Positions 1-64,000 of a stretch of DNA of 64,000 nt are shown here, piece after piece. The notes under the pieces are model-generated. The model did not search any database and was not told the DNA's origin. It was given only the letters and a program-made list of their open reading frames with translations. The stretch is from an uncultured bacterium (GTDB taxonomy: Bacteria > Patescibacteriota > Minisyncoccia > UBA6257 > 2-01-FULL-56-20). The stretch lies in contig CAVRXN010000001.1 of the NCBI GenBank assembly GCA_963725235.1, positions 40,041 to 104,040 of the forward strand, in the 5' to 3' direction. Position 1 is the stretch's first letter. Each line of letters opens with the position of its first letter. Both the position numbers and the translations under genes were made by a program.

Positions 1-694
1 CAATCGCGGCGACGCGTCGATTGATGTCCCACGTTTGCATTGCGTTCACTTCGAGTGCATGGATGTAGTGGCCGTACTGTTGTAAAAATTCGCGGACGAC
101 GGTTGCGTGGATCTCGAAACCGATGCGGCCCTGGTCGCTCAGTGGATGGTTGAGGATGACGAGCGTATCGGGCATCGCGGCGAGCGTCGCCAGAATATCG
201 TTTAATGTTTTCGGGTCGGGATTTGCCGTATACGCGGCGAGCGACGCTGCGGCGGCGCTGTGTTCGTGCGTTGGAAGATTGTGTACGCCGATATGAAAAA
301 CGGCGCCGTTATAGGGCGCGGTCCATTCGAGCGAAAGCGGGGTTGCCGGGATGATGTCTTTGTATGCAAGCACCGAATCGTGGTCGGTCAGCGATACGAG
401 TGGTTGGAGATTTTGTTCCGTTATTTGTTTTGCCTCGAGTTGATATGCGGCCGCTGGCGAAACAGGAGATGTCCAATAGCCGAGCGAATAATCGAATGGT
501 TGCTTCCATTTTTTATGGTAGCGATTTTCTGCCCATTGTAGAAGGCGTGGCAAGAAATATATTTTTTGCACCGTTGTCGGTAAAAACTCCAAACTTTCGT
601 GCGAGTGCCAGGTATGGCTATGCAGCGAAACACCGGTTTTGAACCGGCGCCATTCGTCATCATTCTTCCAGCGATAATAAAATCGCTTTTCCAT
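1..694 (-). CDS. hypothetical protein, N-terminal part (gene runs off left edge); His-rich N-terminus hints at a PHP-type metallophosphoesterase
   Basis: Codon-by-codon check of the minus strand from ATG (692-694) shows no stop down to position 2. It reads MEKRFYYRWKNDDEWRRFKTGVSLHSHTWHSHESLEF...VILNHPLSDQGRIGFEIH. It is missing from the ORF track only because its stop lies outside the window. Confidence 0.6.
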   Translation of the reverse strand, partial: MEKRFYYRWKNDDEWRRFKTGVSLHSHTWHSHESLEFLPTTVQKIYFLPRLLQWAENRYHKKWKQPFDYSLGYWTSPVSPAAAYQLEAKQITEQNLQPLVSLTDHDSVLAYKDIIPATPLSLEWTAPYNGAVFHIGVHNLPTHEHSAAAASLAAYTANPDPKTLNDILATLAAMPDTLVILNHPLSDQGRIGFEIHATVVREFLQQYGHYIHALEVNAMQTWDINRRVAAI

Positions 695-729
695 GAAAAT
701 TATAGTACCACAGGCCTACGCAAAAATCA

Positions 730-1167
730 CTACTTGTTGGCGCACGCTTTGCAGAGGCCGTAAAACTCGAGGGCGTGCTGGCGGATTTCGGCGAAATGGC
801 GCGAACCGCGCAGGACTTTTGTTTGGATTTCTTCGACGCCGCACTGTTCGACGTCTTCGACTCGGCCGCAGTGGAGGCAGATAAGATGATGATGTTCGGC
901 GAGATTGGTCAGCTCGTAGTGCGCATGGTTGTGGCGCAGGTCGATCGGTTTGATGAGGCCTCTTGCTTTGAATGCGCCGATGGTCCGGTAGACGGTTGCC
1001 TGGTCGATCGCGGACGACCCCGAGCGGGGGAGGGAATCGGCGACTTCTTGGGCGGCGAGCGGCCGTTTTGATTTATTAAATAATTCTAAAATCGCGAGTC
1101 GCGGGGCGGTCACGCTGAGGCGGTGGGCGCGGAGGAGTTGGGCTGGGTTGAGATGATTGTTTTTCAT
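730..1167 (-). CDS. fur: Fur-family metal-responsive transcriptional regulator
   Basis: ORF 730..1227; likely start is MKNNHLNPAQLL at 1167. Has a winged-helix N-terminus, then HHHLICLHCGRVEDV and a C-terminal CKAC, as is typical of Fur/Zur/PerR. Confidence 0.85.
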   Translation of the reverse strand: MKNNHLNPAQLLRAHRLSVTAPRLAILELFNKSKRPLAAQEVADSLPRSGSSAIDQATVYRTIGAFKARGLIKPIDLRHNHAHYELTNLAEHHHLICLHCGRVEDVEQCGVEEIQTKVLRGSRHFAEIRQHALEFYGLCKACANK

Positions 1168-1216
1168 GATTTTTTCATATAAAGGTTGCTGTATAGGGAG
1201 TATATAATATTTGCGA

Positions 1217-1232
1217 ATTATTTGCAAATAAT
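1217..1232. promoter_or_regulatory. perfect 16-bp palindrome ATTATTTGCAAATAAT in the fur / 1291 divergent promoter region (candidate Fur-type operator)
   Basis: Read directly from the sequence. An overlapping half-site variant ATATTTGCGAAT lies immediately upstream. It is AT-rich and dyad-symmetric like Fur boxes, and sits between divergent genes. Confidence 0.5.
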
Positions 1233-1290
1233 TTGACCCACACCAAGAGGAAGCTATACTTCTTTATAGATCTTTAGGAGAAGAATACCG

Positions 1291-1644
1291 ATGAAGGCAA
1301 TGCTTGCTCTTTTTGCGAATCATAAAGGAGCGGAGGAACTCCGTCTCTATTTCCCGACATGGGAAGTGGATGGGCGTACGCTCAAGGGCGTCAATGTGCT
1401 TCCGCATCGCTGTGATCCTTCCGTCTGCGAATACGGCGATCATGTGCATGTGGGGGTATATGACGATCCCATCTCGATCATTTGCGAGGATTATGTGATG
1501 CTGACCGACGAACAGTCGGCAACGATCACGAATTATCTTCGCGCCCAAGTTGCCGTGGATCGAATGATCTACGACTTCAATGGTCTTATCCACAATAATC
1601 CAACCGAGCCGCATCGCGGCTATCTAGAAAAGGAGAAACTATGA
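1291..1644 (+). CDS. hypothetical Cys/His-rich protein (117 aa)
   Basis: ORF track. AGGAG lies 9 nt upstream of the ATG. Contains HRCDPSVCEYGDHVHVG. No family recognised. Confidence 0.6.
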   Translation: MKAMLALFANHKGAEELRLYFPTWEVDGRTLKGVNVLPHRCDPSVCEYGDHVHVGVYDDPISIICEDYVMLTDEQSATITNYLRAQVAVDRMIYDFNGLIHNNPTEPHRGYLEKEKL

Positions 1645-2326
1645 CACCGATCATGAAAGACAATCCCGCGCTCCTCGCGAACGGTAACCGGACCATTTAC
1701 GGTTATTTCGATAAGGGCGACATCCCGCACCTCGCCGAAGCATATCCTCTTATTGGAGGGGATGCGATCGCGAGGATTGCGGATGCCATCAATGCTCCGC
1801 GCCTTCTCGAGGTAACCACGATCCTCGAGGTGGTGCATCGCTATCTCGAAAAGTCGTTCTCGCAAATCCGCGGCCTTTCCATTAAGGCCGTTTCGAATCC
1901 GCTTTCCGTCCTTTTCTGGAATGAGAAGGAGGGACGAGTTCAACGCATTAAGACACGCGAAAGCGAACTCATGCACGGCGCGTGCGAAAAACTCGCGTTG
2001 CGCACCGACGGCGTCGCGAAGGTCAACCAGAATCCTTGCGGAATCGTTCGGTCTGCGGCTTGCTATTCGGTTGCTCCTGTTGCGCGATCGTCGTCAACGC
2101 AGAGGATGCCGAGACACTTTTTTCCTCCGATCATTATCGGAACCGGGAAACGTACGGACGTCTCTTCGACTCAGATGTGCTCTGCGTCACGGGCGATTTG
2201 CTCGAAGCTGATTCGGTGGCTGACTTGCCGCCGGGCATTCTCGATGCATCTTCCGACTTCCATGAAGCGGAGGTTGAGAGCTACCTTCGTTTCGCGCGAG
2301 TGAATGAGGCAGTCGTGACGAGCTAA
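1641..2326 (+). CDS. hypothetical protein, frame-disrupted near 2040
   Basis: ORF 1641..2303 reads protein-like until about aa 130, then turns Arg/Ser-rich. Frame 1982..2326 then reads protein-like (AIVVNAEDAETLFSSDHYRNRETYGRLFDSDVLCVTGDLLEADS...). The 4-nt ATGA overlap with the upstream gene suggests an operon. Confidence 0.5.
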
Positions 2327-2479
2327 CATCGTCGCGGCAAATCCTCCTGTCGACGCGAGGCTCGTGGAGTTCCTCAAAGGGAATGTCGCCCTCGCCGCCT
2401 AATATCGCCTTCATCTGTTTAGGCAAGGGGTTCCGTCCTAACGGAGCCCCCAATTTTTATCAATTATCTACTTATCTCT

Positions 2480-2860
2480 ATGCTCACTAATTATCTTATA
2501 GTTGCTTCTGCCATTGCGGTCGCATCCCTCATTTGGTGGAACTGGCTTGACGATCACCCGGCGTTTCACGCATGGGTGAAAAAGCTGCCCGTTATCGGGC
2601 ATCCCCTTGATTGCAGTTTCTGCTTTCCAATGTGGCTGACATTTTTTGCAATATTTTTCTTTCAACCGCTTGCCATTCCTATCGCTCTTTTATTACCGTG
2701 GGTCGGCGTTCCTGGTGTGATTGGCCGTTTCATTCTTGAATGGTTTTCTCTTGGAGCGGGCGTACTTTTTATCCGTCATTCGATTTTCGCAATTCGGGAA
2801 ATAGGAGCAGTTTTTAATCATCGACACAAGAAGAACCACGAGAACGACCATACGCATTAG
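2480..2860 (+). CDS. small integral membrane protein (DUF1360-like, uncertain)
   Basis: ORF track. Several hydrophobic helices and a CSFCFPMW motif. Confidence 0.6.
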   Translation: MLTNYLIVASAIAVASLIWWNWLDDHPAFHAWVKKLPVIGHPLDCSFCFPMWLTFFAIFFFQPLAIPIALLLPWVGVPGVIGRFILEWFSLGAGVLFIRHSIFAIREIGAVFNHRHKKNHENDHTH

Positions 2861-2874
2861 ACTTTCCGTCGTAA

Positions 2875-2883
2875 TGCTATAAT
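2875..2883 (+). promoter_or_regulatory. extended -10 box TGCTATAAT, 6 nt before the mntH ATG (short or absent leader)
   Basis: Sequence read. The same TGCTAnnAT box recurs before tgt (6081-6089), 7348 (7322-7330), atpB (10182-10190) and 28077 (28062-28070). Confidence 0.55.
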
Positions 2884-2889
2884 TTCAGC

Positions 2890-4182
2890 ATGACGACCGA
2901 AGCGACCGAGAAGAAAAAATTCAATCGCCTCCTGCGTATCCTCGGCCCCGGCTTGATAACCGGCGCCGCCGACGACGATCCGTCGGGCATCGCAACCTAT
3001 TCCCAAACTGGAGCGCAGTTCGGCTATGGCCAGCTTTGGACCGCGATTTTTATGTTGCCGCTTATGGTTGCGATTCAGGAGGCTTGCGCGCGCATTGGAC
3101 AGGTGACGGGCAAGGGAATCGTCTCCGTCGTGAAGTCGCATTATCCGCGCGGCATCGTCCTCAGCGTCGTCGCGCTCGTCATCGTTGCGAACACGATCAA
3201 TATCGGCGCCGACATCGGCGCGATGGCTGCTGCGGCGCAGCTCGTCGTCCCGATCAACTTCGTCATCCTGACGCTCGGCTTTACCGTAACTATTTTGCTC
3301 GTCGAAATTTTCACCTCGTATCGCGTCTACGCGCGTATTTTGAAATGGCTCGCCATCGCGCTCGTTTCATACATCATCACGGTCTTCATCGTTCCGGAAA
3401 ACTGGCCGGTAATTTTGCATGCGACCTTCGTCCCGCATTTCGAATTTAATTTTGCTTTCATATTTATTATTACTGGCGTTCTTGGTACGACGATCTCGCC
3501 GTACATGTTTTTCTGGGAAGCGAATGAGGAAGTCGAAGAAGAACAGGAAAAACATCTCGGCAAAAATGCGGAAGGCAAACCGAAGATAACGAAGAGCGCA
3601 ATTCGTAAGATGCGTCTCGATAATTTCATCGGCATGTTCTCGTCGAACATTGTTACGTGGTGCATTATCGTCACGACGGCAACTGTTTTGTTCTCGCACG
3701 GGATAACGAACATCGCCACCTCGGCCGACGCCGCAGCCGCACTCGAGCCACTCGTCCATTCGTTCCCGTACGCCGGTTTTCTTGCGAAAGCCATTTTCGC
3801 GTTCGGTGTCGTCGGTCTCGGCTTGCTCGCCGTTCCCGTTTTGTCGTCCTCCGCATCGTACGCCGTTGCTGAAGCATTTAATTGGCGCGAGGGGTTGAAC
3901 CGAAAGTTAAAACGCGCGCACGGTTTCTACGGTGTCATCACGATCGCTACTTTAATTGGCCTCGGCATCAATTTCGTCGGCATCGACCCCATCAAAGCCC
4001 TCGTCGTCAGCGCTGTCATCAACGGCATCGTCGCCGTCCCATTGATTTTCATCATCGCCCGCGTCGCCAACAACCGTGAAATTATGGGTGAGTTCACGAG
4101 CGGTTGGCTGTCGAACATTTTCGTCTGGCTGACGTTTGCCGGAATGCTCGCGGCTGCGGTTGCGCTCGTGGTGGTGAGGTAA
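2890..4182 (+). CDS. mntH: NRAMP-family divalent metal (Mn/Fe) transporter
   Basis: 430 aa and polytopic. The N-terminal GPGLITGAADDDPSGIATYSQTGAQFGYGQLW matches the NRAMP signature region. fur is a near neighbour. Confidence 0.9.
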   Translation: MTTEATEKKKFNRLLRILGPGLITGAADDDPSGIATYSQTGAQFGYGQLWTAIFMLPLMVAIQEACARIGQVTGKGIVSVVKSHYPRGIVLSVVALVIVANTINIGADIGAMAAAAQLVVPINFVILTLGFTVTILLVEIFTSYRVYARILKWLAIALVSYIITVFIVPENWPVILHATFVPHFEFNFAFIFIITGVLGTTISPYMFFWEANEEVEEEQEKHLGKNAEGKPKITKSAIRKMRLDNFIGMFSSNIVTWCIIVTTATVLFSHGITNIATSADAAAALEPLVHSFPYAGFLAKAIFAFGVVGLGLLAVPVLSSSASYAVAEAFNWREGLNRKLKRAHGFYGVITIATLIGLGINFVGIDPIKALVVSAVINGIVAVPLIFIIARVANNREIMGEFTSGWLSNIFVWLTFAGMLAAAVALVVVR

Positions 4183-4183
4183 T

Positions 4184-5299
4184 TTATATCTCCTCCGTCG
4201 TCAGTTGCGGTACCGTGCTTGTCGTTATTGTCACATTAAATCTCAACTGCCCGATGATTTGGCCGCGGGTGGTTTCGACGTTGACGCGCCAGGCGCCGGC
4301 CTCGTCGATATCGGGTAATTCGGAAAATGTTCGCCAGCCGCCATCGCTGCCGCCGGTTACGGCGAGGGTCACTTGGCTGCGCGTTACCCACGCCCCATCA
4401 CCGATGCCTTCGGCGTTTGGCTCATAATATTGCCACACGTGTACGATCGTCGGATTGAGCGATGATGGCGAAAAAACGGCGGTGTAAGCAAATAGAGGCG
4501 AGCCCGCGGTAAGAGTGACGGGTTGGCTCCATTCGAAGAAATCCCACCAGGGTTGGCTTTCATATTGAACGGTATAGTTGCCGGGACTATTGACGGTTAG
4601 AGTTTCGTAGACGCCGGCGTCCTTTAACGACAGCGGCAGCGGTGGGATAAGATTAAAAAAGTATAAAAAATTCACGCCGACAAAAATACTAAGGATGGCG
4701 CCACGCGTCCACCATTTCGCTGCGCCGACGAAGCGCTCGTGCGAAAATTTTCGTAAAATTAAAATGATGCCGCCGATTGCGGCCAAGCTGACGATTCCCG
4801 ACAAGATAAAAATCGCCGTACTGATCTGATGGAATAAAATTGGCAAGACGTAGATTGCGAATGCGTAGTACCCGAGAAAGATTAAAGAAAGCTGAAAAGC
4901 GAGTCGTGCATAATGGCGTTTCAGGCGCTCGTTCGCGATGAAGGCGATGACGAGCAGCAACAAAAACGGCCAGTCGGTTGCGATCGACCCGCTGCGGAAA
5001 TAGAAGACGAGGAATGTCGAGAAGATGCCGCCGAAGAAAAACTGCATGACGTTCACAAGCCAGAAGTGCAGGCGCGACGGATCTTCTTCATCGTGGCCGC
5101 TCGTGTTTTCGATCAGGTTGATCATCAGCGCGCACGCGGTCACGATCGCGAGATGGCCGAGCACCCAGAAATTTTCCCAGAATTGATCGACGCGCGTCAG
5201 CGTTATCGCGTCAAAAACGAAACCGGCAACGAGCGAGATCGACGAGAATGGACGTTCGATGCGGGCGTAGAAATCGCGGGCGCGGTCGATGAATGACAT
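4184..5299 (-). CDS. polytopic membrane protein with C-terminal extracytoplasmic beta-rich domain
   Basis: ORF track, 371 aa. About 8 hydrophobic segments, then a soluble C-terminal part. Family uncertain. Confidence 0.65.
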   Translation of the reverse strand: MSFIDRARDFYARIERPFSSISLVAGFVFDAITLTRVDQFWENFWVLGHLAIVTACALMINLIENTSGHDEEDPSRLHFWLVNVMQFFFGGIFSTFLVFYFRSGSIATDWPFLLLLVIAFIANERLKRHYARLAFQLSLIFLGYYAFAIYVLPILFHQISTAIFILSGIVSLAAIGGIILILRKFSHERFVGAAKWWTRGAILSIFVGVNFLYFFNLIPPLPLSLKDAGVYETLTVNSPGNYTVQYESQPWWDFFEWSQPVTLTAGSPLFAYTAVFSPSSLNPTIVHVWQYYEPNAEGIGDGAWVTRSQVTLAVTGGSDGGWRTFSELPDIDEAGAWRVNVETTRGQIIGQLRFNVTITTSTVPQLTTEEI

Positions 5300-6034
5300 T
5301 TATTGCGGGAATGCTACGGTCAGACCATCAGATAATTTAACGGTTGCGAGAATGGATTGCAGTTGGGCTTGGACAATGGCCTGGTCGGCGGTCGTGAATT
5401 GTTGGATCGAGCCGGATGGATAATTCAGGTAGTCGCTCTGGCCGACGCGCGTTTCGAATTCGTAGCAGCTGATACCCGTGGCGCTATTTGCTGGTGTTGG
5501 ATAGGATAGGCGATAGAGTTGGCCGTTCGCGAAATGTCCGGCTGCCGCACCGCCGACGTTCGGGAATTCGGCGAGCGTGTATGCGGAGGATGAAGCGATG
5601 ACGGTTGAAGTTGCACCGGTGAAGCCGTCGGGCGCGGTGTTCAGACATTGCGACTCGGTCGTCAGGTCCGTGCGCTTGTCGATGCGGATGCCGGCGGTTT
5701 CGAAATTCGTTCCGGCATAGGTTGAGGTGTTACTATAGTAGAGGCAATAATTGAAGTTGCCGTTGCATGGCGGGATATAAGAACTTACTAAGATTTGTTG
5801 TGGGGTGGTTGCGAGCGCGAATAGAGATGATGGATAGGAGAATGAAATTGTCCCGTCGGAAATTTGTTGGTCAAAGTTCGGGCCGCCTGGCGTGCTGGTT
5901 GTCATGCCGGTCGTACCGGTTCCTGTCGTTGTCGTGCTTGTCGACGGGCCAGTATTGGTGGCATAAATCCACCAGCCGAGGAGGATGACGATAATAATGA
6001 CTACGATGATGCCGATGACGGTGGATTTTTTCAT
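5300..6034 (-). CDS. membrane-anchored secreted hypothetical protein (paralog of 34612..35325)
   Basis: N-terminal TM MKKSTVIGIIVVIIIVILLGWW, then a Thr/Gly linker. Conserved layout shared with 34612..35325 (F.YP..., C...C, AAG..Y....YR, CYE.E, ...TVKL/TFKF). Confidence 0.7.
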   Translation of the reverse strand: MKKSTVIGIIVVIIIVILLGWWIYATNTGPSTSTTTTGTGTTGMTTSTPGGPNFDQQISDGTISFSYPSSLFALATTPQQILVSSYIPPCNGNFNYCLYYSNTSTYAGTNFETAGIRIDKRTDLTTESQCLNTAPDGFTGATSTVIASSSAYTLAEFPNVGGAAAGHFANGQLYRLSYPTPANSATGISCYEFETRVGQSDYLNYPSGSIQQFTTADQAIVQAQLQSILATVKLSDGLTVAFPQ

Positions 6035-6095
6035 GTTATTTTAATACTTACAGTATACTACAATTTGCCGATAAAAAATATGCTACAATTTCCCC

Positions 6096-7318
6096 ATGAT
6101 TGATTTCACGGTTTTGAAAAAATCACGCCGGAGTCGAGCGCGGCTTGGGATCTGGAAACGCCCCACGGTGCGGTCGAGACGCCGTCTTTGGTTGGCGTCG
6201 CGACGAATGCGACGATCAAGACGTTGCGGAGTGATGAAGTTTTGGCGACGGGAACGCAGGTACTGATTTCGAATACGTATCATTTGCATATTGCGGCGGA
6301 TGGAAAAGGTGAAAAAATCATTAAATCGGCCGGAGGTTTGAATAAGTTTATGAATTGGCCGCGGCCGACGATGACTGACTCAGGCGGTTTTCAGGTTTTT
6401 AGTTTAGGGTTTGGACGCGATTTGGGAGTGGGGAAGGTTGCGACGCGCGTGCCGCGCGGCGCCGACGCAAGACATTTGGATAGCAAGCTTGAAAAAGCGA
6501 TTGATAAAGGCCATCAACCGAATTCGGTGAAAATTACGGACGACGGCGTTCGGTTCCGGTCGCCTCTGACGGGCGAAGAACTTTTTCTTGGTCCGCGCGA
6601 ATCGATCGCGATCCAGGAAAAAATTGGCGCCGATATTATATTCGCGTTTGACGAGTGCACGCCGCCGCGCGTTACGCGCGAATATATGCGAGCGGCGCTC
6701 GATCGGACGCATCGCTGGGCGCGCGAATGTATCGCCGCGCGAAAAACCGACCAGGCGCTGTACGGCATCGTGCAGGGTTCTGTCTATAAAGATATGCGGC
6801 AGGAGTCGGCTCGGTTTATTAATAAGTTGGGGCGCGAGGGGAGCGGGGGCCGCGATGGCGGCTTCGCCGGTTTTGGCGTCGGCGGCGATCTAGGCGATGC
6901 ATTAGGAACTTCGAAGATCACGACGCGGCAAGTTTTAGAATGGACGTTGCCGCTGCTCGACGAGCGCAAACCGCGGCACTTGCTTGGTATCGGCAAACTT
7001 GAGGACATTGAAACGATTATTCGCGCCGGCGTTGATACGTTCGATTGCACGGTGCCGACACATTATGGGCGTCGCGGGATCGCGTTTACGTCGGTTGGCG
7101 CGGTCGATTGCAACAAGTCAGCGTTGTTAAAAGAAAATGCACCGCTCGACGCAAAATGCGATTGCCTTGTCTGTGTCGTCTATCGCCGCAATTATATCGC
7201 GCATTTGATGCGTGCGCATGAAATAACGGGCGCTGCGCTGCTAACGTACCACAATTTATATTTCTTCAACGCGTATATTGGGCGCATTCGCGAAAAAATT
7301 AAGCGGGGGATTTTATAA
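6096..7318 (+). CDS. tgt: tRNA-guanine transglycosylase, one frame disruption near 6145
   Basis: ATG at 6096 gives MIDFTVLKKSRRSRARLG. The frame then switches to DLETPHGAVETPSLVGVATNATIKTL... (ORF 6188..7318), with TGT-like FDECTPP and DTFDCTVPTHYGRRG. The shift sits at a G run (cttgggatc). Confidence 0.85.
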
Positions 7319-7347
7319 ATGTGCTATAATCGAATTATTAAAGAAAG

Positions 7348-7923
7348 ATGAACACGTCCACAATTGCAACGCTTTTACAACTCGTTGTTTCGCTCCTGAC
7401 GGGCGCCCAGCATAGTGTGGTCATGACGCCGTCGACGACGCAGGCGACGGTTGCGATTGCGAGCCGAGCGATTCAGTTGTCGGCGCAGGCCGAGGCGATG
7501 CCGAAGATACCGTTCGCGATTCCGCCGAACACGAGCAATGCGCCGAATATGAAAGATCTCTTGCAGACGGCGTATATCGATCTGACTGGAGCGTACGTGC
7601 CACCGATCGCGAACGATGTCGGTGTCGTGCAAGAAGATACTTCGTTCGGCGACCTCAACGCGGATGGCTACGATGATGCGGTGACCGTTGTCCAGCGAAC
7701 TGATTCCGCTGGCAATACGACATTTGCACTCGCCGCGATGTTGAACGAAGGCGGTATGATGTTCAATGTAGACGATGTGCCATTGGGTTCAACCGTTCAC
7801 CTGAATTCGCACGATATTGTCCAGGGCGGCGATCTTATTATTAATATGTCGGTTAACGGTGCTGCGGCGCAGACGTCGACATACTATTTGTTGGGCGACC
7901 AGCTGCTGAAAATAAATAATTAA
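7348..7923 (+). CDS. secreted hypothetical protein
   Basis: ORF track. Hydrophobic N-terminus and an FG-GAP-like DLNADGYDDAV segment. Confidence 0.6.
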   Translation: MNTSTIATLLQLVVSLLTGAQHSVVMTPSTTQATVAIASRAIQLSAQAEAMPKIPFAIPPNTSNAPNMKDLLQTAYIDLTGAYVPPIANDVGVVQEDTSFGDLNADGYDDAVTVVQRTDSAGNTTFALAAMLNEGGMMFNVDDVPLGSTVHLNSHDIVQGGDLIINMSVNGAAAQTSTYYLLGDQLLKINN

Positions 7924-7930
7924 ATAAAAA

Positions 7931-8917
7931 TTAACTTGGGAAACTGTACTGTACGACTTGTCCGGCTGGGGTTGTAATGTATAAAATATTTGCCGCTGAA
8001 TCGTAGAGCGGGTGAGTGCCTTGTGCGACGGTCGTAAAATTGACGAGCGCGGTGTCGGCGAGATCGAGGAATGAAACGGAGTTGGGGTAAACGATAAAAA
8101 GATGGGTATTGTCTTTATACCAAATGACATGTGTGGCCGCGTTGATGCTTGGGAGGTTAAAGCGATAATAGACACTCGAGTCGCTCAACGAAAATACTTC
8201 CAAACTGTTGCCTTCAAGCGCGGCGACCATCGAACCGTCATTGGTTGCGGCAAAATCTTTTACATCATCCGCGAGCTTCCGGGGCGATTGCGCACCGTCG
8301 CTATCCGACGGGTTATAAATATAGAGCTCGCCGGTATTTTGTAAGATGCCGATCGTCGTCGGCGTCATCCATTTCGCTTCGAGGTTTTTCCCGATAACCG
8401 TGGTTTTCGCGGTTGTTGTCGCTTGGGCAATATTATAGATGGCAATCTTATTTGTGCCAACCAAAACTTTTTGTGCCGGATCGAATGGGTCGAGCGTTGT
8501 TGACGTCGGTTGGCTTGTGATAAAAGCATTCACCGTGCCCGATGGCGCCGGAGCCGCAACGGATGGCACGAGTACGGCATATTTATATTGCACGACCTGC
8601 GATGGCGCTACCGCCGCATTTTCCTGCCAGTCGTCATATCCGGCGGCTTTCAGCGATACATCATACGTTCGCGGGAGAAGGTCGGAGATCAATGTCCCGG
8701 GGCTCAGAAATCCTGAACTATTCTGAATCGGCTGGCCGTTCAGATAAATCGTTGCGTTGCTTGGATACGACCGGACATAAATGCCGCCGACTTTTTCGGG
8801 GCGCCAGGTTGAGAAATCGAGGCGCCAGCCTTGTGCGTAGAGGACGACGCCGCTGCCTAACACAAAAAAAAGCGCGACCAACGTATAAAATATTTTCCGG
8901 CGGGTTCGGAGGGTCAT
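7931..8917 (-). CDS. PEGA-domain membrane-anchored protein
   Basis: 328 aa. N-terminal TM, then SYPSNATIYLNGQPI...YDVSLKAAGYDDWQ (PEGA-like). Confidence 0.7.
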   Translation of the reverse strand: MTLRTRRKIFYTLVALFFVLGSGVVLYAQGWRLDFSTWRPEKVGGIYVRSYPSNATIYLNGQPIQNSSGFLSPGTLISDLLPRTYDVSLKAAGYDDWQENAAVAPSQVVQYKYAVLVPSVAAPAPSGTVNAFITSQPTSTTLDPFDPAQKVLVGTNKIAIYNIAQATTTAKTTVIGKNLEAKWMTPTTIGILQNTGELYIYNPSDSDGAQSPRKLADDVKDFAATNDGSMVAALEGNSLEVFSLSDSSVYYRFNLPSINAATHVIWYKDNTHLFIVYPNSVSFLDLADTALVNFTTVAQGTHPLYDSAANILYITTPAGQVVQYSFPS

Positions 8918-8940
8918 TAAAAAAGGATGAAATGATTATA

Positions 8941-9105
8941 CAACAAAAAGCCCGGCCCTTCAACCGAAGTTGGGCCGGGCACTTTATGATCCCGCATAGA
9001 TCTCTGGCGTTAACGCCAGGTGGGTTAGCTCAACTGACGGTCCACGGACCGCAGCGCTTCGCCGTCCCAAAATAATTATTAATCCGAGATCTAAGCAGGA
9101 TCATT
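8941..9105 (-). ncRNA. candidate structured small RNA with its own intrinsic terminator (class unknown)
   Basis: On the minus strand, GATCCTGCTTAGATCTC (9102-9086) pairs with GAGATCTATGCGGGATC (9004-8988). These enclose internal hairpins (CTGGCGTTAACGCCAG; GGTCCGTGGACC). A terminator GCCCGGCCC-N13-GGGCCGGGC plus TTTTTGTTG follows (8980-8941). A separate TATAAT then precedes the next gene. Confidence 0.4.
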
Positions 9106-9155
9106 ACTAGTATACCGCAAATGACAGAAATTTTCTGTTTTTGCCATAGTAAGAA

Positions 9156-10160
9156 GTGAAAAGCATGAAAAAAACGAGAAAATATAGGTTAATCATCTTC
9201 CTTGCGACTTTCATCGTTATGGCCGGGGGCGTTTTTGGCGTTTTCATGTTGCTGGGCCATCTGAGCGGCGCAATGCATCCGGCAGCAGTTGCCGATATTT
9301 CGCAGGTCGTTGCGCCTGCTGTGTTGTCGCCCGCGACGGTTGCGACTATGACCGCGGCCGCTGCTACTGTTAAACCTCCGGTGAAAAAAAATGACCCACC
9401 ACCGCTCGAACCTCCTCCGCAACCATCATCTTCGCCCGACATGGCGTCGCTCGCGTTTTCGCTGAGCGGCTTGTCGTCGCTGCTTTCGCTGTTTAATCAT
9501 ATGACACCGCCGGTTGCCACGTCGACGGCGCCGGCAACGACAACTGCACCGGTGCCAACGCCGCCGCCGGTTGCGCTGGCCACGACAACCGTGCAGGCGA
9601 CAACAACCATAACCGTGCCGTTTTCGCAGAATGGATTTTCCGATATGGCGGGGTGGCAGAGGACGTGGGGTAGCGTGGCGGTCGCGAGTGATTCGCTCGA
9701 GATTGGTGCGACGACCTCGACGGCGGGGACGACGGGCGGCGAAGCGATATTGCCGGGATCGAGCGATTGGAATAACTATGTTTTCACGGCGACTATCGAT
9801 CTCGTTAGCGGCGAAACTTTTTCTCTTGAGGCGCAGCGCGACAGCGAGGGTGATTATTTTAGCTGTTCATTTTCGAACGGCGGCGATATCGACGACTATC
9901 TAAACGAAGGCGATAACCAATATTCACTCGCGTCGGGGCATGCGAGCGATTTCGCGTTTGGCACGCCGGTCACGGCGTCGATCAGGGTCGTCAACGGACA
10001 GGTGGCCTGTGCCTTAAATGGCGCGACGGTTCCGGAATCGGTTTCCTATGGATTGCCGACGGGCATGTTATCGGGTGGCGGCATCGGCGTTTTGGCATGG
10101 GCGCCGACGCCGGGAACGGCCGAGCTATTGCTCGAGGATATCTCCGTGACACAGCCATAA
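9156..10160 (+). CDS. secreted protein with Pro/Thr/Ala-rich linker and C-terminal beta-sandwich-like domain
   Basis: ORF track, 334 aa. Signal/TM at the N-terminus. No family assigned. Confidence 0.65.
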   Translation: MKSMKKTRKYRLIIFLATFIVMAGGVFGVFMLLGHLSGAMHPAAVADISQVVAPAVLSPATVATMTAAAATVKPPVKKNDPPPLEPPPQPSSSPDMASLAFSLSGLSSLLSLFNHMTPPVATSTAPATTTAPVPTPPPVALATTTVQATTTITVPFSQNGFSDMAGWQRTWGSVAVASDSLEIGATTSTAGTTGGEAILPGSSDWNNYVFTATIDLVSGETFSLEAQRDSEGDYFSCSFSNGGDIDDYLNEGDNQYSLASGHASDFAFGTPVTASIRVVNGQVACALNGATVPESVSYGLPTGMLSGGGIGVLAWAPTPGTAELLLEDISVTQP

Positions 10161-10198
10161 TTGCCACACGCGGCGCTTGTATGCTATGATGTCCGCAT

Positions 10199-10979
10199 AT
10201 GTTGAGTATTTCTCTCAGTGCGGAAACGCTTTTTTATATCGGCGCGATGGCCGGTGACGAATGCGCTTATTGCTGTCGACGATCGTTTTTGTTTTGCTCG
10301 TCGTTCTCGGCTTGATTTTGCGCAGCAAGCTCACGATGGTGCCCGGCATGATGCAAAACATTGTCGAGTATATTGTCGAAGGCGGCGCTTGATATAATGG
10401 ATACTGTCATTGGCGATCGGCGCCAGTCGGAAAAATATTTCCCGCTCGTGTTTACGGTTTTTCTCTTTATATTGTTTTCGAACTGGCTTGGGCTGCTGCC
10501 CGGGCATTGGTCGATCGTCGTGAATCAAGCCGGGCGGCGCGGCCGCGATTCCATTGCTACGGTCGCCGGCGAGCGACCTGAACTTTACGCTCGCACTCGC
10601 GTTGATCGCGATCACGTTCGTCAATGTCGTGAGTATCGCGGCGACCGGATTTTGGTCGCGTTTTTCAGTATTTTTTAATTTCAAGAGCCCGATCGACTTT
10701 TTCGTCGGCATACTTGAATTAGTGTCGGAATTTGCTAAAATAATCTCGTTGTCGTTCCGTCTTTTCGGCAACGTATTCGCGGGCGAGGTCTTGTTGGCCA
10801 TTATGGCCTACTTGGTCCCGTACCTCGTGCCGTTGCCGTTTATGTTCCTCGAGATCTTCGTCGGGGCGATCCAGGCATTCATTTTCGGAATGCTCACGAT
10901 CGTGTTCGTCGGGATGTCGCTTGGACATGCGCAGGACGTTGATCATGCGGATGCGCCGGAGACGGAAGGAGCGCATTAA
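10199..10979 (+). CDS. atpB: F0 ATP synthase subunit a, at least 4 frame disruptions
   Basis: Pieces in three frames join into MLSISLSAETLFYIG / WPVTNALIA / STIVFVLLVVLGLILRSKLTMVPGMMQNIVEYIVEGG / LDIMDTVIGDRRQSEKYFPLVFTVFLFILFSNWLGLLPG / LRSPASDLNFTLALALI...SLSFRLFGNVFAGEVLL (the conserved R-containing helix). Confidence 0.8.
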
Positions 10980-11030
10980 AAAGGTCGTATTCGAAATATA
11001 TTCGAAACATTAAATCTTCATTAAAACTCT

Positions 11031-11261
11031 ATGGATGCAGATTCAGTTCGTTTGTTATCAGTTGCCATTGTGATGGCGGTCGGTTCGATCGGCCCCGGAA
11101 TCGCGATCGGTTGGATCGGTTCGAAAGCTGCGGAAGCGATCGGCCGGAATCCGGAAGCCGCGTCGAAGGTGCAGACGATGGCGTTGCTCGCGATCGTGTT
11201 CGCGGAAGCCGTCGCCATTTATGCGCTCGTCGTCGCGCTTATTCTTAAGTTCGTTTCGTAG
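11031..11261 (+). CDS. atpE: F0 ATP synthase subunit c
   Basis: 76 aa hairpin protein with GIGPGIAIG and IVFAEAVAIYALVVALIL (carboxylate E). Confidence 0.9.
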   Translation: MDADSVRLLSVAIVMAVGSIGPGIAIGWIGSKAAEAIGRNPEAASKVQTMALLAIVFAEAVAIYALVVALILKFVS

Positions 11262-11300
11262 TCGTGTGGGCAGGAGCTTAGTCAGGTTGAACAAAAAAGT

Positions 11301-11802
11301 ATGGAACAATTATTGTCACAACTGGGTATCGACTGGAAGCTCCTGCTTTCGCAGGCGGTGAATTTTTTTCTGTTGCTGATCGTTCTGCGATTGTTCGTCT
11401 ATAAGCCGTTATTGCAGATGTTGCATGAGCGGCGCGAGCGGATAGAGGAGGGAATAGAGAAAGCGAAAGAGGCCGATATCCGATTGCTGGAGGCAGAGGA
11501 GATGAAGCGGAGCGAAAATAAAAGAGGGCGAGGCGACGGCGATGAGTATCTTGCGGAAGACGGAAACCGACTCGAAGGAGCTCGAAGCACGGATGTTGGC
11601 CGAAGCGAAAAAGAAAGAGGCGGCGGCGCTTGCGAATACGCAGACGTTGCTTCGTGCACGCGAAGAGGAGTCGCGTCGGGCTGCCGAACAGGAAGCGGCG
11701 TCGCTCGTTCGCCGCGCGATAACGCGGACGGTCGAATTGGCGCCGGATAAGATTGATGATGCTTTGATTGCAAAGGCCGTTCAGGAGGCAAAATCTGCAT
11801 GA
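11301..11802 (+). CDS. atpF: F0 ATP synthase subunit b, one frame disruption near 11530
   Basis: N-terminal TM plus coiled coil (ORF 11301...), continued in ORF 11542..11802. The stop overlaps the atpH ATG (ATGA). Confidence 0.75.
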
Positions 11803-12210
11803 AATATTCCATTCATGATTATGCGAAGGCGCTTGGACGAGGCGATTGCCGATTCCGCGGCGGGGCCGGTAGCGAAAAAAGAGGCGGTCGTCAAAAATTT
11901 TTTAACATTGATTCGCCGGAATAACGACGAGGCGCGACTGAAGAAAATTCTGGATAAGGCGGCGCGGCTTTGCGCGAGGGCGCGGACGCGGGCAAGTTGG
12001 GCGATGCGGCAGGTGACGATCCAATCGGCGCGGCCGGTCACCAAGGCGCAGGAAAAGATGTTGCGGATCATTCTTAAGCGCTGAGGACGTCGTCGAATAT
12101 GAGATCGATCCTGAACTCGTGGCAGGCGTCAAAATTATTGTTAACGATGAAATGCAATTTGATGGTACGATGAAGGCGAAACTGGATAGATTATTTGGTG
12201 CAAATTCTAA
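11799..12210 (+). CDS. atpH: F1 ATP synthase subunit delta, about 3 frame disruptions, 3' end approximate
   Basis: MKYSIHDYAKAL (11799), then frame 11815..12084, then VVEYEIDPELVAGVKIIVNDEMQFDGTMKAKLDRL. A TAATG junction with atpA at 12208-12212 is out of frame with the last piece. Position in the operon supports the call. Confidence 0.65.
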
Positions 12211-13756
12211 TGGCATACGAAATTATAGAAAAATTAAAAGCGGAGATCGAGGGCTATAAGGAAAAGCCGGAATGGGCCGAGATCGGCCGCGTCATTGAAG
12301 TTGGCGACGGCATCGTCCGAATTCTCGGATTGCGCAACGCGGTCAGCCAGGAAATTTTAATGATTGAAACCGCGAAAGGCGAGCGCGCGGCGCTGGCGTT
12401 AAATCTCGAAGAAGAATCCGTCGGCGCACTCGGTCCTCGGCGATTATCTTGCGATCGAGGTCGGCGACACGGTGAAGCGCACCGGCGAAATTTTATCAAT
12501 TGAAGTAGGAGACGAACTTATCGGTCGCGTCATCGATCCGCTCGGCGTCCCGCAGGATGGGCTTGGGCGAAATTTTTAAGAGGCGGCAAGAGCGCCGGCG
12601 GCAAAGCGCCCCAGCGAAACTTTTTAGAAGCCCGCGCGCCGTCGGTTCTCGAGCGCGAATCGGTCAACACGCCGGTCCACACCGGCATCAAGGCGATCGA
12701 TGCGATGATTCCGATCGGCCGCGGCCAGCGCGAACTTATCATCGGCGACCGCGCGACCGGCAAGACCGCCATCGCGACTCGATGCCATTTTGAACCAGGT
12801 GAACGACAAGGGCCGCCGCCCGATGGTTTGTATTTATGTCGCAATCGGCCAGAAAGAATCGAAAGTTGTGCGCATCGCGGAAACGTTGAAAAAATTTGAT
12901 GCGCTGAAATATTCGATCATCGTTTCCGCGTCGGCGTCGTCGCCGGCGGCGCAGTGGTATCTTGCGCCGTATGCCGGTTGCGCGATCGGCGAATATTTCA
13001 TGAACAAGGGGATGGACGCGCTGATCGTGTACGACGATTTGTCGAAGCATGCGTGGGCGTATCGCCAGATTTCGTTGTTGCTCCGCCGTCCGCCGGGCCG
13101 CGAAGCATATCCGGGCGATATTTTCTACTTGCATTCCCGCTTGCTCGAGCGTGCCGCGAAGCTTTCGAAAGAAAAAGGCGGTGGTTCGTTGACGGCGCTT
13201 GCCGATTATCGAAACCCAGCTCGGCGACGTGACGGCGTACATTCCGACGAACTTGATTTCAATTACGGACGGCCAGATTTTTTTGGAAACTGATTTGTTT
13301 AACCAGGGCCAGCGTCCGGCGTTGAATGTCGGCATTTCCGTTTCGCGCGTCGGTTCATCCGCGCAGACGAAAGCGATGAAAAAAGTTGCGGGCAAGTTGA
13401 AACTCGCGCACGCGCAGTTCCGTGAGCTCCAGGCGTTCGCGCAGTTTGCGACCGACGTCGACGAAGCGACGCGCAAGAAAATCTTGGCCGGCCAAAAGAT
13501 TAACGAAATATTAAAACAGGACGATCAGGCGCCGGTGCCGGTTGAGGAGCAGGTTTGCATTTTTTACGCCGTGCTGAATGATTACTTTGAGAGCGTTGCC
13601 GTTGAGGATATTCGCAAGACGGAAGCCGAGCTGATGGATTATCTGAGCAAGCTCCATGAGGACGATATTTTAAAGCCTATTCGCGAGACGGGAGATTTCC
13701 CGGCCGAGACGGAGGCGAAATTGAAAGAAGCGTTGGGGAGGTTTTTGGAGAGATAG
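12210..13756 (+). CDS. atpA: F1 ATP synthase subunit alpha, about 4 frame disruptions
   Basis: [16 protein letters not shown]...[16 protein letters not shown]; Walker [12 protein letters not shown]; [43 protein letters not shown]; [31 protein letters not shown]. The pieces sit in different frames (shifts near 12440, 12580, 12780, 13200). Confidence 0.85.
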
Positions 13757-13787
13757 GCGGCGTTTCGATTTAATGAAATTTTAATCT

Positions 13788-14810
13788 ATGGAATCGACCC
13801 AAAACCTCAAGCGGCGCATACGGAGCGTCCAGAATATTGGCCAGATCACGAAGGCGATGGAGCTGGTTGCCGCGACGAAGATGCGGCGTGCGCAGGAGCT
13901 TGCGCTTAATTCGCGCCCGTATGCGTATACCGCGCTCGAGATTCTCGCGGTCGTTTCACGATTGAAGGATTCGCAGGATGGCATCGCGATGCCGCCGTTG
14001 ATGCGGGAACGGGCGGACGAAGATCGCACCGGCCGGATGGCATTCATGCTCGTTACATCCGACAAAGGCCTCGCGGGTTCATTCAACGGCTCAGTGTTCC
14101 GGAAATTTGAACAGTATGTTCGTGAGAATAATATCGATCTGCACGCGCGCACCGAGGACGGGCGCGAGAAATATGTTTTCATCGCGGTTGGCCAAAAATC
14201 GAAAAGCTATCTCGAACATCGCGGCTTGTCGGTCGCGCAGTCGTTTACACACGTCGGCGACTTCACGCAGATGGAAGAGGTGAATCCGATCACGGATGCG
14301 CTGATCGATGGATATTTGGGCAGGCCGGCTGAACCGGGTGCCGAAGCGATCGCCGCGCAGTTCGATGAAATTGTTTCATTCTCGACCCAATTTATCACGG
14401 CGTTGAACCAGCAGGTCTTTGCGCGGCAGCTGTTGCCGGTGACTTTCGAAAAAGTGCGCGAGAGTATCGAGATGCTCATTCCGGCGGCCGGCCGTTATTC
14501 GAAATATCTCGAGACGACGTCGCTGGATGGCAAAGTGGATGAGAATATCGAGTATTTAATCGAGCCGTCGCCGCGCGAGGTGCTCGACGAGTTATCGCGC
14601 GCGCTGCTGCGGATCCGCGTGTACCATAACATCCTCGAGGCGAACGCATCCGAACATTCCGCCCGTCGCGTTGCGATGAAGAACGCGAGCGACAATGCGA
14701 GCGAGCTTTCGCAGGACCTCAACATCGTCTATAACAAATCCCGCCAGGCGGCGATCACGAACCAGATCATCGAAGTCACGAGTGGTGCGCAGGCGGCTGG
14801 GGTGGAGTAG
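13788..14810 (+). CDS. atpG: F1 ATP synthase subunit gamma (intact)
   Basis: 340 aa with IGQITKAMELVAATKMRRAQ at the N-terminus and SRQAAITNQIIEVTSGA at the C-terminus. Confidence 0.9.
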   Translation: MESTQNLKRRIRSVQNIGQITKAMELVAATKMRRAQELALNSRPYAYTALEILAVVSRLKDSQDGIAMPPLMRERADEDRTGRMAFMLVTSDKGLAGSFNGSVFRKFEQYVRENNIDLHARTEDGREKYVFIAVGQKSKSYLEHRGLSVAQSFTHVGDFTQMEEVNPITDALIDGYLGRPAEPGAEAIAAQFDEIVSFSTQFITALNQQVFARQLLPVTFEKVRESIEMLIPAAGRYSKYLETTSLDGKVDENIEYLIEPSPREVLDELSRALLRIRVYHNILEANASEHSARRVAMKNASDNASELSQDLNIVYNKSRQAAITNQIIEVTSGAQAAGVE

Positions 14811-14844
14811 GGAAGAGAATTAATAAAAATTTAATAGAAAAAAC

Positions 14845-14861
14845 TTTAGAAAGATTTAATG
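14845..14861 (+). repeat. 17-nt motif TTTAGAAAGATTTAATG (copy 1 of 2; second copy at 49297-49313)
   Basis: Exact 17/17 match read in both places. Each copy is preceded by an A run and followed 8-10 nt later by an extended -10-like TGnTAT box. Confidence 0.6.
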
Positions 14862-14883
14862 CACTTTTTGGTATGGTGATTGG

Positions 14884-15270
14884 ATGAAAAATCCAATTTA
14901 CGATAGCGATTATGAGGCAGTAAAAAAAGAGGCAAAGGAGTTCTATGATAAAATTGGTCGCGTTTGGTGCCCGGCATTTAACGATTATGTGGCTTTCAGG
15001 AAGGCGGGTTTTCGGCATCTTAGCTGGAAAGGAGGCGTCTTTCGTTTCAAGGGTGAGCAGCGGAGGAGGTTTGCTGTTTTGCCTTCTGCGGTAGATATTC
15101 TTCAAAAGAAAAACTCTGAGCCGGTTTACAAAAAAGAAGGAAATGCAGAATTTTGGGCATTCACAGGGCAGCAGGACGAAGCGACTGTCAGGGTGATAAT
15201 TAGGCAAATAAATGGAGGTGAAAAGCATTTCTTCAGCGCTTTTCAAGAGAAACAAAAATCCACTCGTTAA
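14884..15270 (+). CDS. hypothetical protein (128 aa) in AT-rich cassette between atpG and atpD
   Basis: ORF track. Protein-like sequence (MKNPIYDSDYEAVKKEAKEFYDKIGRVWCPAFNDYVAFRKAGFRHLSWK...). A weak hairpin terminator overlaps the stop. No family recognised. Confidence 0.6.
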   Translation: MKNPIYDSDYEAVKKEAKEFYDKIGRVWCPAFNDYVAFRKAGFRHLSWKGGVFRFKGEQRRRFAVLPSAVDILQKKNSEPVYKKEGNAEFWAFTGQQDEATVRVIIRQINGGEKHFFSAFQEKQKSTR

Positions 15271-15451
15271 GAGTGGGTCTTTGTTGTGCTCGCCGTCAGC
15301 CTTTCAGATCTTGCGACCCGTTTTACGCCGAGCAGGGAGTGGATACCCGCGAGCATAGAGCCATTATAAATCAACGCTGATTTTTATGTCAAATGGCCTT
15401 TGCTGTTTGCTCTCGACAAAAATCTTTGCTATTATTACAAACGTTAAACCC

Positions 15452-16856
<1,405 letters not shown>

Positions 16857-16866
16857 TATAATTTAA

Positions 16867-17142
16867 ATGACTGATATTTCCGTACAAGATAACAGCACTG
16901 ATTCAATCTCTTATTTATCTTGGAAGTCCCGCAATTATTTTATTTGGGTTTTTCTGATGCCGTTTTTAATGATTGGATTATACATATTGATCCTTGTGGT
17001 TTTCCCGGCTATCGATCAGGGTACAGCATTGGGCTTGGCAGGAGTAATGATTGTTATGACTTTAGTGCTTATGATTTTTCTTATCATAAAAGGCACGAGT
17101 TTACAGAGTGAGATTTCTCGCAAGAAACTTCAAAATAAATAA
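16867..17142 (+). CDS. small 2-TM membrane protein in AT-rich DNA between atpD and atpC
   Basis: ORF track, 91 aa, two long hydrophobic helices. Confidence 0.5.
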   Translation: MTDISVQDNSTDSISYLSWKSRNYFIWVFLMPFLMIGLYILILVVFPAIDQGTALGLAGVMIVMTLVLMIFLIIKGTSLQSEISRKKLQNK

Positions 17143-17146
17143 ATTG

Positions 17147-17164
17147 ATGCAACTCGGCGTCTAT
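17147..17164 (+). repeat. direct repeat copy 1: ATGCAACTCGGCGTCTAT (duplicate of the atpC start)
   Basis: Identical 18-mer at 17939-17956, which is the real atpC start (MQLGVY). Copy 1 opens only a short meaningless frame. Confidence 0.85.
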
Positions 17165-17179
17165 CCGCTTATTTTTTTA

Positions 17180-17212
17180 TTCATAAAAGAACGCTCGGCG
17201 AAATGCCGAGCG
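17180..17212 (-). terminator. intrinsic terminator of the antisense two-gene module
   Basis: Minus strand CGCTCGGC-ATTTC-GCCGAGCG followed by TTCTTTTATGAATAAAAAAA. Confidence 0.55.
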
Positions 17213-17253
17213 TATTGCGCGGAGCGCGCGATGGGATGTTGCTGAAAACTTTG

Positions 17254-17373
17254 TTATTTCCAGGTAAGGACCATGAAAAACCCTATGATGAAAATAATTC
17301 CTCCGGTCCATGCAAGGATATTGAGCCAGAAATGCTCTCTCCGGTAGGATTGTTTCAGTTTTTCGTCCATCAT
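17254..17373 (-). CDS. 39-aa single-TM peptide (MMDEKLKQSYRREHFWLNILAWTGGIIFIIGFFMVLTWK)
   Basis: Hand-found, below the ORF-track size cut-off. A strong GGAGG lies 6 nt upstream of the ATG, immediately downstream of the 17387 stop, and it is followed by the terminator. Confidence 0.5.
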   Translation of the reverse strand: MMDEKLKQSYRREHFWLNILAWTGGIIFIIGFFMVLTWK

Positions 17374-17386
17374 ACAGTACCTCCTT

Positions 17387-17872
17387 TCAAAGAAATTTTC
17401 GAATCATTGGGGAATCTAATGCATACCAGATTGTTAAGCATAGCCAAAGAAAAATGCCGATTCCGAATGGCCATCTGTAAGCAAACGTTGCAGGATAACG
17501 GTTGATCTCTGTAGCTTCCAGATCGCTGAAGATTGTGATTCGTGATCGTTGCACAGACATCGGCTCAGCTTGATCTAGCTGCTCAAGCTCTGTTAGTTTC
17601 TTTTCAAAGTATGCAATCCATCGAGTCGCTTGGCGACTGGCAACGAAAATTCCGACGTGGACGACGAGTCCAATGAGGCTGATCAGAAATTTAATCTTCG
17701 ACGGTTGGCTGGCGATGAATGTTGCCGGAAAGGCAATTGCGTTGAAGCCAAATAGCACTTGGACTCGTTGCCATTGTAGCTGAAGACGTCCATTGTACAG
17801 GGTTGCTATAGCGGTGTAGATATTGGGTTCTCCGTTTTGCACGGATCCTCCTCTTGTGAAATTCCTACCCAT
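17387..17872 (-). CDS. membrane protein (about 162 aa) encoded antisense to the atp operon
   Basis: ORF 17387..17944; likely start MGRNFTRGG at 17872. Two central TM helices, a coiled segment (EKKLTELEQLDQ) and a C-terminal TM. Family not recognised. Confidence 0.6.
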   Translation of the reverse strand: MGRNFTRGGSVQNGEPNIYTAIATLYNGRLQLQWQRVQVLFGFNAIAFPATFIASQPSKIKFLISLIGLVVHVGIFVASRQATRWIAYFEKKLTELEQLDQAEPMSVQRSRITIFSDLEATEINRYPATFAYRWPFGIGIFLWLCLTIWYALDSPMIRKFL

Positions 17873-17938
17873 AAAATACCATAATTTATAGAAATTGCAA
17901 AATTTTCTACAGTTTGATACTATTATCACCATAAACCC

Positions 17939-17956
17939 ATGCAACTCGGCGTCTAT
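17939..17956 (+). repeat. direct repeat copy 2 (start of atpC)
   Basis: See 17147-17164. Confidence 0.85.
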
Positions 17957-18193
17957 TCACTCGAAAAAGTTTTATTCCAGGGCGTTGCACGCGAGGTGAA
18001 TTGTCGTACGCGCTCTGGCGAGATCACGATCCTTGATCACCATGAGCCGCTGATATCGCTGCTCGACGAGGGGACGATGAAGGTTGTTGATGAGAATGGC
18101 GAGGAATTATTTTTTCCGGTTTCGGGCGGTTTTCTCGAGATCAATTCGCACGATGAAGTGAAAATTTTAGTAGAAGAAACAACCAAAAATTAA
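17939..18193 (+). CDS. atpC: F1 ATP synthase subunit epsilon (short form)
   Basis: 84 aa. MQLGVYSLEKVLFQGVAREVNCRTRSGEITILDHHEPLISLL matches the epsilon beta-sandwich region. Last gene of the operon. Confidence 0.8.
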   Translation: MQLGVYSLEKVLFQGVAREVNCRTRSGEITILDHHEPLISLLDEGTMKVVDENGEELFFPVSGGFLEINSHDEVKILVEETTKN

Positions 18194-18195
18194 CT

Positions 18196-18810
18196 ATGAA
18201 AAAACATTTTCCAAAAGTATTTATCATCTGGATTCCGTTCGCGGCGGTGATTACGTTCGCGTGCTTGCTTGGGTATGTGCTGGTTCAGCAGGATTTGCGG
18301 CAGACGGCCAATGATCCGCAGACGCAGGTTGCGGCGGATGTTGCGAGCGATCTTTCGCAGGGTGCGCCGGCGCAGGAGATTGTTCCGCCGGGCCAGACGA
18401 TCGACATGAGTTCGTCGCTCGATCCGTTTGTCATTATTTATGACGCATCGGGAACGCCGCTCGCATCGTCCGCGGCTTTGGAAGGCGAGGAGCCGCCAGC
18501 GTTGCCGGCCGGCGTATTTGTCTATGTCGCCGGTCATGGCGAGGATAATTTTACCTGGCAACCGGCGCCGGGCGTCCGGAGCGCGGTTGTCGTCGAGTCG
18601 TGGGAGAATAACGGCGAGGGCAATCCGGAGCTCGGCATCCCGACCAGTACGCCGGCTTCCGGTTTTGTGCTCGCCGGTCGCTCGCTTTTCGAGATCGAAA
18701 TGCGCGAGGATAGCGTTTTACACATCGCTGAACTCGCATGGCTTCTCGGCGTCATCGTGATGTTCTTTGTCATCTTCGGCGCGGTCGTTTGGTACGAAAA
18801 GAAGAAATAA
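18196..18810 (+). CDS. membrane-anchored hypothetical protein
   Basis: ORF track, 204 aa, with N- and C-terminal TM segments. Confidence 0.6.
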   Translation: MKKHFPKVFIIWIPFAAVITFACLLGYVLVQQDLRQTANDPQTQVAADVASDLSQGAPAQEIVPPGQTIDMSSSLDPFVIIYDASGTPLASSAALEGEEPPALPAGVFVYVAGHGEDNFTWQPAPGVRSAVVVESWENNGEGNPELGIPTSTPASGFVLAGRSLFEIEMREDSVLHIAELAWLLGVIVMFFVIFGAVVWYEKKK

Positions 18811-19076
18811 TGAAACCTATGAAATCTTTCAAGGAAAAAATATATACTGTCGTCGCGAAAATCCAACGTGGGAAGACCATGACATATAAGGAGGTTGCAC
18901 GGCGGGCGGGGAATGCCGCCGCGGCGCGCGCCGTAGGCAATATTATGAAAGATAATTACGATCCGAAAGTTCCATGCCATCGCGTCATCCGTTCGGACGG
19001 CGGCATGGGCGGCTACAATCGCGGCGGCACGAAGGCGAAAATCGCATTGCTGCGCCGCGAAGGTGCTATTAAATAA
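18810..19076 (+). CDS. ogt: O6-alkylguanine-DNA alkyltransferase (C-terminal domain only, 88 aa)
   Basis: MKPMKSFKEKIY...TYKEVARRAGNAAAARAVGNIM...VPCHRVIRSDGGMGGY carries the PCHR active site. The ATG overlaps the upstream stop (TAATG). Confidence 0.85.
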   Translation: MKPMKSFKEKIYTVVAKIQRGKTMTYKEVARRAGNAAAARAVGNIMKDNYDPKVPCHRVIRSDGGMGGYNRGGTKAKIALLRREGAIK

Positions 19077-19078
19077 AA

Positions 19079-19561
19079 ATGAAAACGACCGTTATTATTC
19101 TTGGGGTAGCTGTTGTTATCTTGCTCGGACTGCTTATTTTTATCCCATCGGCGAAAGGACCGGCCGCTGTGCCGGGTTCGGCTGTGGCAACTTCGACGAC
19201 GGCTGCAATGACCACACAGCAGCTTACTCTGTCGCCCGACGGCCATGTCGCCATTTCCTTGCCGCACGCCGGCGACCTCGTTACCTCGCCAGCCGCGATC
19301 GAAGGAACGGTGGTCGGCGGTGGATGGTTTTTCGAGGCGAGTTTTCCGATAACGATTGTCGATGCGGATGGAACGGTTTTGGGGCAGGCGAGTGCGCAGG
19401 CTCTTGGCGATTGGACGTCGACCGGCACCGTGCCATTCGCGGCGAGTGTTCCATTCACCACGCCGCATTCCGCAACCGGTACAATCTTTTTTGCGAAATA
19501 TAATGCGTCGGGCAATCCGAAAGATGTTGGGTCGTTCTCGATGGAGGTGCGGTTTAGATAG
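19079..19561 (+). CDS. secreted Gmad2-type Ig-like domain protein
   Basis: Signal/TM, then SPAAIEGTVVGGGWFFEASFPITIVDADGTVLGQASAQALGDWTSTGTVPF. Confidence 0.7.
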   Translation: MKTTVIILGVAVVILLGLLIFIPSAKGPAAVPGSAVATSTTAAMTTQQLTLSPDGHVAISLPHAGDLVTSPAAIEGTVVGGGWFFEASFPITIVDADGTVLGQASAQALGDWTSTGTVPFAASVPFTTPHSATGTIFFAKYNASGNPKDVGSFSMEVRFR

Positions 19562-19589
19562 AATGGCGACAATTTAATATAGTTTTCAT

Positions 19590-19622
19590 AAAAGAAAAAC
19601 CGCCCGAGCTTGCGCTGGGCGG
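19590..19622 (-). terminator. intrinsic terminator after 19666..19956
   Basis: Minus strand CCGCCCAGCGCAAGCTCGGGCGG followed by TTTTTCTTTTATG. Confidence 0.7.
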
Positions 19623-19665
19623 TGGGTTGCTGATTTGGGTCAGCGTCTACTTTATGCGGCTTGTT

Positions 19666-19956
19666 TTAGGTTGGCGTTTCGGCAAACATGTTTATCTGCC
19701 GTCTCCTCCGGCTAGTCTTTTTCCCGCCGGCGCGTCCAAGCTCACTTCTGATTTCTCGCGCGATCGACACTCGTCGTTTGCCAAATATTTCATTGGCGTC
19801 GAGCACTTGGTCGAGTGCCTCTTGGAAGCTTTCTTTCATGAGTCGGTTCCGCTGAGGTTTGTTGTTGCGATCTAAGCTGGGATCCCGAAGATTTGCGGCG
19901 TTTGAGCAATGGTACAATAGACTCACAGCCGCGACCATTTCTGGCGTACTTTGCAT
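19666..19956 (-). CDS. small basic hypothetical protein
   Basis: ORF track, 96 aa. Start uncertain (an internal MKESFQEALDQ is possible). A terminator lies downstream. Confidence 0.45.
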   Translation of the reverse strand: MQSTPEMVAAVSLLYHCSNAANLRDPSLDRNNKPQRNRLMKESFQEALDQVLDANEIFGKRRVSIAREIRSELGRAGGKKTSRRRRQINMFAETPT

Positions 19957-20037
19957 GCGTTTCTCCTCTGTGGATGAAATTGTAAAGATTGCTAGCTTAC
20001 TAACATATTATACTACACCCTCCGCACTTGTCAAATT

Positions 20038-20309
20038 TCAGCACAATTGCCAAGTTTTTATCTTGAAATTCCATTCTTTTTCACCCCAGATTGGGCCGGC
20101 GTAGGCGACGCCGACGCGGCGGGTGGCGAGCACATGGGAGCGGGGAATGTGTACACCGCGATCTTCGAACCAGAGGCCGGTTGGGCGCGAGGTGGATTTG
20201 TCGTTGAATGAACCGTCGATCTTGAGAAATTTTGCGAGGCGTGCGGGGCCGTAAGCGTCGGCCGGTCGAAGAATGATTTCGGTAAAATTTTATGAGCGAT
20301 TTTGGCCAT
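20038..20309 (-). pseudogene. remnant of 3-methyladenine DNA glycosylase (MPG/AAG family)
   Basis: The N-terminal MAKIAHKILPKSFFDRPTLT joins, after a frame change, to a C-terminal-like YGPARLAKFLKIDGSFNDK...ATRRVGVAYAGPIWGEKEWNFKIK. The roughly 100-aa catalytic middle of the family is absent. Confidence 0.55.
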
Positions 20310-20335
20310 ATCCTTGTTTGCATTATAATAGAAGC

Positions 20336-20989
20336 ATGAATTCCGATAAAGACTTGCCGCGACTCCGCAAGCGGTGGCAAAAGATTTCGCGTGTTTTGAA
20401 AAAGATTTATCCTGAGGCGCATATCGCGCTGACGTATCGTAATCCGTGGGAGCTGCTCGTTGCGGTTCAGCTCTCGGCGCAGTGCACGGACAAGAAGGTG
20501 AACGAGGTGACGCCGGCGTTGTTCAAGAAATATCGTAGGCTGGATGATTATGTTAAGGCGGGTAAGACGGCGAAGGGGATTCACGAGTTTGAAAATGCGA
20601 TTCACTCAACCGGTTTTTACCGCGCGAAGACGCGCAATATTTTGGCGGCGGCGAAATATATAAAAGAGAAGTATAACGGCAAGCTGCCGAAGACGATGGC
20701 GGAGATGGTGAAGGTGCCGGGCGTCGGGCGCAAGTCGGCGAATGTCATCCTTGGCAACGCGTATGGCGTTGTCGAGGGTATTGCGATCGATACGCACATG
20801 ATCCGGCTATCACACGTCCTTGGTTTGAGCGCCGAAAAAACGCCGGAGAAAATCGAGCTCGATTTAATGAAAATAATTCCGCGCCGCGATTGGTTTGTTT
20901 CGACGTATCGGTTGATCAATTATGGCCGGCAGTATTGCCCGGCGCGGCCGCATAAGCATGAAGCGTGTCTGTTGGCTAAGGTGGCGTGA
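20336..20989 (+). CDS. nth: endonuclease III-family DNA glycosylase
   Basis: HhH-GPD core WELLVAVQLSAQCTDKKVN...VPGVGRKSANVILGNAYG...IAIDTHM. TATAAT lies 6 nt before the ATG. The C-terminal CPARPHKHEACLLAKVA retains only 2 of the 4 canonical cluster cysteines. Confidence 0.85.
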   Translation: MNSDKDLPRLRKRWQKISRVLKKIYPEAHIALTYRNPWELLVAVQLSAQCTDKKVNEVTPALFKKYRRLDDYVKAGKTAKGIHEFENAIHSTGFYRAKTRNILAAAKYIKEKYNGKLPKTMAEMVKVPGVGRKSANVILGNAYGVVEGIAIDTHMIRLSHVLGLSAEKTPEKIELDLMKIIPRRDWFVSTYRLINYGRQYCPARPHKHEACLLAKVA

Positions 20990-21210
20990 CTTATGCACAT
21001 GGCTTTTTGTGTCACTATGCTATGATTACTGGGTAGCCAAAAGCTATTGGAAACCTATCCATGGATGGGTTTTGGCAAAGACCGTTTCCCGATGTGAGGT
21101 CGTGGAAGCGGTTTTTGTTTTGGCGAGATGGCGACGCCGGGCAACCGCGCTCGTCGGTAGCAAACGCTGTTTTTATGAAACAATATCGCGTATAATTCGT
21201 TGTAACTACC

Positions 21211-22486
21211 ATGAAACCACCGAAGAAACTGACACTCCCAAATGGTCTGCGCATCATTCTCGTCCCGCAAGCGTCGACGCTCGCGGCGAGCGTGTTGATT
21301 CTTGTTGAGGCGGGATCGGAATATGAAACGAAGCGCGTCAATGGCGTTTCGCATTTTTTGGAGCACATGACGTTTAAGGGAACGACGAATCGGCCGCGGC
21401 CGGGGATGATCGCGGAGGAGTTGGCGGCGCTTGGTGCCCAGTCAAATGCGTTTACCGGACAAGAGTATACCGGATATTGGGCGAAGGCTGAGGCGCGCAA
21501 GTTGCCGAAAATTCTTGAGATCGTTTCCGATCTTTATTTGAATCCGGTGTTCGCGCCGGAGGAGATCGAGAAAGAGCGTGGCGTAATTATAGAGGAGATC
21601 AATATGTACGAAGATACGCCGGCGCGGCGCGTGCATGAAATTTTGACGACGCTGATGTATGGCGACCAGCCGGCGGGTTGGGATATCAGCGGCGAGAAAG
21701 AGGTTATTGCGAAAACTGGCGAAAGAGGATTTCGTAAAATATCGGAACGAGCGGTACGTTGCACCGGGAACGATCGTTGTCATTGCCGGAAAATTTAATG
21801 AACGGGCGGTCGTCGCGCAGATTAAAAAATCATTTAACGCGCTGGCGCGGAAGAAGGCGAGTGCGAAACTGAAAACGAAAGAGCATCAGGCGCGGCCGCA
21901 GATGTTTGTTAAGTTTAAGGAGTCCGGACAAAGCCATCTCGTTATGGGTGTTCGTGCGTTCGATCTGTTCGACCGCCGTCGATTTGCGATCCAGGTTTTG
22001 GCTGACGTTCTTGGTGGCGGGATGAGTTCACGATTATTTAAGAAAGTTCGCGAGGAACTCGGCGCGGCCTATTATATAGATGCCGATGCCGACTTGTCAC
22101 TCGACCACGGCGTTTTTGCCATTTCCGCGGGCGTCGACCACGGCAAAATCGACGTCGTTATCGAGGCCATCCTTGCCGAGTGCCGGCGTTTGCGTGACGA
22201 ACTCGTGCCGGAGGAGGAGCTGCAACGGACGAAGGACCACATGAGCGGCGGCATCATTCTGGGCCTCGAGACGTCGGATGCGCTTGCGAGCTTTTACGGC
22301 GGCCAGGAGATCCTGACGAAAAAGCTTTTGCCACCCGAGAAATTCATTGATATGATAAGGAAAGTAAGCGCCGCTGAGGTTCAGGCGGTCGCGCGGGAAA
22401 TTTTTATTAATAAAGGATTAAATCTCGCAGTCATCGGCCCGTACCAGAACGAAGAAATTTTCAAGAAGATATTAAAATTTAATTAA
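21211..22486 (+). CDS. M16-family zinc peptidase, one frame disruption near 21720
   Basis: HFLEHMTFKG (HxxEH) in ORF 21211...; continues in ORF 21659..22486 (FVKYRNERYVAPGTIVVIAGKF...). Confidence 0.8.
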
Positions 22487-22499
22487 ATCTTAGCAATAC

Positions 22500-23514
22500 A
22501 TGGAGCGACAAAAATTCGACATAGCATGGGAGACCTTATGGCGCATTTTGCTGTTCGTCGTCATTATCGCGATTCTGTACCAAGGCCGCCAAATTATTCT
22601 TGGCCTCTTTCTCGCGATCATCATCTCATCCGGCCTCGAAGGCATCGTTGACCGCCTCGAACATGTCGGTCTGCCGCGCAGCATCAGCGTCATTCTTATT
22701 TTCCTTCTCGCCGATCGTACTCATTATCTTTATCTTATATTCGCTCATTCCGGTCCTTATCGTCGAGTTGAATACGATCTTTTCCGGCTCCGGCGCTAAC
22801 GTCTCCGGTGGGCTCGGATTTTTGCTGAGCTTGAAATCGCAATCGGCATCGGCAACGATCTCGAAGCTTTCGAGCGAATTCTTGAGCGGCGGCTCACCAT
22901 TCTCGGCTCTTTCAACTGCCTTCGGCAGCTTCACGCTCGTCTTCGCGGTCATCGTGAGCTCGTTCTATCTTAGCTTGACGCAGGACGGCGTCGAACGATT
23001 TATAAAAGTAGTTATCCCACCGGATTACGAACCGATGGCGCTGAAAATTTATAGCTCCTCGCGCCGTCTCATCGGTTCTTGGTTCCGCACGCAACTCCTT
23101 CTCAGTTTGATTATGGGCGTCCTTGTCTGGGTCGGCTTGTCGCTGCTCCACGTTCCGTACGCGTTTTTGATCGCGTTCATCGCCGCCATCTGCGAGCTCG
23201 TTCCGTTTGTCGGCCCTATTATATCCGGTGCGTTCGGCGTCGTTTCGGCGCTTACCGTCTCGACCTCGCTCGCTTTGTACACGTTAATTTTCTTCATCAT
23301 CGCCCAGCAGCTTGAATCGAATCTTTTTGTCCCGATTCTCAATCGCCGCTCCGTCGGCCTCCATCCTGTCATCGTCATCATCGCGTTATTGATTGGCGCC
23401 GAGATCGGCGGCTTTATGGGAATCGTCATCGCCGTTCCGGCTGCCGCCGTTTTCCAGGAAGTGATTCAGGAATGGTCGTCGAAGAAAAGGGCTGAAGCAA
23501 TTCCTTCAGAATAA
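22500..23514 (+). CDS. AI-2E/PerM-family transporter, one frame disruption near 22700
   Basis: The polytopic N-terminal piece (22500...) and ORF 22600..23514 join. The C-terminal GFMGIVIAVPAAAVFQEVI is typical of the family. Confidence 0.75.
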
Positions 23515-25001
23515 TGGATGCGCCTTCCGGAAAATTCTATATCACGACGCCGATCTATTACGTCAACGACAAGCCGCACATCGGGCATGCGTATACGACG
23601 ATTGTTGCGGATACGCTCGCTCGCGCGCGTGCTGCCGCTGGCGAAGACGTTATTTTTTCGACTGGCACGGATGAGTGGGCGCAAAAAACAGTTGATGCTG
23701 CAGCAAAGGCAGGCGAGGACGTTAATGTTTATCTCGAGCGGATGGCTGGTGTTTGGCAGGATGCATGGCATCGCCTCGGGATTTCGAATACCGATTTCAT
23801 CCGGACAACCGAAGAGCGGCATATCAAAGTTGTAAAAGATATTTGGACGCGGATCGAGGCGGCGGGGGATTTGTATCGCGGGAAATATGAAGGTTTGTAT
23901 TGCAAAGGCCATGAAGCATTTTTGAATGAGGATGAGCTGACGCCGGATGGTTTGTGCCCGGAACATAAGATCGCGCCTGAGTTTGTGTCCGAGGAAAATT
24001 ATTACTTCCGACTTTCGAAGTATCAGGATGAATTATTAAAATTTTATGAAACGAATCCGGATTTTGTCATGCCGGCGAACCGATTTAACGAGGTGCGTGC
24101 GTTCGTCGAGAATGGGCTCGAGGACATCAGTTTCTCACGCGAGCGCCGCGAAGGCCGTGCCGATTGGGGGATTCCCGTTCCGACGGATCCTTCGCAAGTA
24201 ATTTATGTTTGGGCCGACGCGTTGGTCAATTATATTTCCGAAGTTGGCATCGAGGGTTGGGAAGATCATCCCGCCGACGTCCATGCCATTGGCAAGGATA
24301 TTTTGCGGTTTCATGCGGTCATCTGGCCGGCGATGTTGTTGTCTGCCGGTTTGCCGTTGCCAGGCCAAATCATTGCAAATGGTTTTTTGACCGTTGGCGG
24401 CGTCAAAATGTCGAAGTCGCTCGGGAATGGCGTCGATCCGTTGGAATTGGCTGAGCGGTATGGTGCGGGTGATGCCGGGCGTGGCTCTGATGTTTTGCGA
24501 TATTTTTTATTGCGTGAAGTACCGTATGGCGCCGACGGCGATTATTCCGAGGACAAGATGCGCGAACGGTACAATGGCGATTTGGCAAATGGGTTGGGGA
24601 ATTTCGCGGCACGCGTTTTGACGTTGGCGGAGAAGGATACGATTTTACGCGGTGGTAAAAGTAATGAGTTTCAAAATGTTGTCGACGATATGAATCGCGC
24701 TGTCCGCGCGAAGTTGAATGAGTTTAAATTTAATGACGCACTGGCCGCGATCTGGGCTGCGATCTCGTTTGGCGATCGGTATGTTAATGAAAAGAAAGTT
24801 TGGGAGATTAAGGATGCGGTCGCGCGGGGCGATGCTTTATATAATCTGGTTTTATTGCTCGATGGCGTCGCTTCTGCACTCGTTCCATTCTTGCCCGATG
24901 CCGCAAAAAAAATCACCGCCGCAATCGAGCGCGATGGTGAGGGTGAGCACGGTGGCTGGAAAGCGAAGAAGATCGAGGTGCTATTTCCGAGGATCAAGTA
25001 G
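23514..25001 (+). CDS. metG: methionyl-tRNA synthetase (short form)
   Basis: 495 aa with TTPIYYVNDKPHIGHAYT (HIGH) and VKMSKSLGNGV (KMSKS). Confidence 0.95.
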   Translation: MDAPSGKFYITTPIYYVNDKPHIGHAYTTIVADTLARARAAAGEDVIFSTGTDEWAQKTVDAAAKAGEDVNVYLERMAGVWQDAWHRLGISNTDFIRTTEERHIKVVKDIWTRIEAAGDLYRGKYEGLYCKGHEAFLNEDELTPDGLCPEHKIAPEFVSEENYYFRLSKYQDELLKFYETNPDFVMPANRFNEVRAFVENGLEDISFSRERREGRADWGIPVPTDPSQVIYVWADALVNYISEVGIEGWEDHPADVHAIGKDILRFHAVIWPAMLLSAGLPLPGQIIANGFLTVGGVKMSKSLGNGVDPLELAERYGAGDAGRGSDVLRYFLLREVPYGADGDYSEDKMRERYNGDLANGLGNFAARVLTLAEKDTILRGGKSNEFQNVVDDMNRAVRAKLNEFKFNDALAAIWAAISFGDRYVNEKKVWEIKDAVARGDALYNLVLLLDGVASALVPFLPDAAKKITAAIERDGEGEHGGWKAKKIEVLFPRIK

Positions 25002-25326
25002 GTTGTCTTGTCACGGGATCGATTCCGAGGAGCGGGAACTCTTCGACGAGTGCCGGGTCTGGCTCCCAATGACATGGAGTGGGTCCTGTCTGTAAAACTT
25101 CTTGTGCCCAAGTCCTGCATTTCTGATTCCATCGCTTCAGCGTTTCGGAATGATTCGGGCGAACCTCCTTATTGTTTCTCAGGGTCGGATCGGAATCGAA
25201 CTGAAAGTCCGGATCTTTATACATTTTCTTCCTCATCTCATGAATGAACATGAGAGTTACTTGTTCTGGCTGCACGCCTAAATCTTCAGCGATGAGCTTG
25301 GTGAAAAAATTATTCAAGTCGGCCAT
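24994..25326 (-). CDS. hypothetical protein (110 aa)
   Basis: ORF track. Last gene of the minus-strand trio 26457 to 24994. Confidence 0.5.
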   Translation of the reverse strand: MADLNNFFTKLIAEDLGVQPEQVTLMFIHEMRKKMYKDPDFQFDSDPTLRNNKEVRPNHSETLKRWNQKCRTWAQEVLQTGPTPCHWEPDPALVEEFPLLGIDPVTRQPT

Positions 25327-25363
25327 TGGAAACTCCTTTCAAGATTATAGGATGCTTCAAGCA

Positions 25364-25981
25364 TTAGAGCAATTCTTTTATCTTCTCCCTGTACACCGCC
25401 TCGATATCCCGTTCGAATTCCGAGACCGTAGCATAATTATTTGTTAGTTTTATATCCGCCCGCGAGCCAATTTCAGGAATGAAAATCTCGTTGGGCTGGC
25501 GATTCAGTTCGGCGAACTGCTCGCGGGTCGTCGTGGCTTCCCCGGAGCGGTTGCGGGCGACGAGTCGGGCGTAGCGATGGTCGTCGTCGGCGAAAATATA
25601 AACTGTGACGCTTTTGACGCCGTCCGCAGGAAATTCTTTCATCATTTTTTCATCAACGTCCCAGCGCATGCCGTCGAGGATGCCAACGTCTGCGGGATTT
25701 TTTAATAATCGGGCTTTGACGGCGCGTGCGAGAACGCCCGGCGGGAATCCGGGCGTGGCACCGTCCGGACCACCACCTGGCCGCTGCATGATCTGCGCGA
25801 GCATCTGCTCGTTCGCGCGCCCGTGCGGCATGCCCCAGAGGTCGAGCGTGTCGCGCAGGATGTCCGAGAAGCGATGGCGGCTGACCGTCACGCCGTCGGC
25901 GTGGAACAATTCTTCGAGCTTGATTGCGACCGTTTCTTTTCCGGCGAGCGGCAGGCCGGCGAGGCCGACGACGAGTTTCAT
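25364..25981 (-). CDS. P-loop nucleotide/nucleoside kinase-like protein
   Basis: MKLVVGLAGLPLAGKETVA (Walker A-like) and a small-kinase-sized 205 aa. Exact family uncertain. Confidence 0.6.
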   Translation of the reverse strand: MKLVVGLAGLPLAGKETVAIKLEELFHADGVTVSRHRFSDILRDTLDLWGMPHGRANEQMLAQIMQRPGGGPDGATPGFPPGVLARAVKARLLKNPADVGILDGMRWDVDEKMMKEFPADGVKSVTVYIFADDDHRYARLVARNRSGEATTTREQFAELNRQPNEIFIPEIGSRADIKLTNNYATVSEFERDIEAVYREKIKELL

Positions 25982-26457
25982 GATGTTTTAATGGTGCCTA
26001 CGGCATCAATTGCCGTTTTGGCATAGTGCTTAATATTTTTACGAATGTCATATTGTGATGAATTTAAATCATCTTTTGTAAACCAGAGTATTTCATCGCT
26101 GACCTCGGTTGCTCCCTGCTGGATGATATCATTCATCGCTTCTGCGAAATAAATAAAACTGATGTGTTCGTGATGCTCGTTGACTCGATGTCGATTCAAG
26201 AAAGCTGGCGGAATGAGGCTTATCGTGCCGTCAAGAATATTTTTCTCATCGCCACGTGTATCCCATAGTTTGATTACGAGGCCGACCTCTTCTTTAACTT
26301 CTCGAATCGCAGCTTCGTTTGGGTCTTCATTGAGCTCAACATGGCCGCCCGGTGGTAGCCACATTTTGTATTTGTCGTGCTTTCGCAAAAGTACCTTGCC
26401 ACGGAAAACAATAAAAGTGTCTGCTGTGAAGTCGATTTTTTCATGGATGTGCGGCAT
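25978..26457 (-). CDS. Nudix hydrolase
   Basis: Start MPHIHEKIDF at 26457. Nudix box GGHVELNEDPNEAAIREVKEEVGL. 4-nt overlap with the downstream kinase-like gene. Confidence 0.85.
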   Translation of the reverse strand: MPHIHEKIDFTADTFIVFRGKVLLRKHDKYKMWLPPGGHVELNEDPNEAAIREVKEEVGLVIKLWDTRGDEKNILDGTISLIPPAFLNRHRVNEHHEHISFIYFAEAMNDIIQQGATEVSDEILWFTKDDLNSSQYDIRKNIKHYAKTAIDAVGTIKTS

Positions 26458-26486
26458 GGCTCTATGGTAGAATATTTGCAATCATT

Positions 26487-27431
26487 ATGCAATCTGACTT
26501 TGAACCAAAATTCTTCGACGCCCATACACATGCCCAGTTCAGCGGGTATGACGGACCCGCGGACGATCCCGGCGCCGATCGTGCTGCGGTTCTCGCCCGC
26601 GCACGCGAGGCAGGCGTTTGGATGATAAATGTCGGTACGCAGATCGATACGTCGCGGGCGGCGGTGGAGTTGGCGGAACGGGAAAAAGCAGCTGGGAATG
26701 ATGGAGTCTTCGCCTCAGTCGGCCTCCATCCAGTCCACACGTCGCGTTCGCATCATGACGAGAACGAATTGGGCGGCGGCGAGTCCGCGCGCGCATTTAC
26801 CTCGCGCGGCGAAGCATTCGACATCGAGGCGTATCGGCGCTTGGCGCTCCACGAGCGGACAGTTGTGATAGGCGAATGCGGCCTCGATTATTTTCATTTG
26901 AGCGATACTGGGTCGAACGAAGACGATCCGCGCGAGGAACAGATTCGCAAGCAAAAAGAAGTGTTCATCGCGCAGATCGAGCTTTCGCTTGAAATTAAAA
27001 AACCATTAATGATTCATTGCCGGAATGGCGATGACGGTAACGCATTCGCTGACCTGATCGAAATATTAAAATTTTATAAAGCGAAGTTTGACAACCCCGG
27101 CGTCATTCATTTCTTCAGCGGCACAGTCGACGATGCCCGCGCGCTTCTCGATCTCGATTTCTCGTTCACGTTCGGTGGTGCGATAACATTCCCGCCGCGC
27201 AAGGGAAAAATACAAGGCGATTATGATGAAGTTATAAAACTCATTCCGGCCGACAGGATTTTATCCGAAACCGATGCGCCGTATGTCGCCCCGCTAAAAT
27301 ACCGCGGCAAGCGGAATGAGCCGGCGTATGTTGTTGAAACGGTCAAGAAACTGGCAGAGTTAAAAAATGTCAGCGCAGATGAGATGAAAAAACAGATATG
27401 GGAAAACGCGCGACGGATTTTTAAGGTATAA
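26487..27431 (+). CDS. TatD-family metal-dependent hydrolase/DNase
   Basis: FFDAHTHAQF, IGECGLDY, PLMIHCRN, ETDAPYVAP motifs. Confidence 0.85.
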   Translation: MQSDFEPKFFDAHTHAQFSGYDGPADDPGADRAAVLARAREAGVWMINVGTQIDTSRAAVELAEREKAAGNDGVFASVGLHPVHTSRSHHDENELGGGESARAFTSRGEAFDIEAYRRLALHERTVVIGECGLDYFHLSDTGSNEDDPREEQIRKQKEVFIAQIELSLEIKKPLMIHCRNGDDGNAFADLIEILKFYKAKFDNPGVIHFFSGTVDDARALLDLDFSFTFGGAITFPPRKGKIQGDYDEVIKLIPADRILSETDAPYVAPLKYRGKRNEPAYVVETVKKLAELKNVSADEMKKQIWENARRIFKV

Positions 27432-27449
27432 TATATCCGAATACTATAT

Positions 27450-28031
27450 ATGCAACTCGTTGATACAACCATCATAACCATCGCGTGGTTCGCCATTATT
27501 CTGTACTGGATGATTTCTGCGGTCGGCGTGAAACGCAACGTCCAGCGCACTGGCTCCTGGTGGCGCTCATTCTGGTTCCGTGTCGTGCTGATCGCGATCG
27601 GTATTGCCATCCTCGCGAACGGACTTTCATCCAGCGTTTGGATATGGGCTGAGGCACTGCCGATCTTCCGAAATTTCTTCCTGCATATCATCGGCCTTAT
27701 CCTCACGATCGGTGGCATCGCGTTCGCGATCTGGGCTCGCCGCAGTCTTGGCCGCAACTGGAGTGGCGTGCCATCGATTAAGCAGGACCATGAGCTCGTA
27801 ACGTCCGGGCCATATCGTTTTGTCCGCCATCCGATCTATACCGGCGTCAGCATTGGCTTACTCGGCTCGTCGTTTGTCGGCGGTCCGGCTTGGTTGATCG
27901 CGTTTGTCATCTATACAGCCGTTTTCGTCGCACGCATACCCGTCGAGGAGCGGTACATGATGCAATTGTTCCCGGACCAGTATCCGGCGTATCGCGCGCG
28001 AACGAAGGCGCTGGTACCGTTTCTTTGGTAG
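27450..28031 (+). CDS. ICMT/PEMT-family membrane methyltransferase
   Basis: Polytopic; LVTSGPYRFVRHPIYTG signature. Confidence 0.75.
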   Translation: MQLVDTTIITIAWFAIILYWMISAVGVKRNVQRTGSWWRSFWFRVVLIAIGIAILANGLSSSVWIWAEALPIFRNFFLHIIGLILTIGGIAFAIWARRSLGRNWSGVPSIKQDHELVTSGPYRFVRHPIYTGVSIGLLGSSFVGGPAWLIAFVIYTAVFVARIPVEERYMMQLFPDQYPAYRARTKALVPFLW

Positions 28032-28076
28032 CACGCATCACTTTATTTTTGGCGGTTTTTTTGGTATAATAGAGGG

Positions 28077-28316
28077 ATGAAAACGGCCTCAAAGATGAAA
28101 TTTCGCCAGTCGCTCTTTTGGGATGTGGATCCGAAGACGATTGATCCCAAGAAAAATGCGGTGTATATTATCGAGCGGATTTTGGATTTTGGGAATGACG
28201 ACGAAGTGCGTTGGATGGCGAGGACCTATTCGCCGCGGCTGATTAAAAAAGTAGTGGCAACGTCTCGGGTGCTTCATCAAAAGTCGAAATCGTTGTGGTC
28301 ATTGATATATGCATGA
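28077..28316 (+). CDS. small protein upstream partner of the AbiEii-like gene (79 aa)
   Basis: ORF track. TGGTATAAT lies 7 nt upstream. The stop overlaps the next ATG (ATGA). Confidence 0.6.
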   Translation: MKTASKMKFRQSLFWDVDPKTIDPKKNAVYIIERILDFGNDDEVRWMARTYSPRLIKKVVATSRVLHQKSKSLWSLIYA

Positions 28317-28987
28317 AATCGCCGGCTGCGAGTGGAAAGTTATTCTTAAATGTTTTACCGCCGGTAACGCGGCGGGCTTTTGATGAAATTCAAAATCTGA
28401 AATTGCTTGCGAGCGGAGGGTGGTATCTTGCGGGCGGTACGGCGCTTGCACTTCAAGCAGGCCATCGACAATCCGTGGACTTAGATTTTTTTACGCCGGA
28501 GAAAGCATTGAATGAATCGGCAATCGAACGGCGATTGCTTGCGAGCCATCACTGGTCAACCGGATTTATTGAGCAGGGAACAATTTATGGAAAATTTCTC
28601 GACGCCAAAGCCAGCTTTATCTCGTGTCCCTTTTTTGTGCCCGCTGAACCATTTATTACATGCGGCACGATCAGGATTTTATCGGAGCGTGACATCGCTG
28701 TTATGAAAATTATCGCGATGAGCCAGCGCGGGCGTAAACGCGACTTTGTCGACTTATATTGGTACTGCCAGAACCGCGAGCCGCTGCTCGATGTTATTCG
28801 TCGCGTGCCTAAGCAATACCCAGGGCAGGAGCATAATATTCCGCATTTCATTAAGAGCGTTACTTATTTCGATGATGCGGAAGCTGATCCGATGCCGAAA
28901 ATTTTCTTTGATGCGACATGGAGCGGTGTCAAATCTTTTTTCAAGAAAGAAGCGAAAGCAATTACCAAACAATTGTTGTTATCATAA
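28313..28987 (+). CDS. nucleotidyltransferase, AbiEii/DUF1814-like toxin family
   Basis: WYLAGGTALALQAGHRQSVDLDFFTPE matches the family's GG-AL...HR-S-DLDF nucleotidyltransferase motif as I recall it. 224 aa. Confidence 0.65.
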   Translation: MKSPAASGKLFLNVLPPVTRRAFDEIQNLKLLASGGWYLAGGTALALQAGHRQSVDLDFFTPEKALNESAIERRLLASHHWSTGFIEQGTIYGKFLDAKASFISCPFFVPAEPFITCGTIRILSERDIAVMKIIAMSQRGRKRDFVDLYWYCQNREPLLDVIRRVPKQYPGQEHNIPHFIKSVTYFDDAEADPMPKIFFDATWSGVKSFFKKEAKAITKQLLLS

Positions 28988-28989
28988 AC

Positions 28990-31900
28990 ATGGCAGAGAT
29001 CGATCCAAAGCAATATAACCCACGCGAAATTGAGGCGAAGTGGCAGAAAAAGTGGCTGGATGAGAAGGTTTTTGCTGCGCATGATGAGTCCGCGCCGGGC
29101 ACCGCCGCGAAGCCGAAATATTATCAGCTCGAAACGTTTCCGTATCCATCGGGCGCGGGTTTGCACGTTGGCCATCCGAAGGGTTACATTGCCGAGGATA
29201 TTCACGCGCGGTTTATGCGAATGGGCGGCGATCCGACCGCGCGCGGTGGCGTTGGCAAACCACGCGAAGTTTTGTACACCATGGGCTGGGATGCGTTTGG
29301 TTTGCCGACGGAGAACTATGCGATAAAAGTTGGCAAGACGCCGCAGGAGGTGACGCAGGAGAATACTGATAATTTTCGCCGACAGGTGCGAATGTTTGGT
29401 TTGTCGTACGATTGGGATCGCGAGATCAATACCTCGCAGCCGGATTATTATAAGTGGACGCAGTGGTTGTTTATTAAATTGTTTGAGCGTGGGCTGGCAT
29501 ATCGCAAGGCGGCTCGCGTCAATTGGTGCCCGGTTGACCAAACGGTTTTGGCGAATGAGCAGGTGATCAATGGGCATTGCGACCGTTGCGGTAGTGAAAT
29601 CGAGGAGCGCGATATGGAGCAGTGGTTTTTCAAGATTACGGATTACGCGGATCGGTTGCTGGAAGATCTCGACGGTCTTGATTGGCCCGCAGCAACGATC
29701 AAGCGGCAGGAAGATTGGATTGGGAAGAGCGAGGGTGCGGAGATAGAATTCTCTTTGTCGGATAAGCATCATTACGTTTTATTGCACGGATTTACTGGAT
29801 CTCCGGATAATAATTTTTTTCCATGGTTGAAAAAGACGCTCGAAAAGCAGGGGCATACTGTTGAGGTGCCATCTTTGCCAAATACTGATGACCCGGATGT
29901 ATATGAGCAGGTTAAATTTGTTTTGGATAATTGTCATTTTGATGAAAGTACAATTATAGTCGGGCATAGTTTAGGAGCGGTCGTTGCCTTGAAAGTTCTG
30001 GAGCAATTACCGAAGCCTATTTTCAAAACCGTTTTAGCGGCTGGTTTTGCAGAGCCGGGCTTCAAAGATCATGATCGTCCATTCGAAAATAAGTTCGATT
30101 GGAAGTTTGATTTCGCCAGAATTAAAGAGAATGCTCGTGATATTATTCTTTTGCGTGACGTGAACGATACCGCGGTTAAAGCTGAACAGATCAACCATCT
30201 CCATAATTGGGTGGGTGGTATTATAAAAGATATTACTGCGAAAGAGGATCATTTTTGCGCACTTGAAGAGACAGAAATTTTAAAAGCTGCGTTAGATGCA
30301 GTCATAGTTTTCACGACCCGACCAGATACATTATTTGGCGTAACTTATCTCGTGCTTGCGCCAGAGCATCCAGTGGTTACGCGCGTTATATCGCGACTTG
30401 AAAATAAGAGTGACGTACAGAAGTATATTAATGAAACATCACACAAAACGGAGCGAACTCGGCAGGAAGATGCGAAGGATAAGACTGGCGTCGAGTTGAA
30501 AGGCGTGAAGGCGATCAACCCGGCGAACGGCGAGGAAATTCCGATCTGGGTTGCGGATTACGTTTTAGGCTCATACGGAACCGGCGCGATTATGGCCGTG
30601 CCGGCGCATGATGAGCGCGATTTTGCATTTGCAAAGAAGTTTGGGTTGCCGGTGAATGATGTTCTTGAACCCGAAACCGGGCCGGTTTTGCCGAACGAAC
30701 AACCAAGGAAAAGTATCGTAGCTATCGTCGAAGATCCTGAAACAAAAAAATTTCTTACATTGAATTGGGGGTCCAAACTCGGAGGTACATTGTTTATTGG
30801 AGGCGGTAGGGAGGAAGGTGAGGATGAAGTGACTACGGCGATTCGAGAAATTTCTGAGGAGACGGGATATGCGCAAGTTGCTTTCATTGAGAAGACTGGA
30901 GTGATGCATCATCATTATTTTGCTTTCGCGAAAAATGTTTCCCGTAATATCGAGGTTATTGGTCTTCATTTTCGATTGACGGGAAAAGAGACTGTTGCAC
31001 CTCAGCGGGAAGAACAGGAGAAGTTTACGCCTGAATGGCTCAGTAAAGAAGAAGTTCTTGGCAGGATGGAGGATGAAAATCATTTATTAGCATTTCGAGA
31101 GCTAATTTTGGGCGAGATTTATACTGGAAAGGGTTTATTGAAAAATTCCGGCCAGTTCGACGGTCTTGATTCCGAAACCGCAAAATGGAAAATCACCGAA
31201 TTCGTTAAAGGCACCCGCAAAACGCAGTATAGAATTCGCGACTGGTCGGTTTCACGCCAGCGCTATTGGGGCGTGCCGATTCCGATGATTCATTGTCCGG
31301 CCTGCGGTATCGTACCAGTGCCGCTCGAGGAGCTGCCGGTCATTTTGCCGCCCCTCGCGGATTTTCGTCCGAAAGGTATGCCGCCGCTCGCCGCCGTGCC
31401 CGAGTTCATCAACGTTAAATGTCCGAAGTGCGGCAACGCAGAAGCGAAGCGCGATCCGGAAACGCTCGACACGTTCGTCGATTCGTCCTGGTACTATTTG
31501 CGCTACACTGATCCGCATAACGATGCGGCGATTTTCGATCCTGCGAAAGCGGCGCATTGGCTGCCAGTCGACCTCTATGTTATCGGTGCCGAGCACACGG
31601 TTTTGCATTTGCTCTACTCGCGCTTCATCACGAAGTTTTTGCAAGATGAAAAATTGATTAACTTTAGCGAGCCATTTTTGAAACTGCGGCATCAGGGGCT
31701 CATTCGCGGAACCGACGGTGCAAAAATGTCGAAGAGTAAAGGCAACGTCGTTAACCCCGACGAGATCGTTGCCGAATTTGGCGCGGATACGGTTCGGATG
31801 TATGAAATGTTCATGGGGCCATTTGAAGATGGTGCACCATGGGAGCCGAAAAGTATTCTGGGCATAGAACGATTTTTGAAGCGGTTTTGGCGCTATTTCC

Positions 31901-32457
31901 AAGAGCCCGTTGCCAGCAGCCAGCTATCGGCAGAAAAAGAGTCAAGCAAAATTTTACTTCACAAAACGATCAAAAAGGTTGGCGAAGACATCGCAGGATT
32001 TAAATTCAATACGGCGATCTCGGCATTGATGATTTTATTGAATCAACTGGAAACGGCGCAGACGCTCGCTATGGACGATATGAAATCTTTGTTAAAAATC
32101 ATCCATCCCTTCGCGCCGCATATGGCCCAGGAACTTTGGTCGCAGATGACGGCGGCGAACGGTACACCGTTAACCTATCTTGATTTCGAACCGTGGCCGC
32201 AGTATGATTCGGCGCTGATTCGCGAAGAGAAAGTACGGCTCGCGCTCCAAATAAATGGGAAAACGAAAGATGTTATTGAGGTCGCGGCGGATATGCTCGC
32301 AGGCGGCGGCAACATTGCAGGGGGCGACGAAGGTGCAGCCGAGGCAACCGCAAAGCGCCTCGCGCTCGAAAATGATAAGATTAAAAAGACATTAAATGGC
32401 GCTGAGCCGAAGAAGGTTATCTACGTTGATAAGCGGCTCGTGAATATTGTCATTTAA
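28990..32457 (+). CDS. leuS: leucyl-tRNA synthetase with two inserted extra domains (1155 aa)
   Basis: MAEIDPKQYNPREIEAKWQKKW; HVGHPKGY; WIGKSEGAEIEF; TTRPDTLFG; GTGAIMAVPAHDERD; RDWSVSRQRYWGVPIP; KMSKSKGN. Single uninterrupted frame. Confidence 0.95.
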   Translation: MAEIDPKQYNPREIEAKWQKKWLDEKVFAAHDESAPGTAAKPKYYQLETFPYPSGAGLHVGHPKGYIAEDIHARFMRMGGDPTARGGVGKPREVLYTMGWDAFGLPTENYAIKVGKTPQEVTQENTDNFRRQVRMFGLSYDWDREINTSQPDYYKWTQWLFIKLFERGLAYRKAARVNWCPVDQTVLANEQVINGHCDRCGSEIEERDMEQWFFKITDYADRLLEDLDGLDWPAATIKRQEDWIGKSEGAEIEFSLSDKHHYVLLHGFTGSPDNNFFPWLKKTLEKQGHTVEVPSLPNTDDPDVYEQVKFVLDNCHFDESTIIVGHSLGAVVALKVLEQLPKPIFKTVLAAGFAEPGFKDHDRPFENKFDWKFDFARIKENARDIILLRDVNDTAVKAEQINHLHNWVGGIIKDITAKEDHFCALEETEILKAALDAVIVFTTRPDTLFGVTYLVLAPEHPVVTRVISRLENKSDVQKYINETSHKTERTRQEDAKDKTGVELKGVKAINPANGEEIPIWVADYVLGSYGTGAIMAVPAHDERDFAFAKKFGLPVNDVLEPETGPVLPNEQPRKSIVAIVEDPETKKFLTLNWGSKLGGTLFIGGGREEGEDEVTTAIREISEETGYAQVAFIEKTGVMHHHYFAFAKNVSRNIEVIGLHFRLTGKETVAPQREEQEKFTPEWLSKEEVLGRMEDENHLLAFRELILGEIYTGKGLLKNSGQFDGLDSETAKWKITEFVKGTRKTQYRIRDWSVSRQRYWGVPIPMIHCPACGIVPVPLEELPVILPPLADFRPKGMPPLAAVPEFINVKCPKCGNAEAKRDPETLDTFVDSSWYYLRYTDPHNDAAIFDPAKAAHWLPVDLYVIGAEHTVLHLLYSRFITKFLQDEKLINFSEPFLKLRHQGLIRGTDGAKMSKSKGNVVNPDEIVAEFGADTVRMYEMFMGPFEDGAPWEPKSILGIERFLKRFWRYFQEPVASSQLSAEKESSKILLHKTIKKVGEDIAGFKFNTAISALMILLNQLETAQTLAMDDMKSLLKIIHPFAPHMAQELWSQMTAANGTPLTYLDFEPWPQYDSALIREEKVRLALQINGKTKDVIEVAADMLAGGGNIAGGDEGAAEATAKRLALENDKIKKTLNGAEPKKVIYVDKRLVNIVI
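29752..30300 (+). other. in-frame insertion in leuS: alpha/beta serine-hydrolase domain (YdeN/RBBP9-like)
   Basis: HYVLLHGFTGSPDNNFFPWL...TIIVGHSLGAVVALK (GxSxG, 29962-29976)...LLRDVNDTAV...KEDHFCALE. It replaces an approximately 10-aa linker of E. coli LeuRS. AT-richer than the flanks. Confidence 0.75.
30700..31125 (+). other. in-frame insertion in leuS: Nudix domain
   Basis: Perfect Nudix box GGREEGEDEVTTAIREISEETGY at 30802-30870. The block lies between FAKKFGLPVNDV and GKGLLKNSGQFDGL of the LeuRS editing/connective region. Confidence 0.8.
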
Positions 32458-32485
32458 TCATTTTTTAATTTTCGCCAAAAAATCT

Positions 32486-33520
32486 ATGGGAGCCAAGATC
32501 GGAGGAATTGTGTTGCTGGTCGTCGCGCTCGGCGTTGGGCTGTATTTTATTAACTCCGGCGGTGCGTCGAAGATCGGAAGCGCATTCCAGCCGCCGGGCG
32601 CCGCTAGCTCGACCGTCGCAACTTCGACAAGCTCGACGACAACCGCGACTTCATCATCCAACTCATTCATCACGTTTTTGGATGAACTGTTCCATCCTCA
32701 ATCCGGTAACTTAAATATCCCATCCGCAGGCAGCGGTTCATCGAACTCCGGCGGGGAAGTGTATACCGAAGGCGGCGGCTCGAGTGGGAACGGAAGCGGG
32801 AACGGCACGGGTGGCATATCCGCAATCCCGTCCTACGAAATTCCCGCCGGCTATACGCTCGCCCAGCTCTCACCGTATTTCCATCAGGTTCGTCTCGGCG
32901 GCGTTGGCTCCTACCAGATTTCGCTCTATAGCTACGAAAATTATAACGAGCCGACGACAACGATCAATATCACGGGATGGGAAATAAAGACGAACCGTGG
33001 CGGAGAATATATTCCGCAGGCCGTGAATATTTATGATCCGGATTCGGCGCCGGTGCTCAGTAATATTATTTTGTCGTCGACCCAAAATGATGAAGTATAT
33101 TTTTATTCCAATTCAGCGCCGCAAAATGTCCGGCTGAATGAATGTATGGGATATTTGCAGTCGACGAGCTATACAAGCCAAATCAACCAATTTAATCCGG
33201 CGCTGCCGGACAGCTGTCCGCCGATCAACCAGGCGGCGATTTCGCAGTTTACCGGCGCATGTCAAAATTATATCAACTCACTCGGTTGCCAAGCGGTCGA
33301 TATGTCGAGCATCTACATTCCGCGTAACGATTATGCATGCCAGCAATATCTTGAAAACAATTTTACGTATAATTCCTGTATTATGAACCATGCCCAGGAT
33401 CCGAATTTCCTGAGTGACACGTGGTACATCTGGATGGGTTCGAGTCCGCTCGACCCGTATCATGACAATGTCGTGTTGCTCGACAAGAATGGGCTGGTGG
33501 TGGATACGTATAACTACTAA
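32486..33520 (+). CDS. secreted protein with lamin-tail-like (LTD) and Cys-rich C-terminal regions
   Basis: Start MGAKIGGIVLLVV at 32486. INITGWEIKTNRGGEYIP is LTD-like. 8 Cys in the C-terminal third. Confidence 0.65.
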   Translation: MGAKIGGIVLLVVALGVGLYFINSGGASKIGSAFQPPGAASSTVATSTSSTTTATSSSNSFITFLDELFHPQSGNLNIPSAGSGSSNSGGEVYTEGGGSSGNGSGNGTGGISAIPSYEIPAGYTLAQLSPYFHQVRLGGVGSYQISLYSYENYNEPTTTINITGWEIKTNRGGEYIPQAVNIYDPDSAPVLSNIILSSTQNDEVYFYSNSAPQNVRLNECMGYLQSTSYTSQINQFNPALPDSCPPINQAAISQFTGACQNYINSLGCQAVDMSSIYIPRNDYACQQYLENNFTYNSCIMNHAQDPNFLSDTWYIWMGSSPLDPYHDNVVLLDKNGLVVDTYNY

Positions 33521-34573
33521 TTACTTCCTCTCCGCCAGCGTCACTTTCGTCCGGCAGGGCTTCCCGTCCCGCAAGTACGTCAATTCGATTTCGTCACCGA
33601 CATTCAGGTCCTCGAGGAAATCCTGGATAGGATGGTCGCGGTCGAGCTTTTTCCGGCCGTGTTTTTCAGTGCTGAATTCGAGGACGATGTCGTGCTCGCG
33701 CAAACCGGCATGGTCGGCGGGGGAGTCGGGGACGACGGCGTAATCGTGCGGCGTTTCGCGGAATACCAATGCGCCATAGTTTACCGGCAAGCTCATTTTC
33801 TCCTTCATCTCGTCATCGATCATCACATAGCGCAAACCGAGCAGCGGCCGTTTGATCCGGCCGTATTTCCGGATGTCGGCGAGGTCGCGGCGCGCGGCGT
33901 TGACGGGGATCGCGAAGCCGATGCTCTGCGCACCGTAGACGATCGCGGCGTTTACGCCGACAACGCGCCCATCGCCGTTGACGAGCGGTCCGCCGGAGTT
34001 GCCCGGATTGATCGCGGCATCAGTTTGTATCAGGCCGCGCATTTCCTGTGGCGGCGCGTCACCCTCGGCTTGGGCGGCAATCGAGCGTGACAAGCCGGAA
34101 ATGATGCCGAGCGAAACGGTATTTTTGAAAACTCCTAAAGCGTTGCCTATCGCGATGACGCCCTGGCCGAGCTGTAAACGGGTCGCATCGCCGAGTCGCA
34201 AGGTCGATAATCGAATCGCGCCGATTTTTAAAATCGCGACGTCGTTTATTGGATCGCGGCTTAAAACGGTCGCAGGAAATTTTCGACCATCATTTAGGAT
34301 AACCGTATATTCGGCCTTCGCATCGGCGACGACGTGTTTGTTGGTCATCACGAGGCCGTTTGATTCGATTACGAAGCCGGAGCCGCCACCGACCTGAATC
34401 ATGCCATTATGGTCGGCCATCTGCGCCATGTCGTTCGCGACCGCACCAGCTGGCACGGGATAATCTTTCGGAATCTCTTTTTGCAAATCCTCGAGATGCT
34501 TCGCGATTGCAATCGAAACCACCGCGGGCATGACTTTCCGGATGGTCTTTATAACCGTTTTCTCATCCATCAT
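33521..34573 (-). CDS. HtrA/DegP-family serine protease with PDZ domain
   Basis: VMTNKHVV (His), DVAILKI (Asp), GNSGGPLVN (Ser), and a PDZ-like C-terminus. Confidence 0.9.
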   Translation of the reverse strand: MMDEKTVIKTIRKVMPAVVSIAIAKHLEDLQKEIPKDYPVPAGAVANDMAQMADHNGMIQVGGGSGFVIESNGLVMTNKHVVADAKAEYTVILNDGRKFPATVLSRDPINDVAILKIGAIRLSTLRLGDATRLQLGQGVIAIGNALGVFKNTVSLGIISGLSRSIAAQAEGDAPPQEMRGLIQTDAAINPGNSGGPLVNGDGRVVGVNAAIVYGAQSIGFAIPVNAARRDLADIRKYGRIKRPLLGLRYVMIDDEMKEKMSLPVNYGALVFRETPHDYAVVPDSPADHAGLREHDIVLEFSTEKHGRKKLDRDHPIQDFLEDLNVGDEIELTYLRDGKPCRTKVTLAERK

Positions 34574-34611
34574 TCTATTGTACCATGTTAAAAATGTGTT
34601 AAGATAAATAT

Positions 34612-35325
34612 ATGAAGGTGCAATGGAATACAGTAACCTGGTATTCGAAACTGATCGCGCTCATCCTGTTTGTCGCGTTGCCATTTATCGGTTTTTGGTA
34701 CGGCATGCAGTATGGCGAGCTGGTGGCGCCGATTAATAATTTATCGGTGGCTGCGACGACTTCGACCGCCGTCGGCGCCGCATATTACTCGAACACCACC
34801 GAATGGCAAACCGATGCGAATAATACTGCTGGCGGGTTCAGTATTGCGTACCCGATTGATTTTCCGATAATCGACAGCTATTCGGCGGCGCCGTCGACCG
34901 ATTGGCGCGCTGGCGCGAATGGAACGCCGGGCATAACGTATTTTACGCTGACCATTCCGTCGGCGTTCGAGCCGCAGACAAATTTTGCCGATGCGAAGCT
35001 GACGGTCGGGGGGAGTGCGGCGCAGGCGGCGGTGGCGAACTGTTTAGCGCTAGATCCGACCGGCGGCCCGGCTATGGCGACTTCGAGCGTGACGATCAAC
35101 GGCATTCAGTTCACGGTTTTCAAGTCGAGTGATGTGGGCGCGGGGAATATTTATGAAACGACGAGTTATCGGACGATGCATGCGGGTGAATGTTATGCCG
35201 TCGAATATACGATCCATTCGAGTGAGATCGGCAACTATCCGCCGCAGTATAACCTGCAGCAGTTCGACGAGAGCCAGCTGACCGACGTGCTTGACCGAAT
35301 TGTGGGAACGTTTAAGTTTATGTAA
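34612..35325 (+). CDS. secreted hypothetical protein (paralog of 5300..6034)
   Basis: N-terminal TM. Shared motif order with 5300..6034. Confidence 0.7.
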   Translation: MKVQWNTVTWYSKLIALILFVALPFIGFWYGMQYGELVAPINNLSVAATTSTAVGAAYYSNTTEWQTDANNTAGGFSIAYPIDFPIIDSYSAAPSTDWRAGANGTPGITYFTLTIPSAFEPQTNFADAKLTVGGSAAQAAVANCLALDPTGGPAMATSSVTINGIQFTVFKSSDVGAGNIYETTSYRTMHAGECYAVEYTIHSSEIGNYPPQYNLQQFDESQLTDVLDRIVGTFKFM

Positions 35326-35336
35326 TATAGGGGAGT

Positions 35337-36032
35337 ATGAGTGATACGAAGCGTAAAATTTTTATTATCATCGTTCTTTTGCTTGTCATTCTGTTCGGCG
35401 TCGGGCAGTTTTTTGCGTATTCTAATCCGGCGGCGAATGCGCCGGCGGCAAATTCTGCTTCGACTTCGACCGGTTCAACCCAGCCGGCGGCGACGGACGT
35501 GTTCGCATATGCACCATCAGCAAGCGTCGCGAGTTCGACGCCGGTTGAACAGGGTTCCTGCTTTGCGAGTTCGATCGCGGCGCCATATCGGAGCGATGCG
35601 TGGCGTTGTATGGTTGGCAACGCAATCAGCGATCCGTGCTTCGCGATTCCTGGGTCGACGTCGACGCTTGAGTGCGGCGTCAATCCGACCGTCATAGGTG
35701 CTACCTCGACTTTTATCCTGCGGTTAACGAAGCCATTACCGTCAGCAGCGCCTATGACCGATCCAACGCCATCCAATTGGGCTTGGTTCATCCAGCTTGC
35801 TGATGGGACGACTTGCTCGCTATTTACCGGTACCCGGCCCTTCGACGCGAGCGGAGACGCCGCGGTCTATGCCTGCAACGGTGGTCCGAATGAGAGCATG
35901 ATCTTCGGTGAGCTTAATAACTCATCGAGCGTCTGGACGGCCGAGATTGGTACACTTTCGACCTCGACGAAGGCCTTCCCACCGGTGCTCGTGGCGTCTG
36001 CAACCGTTCCGGTTGCCGCGGTTTGGCAGTAA
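35337..36032 (+). CDS. secreted hypothetical protein
   Basis: ORF track, 231 aa, N-terminal TM, Cys-containing mature part. Confidence 0.6.
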   Translation: MSDTKRKIFIIIVLLLVILFGVGQFFAYSNPAANAPAANSASTSTGSTQPAATDVFAYAPSASVASSTPVEQGSCFASSIAAPYRSDAWRCMVGNAISDPCFAIPGSTSTLECGVNPTVIGATSTFILRLTKPLPSAAPMTDPTPSNWAWFIQLADGTTCSLFTGTRPFDASGDAAVYACNGGPNESMIFGELNNSSSVWTAEIGTLSTSTKAFPPVLVASATVPVAAVWQ

Positions 36033-36076
36033 GTGGCAGCAGGTGCTACAATACATGGATTACAACCATACCTGCT

Positions 36077-36745
36077 ATGCGGATTCTGATCATCGAGGAT
36101 GAACCGAACTTGGGAAAAGCGCTGAAAGAGAATTTGGAAGCCGAAGCATATGCAGTTGATGTTGAGGCGGATGGGGAGCGGGGATTGTATCGCGCGAAAA
36201 CGAATGATTATGATGCGATTGTGCTCGACGATATTTTGCCGGGGAAACGGGGATATGAGATTTGCCGCGAGTTGCGCGCCGGCGGTTCGACGGCGCCGAT
36301 TATGTTGATGAGCGTGCAGTCGGAGGTCGAGACGAAAGTTGGGTTGTTGAATGATGGTGCGGACGATTATCTCGCGAAGCCATTTTCGTTTGACGAAATG
36401 TCGGCACGGTTGCGGGCGTTGCTTCGCCGTGGGCGCGATTTGAAATATGGCGAGTTGCAGGTCGATGATTTGATACTTGATGAGACCAATGCAGCAGTCA
36501 TTCGTTCTGGCCAGCGAATATATTTGACGTCGAAGGAGTTCGCGATCTTGCGTTATCTGATGCGGAATGCCGGCCGGTTAGCTTCGCGAGCGGCGATTTT
36601 GGAGCATGTCTGGGACGATACCGCCGATCCGTTGTCGAACATGATCGAAACGCATATGCATAATTTGCGGCGGAAAATTGACCGGCCTGGACTGAAAAAG
36701 TTGATTCATACGGTTTCGGGGCGCGGATATATGCTGCAACTCTAG
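36077..36745 (+). CDS. OmpR-family response regulator
   Basis: MRILIIEDEPNLGKAL...AIVLDDILPGKRG...KPFSFDEM, then a winged helix LTSKEFAILRYLMRNAG. Confidence 0.9.
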   Translation: MRILIIEDEPNLGKALKENLEAEAYAVDVEADGERGLYRAKTNDYDAIVLDDILPGKRGYEICRELRAGGSTAPIMLMSVQSEVETKVGLLNDGADDYLAKPFSFDEMSARLRALLRRGRDLKYGELQVDDLILDETNAAVIRSGQRIYLTSKEFAILRYLMRNAGRLASRAAILEHVWDDTADPLSNMIETHMHNLRRKIDRPGLKKLIHTVSGRGYMLQL

Positions 36746-36960
36746 GTTTCGGTCGTTTTGCTGGGCTTTTTTCTTAAACTTTTTTTAATGACCTTTATGG
36801 TATGGTGGAGGTAACGGAAGCTCAGGTCGAAAGTTTTCGCATATAAACCACGATTTCTTTATCATATGAACGAGCTATTTGAGGCAGTGCTTACCGACCC
36901 GGCTGCGCGGACTGCGGATGCGGCGGAGGCCCTTGCTGCTTCGCAGGCGGAATTTCTGAG

Positions 36961-38328
36961 TTGGACGTGAAGATATCGCTTGTAGCGCCGCGGTCGAAGG
37001 ATGAAGATGCCAGGCGGCGGGAATATATCTTGAACATCATTTTGGTCGGCTCGATCGTGATGCTGGTCTTGTTTGATGTGCTCGTCGGATATTATGCCGC
37101 AGAAGGCCATCCGAGCGGTACGCCGTTCGCGGCATTTTCCCTCCTGCCGGCATTCTTCATCTTGTTGTACGTGCTTTCGCGCCGCGGTTTTGTCGCACTC
37201 GCATCCTATCTTCTGATCGCCGCCTATTTTATCGGTAATAGCTACGCTGCGTACCATTGGGGCGTCAATGTCCCGACGGCTGTTTTAGGCTACGCGCTGC
37301 TTATCGTCATCGGCAGTATCTTGATCGGCACCCGTTTCGGATTTTTCCTCACCGGCATTATTATGATCTACGTCCTCGCCATTTGGTACGACCAGCTTGA
37401 TGGCATTATGACCGTGACGTCGCAACGGTTGACGATTGGCGATGGTGTGGCGATTGTTGTTTTGTATATGCTGATCGTTGTGGTCGCGTGGCTTTCGAAC
37501 CGCGAGATTGAGCGGTCGCTCGCGCGGGCACGGCGCTCCGAACAAAATCTTGAAGCGAAAGTCGAGGAGCGGACGCGGGAATTGCAGGCGGTGCAGACGG
37601 AAAAGATCGACCATCTGTATCGTTTTGCCGAATTTGGCCAGTTGGCGTCGGGGCTGTTCCATGATCTTTTGAATGTCGTGAATGCGGCGGCATTGCATGA
37701 TGAGAAAACGGTGAGCCAGGCGCGGACTATTCAGGCTGAGATCGATCGGTTTCGGACGACGTTCCAAAACCAATTAAGCCGCGACGCGGCGGTCCAGATG
37801 TTTTCTTTGGCTCGCGGTATTGAAGATGTTATCCAGCTTCTGGCCTATCAGGCGAAACATGCCGGCGTTCAAATTTTATTCGCCGCTAATCCGGATGGTG
37901 ATTTGTTTGAGTGCTTTGGCAGCTCGCTGAAATTTCATCAGGTAGTGCTCAATATTGTGTTGAATGCGATCGAGTCGTTTGATGGTTTATCGGCTGGCAT
38001 ATCGCGATCGGTCGCCATCAACTTGTCCCGGACGTCCGACGGAATGGTCCTGCTTATTGCCGATAATGGTCCGGGTATATCGGATGAGTTGAAGAAAAAG
38101 ATTTTCGAGCCATTCTTTACGACGAAGGACAACCTCAAGAAAGGCACGGGCATCGGGCTCGCGATAACGAAGCAGATCGTGGAAGAGGATTTTGGTGGAA
38201 CTATTTCGGTTGAAGATGGGCGCCACGGCATTGGCTCGGTATTTATCATTACGTTTTATGAACCACCGCACGCTCGAGGAAGGGATGGAGTTTTGCATAG
38301 AAAGCATCAGGAAAGCCCAGCTTCCTGA
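36961..38328 (+). CDS. sensor histidine kinase (5' end uncertain; could extend to ATG 36867 via a frame change)
   Basis: Six TM helices, H-box LASGLFHDLLNVVNA, ATP-lid IADNGPGISDE and KGTGIGLAITKQIV. Confidence 0.85.
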   Translation: MDVKISLVAPRSKDEDARRREYILNIILVGSIVMLVLFDVLVGYYAAEGHPSGTPFAAFSLLPAFFILLYVLSRRGFVALASYLLIAAYFIGNSYAAYHWGVNVPTAVLGYALLIVIGSILIGTRFGFFLTGIIMIYVLAIWYDQLDGIMTVTSQRLTIGDGVAIVVLYMLIVVVAWLSNREIERSLARARRSEQNLEAKVEERTRELQAVQTEKIDHLYRFAEFGQLASGLFHDLLNVVNAAALHDEKTVSQARTIQAEIDRFRTTFQNQLSRDAAVQMFSLARGIEDVIQLLAYQAKHAGVQILFAANPDGDLFECFGSSLKFHQVVLNIVLNAIESFDGLSAGISRSVAINLSRTSDGMVLLIADNGPGISDELKKKIFEPFFTTKDNLKKGTGIGLAITKQIVEEDFGGTISVEDGRHGIGSVFIITFYEPPHARGRDGVLHRKHQESPAS

Positions 38329-40042
38329 TGGTGGCTTTTTGCACCAATCGAGTCCGTCGCAGGATTTTTCAGCTGATGTTATTTCATACAAATCGACATT
38401 TTTCACGGCGAATATTCTGAATTGCCTGAACGCCGTTCCGGGCACGGATGATATTCGTGCTGCGGCCGCTGGATTTTTATTATCACAGCGAAGCGTGCAT
38501 TGGTCGTTCAATTATTGGGCGCGCGATGAGGCGGTGCGGATGACGAAGCCGTATCCCGACGATCTCGATGATACGTTTGTCGCGCTCACTGCGTTGCACG
38601 GTTATGATCCGTCGCTGATAGATGGGACGGCTCTGGCGCACGTTGCGAAACTGCTGACCGCGACCGAGGTCGCGCCGGGTGGTCCGTATCGAACGTGGCT
38701 CGTGGCGGCGGATGCTTTGTCCAGGGCGGCGGCTGATGAGTGGCGCGATGTTGATCTCGTCGTCAATGCTAACATAGGTTCTTTTCTCGTGCGTCTTGGT
38801 ATCATATTGCCAAACCTCGATCGATTTGTCCGCGACCGAGCCGCTGATCGCGAGAGTTTGTGCTCACCTTATTATCCCGGCCCGATGCAGGTCGAATATT
38901 TTGTTGCGCGCTATCTGGGGAATTTGCCGGAGTGGTTTGCGGGATGGCTGGGAGGACGACGAGCGGGGAATATCTATGACCATCCCTATCCGTTTTGCAT
39001 CGACCCGTCGCGTGATGGGAAAACGTGTTACGCCAGCGCGGCTGCTCTGGACGCCGCGCTGTATGCCGAAGCGTTGGCGACATTGGCCGAGAATAATAAA
39101 CAGCAGTCATTTATTTCATCCGAAACTTCACTCGATCGGATTAAGGCGACGGCTCGGGTGCATTCGGGGCGACTCGCCGAACCGTTGCGGGGGATCGTTA
39201 TGCGGGAAATCGACGCGACACAAACTGAGGAGATTGTTACGGTTCCATTTGCCATGCATGTTGCCCTCGGTAAACCGGCTGCAGTTTCGAGCCGGTTGCT
39301 CGACGATCTTGCTCTCGCGAATCTGTATGGTTGGATGGCGTACACGATCTACGATGATGTTTTGGATGGGGATAAGGATGAGCAGGCGACGCGGTTGCGA
39401 TTGTCTGCGGCGAATTTTTTCCTGCGGGAGCTGACGGCGTATTATGTTCGATTGGAGAGCGACATTCCGGGGATCGGTGAATATTTTTCGCTGTTATTGG
39501 ATGGTATCGACAGCGCGAATGCGGAAGAGCAGTTGCTGCGCGCCGGCGAGATTCCGATCGAGCGGCTGGCTGAGCGGAGTTTGGGGCATGCACTGCCGGC
39601 GATTGCGGTGTTGCTGGTGGCAGGTGTGACAAAAAATATGGCATACGAAACTGGCGAGGCCGTTCAGCTGACGATTTCATTCTTTCGAAATTATTTGATC
39701 GCACGCCAGTTGCACGACGATGCACATGATTGGAGCGACGATCTTGCGCATGGGCGATTGAATAGCGCCGGTGCGCGGTTGATGGCGATGCAACCAACGG
39801 GCGCTTCGAATGATCTCGGTGGCCTCAGGAAATTTTTCTGGCGTGAGGCGATTCCGGTTATCGTGGATGATATTAAAAAATACTTAAATAAAGCGCGGGC
39901 TGATCTTGCTGCATTGTCTAAAATGGGTGCGATTATTCAGCCAGCAGCATTTGAGGAGTGGCTGTCGCGGCTCGAGGCCGCCGCCGAGCGGGCTACTATT
40001 GAGCGCGATGAAGTGGATAAATTCGTTACCGCCTTTACTTAA
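38258..40042 (+). CDS. two-part terpenoid-enzyme-like protein: N-terminal prenyltransferase/terpene-cyclase alpha-toroid repeats plus C-terminal class I isoprenoid synthase-like domain
   Basis: QW-like IRKAQLPDGGF; PYPDDLDDTFVALTAL (DxDDT, 38558-38575); C-terminal half with YDDVLDGD (39353-39367) and LHDDAHDWSDD (39716-39730). Confidence 0.6.
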   Translation: MNHRTLEEGMEFCIESIRKAQLPDGGFLHQSSPSQDFSADVISYKSTFFTANILNCLNAVPGTDDIRAAAAGFLLSQRSVHWSFNYWARDEAVRMTKPYPDDLDDTFVALTALHGYDPSLIDGTALAHVAKLLTATEVAPGGPYRTWLVAADALSRAAADEWRDVDLVVNANIGSFLVRLGIILPNLDRFVRDRAADRESLCSPYYPGPMQVEYFVARYLGNLPEWFAGWLGGRRAGNIYDHPYPFCIDPSRDGKTCYASAAALDAALYAEALATLAENNKQQSFISSETSLDRIKATARVHSGRLAEPLRGIVMREIDATQTEEIVTVPFAMHVALGKPAAVSSRLLDDLALANLYGWMAYTIYDDVLDGDKDEQATRLRLSAANFFLRELTAYYVRLESDIPGIGEYFSLLLDGIDSANAEEQLLRAGEIPIERLAERSLGHALPAIAVLLVAGVTKNMAYETGEAVQLTISFFRNYLIARQLHDDAHDWSDDLAHGRLNSAGARLMAMQPTGASNDLGGLRKFFWREAIPVIVDDIKKYLNKARADLAALSKMGAIIQPAAFEEWLSRLEAAAERATIERDEVDKFVTAFT

Positions 40043-40796
40043 AAAACTCGCGGCGCACCCCAATAACCTCATGCACGAACGCGGCCTCATTCTCGCGGCG
40101 CGGGCGCGGCAACGTTATCATGAACGTATGGTCGACGGTATCATTTTTTACCAAAAGCACCTGGTCGGCGAGCGAGACGGCTTCTTCGATAAGATGGGAG
40201 ACCATGACGATTGTCTTGCCGGTGGTGGTCCAGATTTTTATTAAATCTGCATGAAGTTCTTCGGTGGTTTTCGGGTCAAGCGCGGAGAACGGCTCGTCGA
40301 GCAACAAAACATCGGGATCTGTCGCGAGTGCACGGGCGATCCCGACGCGCTGGCGCTGGCCGCCGGACAGGTCGCGCGGATATTTTTCCGCCATCGCCGC
40401 GAGGCCGACCATCTCGATATATTTTTCTGCGGTCGCTTTGATGACGCTTGCGTTCGTCCGTTGCGCGAGTTCCTTCATCTCGATACTCAGCGCGACGTTT
40501 TCGAAAACGGTCATCCAGGGAAAGAGCGCGCCGGATTGGAAGACCATCGAGATGTGCTCCGGTTTCGTCACGCGGCCGGAAGTTGCGTCGGCGAGGCCGG
40601 CGATTATTTTCAAGACGGTCGACTTGCCGCCGCCTGATGGACCGATAATACATAAAAATTCTCCCTTGCGAACCGAAAAGCTGACGTCGCGGAGGGCGAC
40701 TTCTTTGTTGGTGCTGTCGGTATAAATCTTCGACACCTTGTCGAAGACGATGACCGGCGCGGTGCTTGAGTTATTCGAATCGGAAGCGTTCGGCAT
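40035..40796 (-). CDS. ABC transporter ATP-binding protein (NitT/TauT-like)
   Basis: GPSGGGKST Walker A, LSGGQRQRVGIARAL signature, LLLDEPFSALD Walker B. Confidence 0.9.
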   Translation of the reverse strand: MPNASDSNNSSTAPVIVFDKVSKIYTDSTNKEVALRDVSFSVRKGEFLCIIGPSGGGKSTVLKIIAGLADATSGRVTKPEHISMVFQSGALFPWMTVFENVALSIEMKELAQRTNASVIKATAEKYIEMVGLAAMAEKYPRDLSGGQRQRVGIARALATDPDVLLLDEPFSALDPKTTEELHADLIKIWTTTGKTIVMVSHLIEEAVSLADQVLLVKNDTVDHTFMITLPRPRRENEAAFVHEVIGVRREFFK

Positions 40797-41592
40797 AGTG
40801 TAATAATTTTTGCCACACGAAGAAATTTAATAGAGCGATCACGCCGACCATAATCAGGATCGCGACGACGAAGGTGCCGTTGTTGCCGGTTGCGGATGCG
40901 TGGACGAGCAAGCTGCCGATGCCGAAAAGATCTTGTGCGGTCGTGCCGCCCGGGATATAGGTATGCAACACTTCAGCGACGATGATGATGTTCCAGCCGG
41001 ATGCCCAGGCGAGCAATGAGCCGGTGACGAGATAGGGGACGATGGCGGGCAAGGTTACTTTGCGGAGATAGGCCCAGTCATGGACGTTGAAGACCTGGGC
41101 GGCGGCTTTAATATCACCGGGGATAACTTTCAAGCCGCCGACTATGCTGAACAAAATACTCCATAGCATCGTGACGACGAGGACGAAGATTGCGGCGAGA
41201 TTGATGAAGCCGGAATGGATGAAGAGCAAAATGATCAGCGGGAAGAACGCGAGGATTGGGACGGATTGCGCGATGTCGAAGATCGGCAAAAATATTCGTT
41301 CGGCGAGCGCACTGTGTTCGACGAGGAGTGCGAGTGGGATGGCGATGACGAGTGCGATGGCGTAGGAGATTAGGAGGCGGCCGAATGTTGCGAGGAGTGC
41401 GAGGAATGCGTCGCTCGGAGCGACGGTCGTGGCTGGGAGGATCGGGAAGATGGAGAGTCCGCGCAGGATGAGGAAGATGACGACGATCAAAATCAGCGGC
41501 GTAAAAGCGGCGTGCAGGCGCTGCCAGAGCGAAACGGGATAGCTGAAACCGAAGTGCCGGCCGGAGTGGCGGATGTGGCGGCGGTTGTCCAT
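40771..41592 (-). CDS. ABC transporter permease
   Basis: Polytopic, 273 aa. Overlaps the ATPase gene. No binding-protein gene is adjacent. Confidence 0.8.
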   Translation of the reverse strand: MDNRRHIRHSGRHFGFSYPVSLWQRLHAAFTPLILIVVIFLILRGLSIFPILPATTVAPSDAFLALLATFGRLLISYAIALVIAIPLALLVEHSALAERIFLPIFDIAQSVPILAFFPLIILLFIHSGFINLAAIFVLVVTMLWSILFSIVGGLKVIPGDIKAAAQVFNVHDWAYLRKVTLPAIVPYLVTGSLLAWASGWNIIIVAEVLHTYIPGGTTAQDLFGIGSLLVHASATGNNGTFVVAILIMVGVIALLNFFVWQKLLHYAERFRFE

Positions 41593-41695
41593 GTGTTTAT
41601 TATAGCATCTAAAAAGCCGCGGATGCTTTCGTGGCGTCGTTGACAGCGTCTTTCAGGACGGGTATAAAGAAAATGGAACTTTAGGAGGTTTCAAT

Positions 41696-42151
41696 ATGCA
41701 AGAAGAAGCTATCAGGCTGTTCAATAAGCTCGAGGCGAAATTTGGAAGGAGTGCAGTTTTGAAATATATCGAAGCTCGGACTGAAATCGTTCCATCTGTG
41801 GTGCTGGATTGGATTACCAGAAAACCGGGGGTGAGTTCCAATGTTCAGAAACCGATTTTGATATGCCTCCGGAATGCCCGTAATGAAGATTTTCCGGCCG
41901 TGCCTCCGCCGGTACCGTTGGCGGTTAAACCGCAGGTTGAACCGCCGGCTCAACTATCATCGGAACGGTCGCAACCAAAACAAGCATCATCAAAAAAGAA
42001 GCCAGTAGCTCGTCATCCTCTTCGTCGCTCCAATAGAGGATTTATAGCGCAACGGGCGCGTATACGGGAGAACGAAGAGCTGCTCCGATCCATACAGGAA
42101 GAGTTGTGTCGCAAAAAGGTGGTGGAGCAGGAGTCAGAAGGGGTTGGATGA
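41696..42151 (+). CDS. hypothetical protein (151 aa), basic Pro-rich C-terminal half
   Basis: ORF track. A strong AGGAGG lies 8 nt upstream. Confidence 0.55.
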   Translation: MQEEAIRLFNKLEAKFGRSAVLKYIEARTEIVPSVVLDWITRKPGVSSNVQKPILICLRNARNEDFPAVPPPVPLAVKPQVEPPAQLSSERSQPKQASSKKKPVARHPLRRSNRGFIAQRARIRENEELLRSIQEELCRKKVVEQESEGVG

Positions 42152-42178
42152 CATCATCCAACCCCTTAACTATTTTTA
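42140..42178 (+). terminator. intrinsic terminator
   Basis: GGGGTTGGATG-ACAT-CATCCAACCCC followed by TTAACTATTTTTA. The stop codon is inside the stem. Confidence 0.6.
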
Positions 42179-42212
42179 TGGGGCGCTTTTGCTGCCACTG
42201 CGGAAGATGAGA

Positions 42213-43299
42213 TACATCGGTGACACTCTGGTGTTGCCCGATGACCTACAAACTACGGATCAAAAATAGCGGCAAAACGAGGTATGCTGGGCACAACATG
42301 CCTACCTCCCATATCCTGCCGGGGGCGATGGAACTCGCCCGCATTCCAACCCTCAGCCGCGAAGCCAAGAAGCGTCTGGACTGGTTTGATTTCTACCGGG
42401 CAAACAAAGAGAATGCGGCGTTGACCTGCCGCCACTTCGGCATCAGCCGGGAATGTTTTTACGAATGGAAGCGGAGATATGATCCATTCAACCTCTCATC
42501 ACTCGAGGAGAAAAGCCGTGCGCCCAAGAAGACGCGAACGTGGGAAGTGTCACGAATTGAAGAGTTCCGCATCCTGCGTCTGCGTCGCGCCCACATCCGC
42601 TGGGGCAAGATGAAGCTCAGGATTCTGTACGGGCAGGAATATGGCACGCCCATCTCGTCGTGGAAAATCCAGCGAGTGATCGAAAAGCATCAGCTGTATT
42701 TCCATCCGGCGAAGAACGAGAAGCTTGCCAAGAAACGTAAGCAGAACCAGCCCAAAAAACGCATCACGGAGCTCAAGAAGGAGCAACGTGCGGGATTTCT
42801 CGTGGCACTCGACACCGTCGTGCGGCATACGGCCGGACTCAAGCGATATATCCTCACGGGGATCGACGTCCACTCGAAAATCGCCTTTGCGCGGATGTAT
42901 CCGGGGCACGGGTCGAACCATGCGGCTGATTTCCTGAAGCGGATCAATTACCTGTTTGATGCGAAGATCGAGAATCTCCAGACGGACAATGGCAGCGAGT
43001 TTGCAAAATATTTCCGGGAGGCAGCTGCAGAACTTTCGTTGCCGCATTACCATTCGCGTCCGAGAACGCCCAAAGACAATCCCGTGGACGAACGGTTCAA
43101 TGGCACCATCGAGCGGGAATTTCTCCAGCTGGGCAACATGAGTACCGACTGCGATGCCTTCAATCGAAAGATGACCGAGTGGCTGATCGAATACAATTTC
43201 AAGCGTCCCCATCAGACCCTTGGCTACGAGGTACCGGTCGAGTACCATTACAAGAACCAGAAAGTGTCACCGATGTACCCGTCCAGCACAGCCACTTGA
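42213..43299 (+). mobile_element. IS element (IS481-like, single DDE/rve transposase)
   Basis: Perfect 15-bp terminal inverted repeats: TACATCGGTGACACT (42213-42227) and AGTGTCACCGATGTA (43263-43277). The transposase frame runs 22 nt past the right repeat. No target duplication seen. Confidence 0.75.
42298..43299 (+). CDS. IS481-family-like transposase (HTH plus rve integrase core)
   Basis: N-terminal HTH (CRHFGISRECFYEWKRRY), then a DDE core with LQTDNGSEF and FKRPHQTLGY. Confidence 0.85.
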   Translation: MPTSHILPGAMELARIPTLSREAKKRLDWFDFYRANKENAALTCRHFGISRECFYEWKRRYDPFNLSSLEEKSRAPKKTRTWEVSRIEEFRILRLRRAHIRWGKMKLRILYGQEYGTPISSWKIQRVIEKHQLYFHPAKNEKLAKKRKQNQPKKRITELKKEQRAGFLVALDTVVRHTAGLKRYILTGIDVHSKIAFARMYPGHGSNHAADFLKRINYLFDAKIENLQTDNGSEFAKYFREAAAELSLPHYHSRPRTPKDNPVDERFNGTIEREFLQLGNMSTDCDAFNRKMTEWLIEYNFKRPHQTLGYEVPVEYHYKNQKVSPMYPSSTAT

Positions 43300-43326
43300 C
43301 AAATTAGCCTATGTGGAGGTATAATT

Positions 43327-44286
43327 ATGGCAGAACATCGTAAAGGAATTGGAGGATTTACCGTGACAAAAATCACACTGTCGATCGTTTTTTATGTGTT
43401 GCCAGCAGTAATGGCGGCTCATAGTGGAGGAGGTGCAGTATCGGCCGCACGGCCAGCTGCTCCTGCTCGTGTCGGAAATTCTGTAGCTCGATCGAGCTAC
43501 AGCAACACCGCCACTGGTCGCAGTGTCGGTTCTATTGGAGCGAGCCGCTCTGCTGGAGGATTTGGCTTTCGCTTTGGTGGCGGCAATACAAACGCCGCCG
43601 CTCCGCGAGCCACGATTCCGGCACAACGGTTCACCTACACTCCATTGTCGGCGCCACGACTTTCGTCGTCATCGCCAAAAGCGACAGCGGCGCCGGTGGC
43701 ATCTGCGGCAGCTTCTCATGTGACCGTCGTGAAGAACATCACGACGACGAACATTAACTATCGCAACGGCGGATGGGGATGGTCTGGGTGGTATGGTCCA
43801 TGGTGGATCGGCACTTACCCCTTCTACTATTACCCGGAGCAGCTCTACTGGGATCCGCTCCTGAACATTTCGTTTGGCTTCCGACTTCATCATCGGGGTA
43901 CGAAGGAATGTCCAACTGGGATTCAGTTCGACCTGAAACCCGCTGGCAAGTATAAGGAGTGGGCGAAAGGCGGTGTCGTGCAGGAGGTTGATCCCGAAAC
44001 CAACCAAATCAGCATTATCGGCGACGTTGGCAAGGGTGCGAAGGATCCGATTCCACTGGCGCCGGGATTCCATGCTATTCAAGTAACGTTTCCGGATGGG
44101 CGAGTGCTCAAGTTGCCGGTAAGCGTTTCCGAAGGCATAACGCCTGTACCGATCGCGTTCGATAGATCGGAGGACGCAGTTGTTGCTCCGCAGATTCAGC
44201 AGGCGCCAGTCCAGCAGTCGACGACGACTCAGTCGACAGCGCAGCCCGTAGCTGCGGGCGATTCTGCTCCGCGCCTTGATCAGTAA
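43327..44286 (+). CDS. secreted hypothetical protein with Gly/Ala/Ser-rich region, aromatic-rich segment and PEGA-like C-terminal fold
   Basis: ORF track, 319 aa. GGAGG lies upstream. Signal/TM ITLSIVFYVLPAVMA. The opposing 265-aa ORF is Arg-rich and was rejected. Confidence 0.65.
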   Translation: MAEHRKGIGGFTVTKITLSIVFYVLPAVMAAHSGGGAVSAARPAAPARVGNSVARSSYSNTATGRSVGSIGASRSAGGFGFRFGGGNTNAAAPRATIPAQRFTYTPLSAPRLSSSSPKATAAPVASAAASHVTVVKNITTTNINYRNGGWGWSGWYGPWWIGTYPFYYYPEQLYWDPLLNISFGFRLHHRGTKECPTGIQFDLKPAGKYKEWAKGGVVQEVDPETNQISIIGDVGKGAKDPIPLAPGFHAIQVTFPDGRVLKLPVSVSEGITPVPIAFDRSEDAVVAPQIQQAPVQQSTTTQSTAQPVAAGDSAPRLDQ

Positions 44287-44298
44287 CAGATAGATAAC

Positions 44299-44336
44299 AA
44301 GCCCAGCCATGAAATTCGGCTGGGCTTTTTCTTTTT
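44299..44336 (+). terminator. intrinsic terminator
   Basis: AAGCCCAGCC-ATGAAATTC-GGCTGGGCTT followed by TTTCTTTTTG. Confidence 0.75.
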
Positions 44337-44363
44337 GCGTCGCCCCTATTCTCCGTTGCAGAT

Positions 44364-44486
44364 CTACTTCCTCTTCCGCTTCGCCGCTTTTGCTTCGAGC
44401 ATCACGCGTTTCGCCTCCAAGCGTTTCTTGGTTTTTTTTGAATTGCTTTTTTGGCTCGTGATCCAACCGCCTCGTTTTGGTGGCAT
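44364..44486 (-). CDS. possible 40-aa highly basic peptide (MPPKRGGWITSQKSNSKKTKKRLEAKRVMLEAKAAKRKRK)
   Basis: Hand-found small ORF downstream of 44511..44837. No independent support. Confidence 0.25.
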   Translation of the reverse strand: MPPKRGGWITSQKSNSKKTKKRLEAKRVMLEAKAAKRKRK

Positions 44487-44510
44487 GATGATGGTGGGTT
44501 AATTTAATGT

Positions 44511-44837
44511 TTATTTAATAATCGAACCTTCGATGTTTTCGCTGGTTCGTCCGATGCGACCTGAGATTCTCTCTTTGCTCGCCGCAACTGCCGGCTGTTT
44601 CTCGAGTGCGAAGCGGAGTTGGCCTCCGGAATCGAGCCGATAGGAGAGTGTCACTTTGTCGCCGGCGCGGTTTTTAAAAACCAGTTTCGATATCCCGTTC
44701 AGCGCCGGCGCTTTGCTGACATAGCTCGCGATGCCATCCTCTTTTTCCCGGACCAGCCGTTTCGCCTCAAAATCCAGTTTCTGGTTGAGCTCTTTCAGCG
44801 TAACTGGCGTATTATGCTTGGCTTTCGGCTTGTTCAT
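44511..44837 (-). CDS. hypothetical protein (108 aa)
   Basis: ORF track; protein-like composition. Confidence 0.5.
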   Translation of the reverse strand: MNKPKAKHNTPVTLKELNQKLDFEAKRLVREKEDGIASYVSKAPALNGISKLVFKNRAGDKVTLSYRLDSGGQLRFALEKQPAVAASKERISGRIGRTSENIEGSIIK

Positions 44838-45022
44838 GAGGTTTTCAGTATAGCACGGGGTGGGGGAATTTGCCAGATTGATTATCTACGCCTGGTTTGT
44901 TAACCTATGCGAAGTATCCGAAGAAACCGGGAGGGCTGCATGGCAAAATGAGTATATTTATATCCCAGATTTGAAGGAATATGCCAACGCATAAATCTAC
45001 CCCATCCCTCGCATCACTATTT

Positions 45023-45469
45023 CTATCTCACGATTTGCAAAAGCCAGAAGAGCAAGATTAACGCATACGTATTGATAAGAAGTGTCCGCAACCAATGTGT
45101 TTTGAGTATTTTTGTAAGATAGGGACTTTTAGAACCGCGGGGGTCTTGGCTCAACTTCGCTTGCCACTGTCCCCAGAATATCGCGGTAAGCGCTAGCGAT
45201 AAGGCTTGTGTAATGAATACGCCCCAGATTGCCCACTCGGGGGAACCGATGGGGTGATACCAGATGAGTATGATAGAGCCAATGAGCGCAAGTCCAACGG
45301 GTATGAAAATCCAGTATGGGAGTTTTCTCCAATGTACCTCCTGCACCCTACGGAAATCGCTTCCGACCAGCTTCCAAGAACGGAAGATGTCCACTTCCAT
45401 CGCCCAAATCGTGCCGACATTGTAGAAGCCAAGGGCGAGATTGAGTACAAGAAAAACTAGTGGATTCAT
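45023..45469 (-). CDS. 4-TM integral membrane protein
   Basis: ORF track, 148 aa. Lies in an AT-rich region. Confidence 0.6.
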   Translation of the reverse strand: MNPLVFLVLNLALGFYNVGTIWAMEVDIFRSWKLVGSDFRRVQEVHWRKLPYWIFIPVGLALIGSIILIWYHPIGSPEWAIWGVFITQALSLALTAIFWGQWQAKLSQDPRGSKSPYLTKILKTHWLRTLLINTYALILLFWLLQIVR

Positions 45470-45506
45470 CTCGTTAGTGAACGGCCTTTATCTTATTCTA
45501 ACGCGA

Positions 45507-45938
45507 CTATTTTAGCTTGGTATATTTCATATCAAAATCGTGCTCCCATTTCTTGCCATCGAATGATTTTTCCCAGTATGCCGTGATTGTCTTTTTATCC
45601 TTACTTACCCTACCTTCATATCGCTGTGAGAATCCAGGAGAATTGCGCCATATTTTCCAGGTGTTATTTTTGAGACTCATCTCATAGACCCTGGAAACAC
45701 CGCGGGAATCGGAATAAAGGATCGTATAATTCTCGATTTTTTCATCCCGTCCAATGAGCCATATAGCTTCCTTGCCTTGCTCCATAACAAAAAATGCGCC
45801 GTCTTCGACCCATTTAAAAAGAACGCGCCCGTGTATGACAGCTTTCGGATTGGGAAGGAAAGCGGCATGCGAAAGCTCCATGTCCCATTCACCGATAAAT
45901 GGTGCAAGCTGTTTGAGAGTTGGGTTTACTTTTTTCAT
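45507..45938 (-). CDS. hypothetical soluble protein (143 aa)
   Basis: ORF track. Lies in an AT-rich region. No family assigned. Confidence 0.6.
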   Translation of the reverse strand: MKKVNPTLKQLAPFIGEWDMELSHAAFLPNPKAVIHGRVLFKWVEDGAFFVMEQGKEAIWLIGRDEKIENYTILYSDSRGVSRVYEMSLKNNTWKIWRNSPGFSQRYEGRVSKDKKTITAYWEKSFDGKKWEHDFDMKYTKLK

Positions 45939-46033
45939 ACAATTATTATACGTTATCCTTCTAACAATTCTTTCGTTCTACGTCCACGATGGGGTACAAA
46001 AATTAGTGCGATAAAATCTATGAAAAAATGTTG

Positions 46034-46395
46034 CTCCGCGACCAGGACTCGAACCTGGAACCTTATCCTTACACATAGCCCCGATGTTTCCATCAGGAGT
46101 GGACTATATCATCTTCCATGGACCGACTCGTCAGACCGGTTGGTTCATGGAAGCGAGGCGCTTCCGGCGGCGTGAGCGGAATGTTCCGTTCAGCCGACGT
46201 ACTCCCTTGCGGGATAGTCTCTACACCTTCCCAGCGACTGCTGGGCTTGGCTCGGGATTACCAATCGATACGGCACCGGCCGCACCGCTAGGCTTCCCCG
46301 AATTCACCTCGTTCTTCGACCTGGATTGCTCCAGGAAGCTGCGTATGCCTTTCGGCGCGCCACAGGGATTTGCTCTACCATTGAGCTATCGCGGA
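46034..46395 (-). tRNA. tRNA-Asn(GUU) interrupted by a group I intron
   Basis: The 5' exon TCCGCGATAGCTCAATGGTAGAGCAAATCCCTGT (46395-46362) and 3' exon TAAGGATAAGGTTCCAGGTTCGAGTCCTGGTCGCGGAG (46071-46034) make a 72-nt cloverleaf. It has acceptor TCCGCGA/TCGCGGA, D arm GCTC/GAGC, anticodon loop CTGTTAA, T arm CCAGG-TTCGAGT-CCTGG, and U1 plus G73 as in E. coli tRNA-Asn. Confidence 0.85.
46072..46361 (-). ncRNA. group I intron (tRNA-type, IC3-like), 290 nt, no ORF
   Basis: Contains AATTCGGGGAAGCCTAG, AATCCCGAGCCAAGCC and GGAAGGTGTAGAGACTA, which match core strings I recall from the Azoarcus tRNA-Ile and Anabaena tRNA-Leu introns. It ends ...GCTATGTG (terminal G). Exon CUGU can pair with the internal GCAG, giving U-G at the splice site. 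Confidence 0.8.
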
Positions 46396-46526
46396 ATGTT
46401 TGAACTCGAATGGAACCAAACGTGAGTTCTGAAACATAATATCAAAATCAGTCGGGTTTTGCAAAGACGGTGCAAAACTGATATGATGCGGTTGGCATTT
46501 TACCACACATTCAGAGGAGAGAAGAC

Positions 46527-47150
46527 GTGAAAGCTACTATTCCGATTGGTGTATTTTTCGCTTTTACCCTGCTGGTTCAGGCAGAGGAGAGCTCAATTGT
46601 TTCGCCGCCGTCATCACCGGGGTGCATCGAAGCAGGTATGTTGATTGGCAGGGATGGCGCCGCACTCGGACCCTCCGTGATGATTGAAGGTCACCCATGC
46701 TGGGCCAAAAGTATATTATTACAGAAAATCGGCGTGTATGCGTATGCTGGCACATCGAGTGTCTCCGGATACCAAGACCAAGGTGCTACGGCAAATTTTT
46801 CCGATCGTACACTCGGAATCGGCGTCGACTGGCTCGCGTTACCGTTTTGGGGTTTCTCGGCCGGACCTTTTTACCAGATCGCCTATTACGGCAGCAAAGT
46901 CCATGCGACGTATGTCGATTCCCAATATGGTGTAACGGTTAACTATCGAAGCAGTGACAAAGGACCACTCACGACGCTCGGACTCGATATCGAACATCCC
47001 ATCTGGAACGGAGGAACTGCTTTTGGTCGGTTCGGGAGGGACTTCGGAAATAACTTCGCAACGGACAATGCCGGAGGGTTTTCGGTCAACGGCGGCGTGA
47101 AAATTGATCCCGTGAAGATGTTCAAGCAAGTGGGAAAGTTTTTCCGATAG
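46527..47150 (+). CDS. secreted beta-rich hypothetical protein (GTG start)
   Basis: Signal peptide MKATIPIGVFFAFTLLVQA. Alternating Gly/aromatic beta-strand-like pattern. GAGGAG lies upstream. Confidence 0.55.
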   Translation: MKATIPIGVFFAFTLLVQAEESSIVSPPSSPGCIEAGMLIGRDGAALGPSVMIEGHPCWAKSILLQKIGVYAYAGTSSVSGYQDQGATANFSDRTLGIGVDWLALPFWGFSAGPFYQIAYYGSKVHATYVDSQYGVTVNYRSSDKGPLTTLGLDIEHPIWNGGTAFGRFGRDFGNNFATDNAGGFSVNGGVKIDPVKMFKQVGKFFR

Positions 47151-47168
47151 TCTGTTTGGTAGTTCGTT

Positions 47169-47206
47169 TGCCTCGGGCCATAGTTGGTCCGAGGCATTTT
47201 TATTTC
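47169..47206 (+). terminator. intrinsic terminator
   Basis: GCCTCGG-N12-CCGAGGC followed by ATTTTTATTT. Confidence 0.75.
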
Positions 47207-47221
47207 GTGCGCGGCGTCAAT

Positions 47222-47860
47222 TTACCCACTTGTCCCGGGGAACAAAACATTCAAGCCGTTGTTGGACGAGGTTGCGACTTCAAAGAAAATGTTCGACGCA
47301 CCGCCGGTGGTAAATAATAATGGAAAGGTGGTTGTGGCGAGCGTGAAGGCGGTTGTTTGGTCCGTGTACGTTTCGTTTGGCGCACCGTTACAGTTGCCGG
47401 AGTCGGGGAACGTGAACGACGCGGGGTTCGGCGGGTCGAGGTCGCCTTCCTCATCCGCGACGAGCCGGACGTTCAGCGGCACGCATTCGGGCGACTGGCC
47501 GGTCTGGACGGTCAGCGTAAATGTCATCTGGGTGCCTTCGAGCGAAACGGCGGTGATCGAAATTTTCGAGCCGCCTTCGGGCCAGCTGAGCGGGGGAGTT
47601 GCGAAGGAGGTGCCGAGGGTTTCGCCGGGGCCGGTATCGGTATCGGTTGAGCTCGCACCGTTGGCGCCGCCGACGAGTCCGATTGTGCCGCTTGCCGTCG
47701 ATGTCGGCAGAATGAGTTGGGTCGACGTCGCGATCGGCGTATCCGTACCAACGCCGCCGTTTACGGAGTATGTCCCATTCGCCGGCCCGAAGACCGCGAA
47801 ATAGGCGAACAGTCCAAGGACGACGGCCAGCGAGCCCAAGAAAATCAAAGTCGTTTTCAT
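47222..47860 (-). CDS. secreted hypothetical protein (212 aa)
   Basis: Signal/TM MKTTLIFLGSLAVVLGLFAYF. Thr/Gly-rich mature part. Confidence 0.65.
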   Translation of the reverse strand: MKTTLIFLGSLAVVLGLFAYFAVFGPANGTYSVNGGVGTDTPIATSTQLILPTSTASGTIGLVGGANGASSTDTDTGPGETLGTSFATPPLSWPEGGSKISITAVSLEGTQMTFTLTVQTGQSPECVPLNVRLVADEEGDLDPPNPASFTFPDSGNCNGAPNETYTDQTTAFTLATTTFPLLFTTGGASNIFFEVATSSNNGLNVLFPGTSG

Positions 47861-47878
47861 CAGATAATAATTATAGCA

Positions 47879-47958
47879 GAAAACAGGAGGAAGAGAGGCA
47901 AAACAGGGAGAAGCGATCAGAATCGACTCCCTGTTTTGCCTCTCTTCCTCCTGTTTTC
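47879..47958 (-). terminator. 32-bp perfect inverted repeat hairpin (16-nt loop) downstream of nrdB
   Basis: GAAAACAGGAGGAAGAGAGGCAAAACAGGGAG (47879-47910) and its exact reverse complement (47927-47958). On the minus strand it is followed by TTTTCTGCTATAAT. Confidence 0.7.
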
Positions 47959-47967
47959 ACACTATGA

Positions 47968-48982
47968 CTATTCTTCTGATGAAACCGACTTTTCCTTCTT
48001 CTTGTCGGTCGCGTGTCCGTCTACCTCATAATTCGTGTTCTGCGATTCGAAGAAGTTGACGAGTTCGAGGACGTCGGTTGCGCCGCTCATCCACTTCGCC
48101 GGATTTTTGACTTTATAATGCGCACCGATGCCGAGCTCTTCGAGCCGGCGGTCGGCGACATACTGGACATACTGGTTGACGTAGTCGGCGTTCAAGCCGA
48201 GGATGCCGTGCGGGAAAAGATCCTTGTTGTATGCAGTTTCGAGCTCGACGCCTTCGATGACAATATTTTTAATTTCATTCGCGAACTCGGTCGGTCAAGA
48301 TTTCCGGATTCTCTTCGAGAATGTTGAGGATGAGCTTCATACCGAATTTTAAATGAAGCGACTCGTCGCGCAAGACCCAGTTGATCATCGAGCCGAAGTT
48401 GCGGAGCTGGTTGCGCTGGCGGAACGAGAGGACGACCATGAAGCCGGAGTAGAACCAGATGCCTTCCATGACGACGTTCGTCGCGATCAGGTTGCGGATG
48501 AAATCTTTTTTGCCTTCGGCTGTTTCGACGTCGAGCGTGTCTTCCATCATCCGTTTCATGTAGCGGTTGATGTATGCTTCCTTCGCTTGCATCGAGGGCT
48601 TGTCGAGGTGAAGGTTGTATAGATTTTCGCGGTCGAGCGGGAAGGTTTCGAGGACGTACTCGAACGCGACGCAATGATTCGCTTCCTCCCACATCTGCTT
48701 CGCGAGATATAACGTACACTCGGGCGATTTCAAGTATGGATAAATGCCGAGCGCGATCGAACGATTGACGATCAGCTCCGCCGGATTGAAGAATGCCATC
48801 AAAAATTTCACGGCATGCCGCTCGTCCTCGGTCATTTTCTCCCAATCGTCGAGATCTTCTTTCAGCGCGATCTCATGCGGGAACCACGTATTGCGAACCG
48901 CCTGCTGATAGAGGTCATAAGCCCACTGATATTTAATTGGATGGAGATTAATGTCCTCCGGTGACGCTTTGCCGATAAGCAT
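47968..48982 (-). CDS. nrdB: class I ribonucleotide reductase beta subunit, one frame disruption near 48290
   Basis: MLIGKASPEDINLHPIKYQWAYDLY. Di-iron ExxH motifs WEEANHCVAF and LRDESLHLKF. C-terminal piece in ORF 47968..48195. Start chosen at 48982 (an upstream ATG at 49039 overlaps a TATAAT). Confidence 0.85.
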
Positions 48983-49296
48983 GGATTTTGTAGCGCCGCT
49001 CTCGCGGCCGCGGTTATTTTGGTTGCGACGTAAACACATTATAACTCAAAAAAGTTTTGCACAGCAATTGACAGGGGATGAAAATTTGCTTATTCCTGTA
49101 TCCAGGAGATTGAAATGAAACTTCTGTAAGGATTTATTTAATGCTTTGACGATGGTGGTTATTGATTTGACATGGATTTTTGGCTGCTGTACCATCTAGT
49201 TAAGGTGGTGCTTCTGCATGAAATGCGGGAGTTCTCTGCGTGTCATACAAATGGCTGCTTCGGCAGCCATTTGTATTATTCAGGGGGATAAAAAAG

Positions 49297-49313
49297 TTTA
49301 GAAAGATTTAATG
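49297..49313 (+). repeat. 17-nt motif TTTAGAAAGATTTAATG (copy 2)
   Basis: Exact match to 14845-14861. Confidence 0.6.
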
Positions 49314-49332
49314 GGGTATTTGCTATAAGTAG

Positions 49333-49360
49333 GAAAATCGCCGCAATTGCGGCGATTTTC
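49333..49360. terminator. palindromic hairpin GAAAATCGCCGC-AATT-GCGGCGATTTTC just after the nrdA stop
   Basis: Sequence read. The GC core has flanking A/T runs on both sides (bidirectional form). Confidence 0.6.
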
Positions 49361-49377
49361 TGTTCTAGCGGTGATTA

Positions 49378-52203
49378 TTATGCACAGCCGTCACAAATAG
49401 TATCTTCTGATGGATCGCTCGGAGGCATGATGGCTGGGCGTTTTTTGGCTGACTGAGCGGCTTGGGTTTGGGTCGGCTGGCTTGGCTGTATCGGCTGTAC
49501 GAATGATGCTGAGGCGAGTTCTATTTTTGGTTGTTCCATTTTCGGCTGATTAGCGGTTACAGGGGTTGTCGCCGTAGTCACGCTGCCTGTCGCGATCGCC
49601 GGGTTCATCCCGGTGACCTGCGAGAAGCCGACCGGCTTGCCGCCTGCGGGCTTCTGTTGGGCCGCTTGGGCAATTTGCGCCGGAGTCGCTTGTACCGATG
49701 TAGCCGCGGTTGCACTAACCTCTGCGGGCGCCTCAGCCGGCGCGTCCGCAGTTTTCGATTCCGAGATCATCGTCGCAACCGTAACCTGTTCCTCGACGAC
49801 AACGGTTTCAACAACTGACGACATCACCGACGCAAATCCTTTCTTGCCCATCGCCTGGCCTTTGTTGACGTTGACGGTCGACTGTTCGGCGGTATGCCGC
49901 GGCTTCATGTGGAGGTAGTACGTCGTCTTCACGCCTTTCCGCCACGCGGTCGAATAAATTTCCATCGTTTCGCCGATATCGCGCGTTTCGAGATACATGT
50001 TGCGCGAGAGCGCTTGGTCGATCCATTTCTGCGCGCGCGCGGCGACTTCGATGAACGCGCCGGGCGACGTGCTGAATGAGGTCTTATAAATATCTTTGAT
50101 GTGCTGGGGGATTGCTGAAATATTTGTTAGGTCGCCCTGTTCGGCGATGATATCTTCGCGAACTTTCTCCCAGAAGCCCATATTTTTCAAATCATTCACC
50201 AGGTTGTGGTTAAGGTCGAGATATTTTCCGGAAATTTTATTCCGCGAGAAGACCTGCGCGAAGCGGGGATCGATGCCCGGCGTTGTGCCGGCAACGAGGC
50301 CGATGTTCGCGTTCGGTGCGACGGCCATCAACGTTGCGTTGCGCATGCCCTTCTTCGACTTTCGCGCGCAGTGCATCCCAATTCAATCCGCGATAGCGCT
50401 GAACCTTTCGAAACCGTGAGCGGCACGCCGCGATCGGCTTCGAGGACTTCGATCGTATCCATCGGCACCATGCCTTTCGACCATCCCGAGCCCTGGAAGT
50501 TTTTGTATGAACCGCGCTCGGCGGCGAGGTTGGCGCTTTCATCGATCGCAACGTAGCTTACGAATTCGAACACTTTGTCGGCGAAATCCCACGCATGTTC
50601 CGTGTCGTATCCCATGCCGAGCTGTTCGAGCATGTCGCAGAATCCCATGACGCCCATGCCGATCGCGCGGTTCTCCTGGTCGGAGCGCGTCGCTTCTTCG
50701 ATGCCCATCTTATTGATGTCGATCAGGTTGTCGAGCTGGCGGACGGCATAGCGGATGCTCTCTTCGAGTTTTTCCCAGTCGATTTGTTTGTGGTTGACGT
50801 GGACGGCGAGGTTCAGAGAGGCGAGGTTGCAGACGGCGATGTTGTCTTTATCCTGCGGGAGGCAGATTTCGGTGCAAAGGTTCGACATATGGATCGTGCC
50901 GGTATTGTTGTTCAGTGCGCGCAGATTGATCGCGTCTTTCCATGTGAGCCAGGGATGCGATGTGCCCTGCAGCTGGACCAAAATCTGGCGATATTGCTCT
51001 TCGGCTGGCACTTTCTTGAAAACGCGCAGTTTGCCGGCTTCGGCCATCTCTATATATTCCGCATAGCGCTTGCTGAACGCGGCGCCGTAGAGCTCGACGA
51101 GGTCCGGCGTTTCTTTCGGGTCGAACATGTACCACATTTCATGGTTTTCGACGCGCCGCATGAACTCATCGGAGATAAACGCCGCCGTGTCGGCCGTGCG
51201 CATGCGCATGTAGTCGTCGCCGGCATTGTTCTTCCAGTCGAGGAATTCCGGGAAAATCGATGTGCCAGTTCTCCATATAGAAACAGAGCGCGCCTTTTTT
51301 CTTGCCGCCGCGCTGGACGGCGCGGATCGCGGTATCAATGATTTTTGCGAATGGCGTTGGGCCCGTCGATGCGCCGTTGTTCGATCCGAGCGGGGAACCG
51401 GTCGCGCGAAGTTTCGTTACGGACAGTCCGATGCCGCCGGAATATTTTGAAAGCATGATGACGTCATGGACGGATTTCGCGATATGTTCCATGTCATCTT
51501 CCATCTGCATGAGGTAGCAATTCGAAAGTGTTGGGCGCGTCGTGCCGGCGCCGAGGTTCGTCGAACCGGCGGCGAGATATTCAAGCTTCGACATCTTGCT
51601 GTAAAACTTTTTTGCCCAGAGCGTCGGATTTTTTTCATTGAACGAAAGTCCCATCGCAACGCGCATGAAAAAATATTGCGGCGTCTCGTTCGGTTTGCCA
51701 TCTTTTTTATCTTTCAACGAATAGCGATCGAGGAACGATGAAAGTCCGGCGTAGATGAAAATTCATCGCGGCCGAGGTCGAGAGCGGCCGCGAGTTCCTT
51801 CAGATTAAATTTTTCGAGCATCCGCGGATCGAGAATGTTCGCCTCGACGCCGCTTTTTATCCATTCCGGGAAAAATTCGCGATGTTTGCGCGCGAGGAGC
51901 GCCGGATTGTTCTCGTAATCTTCGAGGACGCGGCGATAAACCGTTTTTAGTAAGCAATCGCATCGCGACTTTATCGTATTCGATGTCTTCTTTTATATTT
52001 TGGACCGCCGCATTGATCGTCGCCTGATCCATTTCCTCCGTCGTGATGCCATCATAGAGCGTTAGGCGCGTTTCGGTTGCGATCTGCGTCACCATGCCGA
52101 TCGGATCTTCCATCCCGATGCACGCGCGTTCGATCGACCGGTTGATCATGTCGGCATTGAATGGTTCGCGCGTGCCGTCGCGCTTGGTGATGGTGAGCTC
52201 CAT
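49378..52203 (-). CDS. nrdA: class I ribonucleotide reductase alpha subunit, about 4 frame disruptions, long low-complexity C-terminal linker
   Basis: ATP-cone MELTITKRDGTREPFNADMI (start 52203), SNLCTEICLP, TTYYLHMKP, terminal ICDGCA cysteine pair. The pieces are ORFs 51805.., 51166.., 50328.. and 49378.., plus an unlisted stretch 51720-51960. Confidence 0.85.
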
Positions 52204-52303
52204 ACTCGTTTTTGGATTGATTAAAAGTTTGTTAACTCGACGTAAGAACATTTTACCACTAAACTGGTTATCCACAGCAAGTTCACGTATACTACTAGTA
52301 CCT

Positions 52304-53800
52304 ATGTCTGACAAAAATTCCAAAATCCCGACCATTTTCGTCGTTTTGGGGGTTACCGGCGACCTGACGGCCAAGAAAATCGCCCCGGCGCTTTTCAATT
52401 TATTTGAGAAAAAAATGCTGCCCCCGAAATTCGAGTTCGTCGGTGTTTCGCGCCGGGATTGGGGCGACGCGGAACTGCGCGAACATATCCGGGCGATCCT
52501 GCATGTCAAAGCGCCGCATGCGAGCGAGGCGTCGATTGGAAAATTTCTGAAGCTCGTTACGTATGGCAAGGTTCGGTTCGATACGCCGGGCGATTATGAA
52601 GTGTTGAATGATAAGTTGCGCGCAATCGATGATCGCTGGGGTATGTGTTCGAACAAATTATTTTACTTGTCGGTGCCGCCAGAATTTTATGATGGCATTT
52701 TTGAAAACCTGCATGCGAGCGGGCTGACTGCTCCGTGTTCGCCGGAAGAAGGATGGACGCGCGTCGTTGTTGAAAAACCATTCGGGAGCGATGAGAAGAC
52801 GGCGAAAGAGCTCGACGAGCATCTCGCGCGGCTGTTCCGCGAGGAGCAGATCTATCGTATCGACCATTATTTGGCGAAAGAGATGTTGCAGAACATTCTT
52901 GCATTCCGGTTTGGGAATAATTTGTTTGAACGCGAGTGGGGTGCCGAGACCATCGAGGCGATTAATATAAAATTGCATGAGAGCATCGGCGCGGAAGATC
53001 GCGGAAGTTTTTATGAGAACGTTGGCGCGCTTCGCGATGTTGGACAAAATCATTTGTTGCAAATGCTCGCGCTCGTCACGATGGAGCGGCCGAACGGATA
53101 TACGGTTACGGATGGCGGCAGTGCCGCCGGTAATTCGCGGGCGATCCGCGAAGCGCGCGCAAAATTATTGGAGCAATTGGTCATTCCATCTGTTCGCGAT
53201 GCTGCCGCGAATTCTTTTCGTGCACAATATGAAGGTTATAGAAAAATTAAAGGTGTTGCATCGCGGTCGGATGTTGAAACCTATTTTCGCGTGAAAGGAT
53301 TTTTGTCGGGTGAGCGATGGGAAGGTGTGCCGATCGCGATGGAATCCGGTAAGCGATTGGGGAAGCCGTTGAAAGAAATTGAGGTTGTCTTTAAAGGTGG
53401 AACAAACCGCATCATTATCCATCTTGAACCGAAAGAGGGTATCACGATAACTTTTATTTCGAAAAAACCGGGGCATTCGCTCGCCGTCGAAGAGCGGTCA
53501 TTGTCGTTTGATTTTCGGGAGGGTGCTCCCAGCGGCAGCGTTCAATATGTCGCAGAATATGAAAAATTAATTTTGGACTGCATCGCCGGCGACCAGACGT
53601 TATTCATTTCGAGTGAGGAAATACGGGCGATGTGGCGCTTTACGGATCCTTTTATAGAGGCGTGGGGCAAAAACCTCGTACCGTTGCGTCGGTATGCCCC
53701 GGACTCTGCTGCTATCGCGGCGGAAGCAGCGGTTTTAATGGATCAACAACGGCGGCAGGCGGCGGCTCGACGGTTGGGCGGTGCGCCCTCTATTAATAGA
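52304..53800 (+). CDS. zwf: glucose-6-phosphate dehydrogenase (reads through into gnd)
   Basis: MSDKNSKIPTIFVVLGVTGDLTAKK, VVEKPFG, IYRIDHYLAKE signature. Confidence 0.9.
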
Positions 53801-54797
53801 GTGATCGGATTGTATGGCCTGGGGAAAATGGGCGCCGGGCTCGCGCGGAACATGCATGACCATGGCTGGCACGTTGTCGTTGCAAATCGATCATTGGAGT
53901 CGGTCGCGACACTCGAAGCAGAAGGATTCGATGGGGCTCGAACGACGGAGGAGTTATTGGAAAAAATTTCGTTATCGCCTTCAACGGGCACATCACGCGC
54001 GCCGCGCGTTGTGTGGTTGATGATAACCGCCGGCAAACCGGTTGATGAATTTTTGTTTGGGAAGTCGGGCGCGCGCGGCAACGGCGGCTTGGCTGCTCAG
54101 TTACGCCGCGGCGATATCGTTATCGATGGCGGCAACTCATTCTTCGAAGATTCATCGCGCCGCGCAAAATTGCTCGCTCGCCGCGGTATAAAGTTTTTGG
54201 ACGTTGGCGTTTCGGGCGGACCGGCCGGCGCGCGCAACGGTGCATGTATGATGATCGGCGGCGACCGGGTTTCGTTCGCAGCGCTCGAAGAACTTTTTGC
54301 GGTGACCTGTGTTTCTGGCGGCTACGGATATTTCGGTTTGGCTGGCGCGGGGCATTTCGTGAAAATGGTACATAACGGCATCGAGTACGGCATGATGCAA
54401 TCGATCGCGGAAGGTTTTGCGCTGATGAAACGCGCGCCGTTCAAGCTCGACCTCGCGCGCGTCGCGCATCTTTATAACCATGGTAGTGTCATCGAGTCGC
54501 GGTTGGTGGGATGGATGGAAAACGCGTATAAAAATTTTGGGCAGGATTTGAAAAATGTTTCGTCGTCTGTCGCATATACCGGAGAAGGCGAATGGACCGT
54601 GCAGCACCGGGAAAAAGTGGAAAATGAAATTGCCGGCGATCGAGGATTCGTTTAAGTTTCGGGTCGCGTCTGGCGCGTTGTCAAAAAAAGCGAAGCGGTC
54701 GCCCGGCGATGTCTACATGGGGAAAATTTTATCGGCACTCCGAAATCAATTCGGGGGACACTCGATCGAAAGCAAAAAGCGTATAATAAAGATATGA
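53801..54797 (+). CDS. gnd: 6-phosphogluconate dehydrogenase (short decarboxylating-like form), in frame with zwf, one frame disruption near 54600
   Basis: (V/M)IGLYGLGKMGAGLARNM, GAGHFVKMVHNGIEYGMMQ. The C-terminal LPAIEDSFKFRVAS...ILSALRNQFGGH continues in ORF 54555..54797. Confidence 0.8.
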
Positions 54798-55795
54798 TCC
54801 TCGACGACATTAAAAACTACGCCAAGCAGTTCGAATATGAGCCAATTATAGAGAATGCGGCGAAATTGCCTGGCGCTGGCGCTGCCAGCGCCAAAAAGCC
54901 GAAGAAATTCATCGTCTGCGGGATGGGTGGATCGCACCTCGCGGCTGATTTGATGAAGGCGTGGCACCCGGAACTCGACATTCTTGTTTGGTCGAATTAT
55001 GGATTGCCGCCGATTGCGGAGGCGGAGCTTAAAGAAAGATTAATTATTTTGTCGTCGTACTCGGGCGGAACGGAGGAGACGGTTGATGCGTTCACGGCGG
55101 CACGTGCGAAAAAACTGAACATTGCGGTTGTCGCGGTCCATGGCAAGCTGATTTCGCTTGCGGAGAAAAATAAAGTGCCGTACGTGCAGATGCCGGACTT
55201 TCATCAGCAGCCACGCATGGCGACCGGCTTAAGCTTGATGGCGATGCTGGCGCTGATGGGCGAGAAGTCGTGGATGGCCGAAGCGCGTGCACTTGCGATC
55301 CAGCTGCATCCGTCGCGCGAGGAATTGCGCGGGAAGGATCTCGCGAAGCGGTTGCATGACACGGTGCCGATTGTCTATGCGTCGGCGCGGAATGCGGCCA
55401 TCGCGTATAACTGGAAAATTAAATTTAATGAAACGGGCAAAATCCCGGCGTTTCAGAACGTTGTGCCAGAATTAAATCATAATGAAATGACCGGTTTCGA
55501 TACGAAGACGAAAACGATTACACTCTCGAAACATTTTCATTTTGTGTTCTTGAAGGATGGTGCGGACAATCCGCGGATCATTAAACGGATGAGTGTTATG
55601 GAAAAATTATTTAAGGATCGCGGTTTTAAAGTCGAGGTTATTTTCCTGCAGGGCAAAACCGAGATACATAAAATTTTTAACGCGCTGATTCTCGCCGACT
55701 GGACGGCGTATCATACGGCGAAGTTGTATGGCGTCGATCCGGAGCAGGTGCCGATGGTTGAAGAATTTAAGAAGTTGATCGGGCGGGAGCGATAA
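54794..55795 (+). CDS. pgi: bifunctional phosphoglucose/phosphomannose isomerase-family SIS protein
   Basis: CGMGGSHLAADL, SYSGGTEET, and NHNEM motif near the C-terminal half. Confidence 0.8.
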   Translation: MILDDIKNYAKQFEYEPIIENAAKLPGAGAASAKKPKKFIVCGMGGSHLAADLMKAWHPELDILVWSNYGLPPIAEAELKERLIILSSYSGGTEETVDAFTAARAKKLNIAVVAVHGKLISLAEKNKVPYVQMPDFHQQPRMATGLSLMAMLALMGEKSWMAEARALAIQLHPSREELRGKDLAKRLHDTVPIVYASARNAAIAYNWKIKFNETGKIPAFQNVVPELNHNEMTGFDTKTKTITLSKHFHFVFLKDGADNPRIIKRMSVMEKLFKDRGFKVEVIFLQGKTEIHKIFNALILADWTAYHTAKLYGVDPEQVPMVEEFKKLIGRER

Positions 55796-57080
55796 TTTTC
55801 TCCGCAACTTCTTTTCCACTCGCGAGCGCACCTTCGACGGTCGCCGTATCCTTCCCGGAGTAGAGCGCCTCGCCGGCGAAAAATATCACATCTTCGATCG
55901 ATTCCAATAATTTTACGCGAGCTTCTTCAGCGCCGACGCTTGCATAGCTATACGCACCTCGCGCAAGCGGATCTGTCGCCCAATTCGCAACTGTCGAAGC
56001 GATGCATTCCGCCGCGATGGCTTGCTTTTGTAATTTAAAAACATTCGCGAGCGATCCGAATGCGATATCGAGAATTTCTTCTTTTGTTTTATCCGCCAGT
56101 TTATCGGCCGCCGGACCGGCGATCCAGCCGGTCAGCACGGGAAACGATTCGGGATATTGCGTCCACCAGAGCGGCACTGCTTCGTTTGAGAAGAGAAAAG
56201 TTAACTTGCTCAAATCATTTTCACCGCCATGCAGCCACCACGTTTCGTTAAAACGCAGCACTACTTTTATCACACTGCCGAAACCAATTTTCGAAGCGGC
56301 CGCAATTTTTTCCGGAAGTGCGGGCGTGAAGTGCAAGCTGCTGATGAGCGGGAGGGGGAGTGTGATGAGCACTTTCGATGCTTTGTACGATTCGCCGCTC
56401 GCGCATGAGATTTTTACGCCACCATCGGCCATCTCAACTTCTTCTACTTTTTGCCCAAGCAGTATCTTAACGCCGCGCTTCGTGCAGTCAGCGCCCAAAA
56501 AATCAACGAGCGCACCATAACCCTCCTTTATTTTTCCTTGTTGCCAATCGCTGCCGCCAAGCCATTCTTCACGGAGTGCAAATGTACTGATCCGCCGCGA
56601 ATCTGCCGCATCATACCCTTCGGCGGTTTTGATGATACGCTCGCGCAGTGCATCGTATTGTTCGCCGGGAAAATATTTTTCGAGGAAGGTTGCGATGGGC
56701 ATGTCCTCTTTAAGATTTTTTAATTTTTCATTCAGAACTTCGCGATCAGATGCGCTTTGGTCATCCGATATCGCATCATACCCTCCCGGTACGATTTTGC
56801 CATTTTCCACCTTCCATATTTCACCATTCGTTACCTGTGAGTAGGTCAAGCTGGCTTCGGTTGCTAATGCTTTCGTTATCGGGGCGGCGCCATGAACGAA
56901 TTCTGCGCCGCCTTGTGCGGGGTAGCCAAACGTCTCCGTCGAGAGCGGCATGATTCTGCCGCCGAGGCGATCGCGCGCTTCGAGGATCGTTACTTTTTTG
57001 CCTGCGCGCGCGAGTTCACGGGTTGCCATGAGGCCAGATGCACCCGCGCCGATAATGATAATGTCTATTTCAGATTTCAT
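55767..57080 (-). CDS. FAD-dependent amine oxidase family protein
   Basis: IIIIGAGASGLMATRELARAGKKVTILEARDRLGGR dinucleotide-binding motif. 437 aa. Confidence 0.85.
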   Translation of the reverse strand: MKSEIDIIIIGAGASGLMATRELARAGKKVTILEARDRLGGRIMPLSTETFGYPAQGGAEFVHGAAPITKALATEASLTYSQVTNGEIWKVENGKIVPGGYDAISDDQSASDREVLNEKLKNLKEDMPIATFLEKYFPGEQYDALRERIIKTAEGYDAADSRRISTFALREEWLGGSDWQQGKIKEGYGALVDFLGADCTKRGVKILLGQKVEEVEMADGGVKISCASGESYKASKVLITLPLPLISSLHFTPALPEKIAAASKIGFGSVIKVVLRFNETWWLHGGENDLSKLTFLFSNEAVPLWWTQYPESFPVLTGWIAGPAADKLADKTKEEILDIAFGSLANVFKLQKQAIAAECIASTVANWATDPLARGAYSYASVGAEEARVKLLESIEDVIFFAGEALYSGKDTATVEGALASGKEVAEKIIAPARSTS

Positions 57081-57415
57081 TAAAATAACTTTTTCTGTCC
57101 CGGCACCGTGCCGAATCGATATTTGTCGATATCGATCATGAAATTTTCATTAACTGCGACGCCTTCCGCGCCGAGCAAATCTTTTTGGCGCTGTCGTGCC
57201 GCTTCCTCTTTAATTGTGATCTTGCCTTCGTTGTTTAGCACGCGCCACCACGGCACGCCCTCCTCGCCACCGCCGTTGTGCATCGCCCAGCCGATCTGCC
57301 GCGCATCCTGCAAACCGAGTTTCGTCGCGATTTGCCCGTAGCTCATCACGCGTCCGCGCGGGATGGTTTTTACGAGAGCGATGATTTGGTTTTGGAGGGT
57401 TTCTGAGATGTCCAT
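57080..57415 (-). CDS. alkyltransferase-like (ATL) DNA-binding protein
   Basis: IPRGRVMSYGQIA...VPWWRV: MGMT fold with Trp in place of the acceptor Cys. Confidence 0.75.
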   Translation of the reverse strand: MDISETLQNQIIALVKTIPRGRVMSYGQIATKLGLQDARQIGWAMHNGGGEEGVPWWRVLNNEGKITIKEEAARQRQKDLLGAEGVAVNENFMIDIDKYRFGTVPGQKKLF

Positions 57416-57697
57416 AGATTTTCATTATAACAAAAAAAGCGGCGGCCCCAGTCTTACTGGTCAGCGCCGCGACCTGATTTAGCAAATAGGCTTTGACATC
57501 TCGATCTGTCTGATCGCGCATTCCGTGCAGCCGATCTTTTCAGGCAAATTTCCCGATGCCGCGACAAGAGTGTTCCAAATGTTAAATCGAGCATAGCCTG
57601 CCTTTCTAGGCTCTTTATATATGATTTGTGATAAAAAATCAAGTTCGATGGTATAATAGTTGGGTCGCAACCAAACATTAACTAATTATTAAAAACT

Positions 57698-58099
57698 ATG
57701 GGCAACAGGCCAATACATTTCGAAGTGCAGGCGGATGATGCGGAGCGGGCGAAAAAGTTTTATGAGGCGACGCTCGGGTGGAAGATTGAGAAAAACACCA
57801 TGCCGGGTGTTGGGATGGATTATTGGATATTGAAAACTGGCGATGGGCCGGGGATTGATGGCGGTATGTACAAACGCGCCGATAATCCGGCGCGCAAACT
57901 AAACAGCTTCGACTGCACGATTACGGTCGACGACATGGACAAGGTCATCGCGGCGATCAAGGCAAACGGCGGGACGATCCAGGCGTGGGAGGGAAAAGAG
58001 AAGTGGATGATGCAGGGCTTGGGCTGGTTCTCACGCGCGACCGATACGGAAGGCAACATGTTCGGCTTGCTGCAGCCGACGGACTGGCAGCCGAAGTAA
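57698..58099 (+). CDS. VOC/glyoxalase-family protein
   Basis: 133 aa; HFEVQADDAERAKKFY...GNMFGLLQ pattern. Confidence 0.75.
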   Translation: MGNRPIHFEVQADDAERAKKFYEATLGWKIEKNTMPGVGMDYWILKTGDGPGIDGGMYKRADNPARKLNSFDCTITVDDMDKVIAAIKANGGTIQAWEGKEKWMMQGLGWFSRATDTEGNMFGLLQPTDWQPK

Positions 58100-58100
58100 A

Positions 58101-58304
58101 CTACTTGTTCAGGTATTTGCCGGCAACGCTTAACGCGAATGAAGGCAATATAATAAAGACCGACGCAAACAGAAGTCTTGTTAATACAAAACCCAGGGTT
58201 GATTTGCTTGCGAGCCCATCAGGCAATAGGAGGACTATTAATATGCCGATAATGCCAAAAGCGATTGATGCCCAGATGAATATTCGAGTAGCTGTTTTTT
58301 GCAT
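58101..58304 (-). CDS. small 2-TM membrane protein
   Basis: ORF track, 67 aa, two hydrophobic helices. Confidence 0.45.
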   Translation of the reverse strand: MQKTATRIFIWASIAFGIIGILIVLLLPDGLASKSTLGFVLTRLLFASVFIILPSFALSVAGKYLNK

Positions 58305-58354
58305 GGTTCAAGTATAGCACGGTTCCCGAATCTCTATTTTGCGCATCGCACGGT

Positions 58355-59539
58355 TTAGAAGGCAGATCTCACCGTCGTCAGCACCATACCCCATGCTTCG
58401 CGCACGATCGGGAAGAGTATGCCTCCGGTGTAAACCACAAGATACAGCGCAAAGAGAAAGAAAATGGATTGCACGAGGTCATTGAAGAAGCTGTAATTGC
58501 TCCAGTGTTGTGGCCGCGCGTTTTTCATCAGGAGTTTTAACGGCAAGGCGAGTACATAGAGGAGCGCGGTGATAAAGACGATGGCGAGGATTGTTGGATG
58601 AGCGATGTTTGTCAGCGCAGCGATCGAATATCCGAACAATGCGGCGTGTGTAAGAATGGACCACAGCGCTAGTGCCCAGACGACAACGAGCGCAGCGATG
58701 ACGAGGCCGAGGACGAAGCGGAAGAATCCGGCGCCGGATACTTCGTGGTGGCGGGCTTTGATCCGTTCGGCGCGGCGGCGTGCTTTTTCAGCATGCCGGT
58801 CGGCTCGCTTTTCGGTCCACTGATTTGCCCTCATCTCGTTCTTCCAATTTTTCATTTCATCTTTCCACTTGCGCCATTCTTCTTTGTCGGTTGGATCTGC
58901 CGGCGTTGCGGGCATTGATGATGCGTGCGGATGATTTTTCTGGAACTCCGCGTAGCGCTGTTTTGCCTGCTCTATGAATTCATTCGCGCTGAACGGCATT
59001 TGTCCGTGTGCGCGTTCGCGTTCTTCTTCTGTGCGTGCAACTGGCATCACGATCCAAAGGATGATGTAGATGAGGATCATGAAGCCGTGCGTCAGCAGGC
59101 CGAGGATGACGAAGAGGATGCGGATGAGTGTCGTGTCGAGGTTAAAGTATGCGCCGAGTCCGTTGCAGACGCCGGCGATCCATTCGCCTTGGACGATGCG
59201 ATAGAGGCGGCGAGGGCGATGGCCGGCGGCGGATGCGTCCGCGCCGCCAGGGCGTTCATTCGTTTGTTTTTCTGCGGCTCTACCTTCAGTTTCCACCGGC
59301 CCCATCTTTGCGATGATCGCTTCGATTTCGCTCGTCGTGATGACGTCTTTGCCGCCGGTTAAATATTGTCCACACTTTTCGGCGATGGCTTGTTCGAAGT
59401 CGCCCATGACCTCGTCTTTGTCCGGATTGCCCTCGAGCTTTGCGGCGGCTTGATCGAGATATTTTCGCAAGAGTTCATACCCGGCCTCTTCGACCTGATA
59501 TGCTTTGCCGTTTAAATTGATTGTGGTTACTTTGTTCAT
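58355..59539 (-). CDS. PspC-domain membrane protein
   Basis: Likely start MNKVTTINLNGK at 59539. LYRIVQGEWIAGVCNGLGAYFNLDTTLIRILFVIL is a PspC domain. Lies downstream of padR. Confidence 0.8.
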   Translation of the reverse strand: MNKVTTINLNGKAYQVEEAGYELLRKYLDQAAAKLEGNPDKDEVMGDFEQAIAEKCGQYLTGGKDVITTSEIEAIIAKMGPVETEGRAAEKQTNERPGGADASAAGHRPRRLYRIVQGEWIAGVCNGLGAYFNLDTTLIRILFVILGLLTHGFMILIYIILWIVMPVARTEEERERAHGQMPFSANEFIEQAKQRYAEFQKNHPHASSMPATPADPTDKEEWRKWKDEMKNWKNEMRANQWTEKRADRHAEKARRRAERIKARHHEVSGAGFFRFVLGLVIAALVVVWALALWSILTHAALFGYSIAALTNIAHPTILAIVFITALLYVLALPLKLLMKNARPQHWSNYSFFNDLVQSIFFLFALYLVVYTGGILFPIVREAWGMVLTTVRSAF

Positions 59540-59556
59540 GATTTTGATGTCGTCGA

Positions 59557-59892
59557 TTAAATCGATGTCGCCTTTGCTAATTTCTTGATCGTCTTGTTGA
59601 GCTGTTCCCAATACTTATTTAATATTTCCAGTTGTTCTTCTCCCTTGCTCGTCAGCTGATAATATTTTCGCGGTGGACCCGCGTCCGATTCCTTCCATTC
59701 ATATTCCAGAAGCTCTTCGCGCCGGAGCCGGGAAAGCAGGGGATAGAGCGTGCCCTCCTGCGTGGCAAACTCCGTTTGCATCAGAATCTCGAGGATGTCT
59801 GCTGCGTACACTTTCCGGGCCGATACGACGCTTAATACAACAAACTCCAGCAGGCCTTTGCGGATCGGATCAAACTTGTCTTTGGTCTCCAT
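59557..59892 (-). CDS. PadR-family transcriptional regulator
   Basis: LLEFVVLSVV...GTLYPLLSRLRREELLEYEW winged helix. Confidence 0.85.
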   Translation of the reverse strand: METKDKFDPIRKGLLEFVVLSVVSARKVYAADILEILMQTEFATQEGTLYPLLSRLRREELLEYEWKESDAGPPRKYYQLTSKGEEQLEILNKYWEQLNKTIKKLAKATSI

Positions 59893-59977
59893 ACAGTCAT
59901 TATAGCAAGGTACCTTTTTGTGTCAAGGTAGTGGGGTGGGGATAGCGGATATGTGGTAAAATAACTACAACAAAAAC

Positions 59978-60454
59978 ATGCAATCAAAAAACACTATTTG
60001 TCTCTGGTTCGAAAAAGATGCGGAAGCGGCCGCGAAGTTTTATGCGGCTACGTTTCCTGATAGCAAAGTGACCGGCGTCCATCGTGCGCCCAGTGATTTT
60101 CCGGATGGCAAGGAGGGCGACGTACTAACGGTGGAATTTACCGTTTGTGGAATCCCTTGCCTTGGCCTCAACGGCGGCCCAACGTTCAAGCAGAGCGAAG
60201 CATTTTCATTCGTGATCGCGACGGAAGATCAGGAAGAAACGGATCGCTATTGGAACGCGATCGTCGGGAATGGCGGCGCTGAAAGCCAATGTGGATGGTG
60301 CAAGGATCGCTGGGGAATTTCCTGGCAGATCACGCCGCGCGCGCTGACCGACGCCATGGCCGCCGGTGGCGACGAGGCAAAACGTGCATTTGAAGCGATG
60401 ATGAAAATGAAAAAGATCGACGTCGCGGCGATTGAGGCGGCGCGGAGAGGGTAG
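59978..60454 (+). CDS. VOC-superfamily protein (PhnB / 3-demethylubiquinone methyltransferase-like fold)
   Basis: ICLWFEKDAEAAAKFYAATFPDS...CGWCKDRWGISWQI pattern. Confidence 0.75.
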   Translation: MQSKNTICLWFEKDAEAAAKFYAATFPDSKVTGVHRAPSDFPDGKEGDVLTVEFTVCGIPCLGLNGGPTFKQSEAFSFVIATEDQEETDRYWNAIVGNGGAESQCGWCKDRWGISWQITPRALTDAMAAGGDEAKRAFEAMMKMKKIDVAAIEAARRG

Positions 60455-60521
60455 GCAACTACCGCGAAGGTATAAAAATTCCATAAAGGGTCCCGGTTCG
60501 CACGCACTAACCATGAGTCGG

Positions 60522-60592
60522 CTGGGGGGCAGGGATTCGAACCCCGATAAATTCCTTCAAAGGGAACTGTCCTGCCGTTAGACGACCCCCCA
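60522..60592 (-). tRNA. tRNA-Gln(UUG)
   Basis: Minus strand TGGGGGGTCGTCTAACGGCAGGACAGTTCCCTTTGAAGGAATTTATCGGGGTTCGAATCCCTGCCCCCCAG. It has U1-A72, anticodon loop CTTTGAA, T loop TTCGAAT and G73, like E. coli tRNA-Gln. Confidence 0.9.
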
Positions 60593-60593
60593 A

Positions 60594-61283
60594 TTAACGA
60601 ATCGATTCTACCACGCCCTGCGTCCACCCTGCAATCTTTCTGTTGAGTGACGAACTCGCTTTCACATTTATCCGTATAGTTCCATGATAACTTGTCCCGA
60701 CATTCTTGCGAAGCGTCCTTGGGTTGCCCTGCTTATAGTAGATATGCTGAATATGATTTTGTGATGGGTCGATAATGTTATTCCAGAATTGGGAGATCTC
60801 AACGGTCCGTTCCCGTTGTATTTCATGAATATAGAGATCGATAGTGAGATCATCGAAACCTTTGCCAAAGATTTCTTTTAACCAATGAATAAAGAAAAGG
60901 ATCATCGTCGGGTCGGTATTGGTAAATTGGATTCCACAACCGGGATCGTACTCTTTTTCCTTTGAGCCTTCTGCCCAATAAAGCATCGTGCCCATCAGCC
61001 AGAATTCTCGTTTTGTAAGTGCTCCGATATCTAATTTGGCCTCGCTCATGATCGATGTTTGAATAGCTATACGTTTGCGTCGTGTCGCTTCTGCGCCACG
61101 TTTCATTGAAGCTAGCCTCTTTTCAGTCAGCAGTTGCTTTTGACATTTGGCCAAGTCGACCGAATGAAGCCATCTTGAGATTGTGGCTTTTGCAACCGGA
61201 ACCTGCTCCATTATCTCCCGATAAGTGAGTCCCTGCTGTCGCAGCTTAATTGCTTGTTCTTTCAAATGAGATTTTGTTTTCAT
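60594..61283 (-). CDS. HTH plus single-motif LAGLIDADG-like homing-endonuclease-like protein
   Basis: Start MKTKSHLKEQ at 61283. Resolvase-type HTH GLTYREIMEQVPVAKATISRWL. FWLMGTMLYWAEGSK resembles a LAGLIDADG motif with an acidic residue. The stop is 1 nt from tRNA-Gln position 1. Confidence 0.5.
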   Translation of the reverse strand: MKTKSHLKEQAIKLRQQGLTYREIMEQVPVAKATISRWLHSVDLAKCQKQLLTEKRLASMKRGAEATRRKRIAIQTSIMSEAKLDIGALTKREFWLMGTMLYWAEGSKEKEYDPGCGIQFTNTDPTMILFFIHWLKEIFGKGFDDLTIDLYIHEIQRERTVEISQFWNNIIDPSQNHIQHIYYKQGNPRTLRKNVGTSYHGTIRINVKASSSLNRKIAGWTQGVVESIR

Positions 61284-61360
61284 GAAGTTGTATAATATAA
61301 GTGTGAACGTGTTAATAAAAAAGGTCAAAAAGTTTTTAATAAAAATTTAATCATTATTTA

Positions 61361-62002
61361 ATGAAATACGAACTTCCACCGCTCCCATATGCCTATGACG
61401 CGCTCGAGCCGTACATCGATGCGAAAACGATGGAGATCCATTACACGAAGCACCACCAGACATACGTGACAAAGCTGAACGAGGCGCTCGCGACGGCGCC
61501 GGCGGAGATCGCCGACAAGCCACTCGAGGAATTGCTCGCGAATCTCGACGCGGTGCCGGAGTCGATCCGCACGGCTGTTCGCAACCATGGCGGGGGACAC
61601 AGCAACCATTCTTTCTTCTGGACGATCATGGGACCGGCGGCTGGCGGTGCGAAGGGCGGCGCAGGCGCCGCGCCAGTTCCGGATGAAAAAGGAAAACTTT
61701 CGGCGGCGATTGTCGAAACGTTCGGCGGCTTCCCGAAATTCCAAACCGAGTTTGCGAAAGCGGCCGCCGGTGTGTTCGGTTCCGGATGGGCATGGTTGGT
61801 ACAAGACAAAAGCGGCAAGTTAAGCATCGCGACGACACCGAATCAGGACAGCCCGTTGATGAATCAGCAGAAACCGGTGCTCGGGCTCGATGTCTGGGAG
61901 CACGCGTACTATATTAAACATACGTCGGATCGCAAAGGGTATATAGAAGATTGGTGGAACGTCGTGAATTGGAAGGAAGTTGAGAAGCAAATAGCAGGAT
62001 AG
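61361..62002 (+). CDS. Fe/Mn superoxide dismutase
   Basis: [29 protein letters not shown], and [10 protein letters not shown] signature. Confidence 0.95.
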
Positions 62003-62048
62003 CTCATACACAGGGAGAATCTCCGAAATTCTCGGTATAATAGAGAGG

Positions 62049-64000
62049 ATGAAAGAGATCGAGGAGATCCTCTATGGTAAGAATGTCCTGAATCTTAAGC
62101 CGGCTTTTCGGTTGCGGCATCCGTGGGTTTGGTGGATGGGATGCGCCGCGATTGCCGTTATCGCTTTTGTTGGCTTGCGGAGTATCATGACCCGCGCCGA
62201 AACGCAGGATTTTTATCCGACGACCTGTCTCGGCGATTGGCAAAACCCTGCGAGTGCGCAGGGCCAACCGGAAACACTTACGGTGGGAACGCCATTTACT
62301 TCGGCAAACTCTGCGATGGATAATGCTTCCGCGACGCAGATTTTCTGTGGCGGTTTTTTGCCGCCTGGCGTTCCGACTTCGAGTAATATTACGAACGTTG
62401 GTTTGACACTCGTTTGGCAAATTGGTGATGTTGCGACGACAACCGGTGAAGCGGCACCGATTGTCGTGAATACGGCGAGCATTGCGGCCACGAGTACTGT
62501 CCCCACGAGTACCGCGACGGTTGCGACGAGCAGTGATGATAGCGAGGTTGTGGCGACGACGAGCGATGCGACAACGACGGTTGCGCCGCCCGTGATTGCG
62601 CCGACGCCTGACAATTCTTCGGATGACACGACCACTCAAACCAGCTTCTTGCGTTTGATGATGCCGATCGCATTCGCTGATGACAATGCATCTGATGCTA
62701 TGGCGACGACAACCGTTTCGTCGACGCCTCCCATAGCACCCCCCCGCCTCCGCCAACGCCCGACGACAACTTTTTACAAGTGAGCTACAGCACCGATGGG
62801 CAGAATTGGATCGATATCGCGGAGGTGAATGCCGCGAACTGGCCGAACTTTACGGTTACGCTGCCGATTTCAAATTGGCAGGACTTGGCGAATTTGCAAG
62901 TGCGGATCGAAAATATTGCAACGACGCAGGATCCGGTTCCGCCGGTCTATCTTGACGGCATGTTCGTCGAGGCGCATTACGAAGTGCCGTCGGCGTTGCC
63001 GGCGACGAACGGGATCGCCGATGCACCAACGATACTTTTGGAAAATTCGGCCGGCGTTACGGTCGTATCCGGCTCGTCGGCGTTCGGTCCTGATGAAAAT
63101 CCTGTTTTCAACATCACCGATCCCAACCTTTCGGCGAGTGATATTGATCAACTCATTCAAAACAACCAGGCGGAGATCGTGAATGATCCGAATAACATTT
63201 TAGAGACAGAAGCGGCGTCGACCACTGCGGCGAGCTCAACCGATACCTCTTCGACCGATTCAACGCTTTCTTCCTTCCTCGACATCCCGACGGCTCGCGC
63301 CGATGGGCCGCCGCCGGATACTCCTGACATTGTCGATGCGACCGTGCTGAATGCGGATGGCAGTCCGAGTGGGCTGACAACGCAGATTAATCAAGGGCAG
63401 GTCATCGTCGACAAGGACTCGCGGCAATTCCAACCAGGCAAGTACACGCTTCGTGTTGCGGTAAAAACCGACGAAGCGATTATCATTTCAGAGCAGGATT
63501 TTACTTGGGGCGTGCTCGCGATTAATACCAATAAGTCGATTTACGAGCCCGGCGACGATGCAAATCTCGCAATGGGTGTTTTGGATAATGATGGTAATAC
63601 GATTTGCGATGCGGATCTCACGCTCGTGATCACGAGTCCGTCGGGTGATGCGGAGACTTTAAGCTCGGCAAACGGCGGAATACAAAATAGCGGACTTTGC
63701 GCAGGCAATACCGACGTCGACGTTCCAGATTATTCGGCGAGCTACACGATTCCACAAGAGATTGGTACATATCAAATGTCGTTTACCGCAGTGACTGACG
63801 AAGGTACGAATACTATCGAGGATTCATTCGAAGTCGAAACGGCGGTGCCGTTCGATATCAGTCGCACGGGGCCGACCCGTATTTTTCCGGTCGACCCGTA
63901 TCCTGTCAGTATTTCGATAACGCCGGTGGCGAATTGGCAAGGGGTCGTGGCGGAAACCGTACCGGCGAGTTTTCAAATATCGCCATCGGACCAAGGTGTT
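62049..64000 (+). CDS. large secreted/surface protein, partial (runs off right edge), one frame disruption at a C7 run (62739-62745)
   Basis: ORF 62049..62783 (TM, Thr/Ala/Ser-rich). An open frame then runs from about 62775 to 64000 (VSYSTDGQNWIDIAEV...TWGVLAINTNKSIYEPGDDANLAMGVLDNDGNTICDADL...) with Ig/MG-like repeats. Confidence 0.7.

Follow-up and report, generated by a model that had tools for sequence, protein, structure and literature searches.

By its conserved motifs, the leuS gene in a 64,000-nt stretch of DNA from an uncultured bacterium (the window, analysed over its whole length) encodes an intact leucyl-tRNA synthetase (LeuRS) of the bacterial type, with two additional enzyme domains inside its CP1 editing domain. 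The first (insert A) is a YdeN/RBBP9-family alpha/beta hydrolase with a predicted catalytic triad Ser327-Asp393-His421, and the second (insert B) is a Nudix pyrophosphohydrolase domain that is predicted to fold separately. The host belongs to the candidate phyla radiation (CPR, Patescibacteria). This leuS is not unique: it is one of many combinations formed by a cassette system that extends across Patescibacteria and is widespread and seemingly undescribed. We favour, with modest confidence, a reading of the inserts as LeuRS-associated accessory "sanitising" hydrolases that were fused in repeatedly.

Results

The LeuRS core is complete and interrupted at two surface turns

The start of leuS was placed at ATG 28990, within a stop-free reading frame at 28918..32457 (+); homologues and a separate, independent gene call both support the resulting 1155-aa product (Table 1). 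The whole protein matched the TIGR00396 model (leuS_bact) above its curated threshold (931.1 vs 548.4 bits), and its best match among solved structures was the Thermus thermophilus LeuRS (E 2e-215). These results and the motif positions confirmed the initial annotation, which had reported all LeuRS landmarks as present and collinear: the class I signatures HVGH and KMSKS, EGAEIEF, GKGLLKNSG and RDWSVSRQRYWG and, in the CP1 editing site, TTRPDT and GTGAIMAVPAHDERD, which holds the Asp of the AHD motif (Asp541). The HIGH-type motif, KMSKS, TTRPDT, the AHD Asp, the zinc module and the anticodon-binding domain follow one another as in the T. thermophilus (1H3N/2BYT) and E. coli (4AQ7) enzymes. Canonical LeuRS proteins have about 800-880 aa, whereas this one has 1155 aa and contains two separate enzymes inside CP1. 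The window holds a second enzyme fusion, G6PD-6PGD.

Table 1. Features of the leuS gene and its product; nucleotide positions count from the first letter of the window
Feature	Residues (aa)	Position (nt)	Strand	Basis or remark
leuS CDS, bacterial-type leucyl-tRNA synthetase	1155 aa + stop	28990..32457	+	ORF; TIGR00396; independent Logan contig
N-terminal catalytic core to first CP1 strand	1-254	28990..29751	+	GC3 0.618; T. thermophilus alignment
HVGH motif	59-62	29164-29175	+	in N-terminal catalytic core
EGAEIEF motif	248-254	29731-29751	+	in N-terminal catalytic core
Insert A (site A), YdeN/RBBP9-family alpha/beta serine hydrolase	255-440	29752..30309	+	PF06821; YdeN/RBBP9 profile; GC3 0.355
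Insert A, strict extent versus T. thermophilus	260-437	29767-30300	+	alignment
Predicted nucleophile of the GHSLG elbow (aa 325-329), = RBBP9 Ser75	Ser327	29968..29970	+	YdeN/RBBP9 alignment; relatives
Conserved Asp in LLRDVND	Asp390	30157-30159	+	D in 29/30 site-A inserts
Probable catalytic acid, = RBBP9 Asp138	Asp393	30166..30168	+	YdeN/RBBP9 alignment; relatives
Predicted catalytic histidine (EDHFC), = RBBP9 His165	His421	30250..30252	+	alignment; relatives
CP1 editing domain core	441-555	30310..30654	+	PF13603 193 bits; GC3 0.539
T-rich motif TTRPDT	442-447	30313-30330	+	in CP1 editing core
GTGAIMAVPAHDERD	530-544	30577-30621	+	in CP1 editing core; editing Asp541 = 30610-30612
Insert B (site B), Nudix hydrolase domain	556-712	30655..31125	+	PF00293; AF2; Foldseek; GC3 0.363
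Insert B, strict extent versus T. thermophilus	570-709	30697-31116	+	alignment
Nudix box GGREEGEDEVTTAIREISEETGY (GX5EX7REUXEEXGU)	605-627	30802..30870	+	perfect pattern match
X-loop Tyr (HHHYFAF), 16 residues past Nudix box	Tyr643	30916..30918	+	invariant in insert B's Nudix lineage
LeuRS C-terminal part: CP1 end, RDWSVSRQRYWG, zinc module, KMSKS, anticodon-binding and C-terminal domains	713-1155	31126..32454	+	GC3 0.589
GKGLLKNSG motif	713-721			in leuS product
RDWSVSRQRYWG	750-761			in leuS product
CPACG/CPKCG zinc module		31294-31308, 31420-31434	+	in LeuRS C-terminal part
KMSKS motif	912-916	31723-31737	+	in LeuRS C-terminal part

Synthetic and editing sites are both kept, and the inserts would therefore add activities and not replace editing. 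A role of the hydrolase as substitute for a degenerate editing site was ruled out: TTRxDT and AHD are conserved in every insert class of LeuRS, and the T-rich motif varies among the relatives by Pro-to-Ala/Val/Leu/Ser only. In Pfam and NCBIfam scans, neither the protein nor either insert matched the YbaK/ProXp (PF04073) or tRNA_SAD/AlaX families, and a Pfam scan of the protein (E<=0.01) returned no Hint, homing-endonuclease or intein family. The hydrolase and Nudix domains fully account for both insert sequences.

The alignment to T. thermophilus LeuRS is interrupted exactly at the two inserts, with residues 7-259, 438-569 and 710-922 of the query aligned to residues 2-239, 243-371 and 376-594. 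Insert A (about 178 aa) stands in place of a 3-residue turn of the T. thermophilus CP1 and ends 2 residues ahead of the T-rich editing motif; insert B (about 140 aa) stands in place of a 4-residue turn, which in T. thermophilus lies at residues 371-376. Together with the open reading frame, this alignment bears out the earlier description of two in-frame, stop-free extra blocks around CP1.

The blocks had also been described as richer in AT than the flanking leuS DNA, which holds: GC3 is about 0.36 in both inserts vs 0.54-0.62 in the three LeuRS core segments (Table 1), and 0.52-0.69 in nine other genes of the window. The AT-richness is real and extends to synonymous sites. The low GC had to be tempered as proof that this genome alone had acquired the blocks recently, since across 58 LeuRS loci the GC3 of insert A is below that of its host core in 56 and the deficit is thus systematic; part of the gap could come from codon selection acting more strongly on the conserved positions of the core. 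A search for repeats at the junctions found a 22-nt imperfect direct repeat flanking insert B, otherwise only short and probably chance repeats, and no clear terminal repeats or other marks of mobile elements.

The source is a metagenome assembly and the composition of the inserts is unlike that of their flanks, as might be expected if leuS had been joined chimerically to unrelated hydrolase genes. The probability of such an artefact is negligible. Both junctions keep the reading frame and fall at conserved positions in loops, the identical 1155-aa product is present in a Logan assembly made independently from run ERR11523662, and the same domain order recurs in dozens of LeuRS homologues from unrelated samples; the identical product and the recurrence in many unrelated metagenomes therefore exclude a chimeric join for practical purposes.

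Insert A belongs to the YdeN/RBBP9 family of serine hydrolases

Isolated insert A matched PF06821 (Ser_hydrolase) with 37.6 bits (gathering cut-off 22, E 2.7e-9), and its family profile found YdeN (1uxo, E 1.9e-28) and RBBP9 (E 2e-19) in the PDB, which upholds the original assignment of this block to YdeN/RBBP9-type Ser-Asp-His hydrolases. In the full-length AF2 model, strands and helices alternate over aa 255-440 with a pLDDT of 86-97. Insert A shares with B. subtilis YdeN (1UXO) and RBBP9 (2QS9/7OEX) the PF06821 family, the order Ser-Asp-His and the GHS(L)G elbow; both of these proteins stand alone, whereas insert A lies within a synthetase.

The residues of the predicted triad are almost invariant among the 30 LeuRS site-A inserts. 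The nucleophile position is Ser in 29 of them, the position of His421 is His in all 30, and that of Asp393 is Asp in 27 and Glu in 3. One relative, P0022, has lost the nucleophile (GHGLG). Two conserved Asp residues, both within the LLRDVND string quoted in the initial annotation, compete for the role of the acid, and the alignment makes Asp393 (the "VND" Asp) more likely than Asp390.

RBBP9 acts on aminoacyl substrates and needs their free alpha-amine (PMC8866121); it is also cited as activating valacyclovir, a nucleoside analogue esterified with L-valine (Shenoy 2020, cited in PMC7730578). The residues with which RBBP9 binds the alpha-amine have no counterpart in insert A: in the alignment, Ser76, Tyr99 and Glu108 correspond to Leu (in GHSLG), Phe (in AGF) and a non-conserved position. 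The specificity of RBBP9 is therefore not transferable to insert A. To our knowledge, YdeN, which is the closer relative of insert A, has no assigned substrate.

Insert B is a Nudix domain of a LeuRS-specific lineage

Insert B matched PF00293 (NUDIX) with 48.6 bits (gathering cut-off 21.1, E 1e-12). Its AF2 model reached a pLDDT of 91.1 and gave 520 Foldseek matches in the PDB at E<=1e-3, with Nudix proteins throughout those listed and 2azw on top (TM 0.77). The second block is thus a Nudix domain with a perfect box, as had been proposed; the profile searches suggested at that time returned the two expected families, and the suggested structure prediction showed both inserts confidently folded.

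The fold is shared with E. faecalis 2AZW, AvrM14 (8DP8) and human Ap4A hydrolase (4IJX), at TM 0.62-0.77. The nearest solved Nudix proteins are only 19-22% identical to insert B and of mixed specificities (uncharacterised MutT/Nudix, CTP, Ap4A, ADP-ribose, RppH, AvrM14), so no subfamily is assignable from sequence or fold. The three Glu of REuxEE are kept in 53/53 LeuRS Nudix inserts; the full box is perfect in 47/53 and changed in six (E-to-Q, R-to-Q/A). With all lineages counted together, a Tyr follows the box at +16 to +18 in 42/53 inserts. According to Dunn 1999, as reported in PMC5389931, an X-loop Tyr about 16-18 residues after the box is the signature of ApnA hydrolases. Insert B, with its Nudix box and Tyr643, appears to fit this signature, which correlates with the activity but does not suffice to assign it. 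It has no Pro at +13 to +19 (the ADP-ribose-type Pro lies about 15-16 residues downstream), and QPWPFP, from the NADH motif SQPWPFPQS, occurs in none of the 53 LeuRS Nudix inserts.

All 80 of 80 best matches to the lineage of insert B (type-1) lie inside LeuRS, and this lineage evolves about as slowly as the LeuRS core. Origin of insert B as a recent copy of the neighbouring Nudix gene (25978-26481) was rejected, the two having the Nudix box alone in common.

LeuRS proteins of Patescibacteria carry interchangeable cargo

A relative of insert A is encoded in 282 GTDB species genomes. Alignment to related LeuRS, also suggested in the initial annotation, found a Nudix domain in 53 and the hydrolase in 30 of the 120 closest relatives. 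Insertions occupy four LeuRS sites (ahead of "LDWP", site A, site B and beside the CPxCG zinc knuckle) and comprise, in many combinations, the Ser hydrolase, at least three Nudix lineages, Ham1/ITPase, ASCH and unknown domains. A single LeuRS holds up to three Nudix domains and one hydrolase, that is, up to four inserted enzymes. The Ser hydrolase was found at three different sites, and distinct Nudix lineages converge on one and the same site.

The cargo is exchanged between close relatives. LeuRS cores that are 87-88% identical carry Ser hydrolase and Nudix, Ham1 and Nudix, or nothing, and Nudix identity does not correlate with core identity (rho -0.07; for instance, 21% for the Nudix domain and 88% for the core). 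An NJ/parsimony count over the 120 LeuRS gave at least 23 state changes per site; as the underlying tree was built quickly from cores that differ very little, it should be read as "many" and not as a number. The sequences cluster by host or site class, a pattern that fits few insertion events followed by inheritance. Composition and patchy distribution support the earlier suggestion that the blocks are acquired modules.

The initial annotation knew of no described LeuRS of this kind. As to publication this stands: the literature searched, which included few subscription-journal papers, yielded no account of the architecture, and there is no curated model for the form with Ser_hydrolase and Nudix. 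The architecture is not singular, but part of a common modular family across Patescibacteria. NCBI lists LeuRS relatives as "class I tRNA ligase family protein" or even as "non-canonical purine NTP pyrophosphatase". A curated class Ia synthetase with an extra catalytic domain does exist in IleRS with an N-acetyltransferase (NCBIfam NF040702, "ileS_w_GNAT"), which differs in both synthetase and cargo. A Saccharibacteria IleRS found in this analysis combines GNAT with the hydrolase family of insert A, the latter just ahead of the T-rich editing motif.

Free-standing relatives of insert A lie beside leuS

Homology searches of a word-indexed collection with each insert alone returned 2 and 1 matches, too few for a family description; those of insert A included the free-standing P0121. 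Six of about ten informative close free-standing relatives of insert A are arranged beside leuS in an operon-like manner. P0121, P0129 and P0131 lie upstream of leuS by 37, 24 and 6 nt, while P0124 and P0168 overlap or abut its stop codon. P0138 is part of a gene string (L172) that reads SerH-SerH-YbaK-like tRNA_edit-Ham1-archaeal-type LeuRS. Unfused cargo genes thus directly adjoin leuS of both bacterial and archaeal types. For the leuS-linked free hydrolases, the nearest sequences are site-A inserts (52-57% identity). The 219-aa free-standing homologues of Saccharibacteria (L062, L079) have no aaRS gene next door.

Among the top 150 hydrolase representatives, 83 are free-standing, some of them not near any aaRS. 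Among the more distant relatives, some interrupt IleRS (at the corresponding position, ahead of WTTTPWT), ValRS, AlaRS, Fmt and TsaD, but also SecA, UvrA and EngA, and others are fused to Adk, an IMPase-family protein or Nudix. Most hosts are aminoacyl-tRNA or tRNA enzymes. IleRS also hosts GNAT and LMW-PTP as cargo.

Discussion

Aminoacyl-tRNA synthetases are among the best-studied enzymes, and extra domains are well known in the eukaryotic ones. Catalytic enzymes nested in the editing domain of a synthetase are, as far as we know, outside the textbook picture. In the reading that we favour, two surface turns of CP1 would each host an autonomous hydrolase that is predicted to be catalytically competent. 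The Ser hydrolase would most likely cleave aminoacyl esters with a free alpha-amine, its candidate targets being mis-acylated tRNA 3' ends and aminoacyl-nucleoside or -nucleotide debris near the editing site. For the Nudix domain, the most likely substrates would be dinucleoside polyphosphates that contain adenine, or related nucleotides formed as by-products when amino acids are activated. We infer these substrates from distant relatives of both inserts.

The functional coupling to the synthetase put forward in the initial annotation fared unevenly, and the mis-acylated tRNA and Ap4A proposed there stay candidate substrates. It is supported by the leuS-linked free relatives, once together with a YbaK-type deacylase, and by the LeuRS-only Nudix lineage with its X-loop Tyr; the absence of the RBBP9 alpha-amine residues and the distant relatives in non-tRNA proteins speak against it. 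The occurrence of the hydrolase at three LeuRS sites, its relatives in SecA, UvrA, EngA and Adk and the many free-standing forms, some away from any aaRS, argue against a strict geometric coupling.

The relatives in SecA, UvrA and Adk also keep alive a reading in which the inserts are ordinary, self-sufficient housekeeping hydrolases that take no part in the work of LeuRS and were fused into permissive loops of abundant essential proteins in tiny CPR genomes. The gain would be co-expression and fewer promoters, with a CP1 tolerant of insertions. This would account for the many unrelated cargo types that share loops (in LeuRS, Ser hydrolase, Nudix, Ham1, ASCH and unknown domains; in IleRS, GNAT and LMW-PTP), the several sites and further hosts of the hydrolase, the large share of free-standing representatives, the unaltered editing site and the G6PD-6PGD fusion in the same window. 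We nevertheless consider it rather unlikely. Close free relatives adjoin leuS in both orientations, with bacterial as well as archaeal LeuRS, although chance adjacency to one given gene would be well under 1%; the Nudix lineage of insert B was not found outside LeuRS, different Nudix lineages have come to occupy one LeuRS site, and most other hosts handle tRNA or aminoacyl-tRNA.

Alternatively, the inserts could be selfish or mobile cassettes that pass horizontally among homologous sites in essential genes, intein-like without splicing and hard to delete, with the enzyme role secondary. Inteins likewise sit in frame at conserved positions of essential proteins, with a patchy distribution and atypical composition, and the hosts here are conserved essential proteins that include classic intein hosts (aaRS, UvrA, SecA). 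The low GC3 of the inserts, strikingly so in the window, the repeated state changes, the incongruence of insert and core similarity and the direct repeat around insert B point the same way. However, the inserts are without Hint or homing-endonuclease domain and without clear terminal repeats, and they are predicted to stay in the mature protein and to keep their own active site. Their catalytic residues are almost invariant, the type-1 Nudix is conserved to the same degree as the LeuRS core, each host or site class has its own sequence cluster, as after few insertions and then inheritance, and the GC3 gap may stem partly from codon selection. A mobile origin of this kind is therefore improbable in our estimate. 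Loss of catalysis, which would leave the inserts as structural or RNA-binding extensions of CP1, has occasional losses of key residues in its favour (GHGLG in P0022; the Nudix box changes in 6/53), but it is very improbable given the complete predicted triad and perfect Nudix box of the window copies and the near-total conservation of catalytic positions in 30 and 53 relatives.

A wider proposal can be made, which we put forward tentatively and rate as possible, not probable. The YdeN/RBBP9-like hydrolase may be an unrecognised proofreading factor for aminoacyl-tRNA or aminoacyl-nucleotides that works with class Ia synthetases of CPR bacteria and DPANN-like archaea, encoded beside leuS or inside CP1; with Nudix and Ham1, it might make LeuRS a hub at which organisms living on scavenged building blocks sanitise both the amino-acid and the nucleotide substrates of translation. 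The hydrolytic modules YbaK/ProXp (PF04073), AlaX and the ProRS INS domain share the concept, fused or separately encoded, but insert A has another fold and another mechanism (serine nucleophile). The literature searched contains no alpha/beta-hydrolase as aminoacyl-tRNA editing factor. Should the hydrolase act on aminoacyl esters, the alpha/beta-hydrolase would join the short list of proofreading folds, and bacterial YdeN/RBBP9-type proteins would gain a testable role.

The LeuRS inserts, swapped combinatorially between close relatives and also found as operon partners of leuS, are a natural map of permissive CP1 sites that could serve engineering. The fusions also cause mis-annotation, some being publicly named as a pyrophosphatase. 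For the biology of Patescibacteria, the LeuRS cassettes are a clear example of how housekeeping functions are packaged in ultra-small genomes.

The LeuRS of the window contains two additional domains within CP1

Agreement with homologues and an independent gene call place the leuS start at 28990, which gives a protein of 1155 aa. This protein scores 931 bits against the NCBI bacterial leuS model, and its landmarks are all collinear: HVGH, EGAEIEF, TTRPDT, GTG...AHD, RDWSVSRQRYWG, the CxxC...CxxC zinc module and KMSKS. When the protein was aligned with the T. thermophilus enzyme (Tth), exactly two breaks appeared. At the first (query 259/438, Tth 239/243), about 178 residues stand in place of a 3-residue turn; at the second (query 569/710, Tth 371/376), about 140 residues replace a 4-residue turn. 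Both turns are within the CP1 editing domain, which we take to be Tth residues 224–417 in the T. thermophilus structure. These results bear out the initial annotation, which had described a LeuRS with two extra domains in CP1. In the full-length AlphaFold model (pLDDT 87.8, pTM 0.76), the inserts were predicted as confidently as the synthetase core. Among relatives, the CP1 editing motifs are kept regardless of insert state; the inserts thus add to the editing domain and do not replace it. Directly upstream, the stop codon of an AbiEii-like toxin gene lies 2 nt ahead of the leuS start.

Coordinates of leuS and other features (window positions unless a locus is named)
Feature	Position	Strand	Description
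leuS frame	28918 to 32457	+	ORF of the window, no interruption
DUF6922 gene and AbiEii-like nucleotidyltransferase toxin gene	28077-28987	+	Type IV toxin-antitoxin pair
Free-standing Nudix gene	25978-26481	-	2.5 kb upstream of leuS
22-nt imperfect direct repeat (82%), first copy	30658-30679		Start of insert B; encodes DVLEPETG
22-nt imperfect direct repeat (82%), second copy	31159-31180		34 nt beyond the end of insert B; encodes DGLDSETA
ORF with HTH and rve integrase core	42220-43299	+	Probably an insertion-sequence transposase
Glucose-6-phosphate dehydrogenase fused to a 6-phosphogluconate-dehydrogenase-type NAD-binding domain	52094-54655	+	853 aa; a further example of fused enzymes in this genome
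Gene string of P0138 (relative of insert A)	L172 4001-8549		NCBI GCA_020049755.1; apparently archaeal genome

Both inserts retain the residues of active hydrolases

The first block (insert A, at site A) had been proposed to be an alpha/beta hydrolase, and it matches Ser_hydrolase (PF06821) over the Pfam gathering threshold. A profile built from insert A and related sequences matches B. subtilis YdeN (1UXO, E 1.9e-28) and human RBBP9 (E 2e-19), confirming this identity. Ser327, Asp393 and His421 align with the RBBP9 triad Ser75, Asp138 and His165, and the catalytic positions are kept in relatives (Ser in 29/30, an acidic D or E in 30/30, His in 30/30).

Insert B, at site B, is likewise the Nudix domain that had been proposed: it is over the Pfam gathering threshold, its Nudix box is perfect, it folds with a pLDDT of 91 when modelled alone, and its PDB fold matches are Nudix proteins only (best TM-score 0.77). 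The three Nudix glutamates are present in all 53 LeuRS Nudix inserts and the whole box is perfect in 47 of them. In the X-loop, the lineage of the window has an invariant Tyr 16 positions past the Nudix box, and a Tyr at +16 to +18 is found in 42/53 inserts when all lineages are taken together. The position of this Tyr correlates with diadenosine-polyphosphate hydrolysis (PMC5389931); the ADP-ribose and NADH signatures described in the same work were absent in our X-loop comparison. The free-standing Nudix gene of the window was rejected as the source of insert B, with which it has only the Nudix box in common.

LeuRS inserts are modular in relatives

We surveyed the 120 closest LeuRS, which belong to Patescibacteria-type metagenome genomes wherever named. 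Insert lengths at both sites fall into discrete classes. Site A is empty (11–33 aa) or holds a Ser hydrolase (185–192 aa, n=30), a Ham1/ITPase domain (216–217 aa, n=12) or an ASCH domain (n=1); site B is empty or holds a Nudix domain (157–180 aa, n=53) or unknown pieces of 83 or 131 aa, and all combinations of cargo at the two sites were seen. The site-B pieces of the relatives P0067 and P0078 (131 aa) and P0009 (83 aa) did not match the Nudix profile or any listed Pfam family; the P0009 core is 88% identical to that of the window. The cores nearest to it (87–88% identity) carry no insert, Ham1 with Nudix, or an 83-aa remnant. Two further insertion sites lie before "LDWP" and adjoining a CPxCG zinc knuckle, the latter occupied by the hydrolase in other lineages. 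Two LeuRS of 1477 aa (P0118, P0120) have a tandem Nudix pair before "LDWP", for a total of three Nudix domains and one Ser hydrolase, a content also observed at the loci L038 and L072.

Over the survey, similarity between Nudix inserts is unrelated to that between their cores (rho -0.07). At 88% core identity, the Nudix domains can be as little as 21% identical, so that at least three Nudix lineages have occupied one site. Within the lineage of the window, insert identity follows that of the core (81/76, 72/72, 70/71, 64/69, 51/53), implying that the insert is as strongly constrained as LeuRS, and the best 80 metagenomic relatives of this lineage are all (80/80) within LeuRS, at site B.

The initial annotation knew of no described LeuRS with this architecture. 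The survey shows it to be common, as does the presence of insert-A relatives in 282 GTDB species genomes, the best 80 of which are spread over many CPR groups. Bins labelled Woesearchaeota, "archaeon" or Gammaproteobacteria also encode bacterial-type LeuRS with the hydrolase insert (L014, L018, L021, L036, L005, L032, L035, L043, L073); either the bins are mislabelled or CPR bacteria and other lineages have exchanged the gene.

Our search of the literature, whose coverage is incomplete, returned no description of synthetases with these inserts. The relatives' sequences are public under generic names, some being named for their cargo ("non-canonical purine NTP pyrophosphatase"), and the nearest curated recognition is the NCBIfam model "ileS_w_GNAT". 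Known systems of like kind are synthetases with multiple domains and editing factors, whether fused or free. The gene of the window is a typical member of an apparently undescribed class, not a one-off.

The closest free-standing hydrolase genes often adjoin leuS

An exhaustive profile search returned 4545 relatives of insert A, and 83 of the top 150 are free-standing. Distant relatives are inserted in AlaRS, ValRS, SecA, UvrA, TsaD, Fmt and EngA/Der, or fused to Adk, an IMPase-family protein or a Nudix domain (for example P0175, P0170, P0156, P0191, P0178, P0199, P0200, P0244, P0241 and P0219). This free-standing majority and variety of hosts are evidence against a tie to LeuRS; that the other hosts mostly handle tRNA or aminoacyl-tRNA counts for it.

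In Saccharibacteria, IleRS hosts the hydrolase, frequently in two copies and in some cases alongside GNAT or LMW-PTP domains. It enters IleRS about 12 residues ahead of WTTTPWT, and LeuRS site A precedes TTRPDT by 2 residues; the two positions are topologically equivalent, which also favors a tie. These IleRS (1200–1760 aa; L029, L055, L060 and 15 more loci from Saccharibacteria/Nanosynbacter) have one or two YdeN-like domains flanking the WTTTPWT editing motif; that of L029 also has a GNAT acetyltransferase and that of L060 a low-molecular-weight phosphatase domain.

The nearest free-standing hydrolases (34–54% identity to the window's insert) usually adjoin leuS. P0121, P0129 and P0131 are 37, 24 and 6 nt upstream of it, and P0124 and P0168 directly downstream, in a Ham1-IMPase-...-LeuRS-hydrolase-Sua5 neighbourhood. 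At L172, co-directional, overlapping genes encode two Ser hydrolases, a YbaK-like tRNA_edit protein, a Ham1 ITPase and an archaeal-type LeuRS; this string is the unfused counterpart of the LeuRS cargo set. Adjacency was seen in 6 of about 10 informative cases, which cover both gene orders and two types of LeuRS. The free genes beside leuS have site-A inserts as their nearest sequences.

Composition and alternative explanations

With amino-acid composition controlled for, GC3 is 0.355 in insert A and 0.363 in insert B, compared to 0.54–0.62 across the three segments of the LeuRS core and 0.52–0.69 in nine other window genes, in agreement with the initial impression of AT-richer inserts. In 56/58 LeuRS loci of other species, GC3 is likewise lower in insert A than in the core that hosts it. 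Repeated lateral movement would fit this pattern, although relaxed codon selection away from the conserved core may contribute to it. The Pfam scan of the LeuRS revealed no intein-like domain, and the insert junctions have no convincing terminal repeats. The 22-nt repeat around insert B may be due to chance or be a trace of cassette insertion.

Such composition, together with the patchy distribution, would be accounted for if the inserts were self-spreading modules, an explanation that we find improbable and that leaves their strong catalytic conservation unaccounted for. The near-invariant catalytic positions likewise stand against inserts devoid of catalysis, which are unlikely, as is an assembly artefact. 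Autonomous housekeeping enzymes parked in permissive loops would explain the diversity of cargo, sites and hosts, but neither the operon linkage nor a Nudix lineage confined to LeuRS; we regard this as a less likely but viable alternative.

Putative functions of the inserts

RBBP9 strips N-terminal aromatic residues and requires a free alpha-amine (PMC8866121). It has also been reported (Shenoy 2020, as cited in PMC7730578) to activate valacyclovir, in which a nucleoside analogue is esterified with L-valine. Aminoacyl esters on a terminal adenosine belong to the same chemical class. Our best guess is that the Ser hydrolase may act as an extra aminoacyl-ester hydrolase, because of its site beside the editing pocket, its link to a YbaK-like deacylase and its preference for editing synthetases. 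This guess is weak in one respect, the RBBP9 amine-binding residues not being conserved in insert A. ApnA are side products of aminoacyl-adenylate chemistry, so it is plausible that the Nudix insert would clear by-products of this type. Ham1, the alternative cargo of site A, likewise cleans nucleotide pools, which suggests a general "sanitising" theme in these building-block scavengers.

Follow-up and report, generated by a model that had tools for sequence, protein, structure and literature searches.

Bacterial tRNA/intron settings were raised from four to 21 by Williams (2020, bioRxiv 10.1101/2020.01.27.920355), and a class designated Asn.4Ug was among the 17 new settings found there with tFind. 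Nakagawa et al. (2026, mSystems, PMC13011429) cite that work for Asn.4Ug and describe tRNA-Asn(GUU) split at 35/36 as the commonest tRNA intron in Patescibacteria, where, over 95 complete genomes, it accounts for 15 of the 22 tRNA genes that contain an intron. Across 4,934 complete genomes, they report 28 introns at 35/36, 19 of them in Patescibacteria, with other hosts in Cyanobacteriota, Nitrospirota, Bacillota_A, Bipolaricaulota, and Pseudomonadota; subgroup IA accounts for 25 of the 28. The Asn intron of GCA_016700035.1 was precisely spliced at 35/36 in vitro upon GTP addition, and its omega-G-to-C mutant was blocked in splicing (PMC13011429). In addition, HNH endonucleases are encoded by four Patescibacteria Asn introns, and a two-base shift often leads ARAGORN and tFind to report tRNA-Thr(UGU) with an intron at 33/34, tFind sometimes labeling Asn.4Ug as Thr.2Ug (PMC13011429). 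An initial annotation of the locus studied here had listed tRNA-Leu, -fMet, -Ile, and -Arg as the known bacterial hosts of such introns and had considered an insertion at 35/36 of tRNA-Asn(GUU) unusual; both views are superseded, because Williams (2020) and PMC13011429 already describe the class.

The stretch of DNA analyzed here (the window, 64 kb) carries a split tRNA-Asn(GUU) gene on its minus strand (46395-46034), and its 290-nt insert was confirmed, at the level of sequence, as a group I intron splitting the tRNA between nucleotides 35 and 36. The favored reading, with a probability of roughly 0.9, is that of one tRNA-Asn(GUU) gene with a group I ribozyme of the Asn.4Ug family, 290 nt long, inserted at U35|U36. 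An Rfam scan of the whole 64 kb, which had been proposed as a check on the group I assignment, returned a single Intron_gpI (RF00028) match, located at the split tRNA-Asn locus (46459-46080, minus strand; 59.9 bits, E = 1.1e-12); it spans the full-length model and lies above the gathering score of 50 bits. The initial annotation had placed the two exons and the 290-nt spacing at coordinates that proved exact, and the three core strings that it quoted (AAUUCGGGGAAGCCUAG, AAUCCCGAGCCAAGCC, and GGAAGGUGUAGAGACUA) all lie inside the intron. It was also right that the intron ends in G, that exon CUGU pairs with an internal GCAG to give a U-G wobble, and that the intron is without an ORF: the guide occupies intron positions 20-23, the U35-G20 wobble in P1 and the terminal G at 46072 are those of group I splice sites, and no sense-strand ORF of at least 80 aa was found in the intron. 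Two antisense ORFs overlapping the intron gave no Pfam match.

Comparison with described members places the window intron in the known family. Aligned from the guide to omega-G, it showed 53-60% identity to seven published Asn 35/36 introns from Table S5 of PMC13011429 (three Nitrospirota, one Bipolaricaulota, and three Cyanobacteriota), 64-66% to Patescibacteria members given in Tables S3 and S4, and 64% to the in vitro-validated intron of GCA_016700035.1 (Saccharimonadia); over all described members, identity was 53-66% across 222-258 aligned nt. The window intron and the seven published introns have in common GCAGC, P2, GGUGAAUUC, AGAGACUA, AGCGCC, AUAGUCC, and a GAAA-capped P9. Membership was judged by nhmmer profiles together with pair counts. 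A family profile built without the window sequence matched only 46342-46072 in the window (E = 7e-42), and a profile of published members only likewise matched the intron locus alone (E = 1.3e-17, model positions 1-237). The window intron sequence itself is absent from those rows of the PMC13011429 tables that were compared. It is a new member of the described tRNA-Asn 35/36 family, one with a homologue known to be spliced, and thus a routine addition and no discovery.

The exons were assigned with the aid of a natural empty site. The gene at 46527-47150, divergent from the split tRNA, encodes a protein to which a homologue encoded on a contig from a JGI metagenome (locus L240) is 83% identical; at L240, the gene order is that of the window (two hypothetical genes, nrdB, nrdA, a G6PD-6PGD fusion, PGI, and glnA) and the DNA is ~84% identical. 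At L240, the tRNA-Asn(GUU) gene is uninterrupted, reading ...AAAUCCCUGU|UAAGGAUAAGG..., and the 290-nt insert is absent; a U35|U36 join of the window exons gives exactly the sequence of this gene, ...GCAAAUCCCUGUUAAGGAUAAGG.... The window 5' exon shows no difference from the corresponding part of the L240 tRNA, the 3' exon lies in a 41-nt BLAST match of 100% identity, and the BLAST matches between the two loci end at 46362 and begin again at 46071. No other position of the 290-nt insert regenerates the genomic sequence. A second homologue of the neighboring gene (L314) was uninformative, as it lies among other genes and no tRNA occurs there. With the intron present in the window and absent from L240, the pair would be explained either by recent acquisition on the window side or by exact removal in the lineage of L240.

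ARAGORN without its intron mode called no ordinary tRNA at 46395-46034. When the exons were joined at 46362|46071, it recognized a 73-nt cloverleaf as tRNA-Asn(GUU), and when they were joined two bases upstream, it called the cloverleaf tRNA-Thr(UGU). The latter was also preferred by the intron mode on the raw DNA. A tRNA-Thr(UGU) host with the intron at 33/34 (46363-46074) would therefore agree exactly with the program's call; the alternative join does fold as a cloverleaf, and a 33/34 intron would likewise have a U before it and a G as its last base. This is contradicted by the intron-less orthologue, which reads CCCUGUUAAGG, as in the 35/36 join, and not CCCUUGUAAGG. Since L240 is a natural empty site, the insertion is fixed at 35/36 and the tRNA-Thr(UGU) reading is refuted, its remaining probability being close to nil. 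P1 agrees with this junction, because exon C32-U33-G34-U35 pairs with intron G23-A22-C21-G20 in such a way that the wobble falls at U35 alone, whereas U33 lies opposite an A. Among the marks of tRNA-Asn are U1-A72 and G73, the latter as the discriminator identity element. Both features, which had been noted as fitting Asn, occur in the joined window exons, in all 34 metagenomic hosts described below, and in all published family hosts, every family host tRNA starting with UCC... and ending with ...GGAG. Moreover, the two-base shift is a documented systematic miscall of ARAGORN and tFind, and the in vitro splicing of a family member gave the Asn junction (PMC13011429). The anticipated product, tRNA-Asn(GUU) rather than Thr(UGU), is the one that the orthologue displays.

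CCA is unencoded in the split gene, the bases after G73 being CAA. Upstream, a consensus scan pointed to a sigma-70-like promoter (Table 1), whose sequence recurs with hardly a base changed ahead of the uninterrupted L240 orthologue; the TTGCAA/TATTAT element would be expected to drive the split tRNA gene.

Table 1. Features of the split tRNA-Asn(GUU) locus (positions in the window)
Feature	Position	Strand	Description
Predicted sigma-70-like promoter	46464-46436	minus	consensus scan
Predicted promoter -35	46464-46459	minus	TTGCAA; 17-nt spacer to -10
Predicted promoter -10	46441-46436	minus	TATTAT, TG-extended
tRNA-Asn 5' exon	46395-46362	minus	34 nt, UCCGCGAUAGCUCAAUGGUAGAGCAAAUCCCUGU, nt 1-35; acceptor, D arm, 5' anticodon stem, C32 U33 G34 U35
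Group I intron	46361-46072	minus	290 nt; starts GGCGCG, ends ...CUAUGUG
P1	46365-46339	minus	exon C32-U35 (46365-46362) and intron G1 with intron 19-23
P1-loop hairpin	46356-46347	minus	GCC-GAAA-GGC
P1 guide strand	46343-46339	minus	CGCAG; GCAG = intron 20-23; U35-G20 wobble
P2 hairpin	46335-46320	minus	CCUGGA-GCAA-UCCAGG; compensatory changes in 6/6 pairs, 100% paired
P3 5' strand	46311-46305	minus	CGAGGUG; partner 46160-46154
P4	46301-46252	minus	UCGGGG/UCCCGA around P5/P5a hairpin (46293-46260)
P6 and P6a	46251-46225	minus	P6 GCC/GGU; P6a CCCAGC-AGUC-GCUGGG, compensatory changes in 7/7 P6a pairs
P7 5' strand	46219-46215	minus	GACUA, guanosine-binding helix; partner UAGUC 46106-46102
P7.1 hairpin	46214-46203	minus	UCCC-GCAA-GGGA; compensatory variants UCUC/GAGA, UCCA/UGGA
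P7.2	46199-46164	minus	extended hairpin region; compensatory changes in 6/6 pairs
P3 3' strand	46160-46154	minus	CGCCUCG
P8 hairpin	46153-46113	minus	CUUCCAUG...CAUGGAAG; Rfam and RNAalifold
J8/7 and P7 3' strand	46112-46102	minus	AUGAUA-UAGUC; agrees with Rfam consensus GAUAUAGUC
P9 hairpin	46099-46079	minus	GAAA loop; then tail CUAUGUG through omega-G
Omega-G	46072	minus	last base of intron
tRNA-Asn 3' exon	46071-46034	minus	38 nt, UAAGGAUAAGG...UCGCGGAG, U36 to G73

The P1-P9 fold, suggested beforehand as a further check, was obtained from a structure alignment of 36 sequences (A2). RNAalifold recovered P2, P3, P4, P5, P6, P6a, P7.2, P8, and P9 from these sequences, with compensatory double changes in 34 of 49 pairs, and the P7 pseudoknot and P7.1 were added to its model by hand. 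In the resulting full model of 58 pairs in 12 helices, 94.6% of cells were paired, compared with 35-48% when partners were slid by one to three columns, and double changes were seen in 36 of the 58 pairs. The covariation score was 0.512 against at most 0.125 in the slid controls, and none of 500 shuffles reached the observed values. All helices of the window copy are intact except for P5, where a single U-U mismatch occurs; the copy retains every position that is invariant in the family, and no sign of indel-type damage was seen in the intron helices.

For P1, the guide GCAG (as GCAGC) was invariant in 42 of the 42 family members tabulated, and the first intron nucleotide (+1) changes in concert with the base that precedes the guide G on its 5' side (G:C, A:U, and G-U). 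P3 forms 7 pairs, 3 of them with compensatory changes, and is 100% paired. P7 is 100% paired and invariant in 36/36 sequences, and because of this invariance, it is conserved without giving a covariation signal; ATAGTCC is likewise invariant across the family. P7.1 is common to the window copy, its closest relatives, and Paceibacteria GCA_026016225.1, and P7.2 is longer in the window copy than in its relatives. The family 3' tail has the consensus AUAAAGUG. For P10, no strong pairing with the 3' exon was found in the window (at most 2 bp), and this element is variable across the family.

Regarding the subgroup, the region from the P7 5' strand (GACUA) to P3' carries an insertion of about 52-54 nt relative to the Rfam model, which resolves into P7.1 and P7.2. 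In the Michel-Westhof classification, P7.1 and P7.2 between P7 and P3' are a mark of subgroup IA. These elements are counted among those that define classes (PMC3984707), and a group IA nrdF intron has been drawn with both. The window intron thus appears to be IA-like, its IA1/IA2 label being carried over from its homologues. The competing reading, in which an IC3 intron of the Azoarcus tRNA-Ile/Anabaena tRNA-Leu type has moved to a new tRNA host, starts from a real resemblance: core strings AAUUCGGGGAAGCC, CCGAGCCAAGC, and GAAGGUGUAGAGACUA also occur in IC3 tRNA introns of Table S5 (PMC13011429), and a composite core-string pattern matched the window intron together with at least 119 loci in genome contigs, mostly in Met/Ile2, Leu, and Arg tRNA genes. 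However, these loci belong to many phyla, no Asn host was seen among the matches listed, and none of those listed resembled the window intron beyond a ~50-nt P4-P7 segment. The P7.1/P7.2 insert is backed by covariation, whereas IC3 rows show a short joiner there, meaning that the compact core of IC3 (short J7/3, no P7.1/P7.2) is not that of the window intron, and homology to introns classed as IA1/IA2 extends over the full length, including the guide, P2, P3, and the 3' tail. Because of P7.1/P7.2 and the IA1/IA2 labels of the homologues, an IC3 affinity is disfavored and is considered unlikely. The likeness to the Azoarcus and Anabaena introns pointed out in the initial annotation consequently holds for the shared core strings and does not extend to the IC3 type. 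Generic core-motif patterns, searched in viral and genome contigs, yielded no close relative among the matches listed; the pattern CGAGCCAAGC...GAAGGTGTAGAGACTA in viral contigs led, among the matches listed, mostly to tRNA-Leu(UAA) hosts. The string GGTGAATTC would be a better-suited pattern for genome contigs than the generic core motifs.

Scanning metagenomes for a pattern that singles out the window variant gave 73 loci, with a complete listing. Among these, 34 were tRNA-Asn(GUU) genes split at 35/36, and about 30 were tRNA-Phe(GAA) genes split at 33/34 with the same core and another guide. Half of the metagenomic Asn introns (17/34) were 548-593 nt long, and in 15 of these 17, the P1 loop held an ORF on the sense strand, 75-133 aa in length and bearing HNH-type motifs (CxxC...HH...CANCH). 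Two ORFs were tested, those of L290 and L277, and both matched the Pfam HNH family PF01844 (21.6 and 27.4 bits, respectively; cut-off 21.4). Closest to the window intron were the introns at L290, L308, and L299, with ~76-77% identity over ~150 nt and the same host exons as in the window (CCCUGU|UAAGGA). As its P1 loop measures 17 nt and it has no ORF, the window copy appears to be an endonuclease-free derivative or relative of the HNH-bearing introns. It is probably immobile, because it is without the HNH gene of its closest relatives, and is probably kept only because it splices.

Based on the fold and the known chemistry of the family, we infer that the window copy does splice. The split gene would be transcribed from the conserved sigma-70-type promoter, and P1, including the U35-G wobble, would arise as the guide GCAG pairs with exon C32-U33-G34-U35. 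Exogenous guanosine, held in P7, would then attack after U35, after which omega-G would occupy the guanosine site and the 3'-OH of U35 would attack behind omega-G, thereby ligating U35 to U36 and restoring the anticodon loop CUGUUAA. The target of the Asn.4Ug family is the CUGU common to tRNAs with GUN anticodons. The split gene may well be the only tRNA-Asn gene of the genome, and splicing would then be essential; Patescibacteria typically have no tRNA-Asn gene besides the intron-bearing one (PMC13011429).

That same observation weighs against a very different account of the locus, namely, that the intron has decayed and no longer splices, leaving a tRNA pseudogene whose work is done by a second tRNA-Asn gene elsewhere. 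In its favor, the homing endonuclease gene has been lost, frameshifts affect nrdA, nrdB, and G6PD-6PGD in the window, and 64 kb of the genome is in view while the remainder lies outside. However, every core helix is intact and the invariant family positions are kept in the window copy, the exons are 100% identical to those of a functional-looking orthologue at L240, and the promoter is conserved, all of which makes decay very unlikely and agrees better with a splicing ribozyme in a tRNA-Asn gene. A regulatory role of such introns in reduced genomes has been speculated upon by Nakagawa et al. (PMC13011429). Along such lines, the endonuclease-free intron, in what may be the only tRNA-Asn gene, might conceivably be no neutral parasite but a checkpoint by which nucleotide status gates both the supply of tRNA-Asn and the modification of its wobble base, an idea regarded here as highly improbable. 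The observations that touch on it are that the CUGU target corresponds to C32-U33-G34-U35 of the queuosine-family tRNAs (Asn, Asp, and Tyr), that the intron interrupts U33-G34-U35, the motif recognized by tRNA-guanine transglycosylase (TGT), and that splicing needs GTP and Mg2+; a TGT gene is present in the same window (6188-7318).

The named homologues of the methionyl-tRNA synthetase (MetRS) encoded in the window (66-70% identity) were all from Candidatus Paceibacterota, Minisyncoccia, or Pacebacteria, suggesting, from this one protein, that the host is probably a member of the Paceibacteria; 'Candidatus Paceibacterota' is placed under the phylum Minisyncoccota in NCBI and forms part of the GTDB Patescibacteria. 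Several further MetRS homologues of ~70% identity are encoded on contigs of 0.8-0.9 Mb. The window is chromosomal, with genes for ATP synthase gamma, MetRS, LeuRS, TGT, and Nramp. Its ribonucleotide reductase (RNR) genes and many unknown ORFs had raised the possibility of a large phage, which was dropped given these housekeeping genes, and BLAST against a phage collection returned nothing relevant. The frameshifts in nrdA, nrdB, and G6PD-6PGD were recognized against intact L240 orthologues, and either indel errors in the assembly or pseudogenes in a decaying genome may underlie them. Further introns or inteins in the fragmented nrdA and nrdB were considered and rejected, as the DNA is collinear with the intact orthologues and shows frame switches only, and the Rfam scan of the window gave no second intron in the nrd genes.

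The scientific weight of the locus is small, as it adds one more case to a family catalogued in 2020 and biochemically validated in 2026, and its main value lies in annotation. Standard tRNA finders either miss the split gene or call it tRNA-Thr(UGU), with the consequence that the genome would seem to be without tRNA-Asn and completeness estimates would suffer. In addition, the filled site of the window and the empty site of L240, with 100% identical exons, form a clean natural pair in closely related, Paceibacteria-like genomes that could help to date the gain or loss of the intron. Furthermore, one ribozyme core is found both in tRNA-Asn genes and, under another guide, in tRNA-Phe genes, some copies having an HNH gene and others lacking it, which points to a family that changes its targets.

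Among known systems, the introns of Azoarcus tRNA-Ile(CAU) and Anabaena/Nostoc tRNA-Leu(UAA) are also bacterial, lie in the anticodon loop, and use the same chemistry; these IC3 introns share P3-P7 core motifs with the window intron and are, like it, usually ORF-less. The window intron differs from them in having both P7.1 and P7.2, which they lack, and in its guide sequence and site, 35/36 as opposed to 34/35 in tRNA-Leu(UAA). The site of the Azoarcus tRNA-Ile intron is 36/37. The tRNA-Phe(GAA) 33/34 introns, exemplified by GCA_016699995.1 of Doudnabacteria (PMC13011429), match the search pattern of the window intron through the ribozyme core GGUGAAUUCGGGGAAGCC...GGUGUAGAGACUA...AGCGCC, but they apply a guide GGUCC to exon GGACU in a host tRNA and at a site unlike those of the window. 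Closer are the HNH-bearing Asn 35/36 introns (L290, L308, and L299, and GCA_023898525.1 in PMC13011429), which hold the HNH gene in the P1 loop, whereas the loop of the window copy contains a GAAA-capped mini-hairpin. At the level of the class, Asn.4Ug, a catalogue entry of Williams (2020), shares with the window intron the U at -1, the G at omega, and anticodon-loop position 4 (35/36). The Patescibacteria 35/36 introns of PMC13011429 have P4-P6-P7 strands CCGCAGCCAAG...GGUUCAGAGACUA where the window intron has CCGAGCCAAG...GGUGUAGAGACUA, and P7.2, P5a, and P8 are longer in the window intron. They agree with it in the host tRNA, the site, the guide GCAG, the GAAA L9, the ...GUG tail, the Thr(UGU) miscall by ARAGORN, and probably the host phylum, as well as in the helix order P2-P3-P4-P5-P6-P7-P7.1-P7.2-P3'-P8-P7'-P9, and the P7.1 hairpin of the Paceibacteria member GCA_026016225.1, UAUCCCG(G/C)AAGGGAGUA, is nearly identical in the window intron.

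The ribozyme core of the window intron, GGUGAAUUCGGGGAAGCC...GGUGUAGAGACUA...AGCGCC, was also found to split tRNA-Phe(GAA) genes, where the introns are inserted after U33 and the guide GGUCC replaces GCAG. These tRNA-Phe introns were represented by L241, L244, L245, L248, and about 25 others among the metagenome loci recovered with the window-variant ribozyme pattern (L241-L313), and the intron lineage has evidently changed its target via an altered guide sequence. The guide GCAG of the intron family recognises C32-U33-G34-U35, an element common to queuosine-family tRNAs, and Asn, Asp, and Tyr hosts have all been reported for the family. The window intron interrupts the U33-G34-U35 motif, and a link between intron splicing and modification by tRNA-guanine transglycosylase (TGT) would be pure speculation.

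Among the long tRNA-Asn relatives (introns of 548-593 nt, n = 17), 15 harbored a sense-strand ORF of 75-133 aa with HNH-type motifs in the P1 loop (L290, L308, L277, L243, and 11 others), and the L290 and L277 ORFs matched Pfam HNH (PF01844) with scores barely over its cut-off. The window intron carried no such ORF.

With regard to the surroundings of the split tRNA-Asn gene, the 3' CCA was unencoded, G73 being followed by CAA (46031-46033) and then a T-run, and the downstream sequence showed no canonical terminator hairpin. In the nearby rve/HTH ORF, the combination of an integrase core (rve) and HTH is consistent with an IS-element transposase. The tRNA gene lies within a run of six ORFs, none of which had a match in Pfam or PHROG, and the 207-aa ORF adjoining the gene had just two homologues in 5.8 billion proteins, which fits a poorly sampled lineage. 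The TGT gene also lies within the same 64-kb window.

Coordinates of features in the window
Feature	Position	Strand	Remark
TGT gene	6188-7318	+	
LeuRS ORF	28918-32457	+	1179 aa; Pfam
rve/HTH ORF	42220-43299	+	~3 kb from tRNA gene
Six consecutive ORFs	43327-47860		319, 108, 148, 143, 207, 206 aa
C32-U33-G34-U35 element	46362-46365		intron guide target
Frameshifted gene regions	47971-52203 and 52304-54776		nrdA, nrdB, G6PD-6PGD fusion
G6PD-6PGD fusion ORF	52094-54655	+	L240 6043-8559

A single ORF encoded glucose-6-phosphate dehydrogenase and, fused to it, the N-terminal portion of 6-phosphogluconate dehydrogenase (G6PD-6PGD), a fusion also kept in L240, the relative with an intron-less tRNA-Asn. 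The reading frame changed near 51250 and near 50361-50400 in nrdA, near 48290 in nrdB, and near 54606 in the fusion gene; the L240 orthologues were unbroken (928, 337, and 838 aa, respectively). Collinearity of the window and L240 DNA across these genes ruled out introns or inteins as the cause, and the frame switches are therefore indels: either the long-read assembly is in error at these points, or the genes are genuine pseudogenes.

Moreover, in the LeuRS ORF, Pfam matches to a serine hydrolase/alpha-beta hydrolase domain at aa 286-429 and to a NUDIX domain at aa 597-717 sat amid the synthetase, editing, and anticodon-binding domains; such insertions are an unusual architecture for LeuRS.
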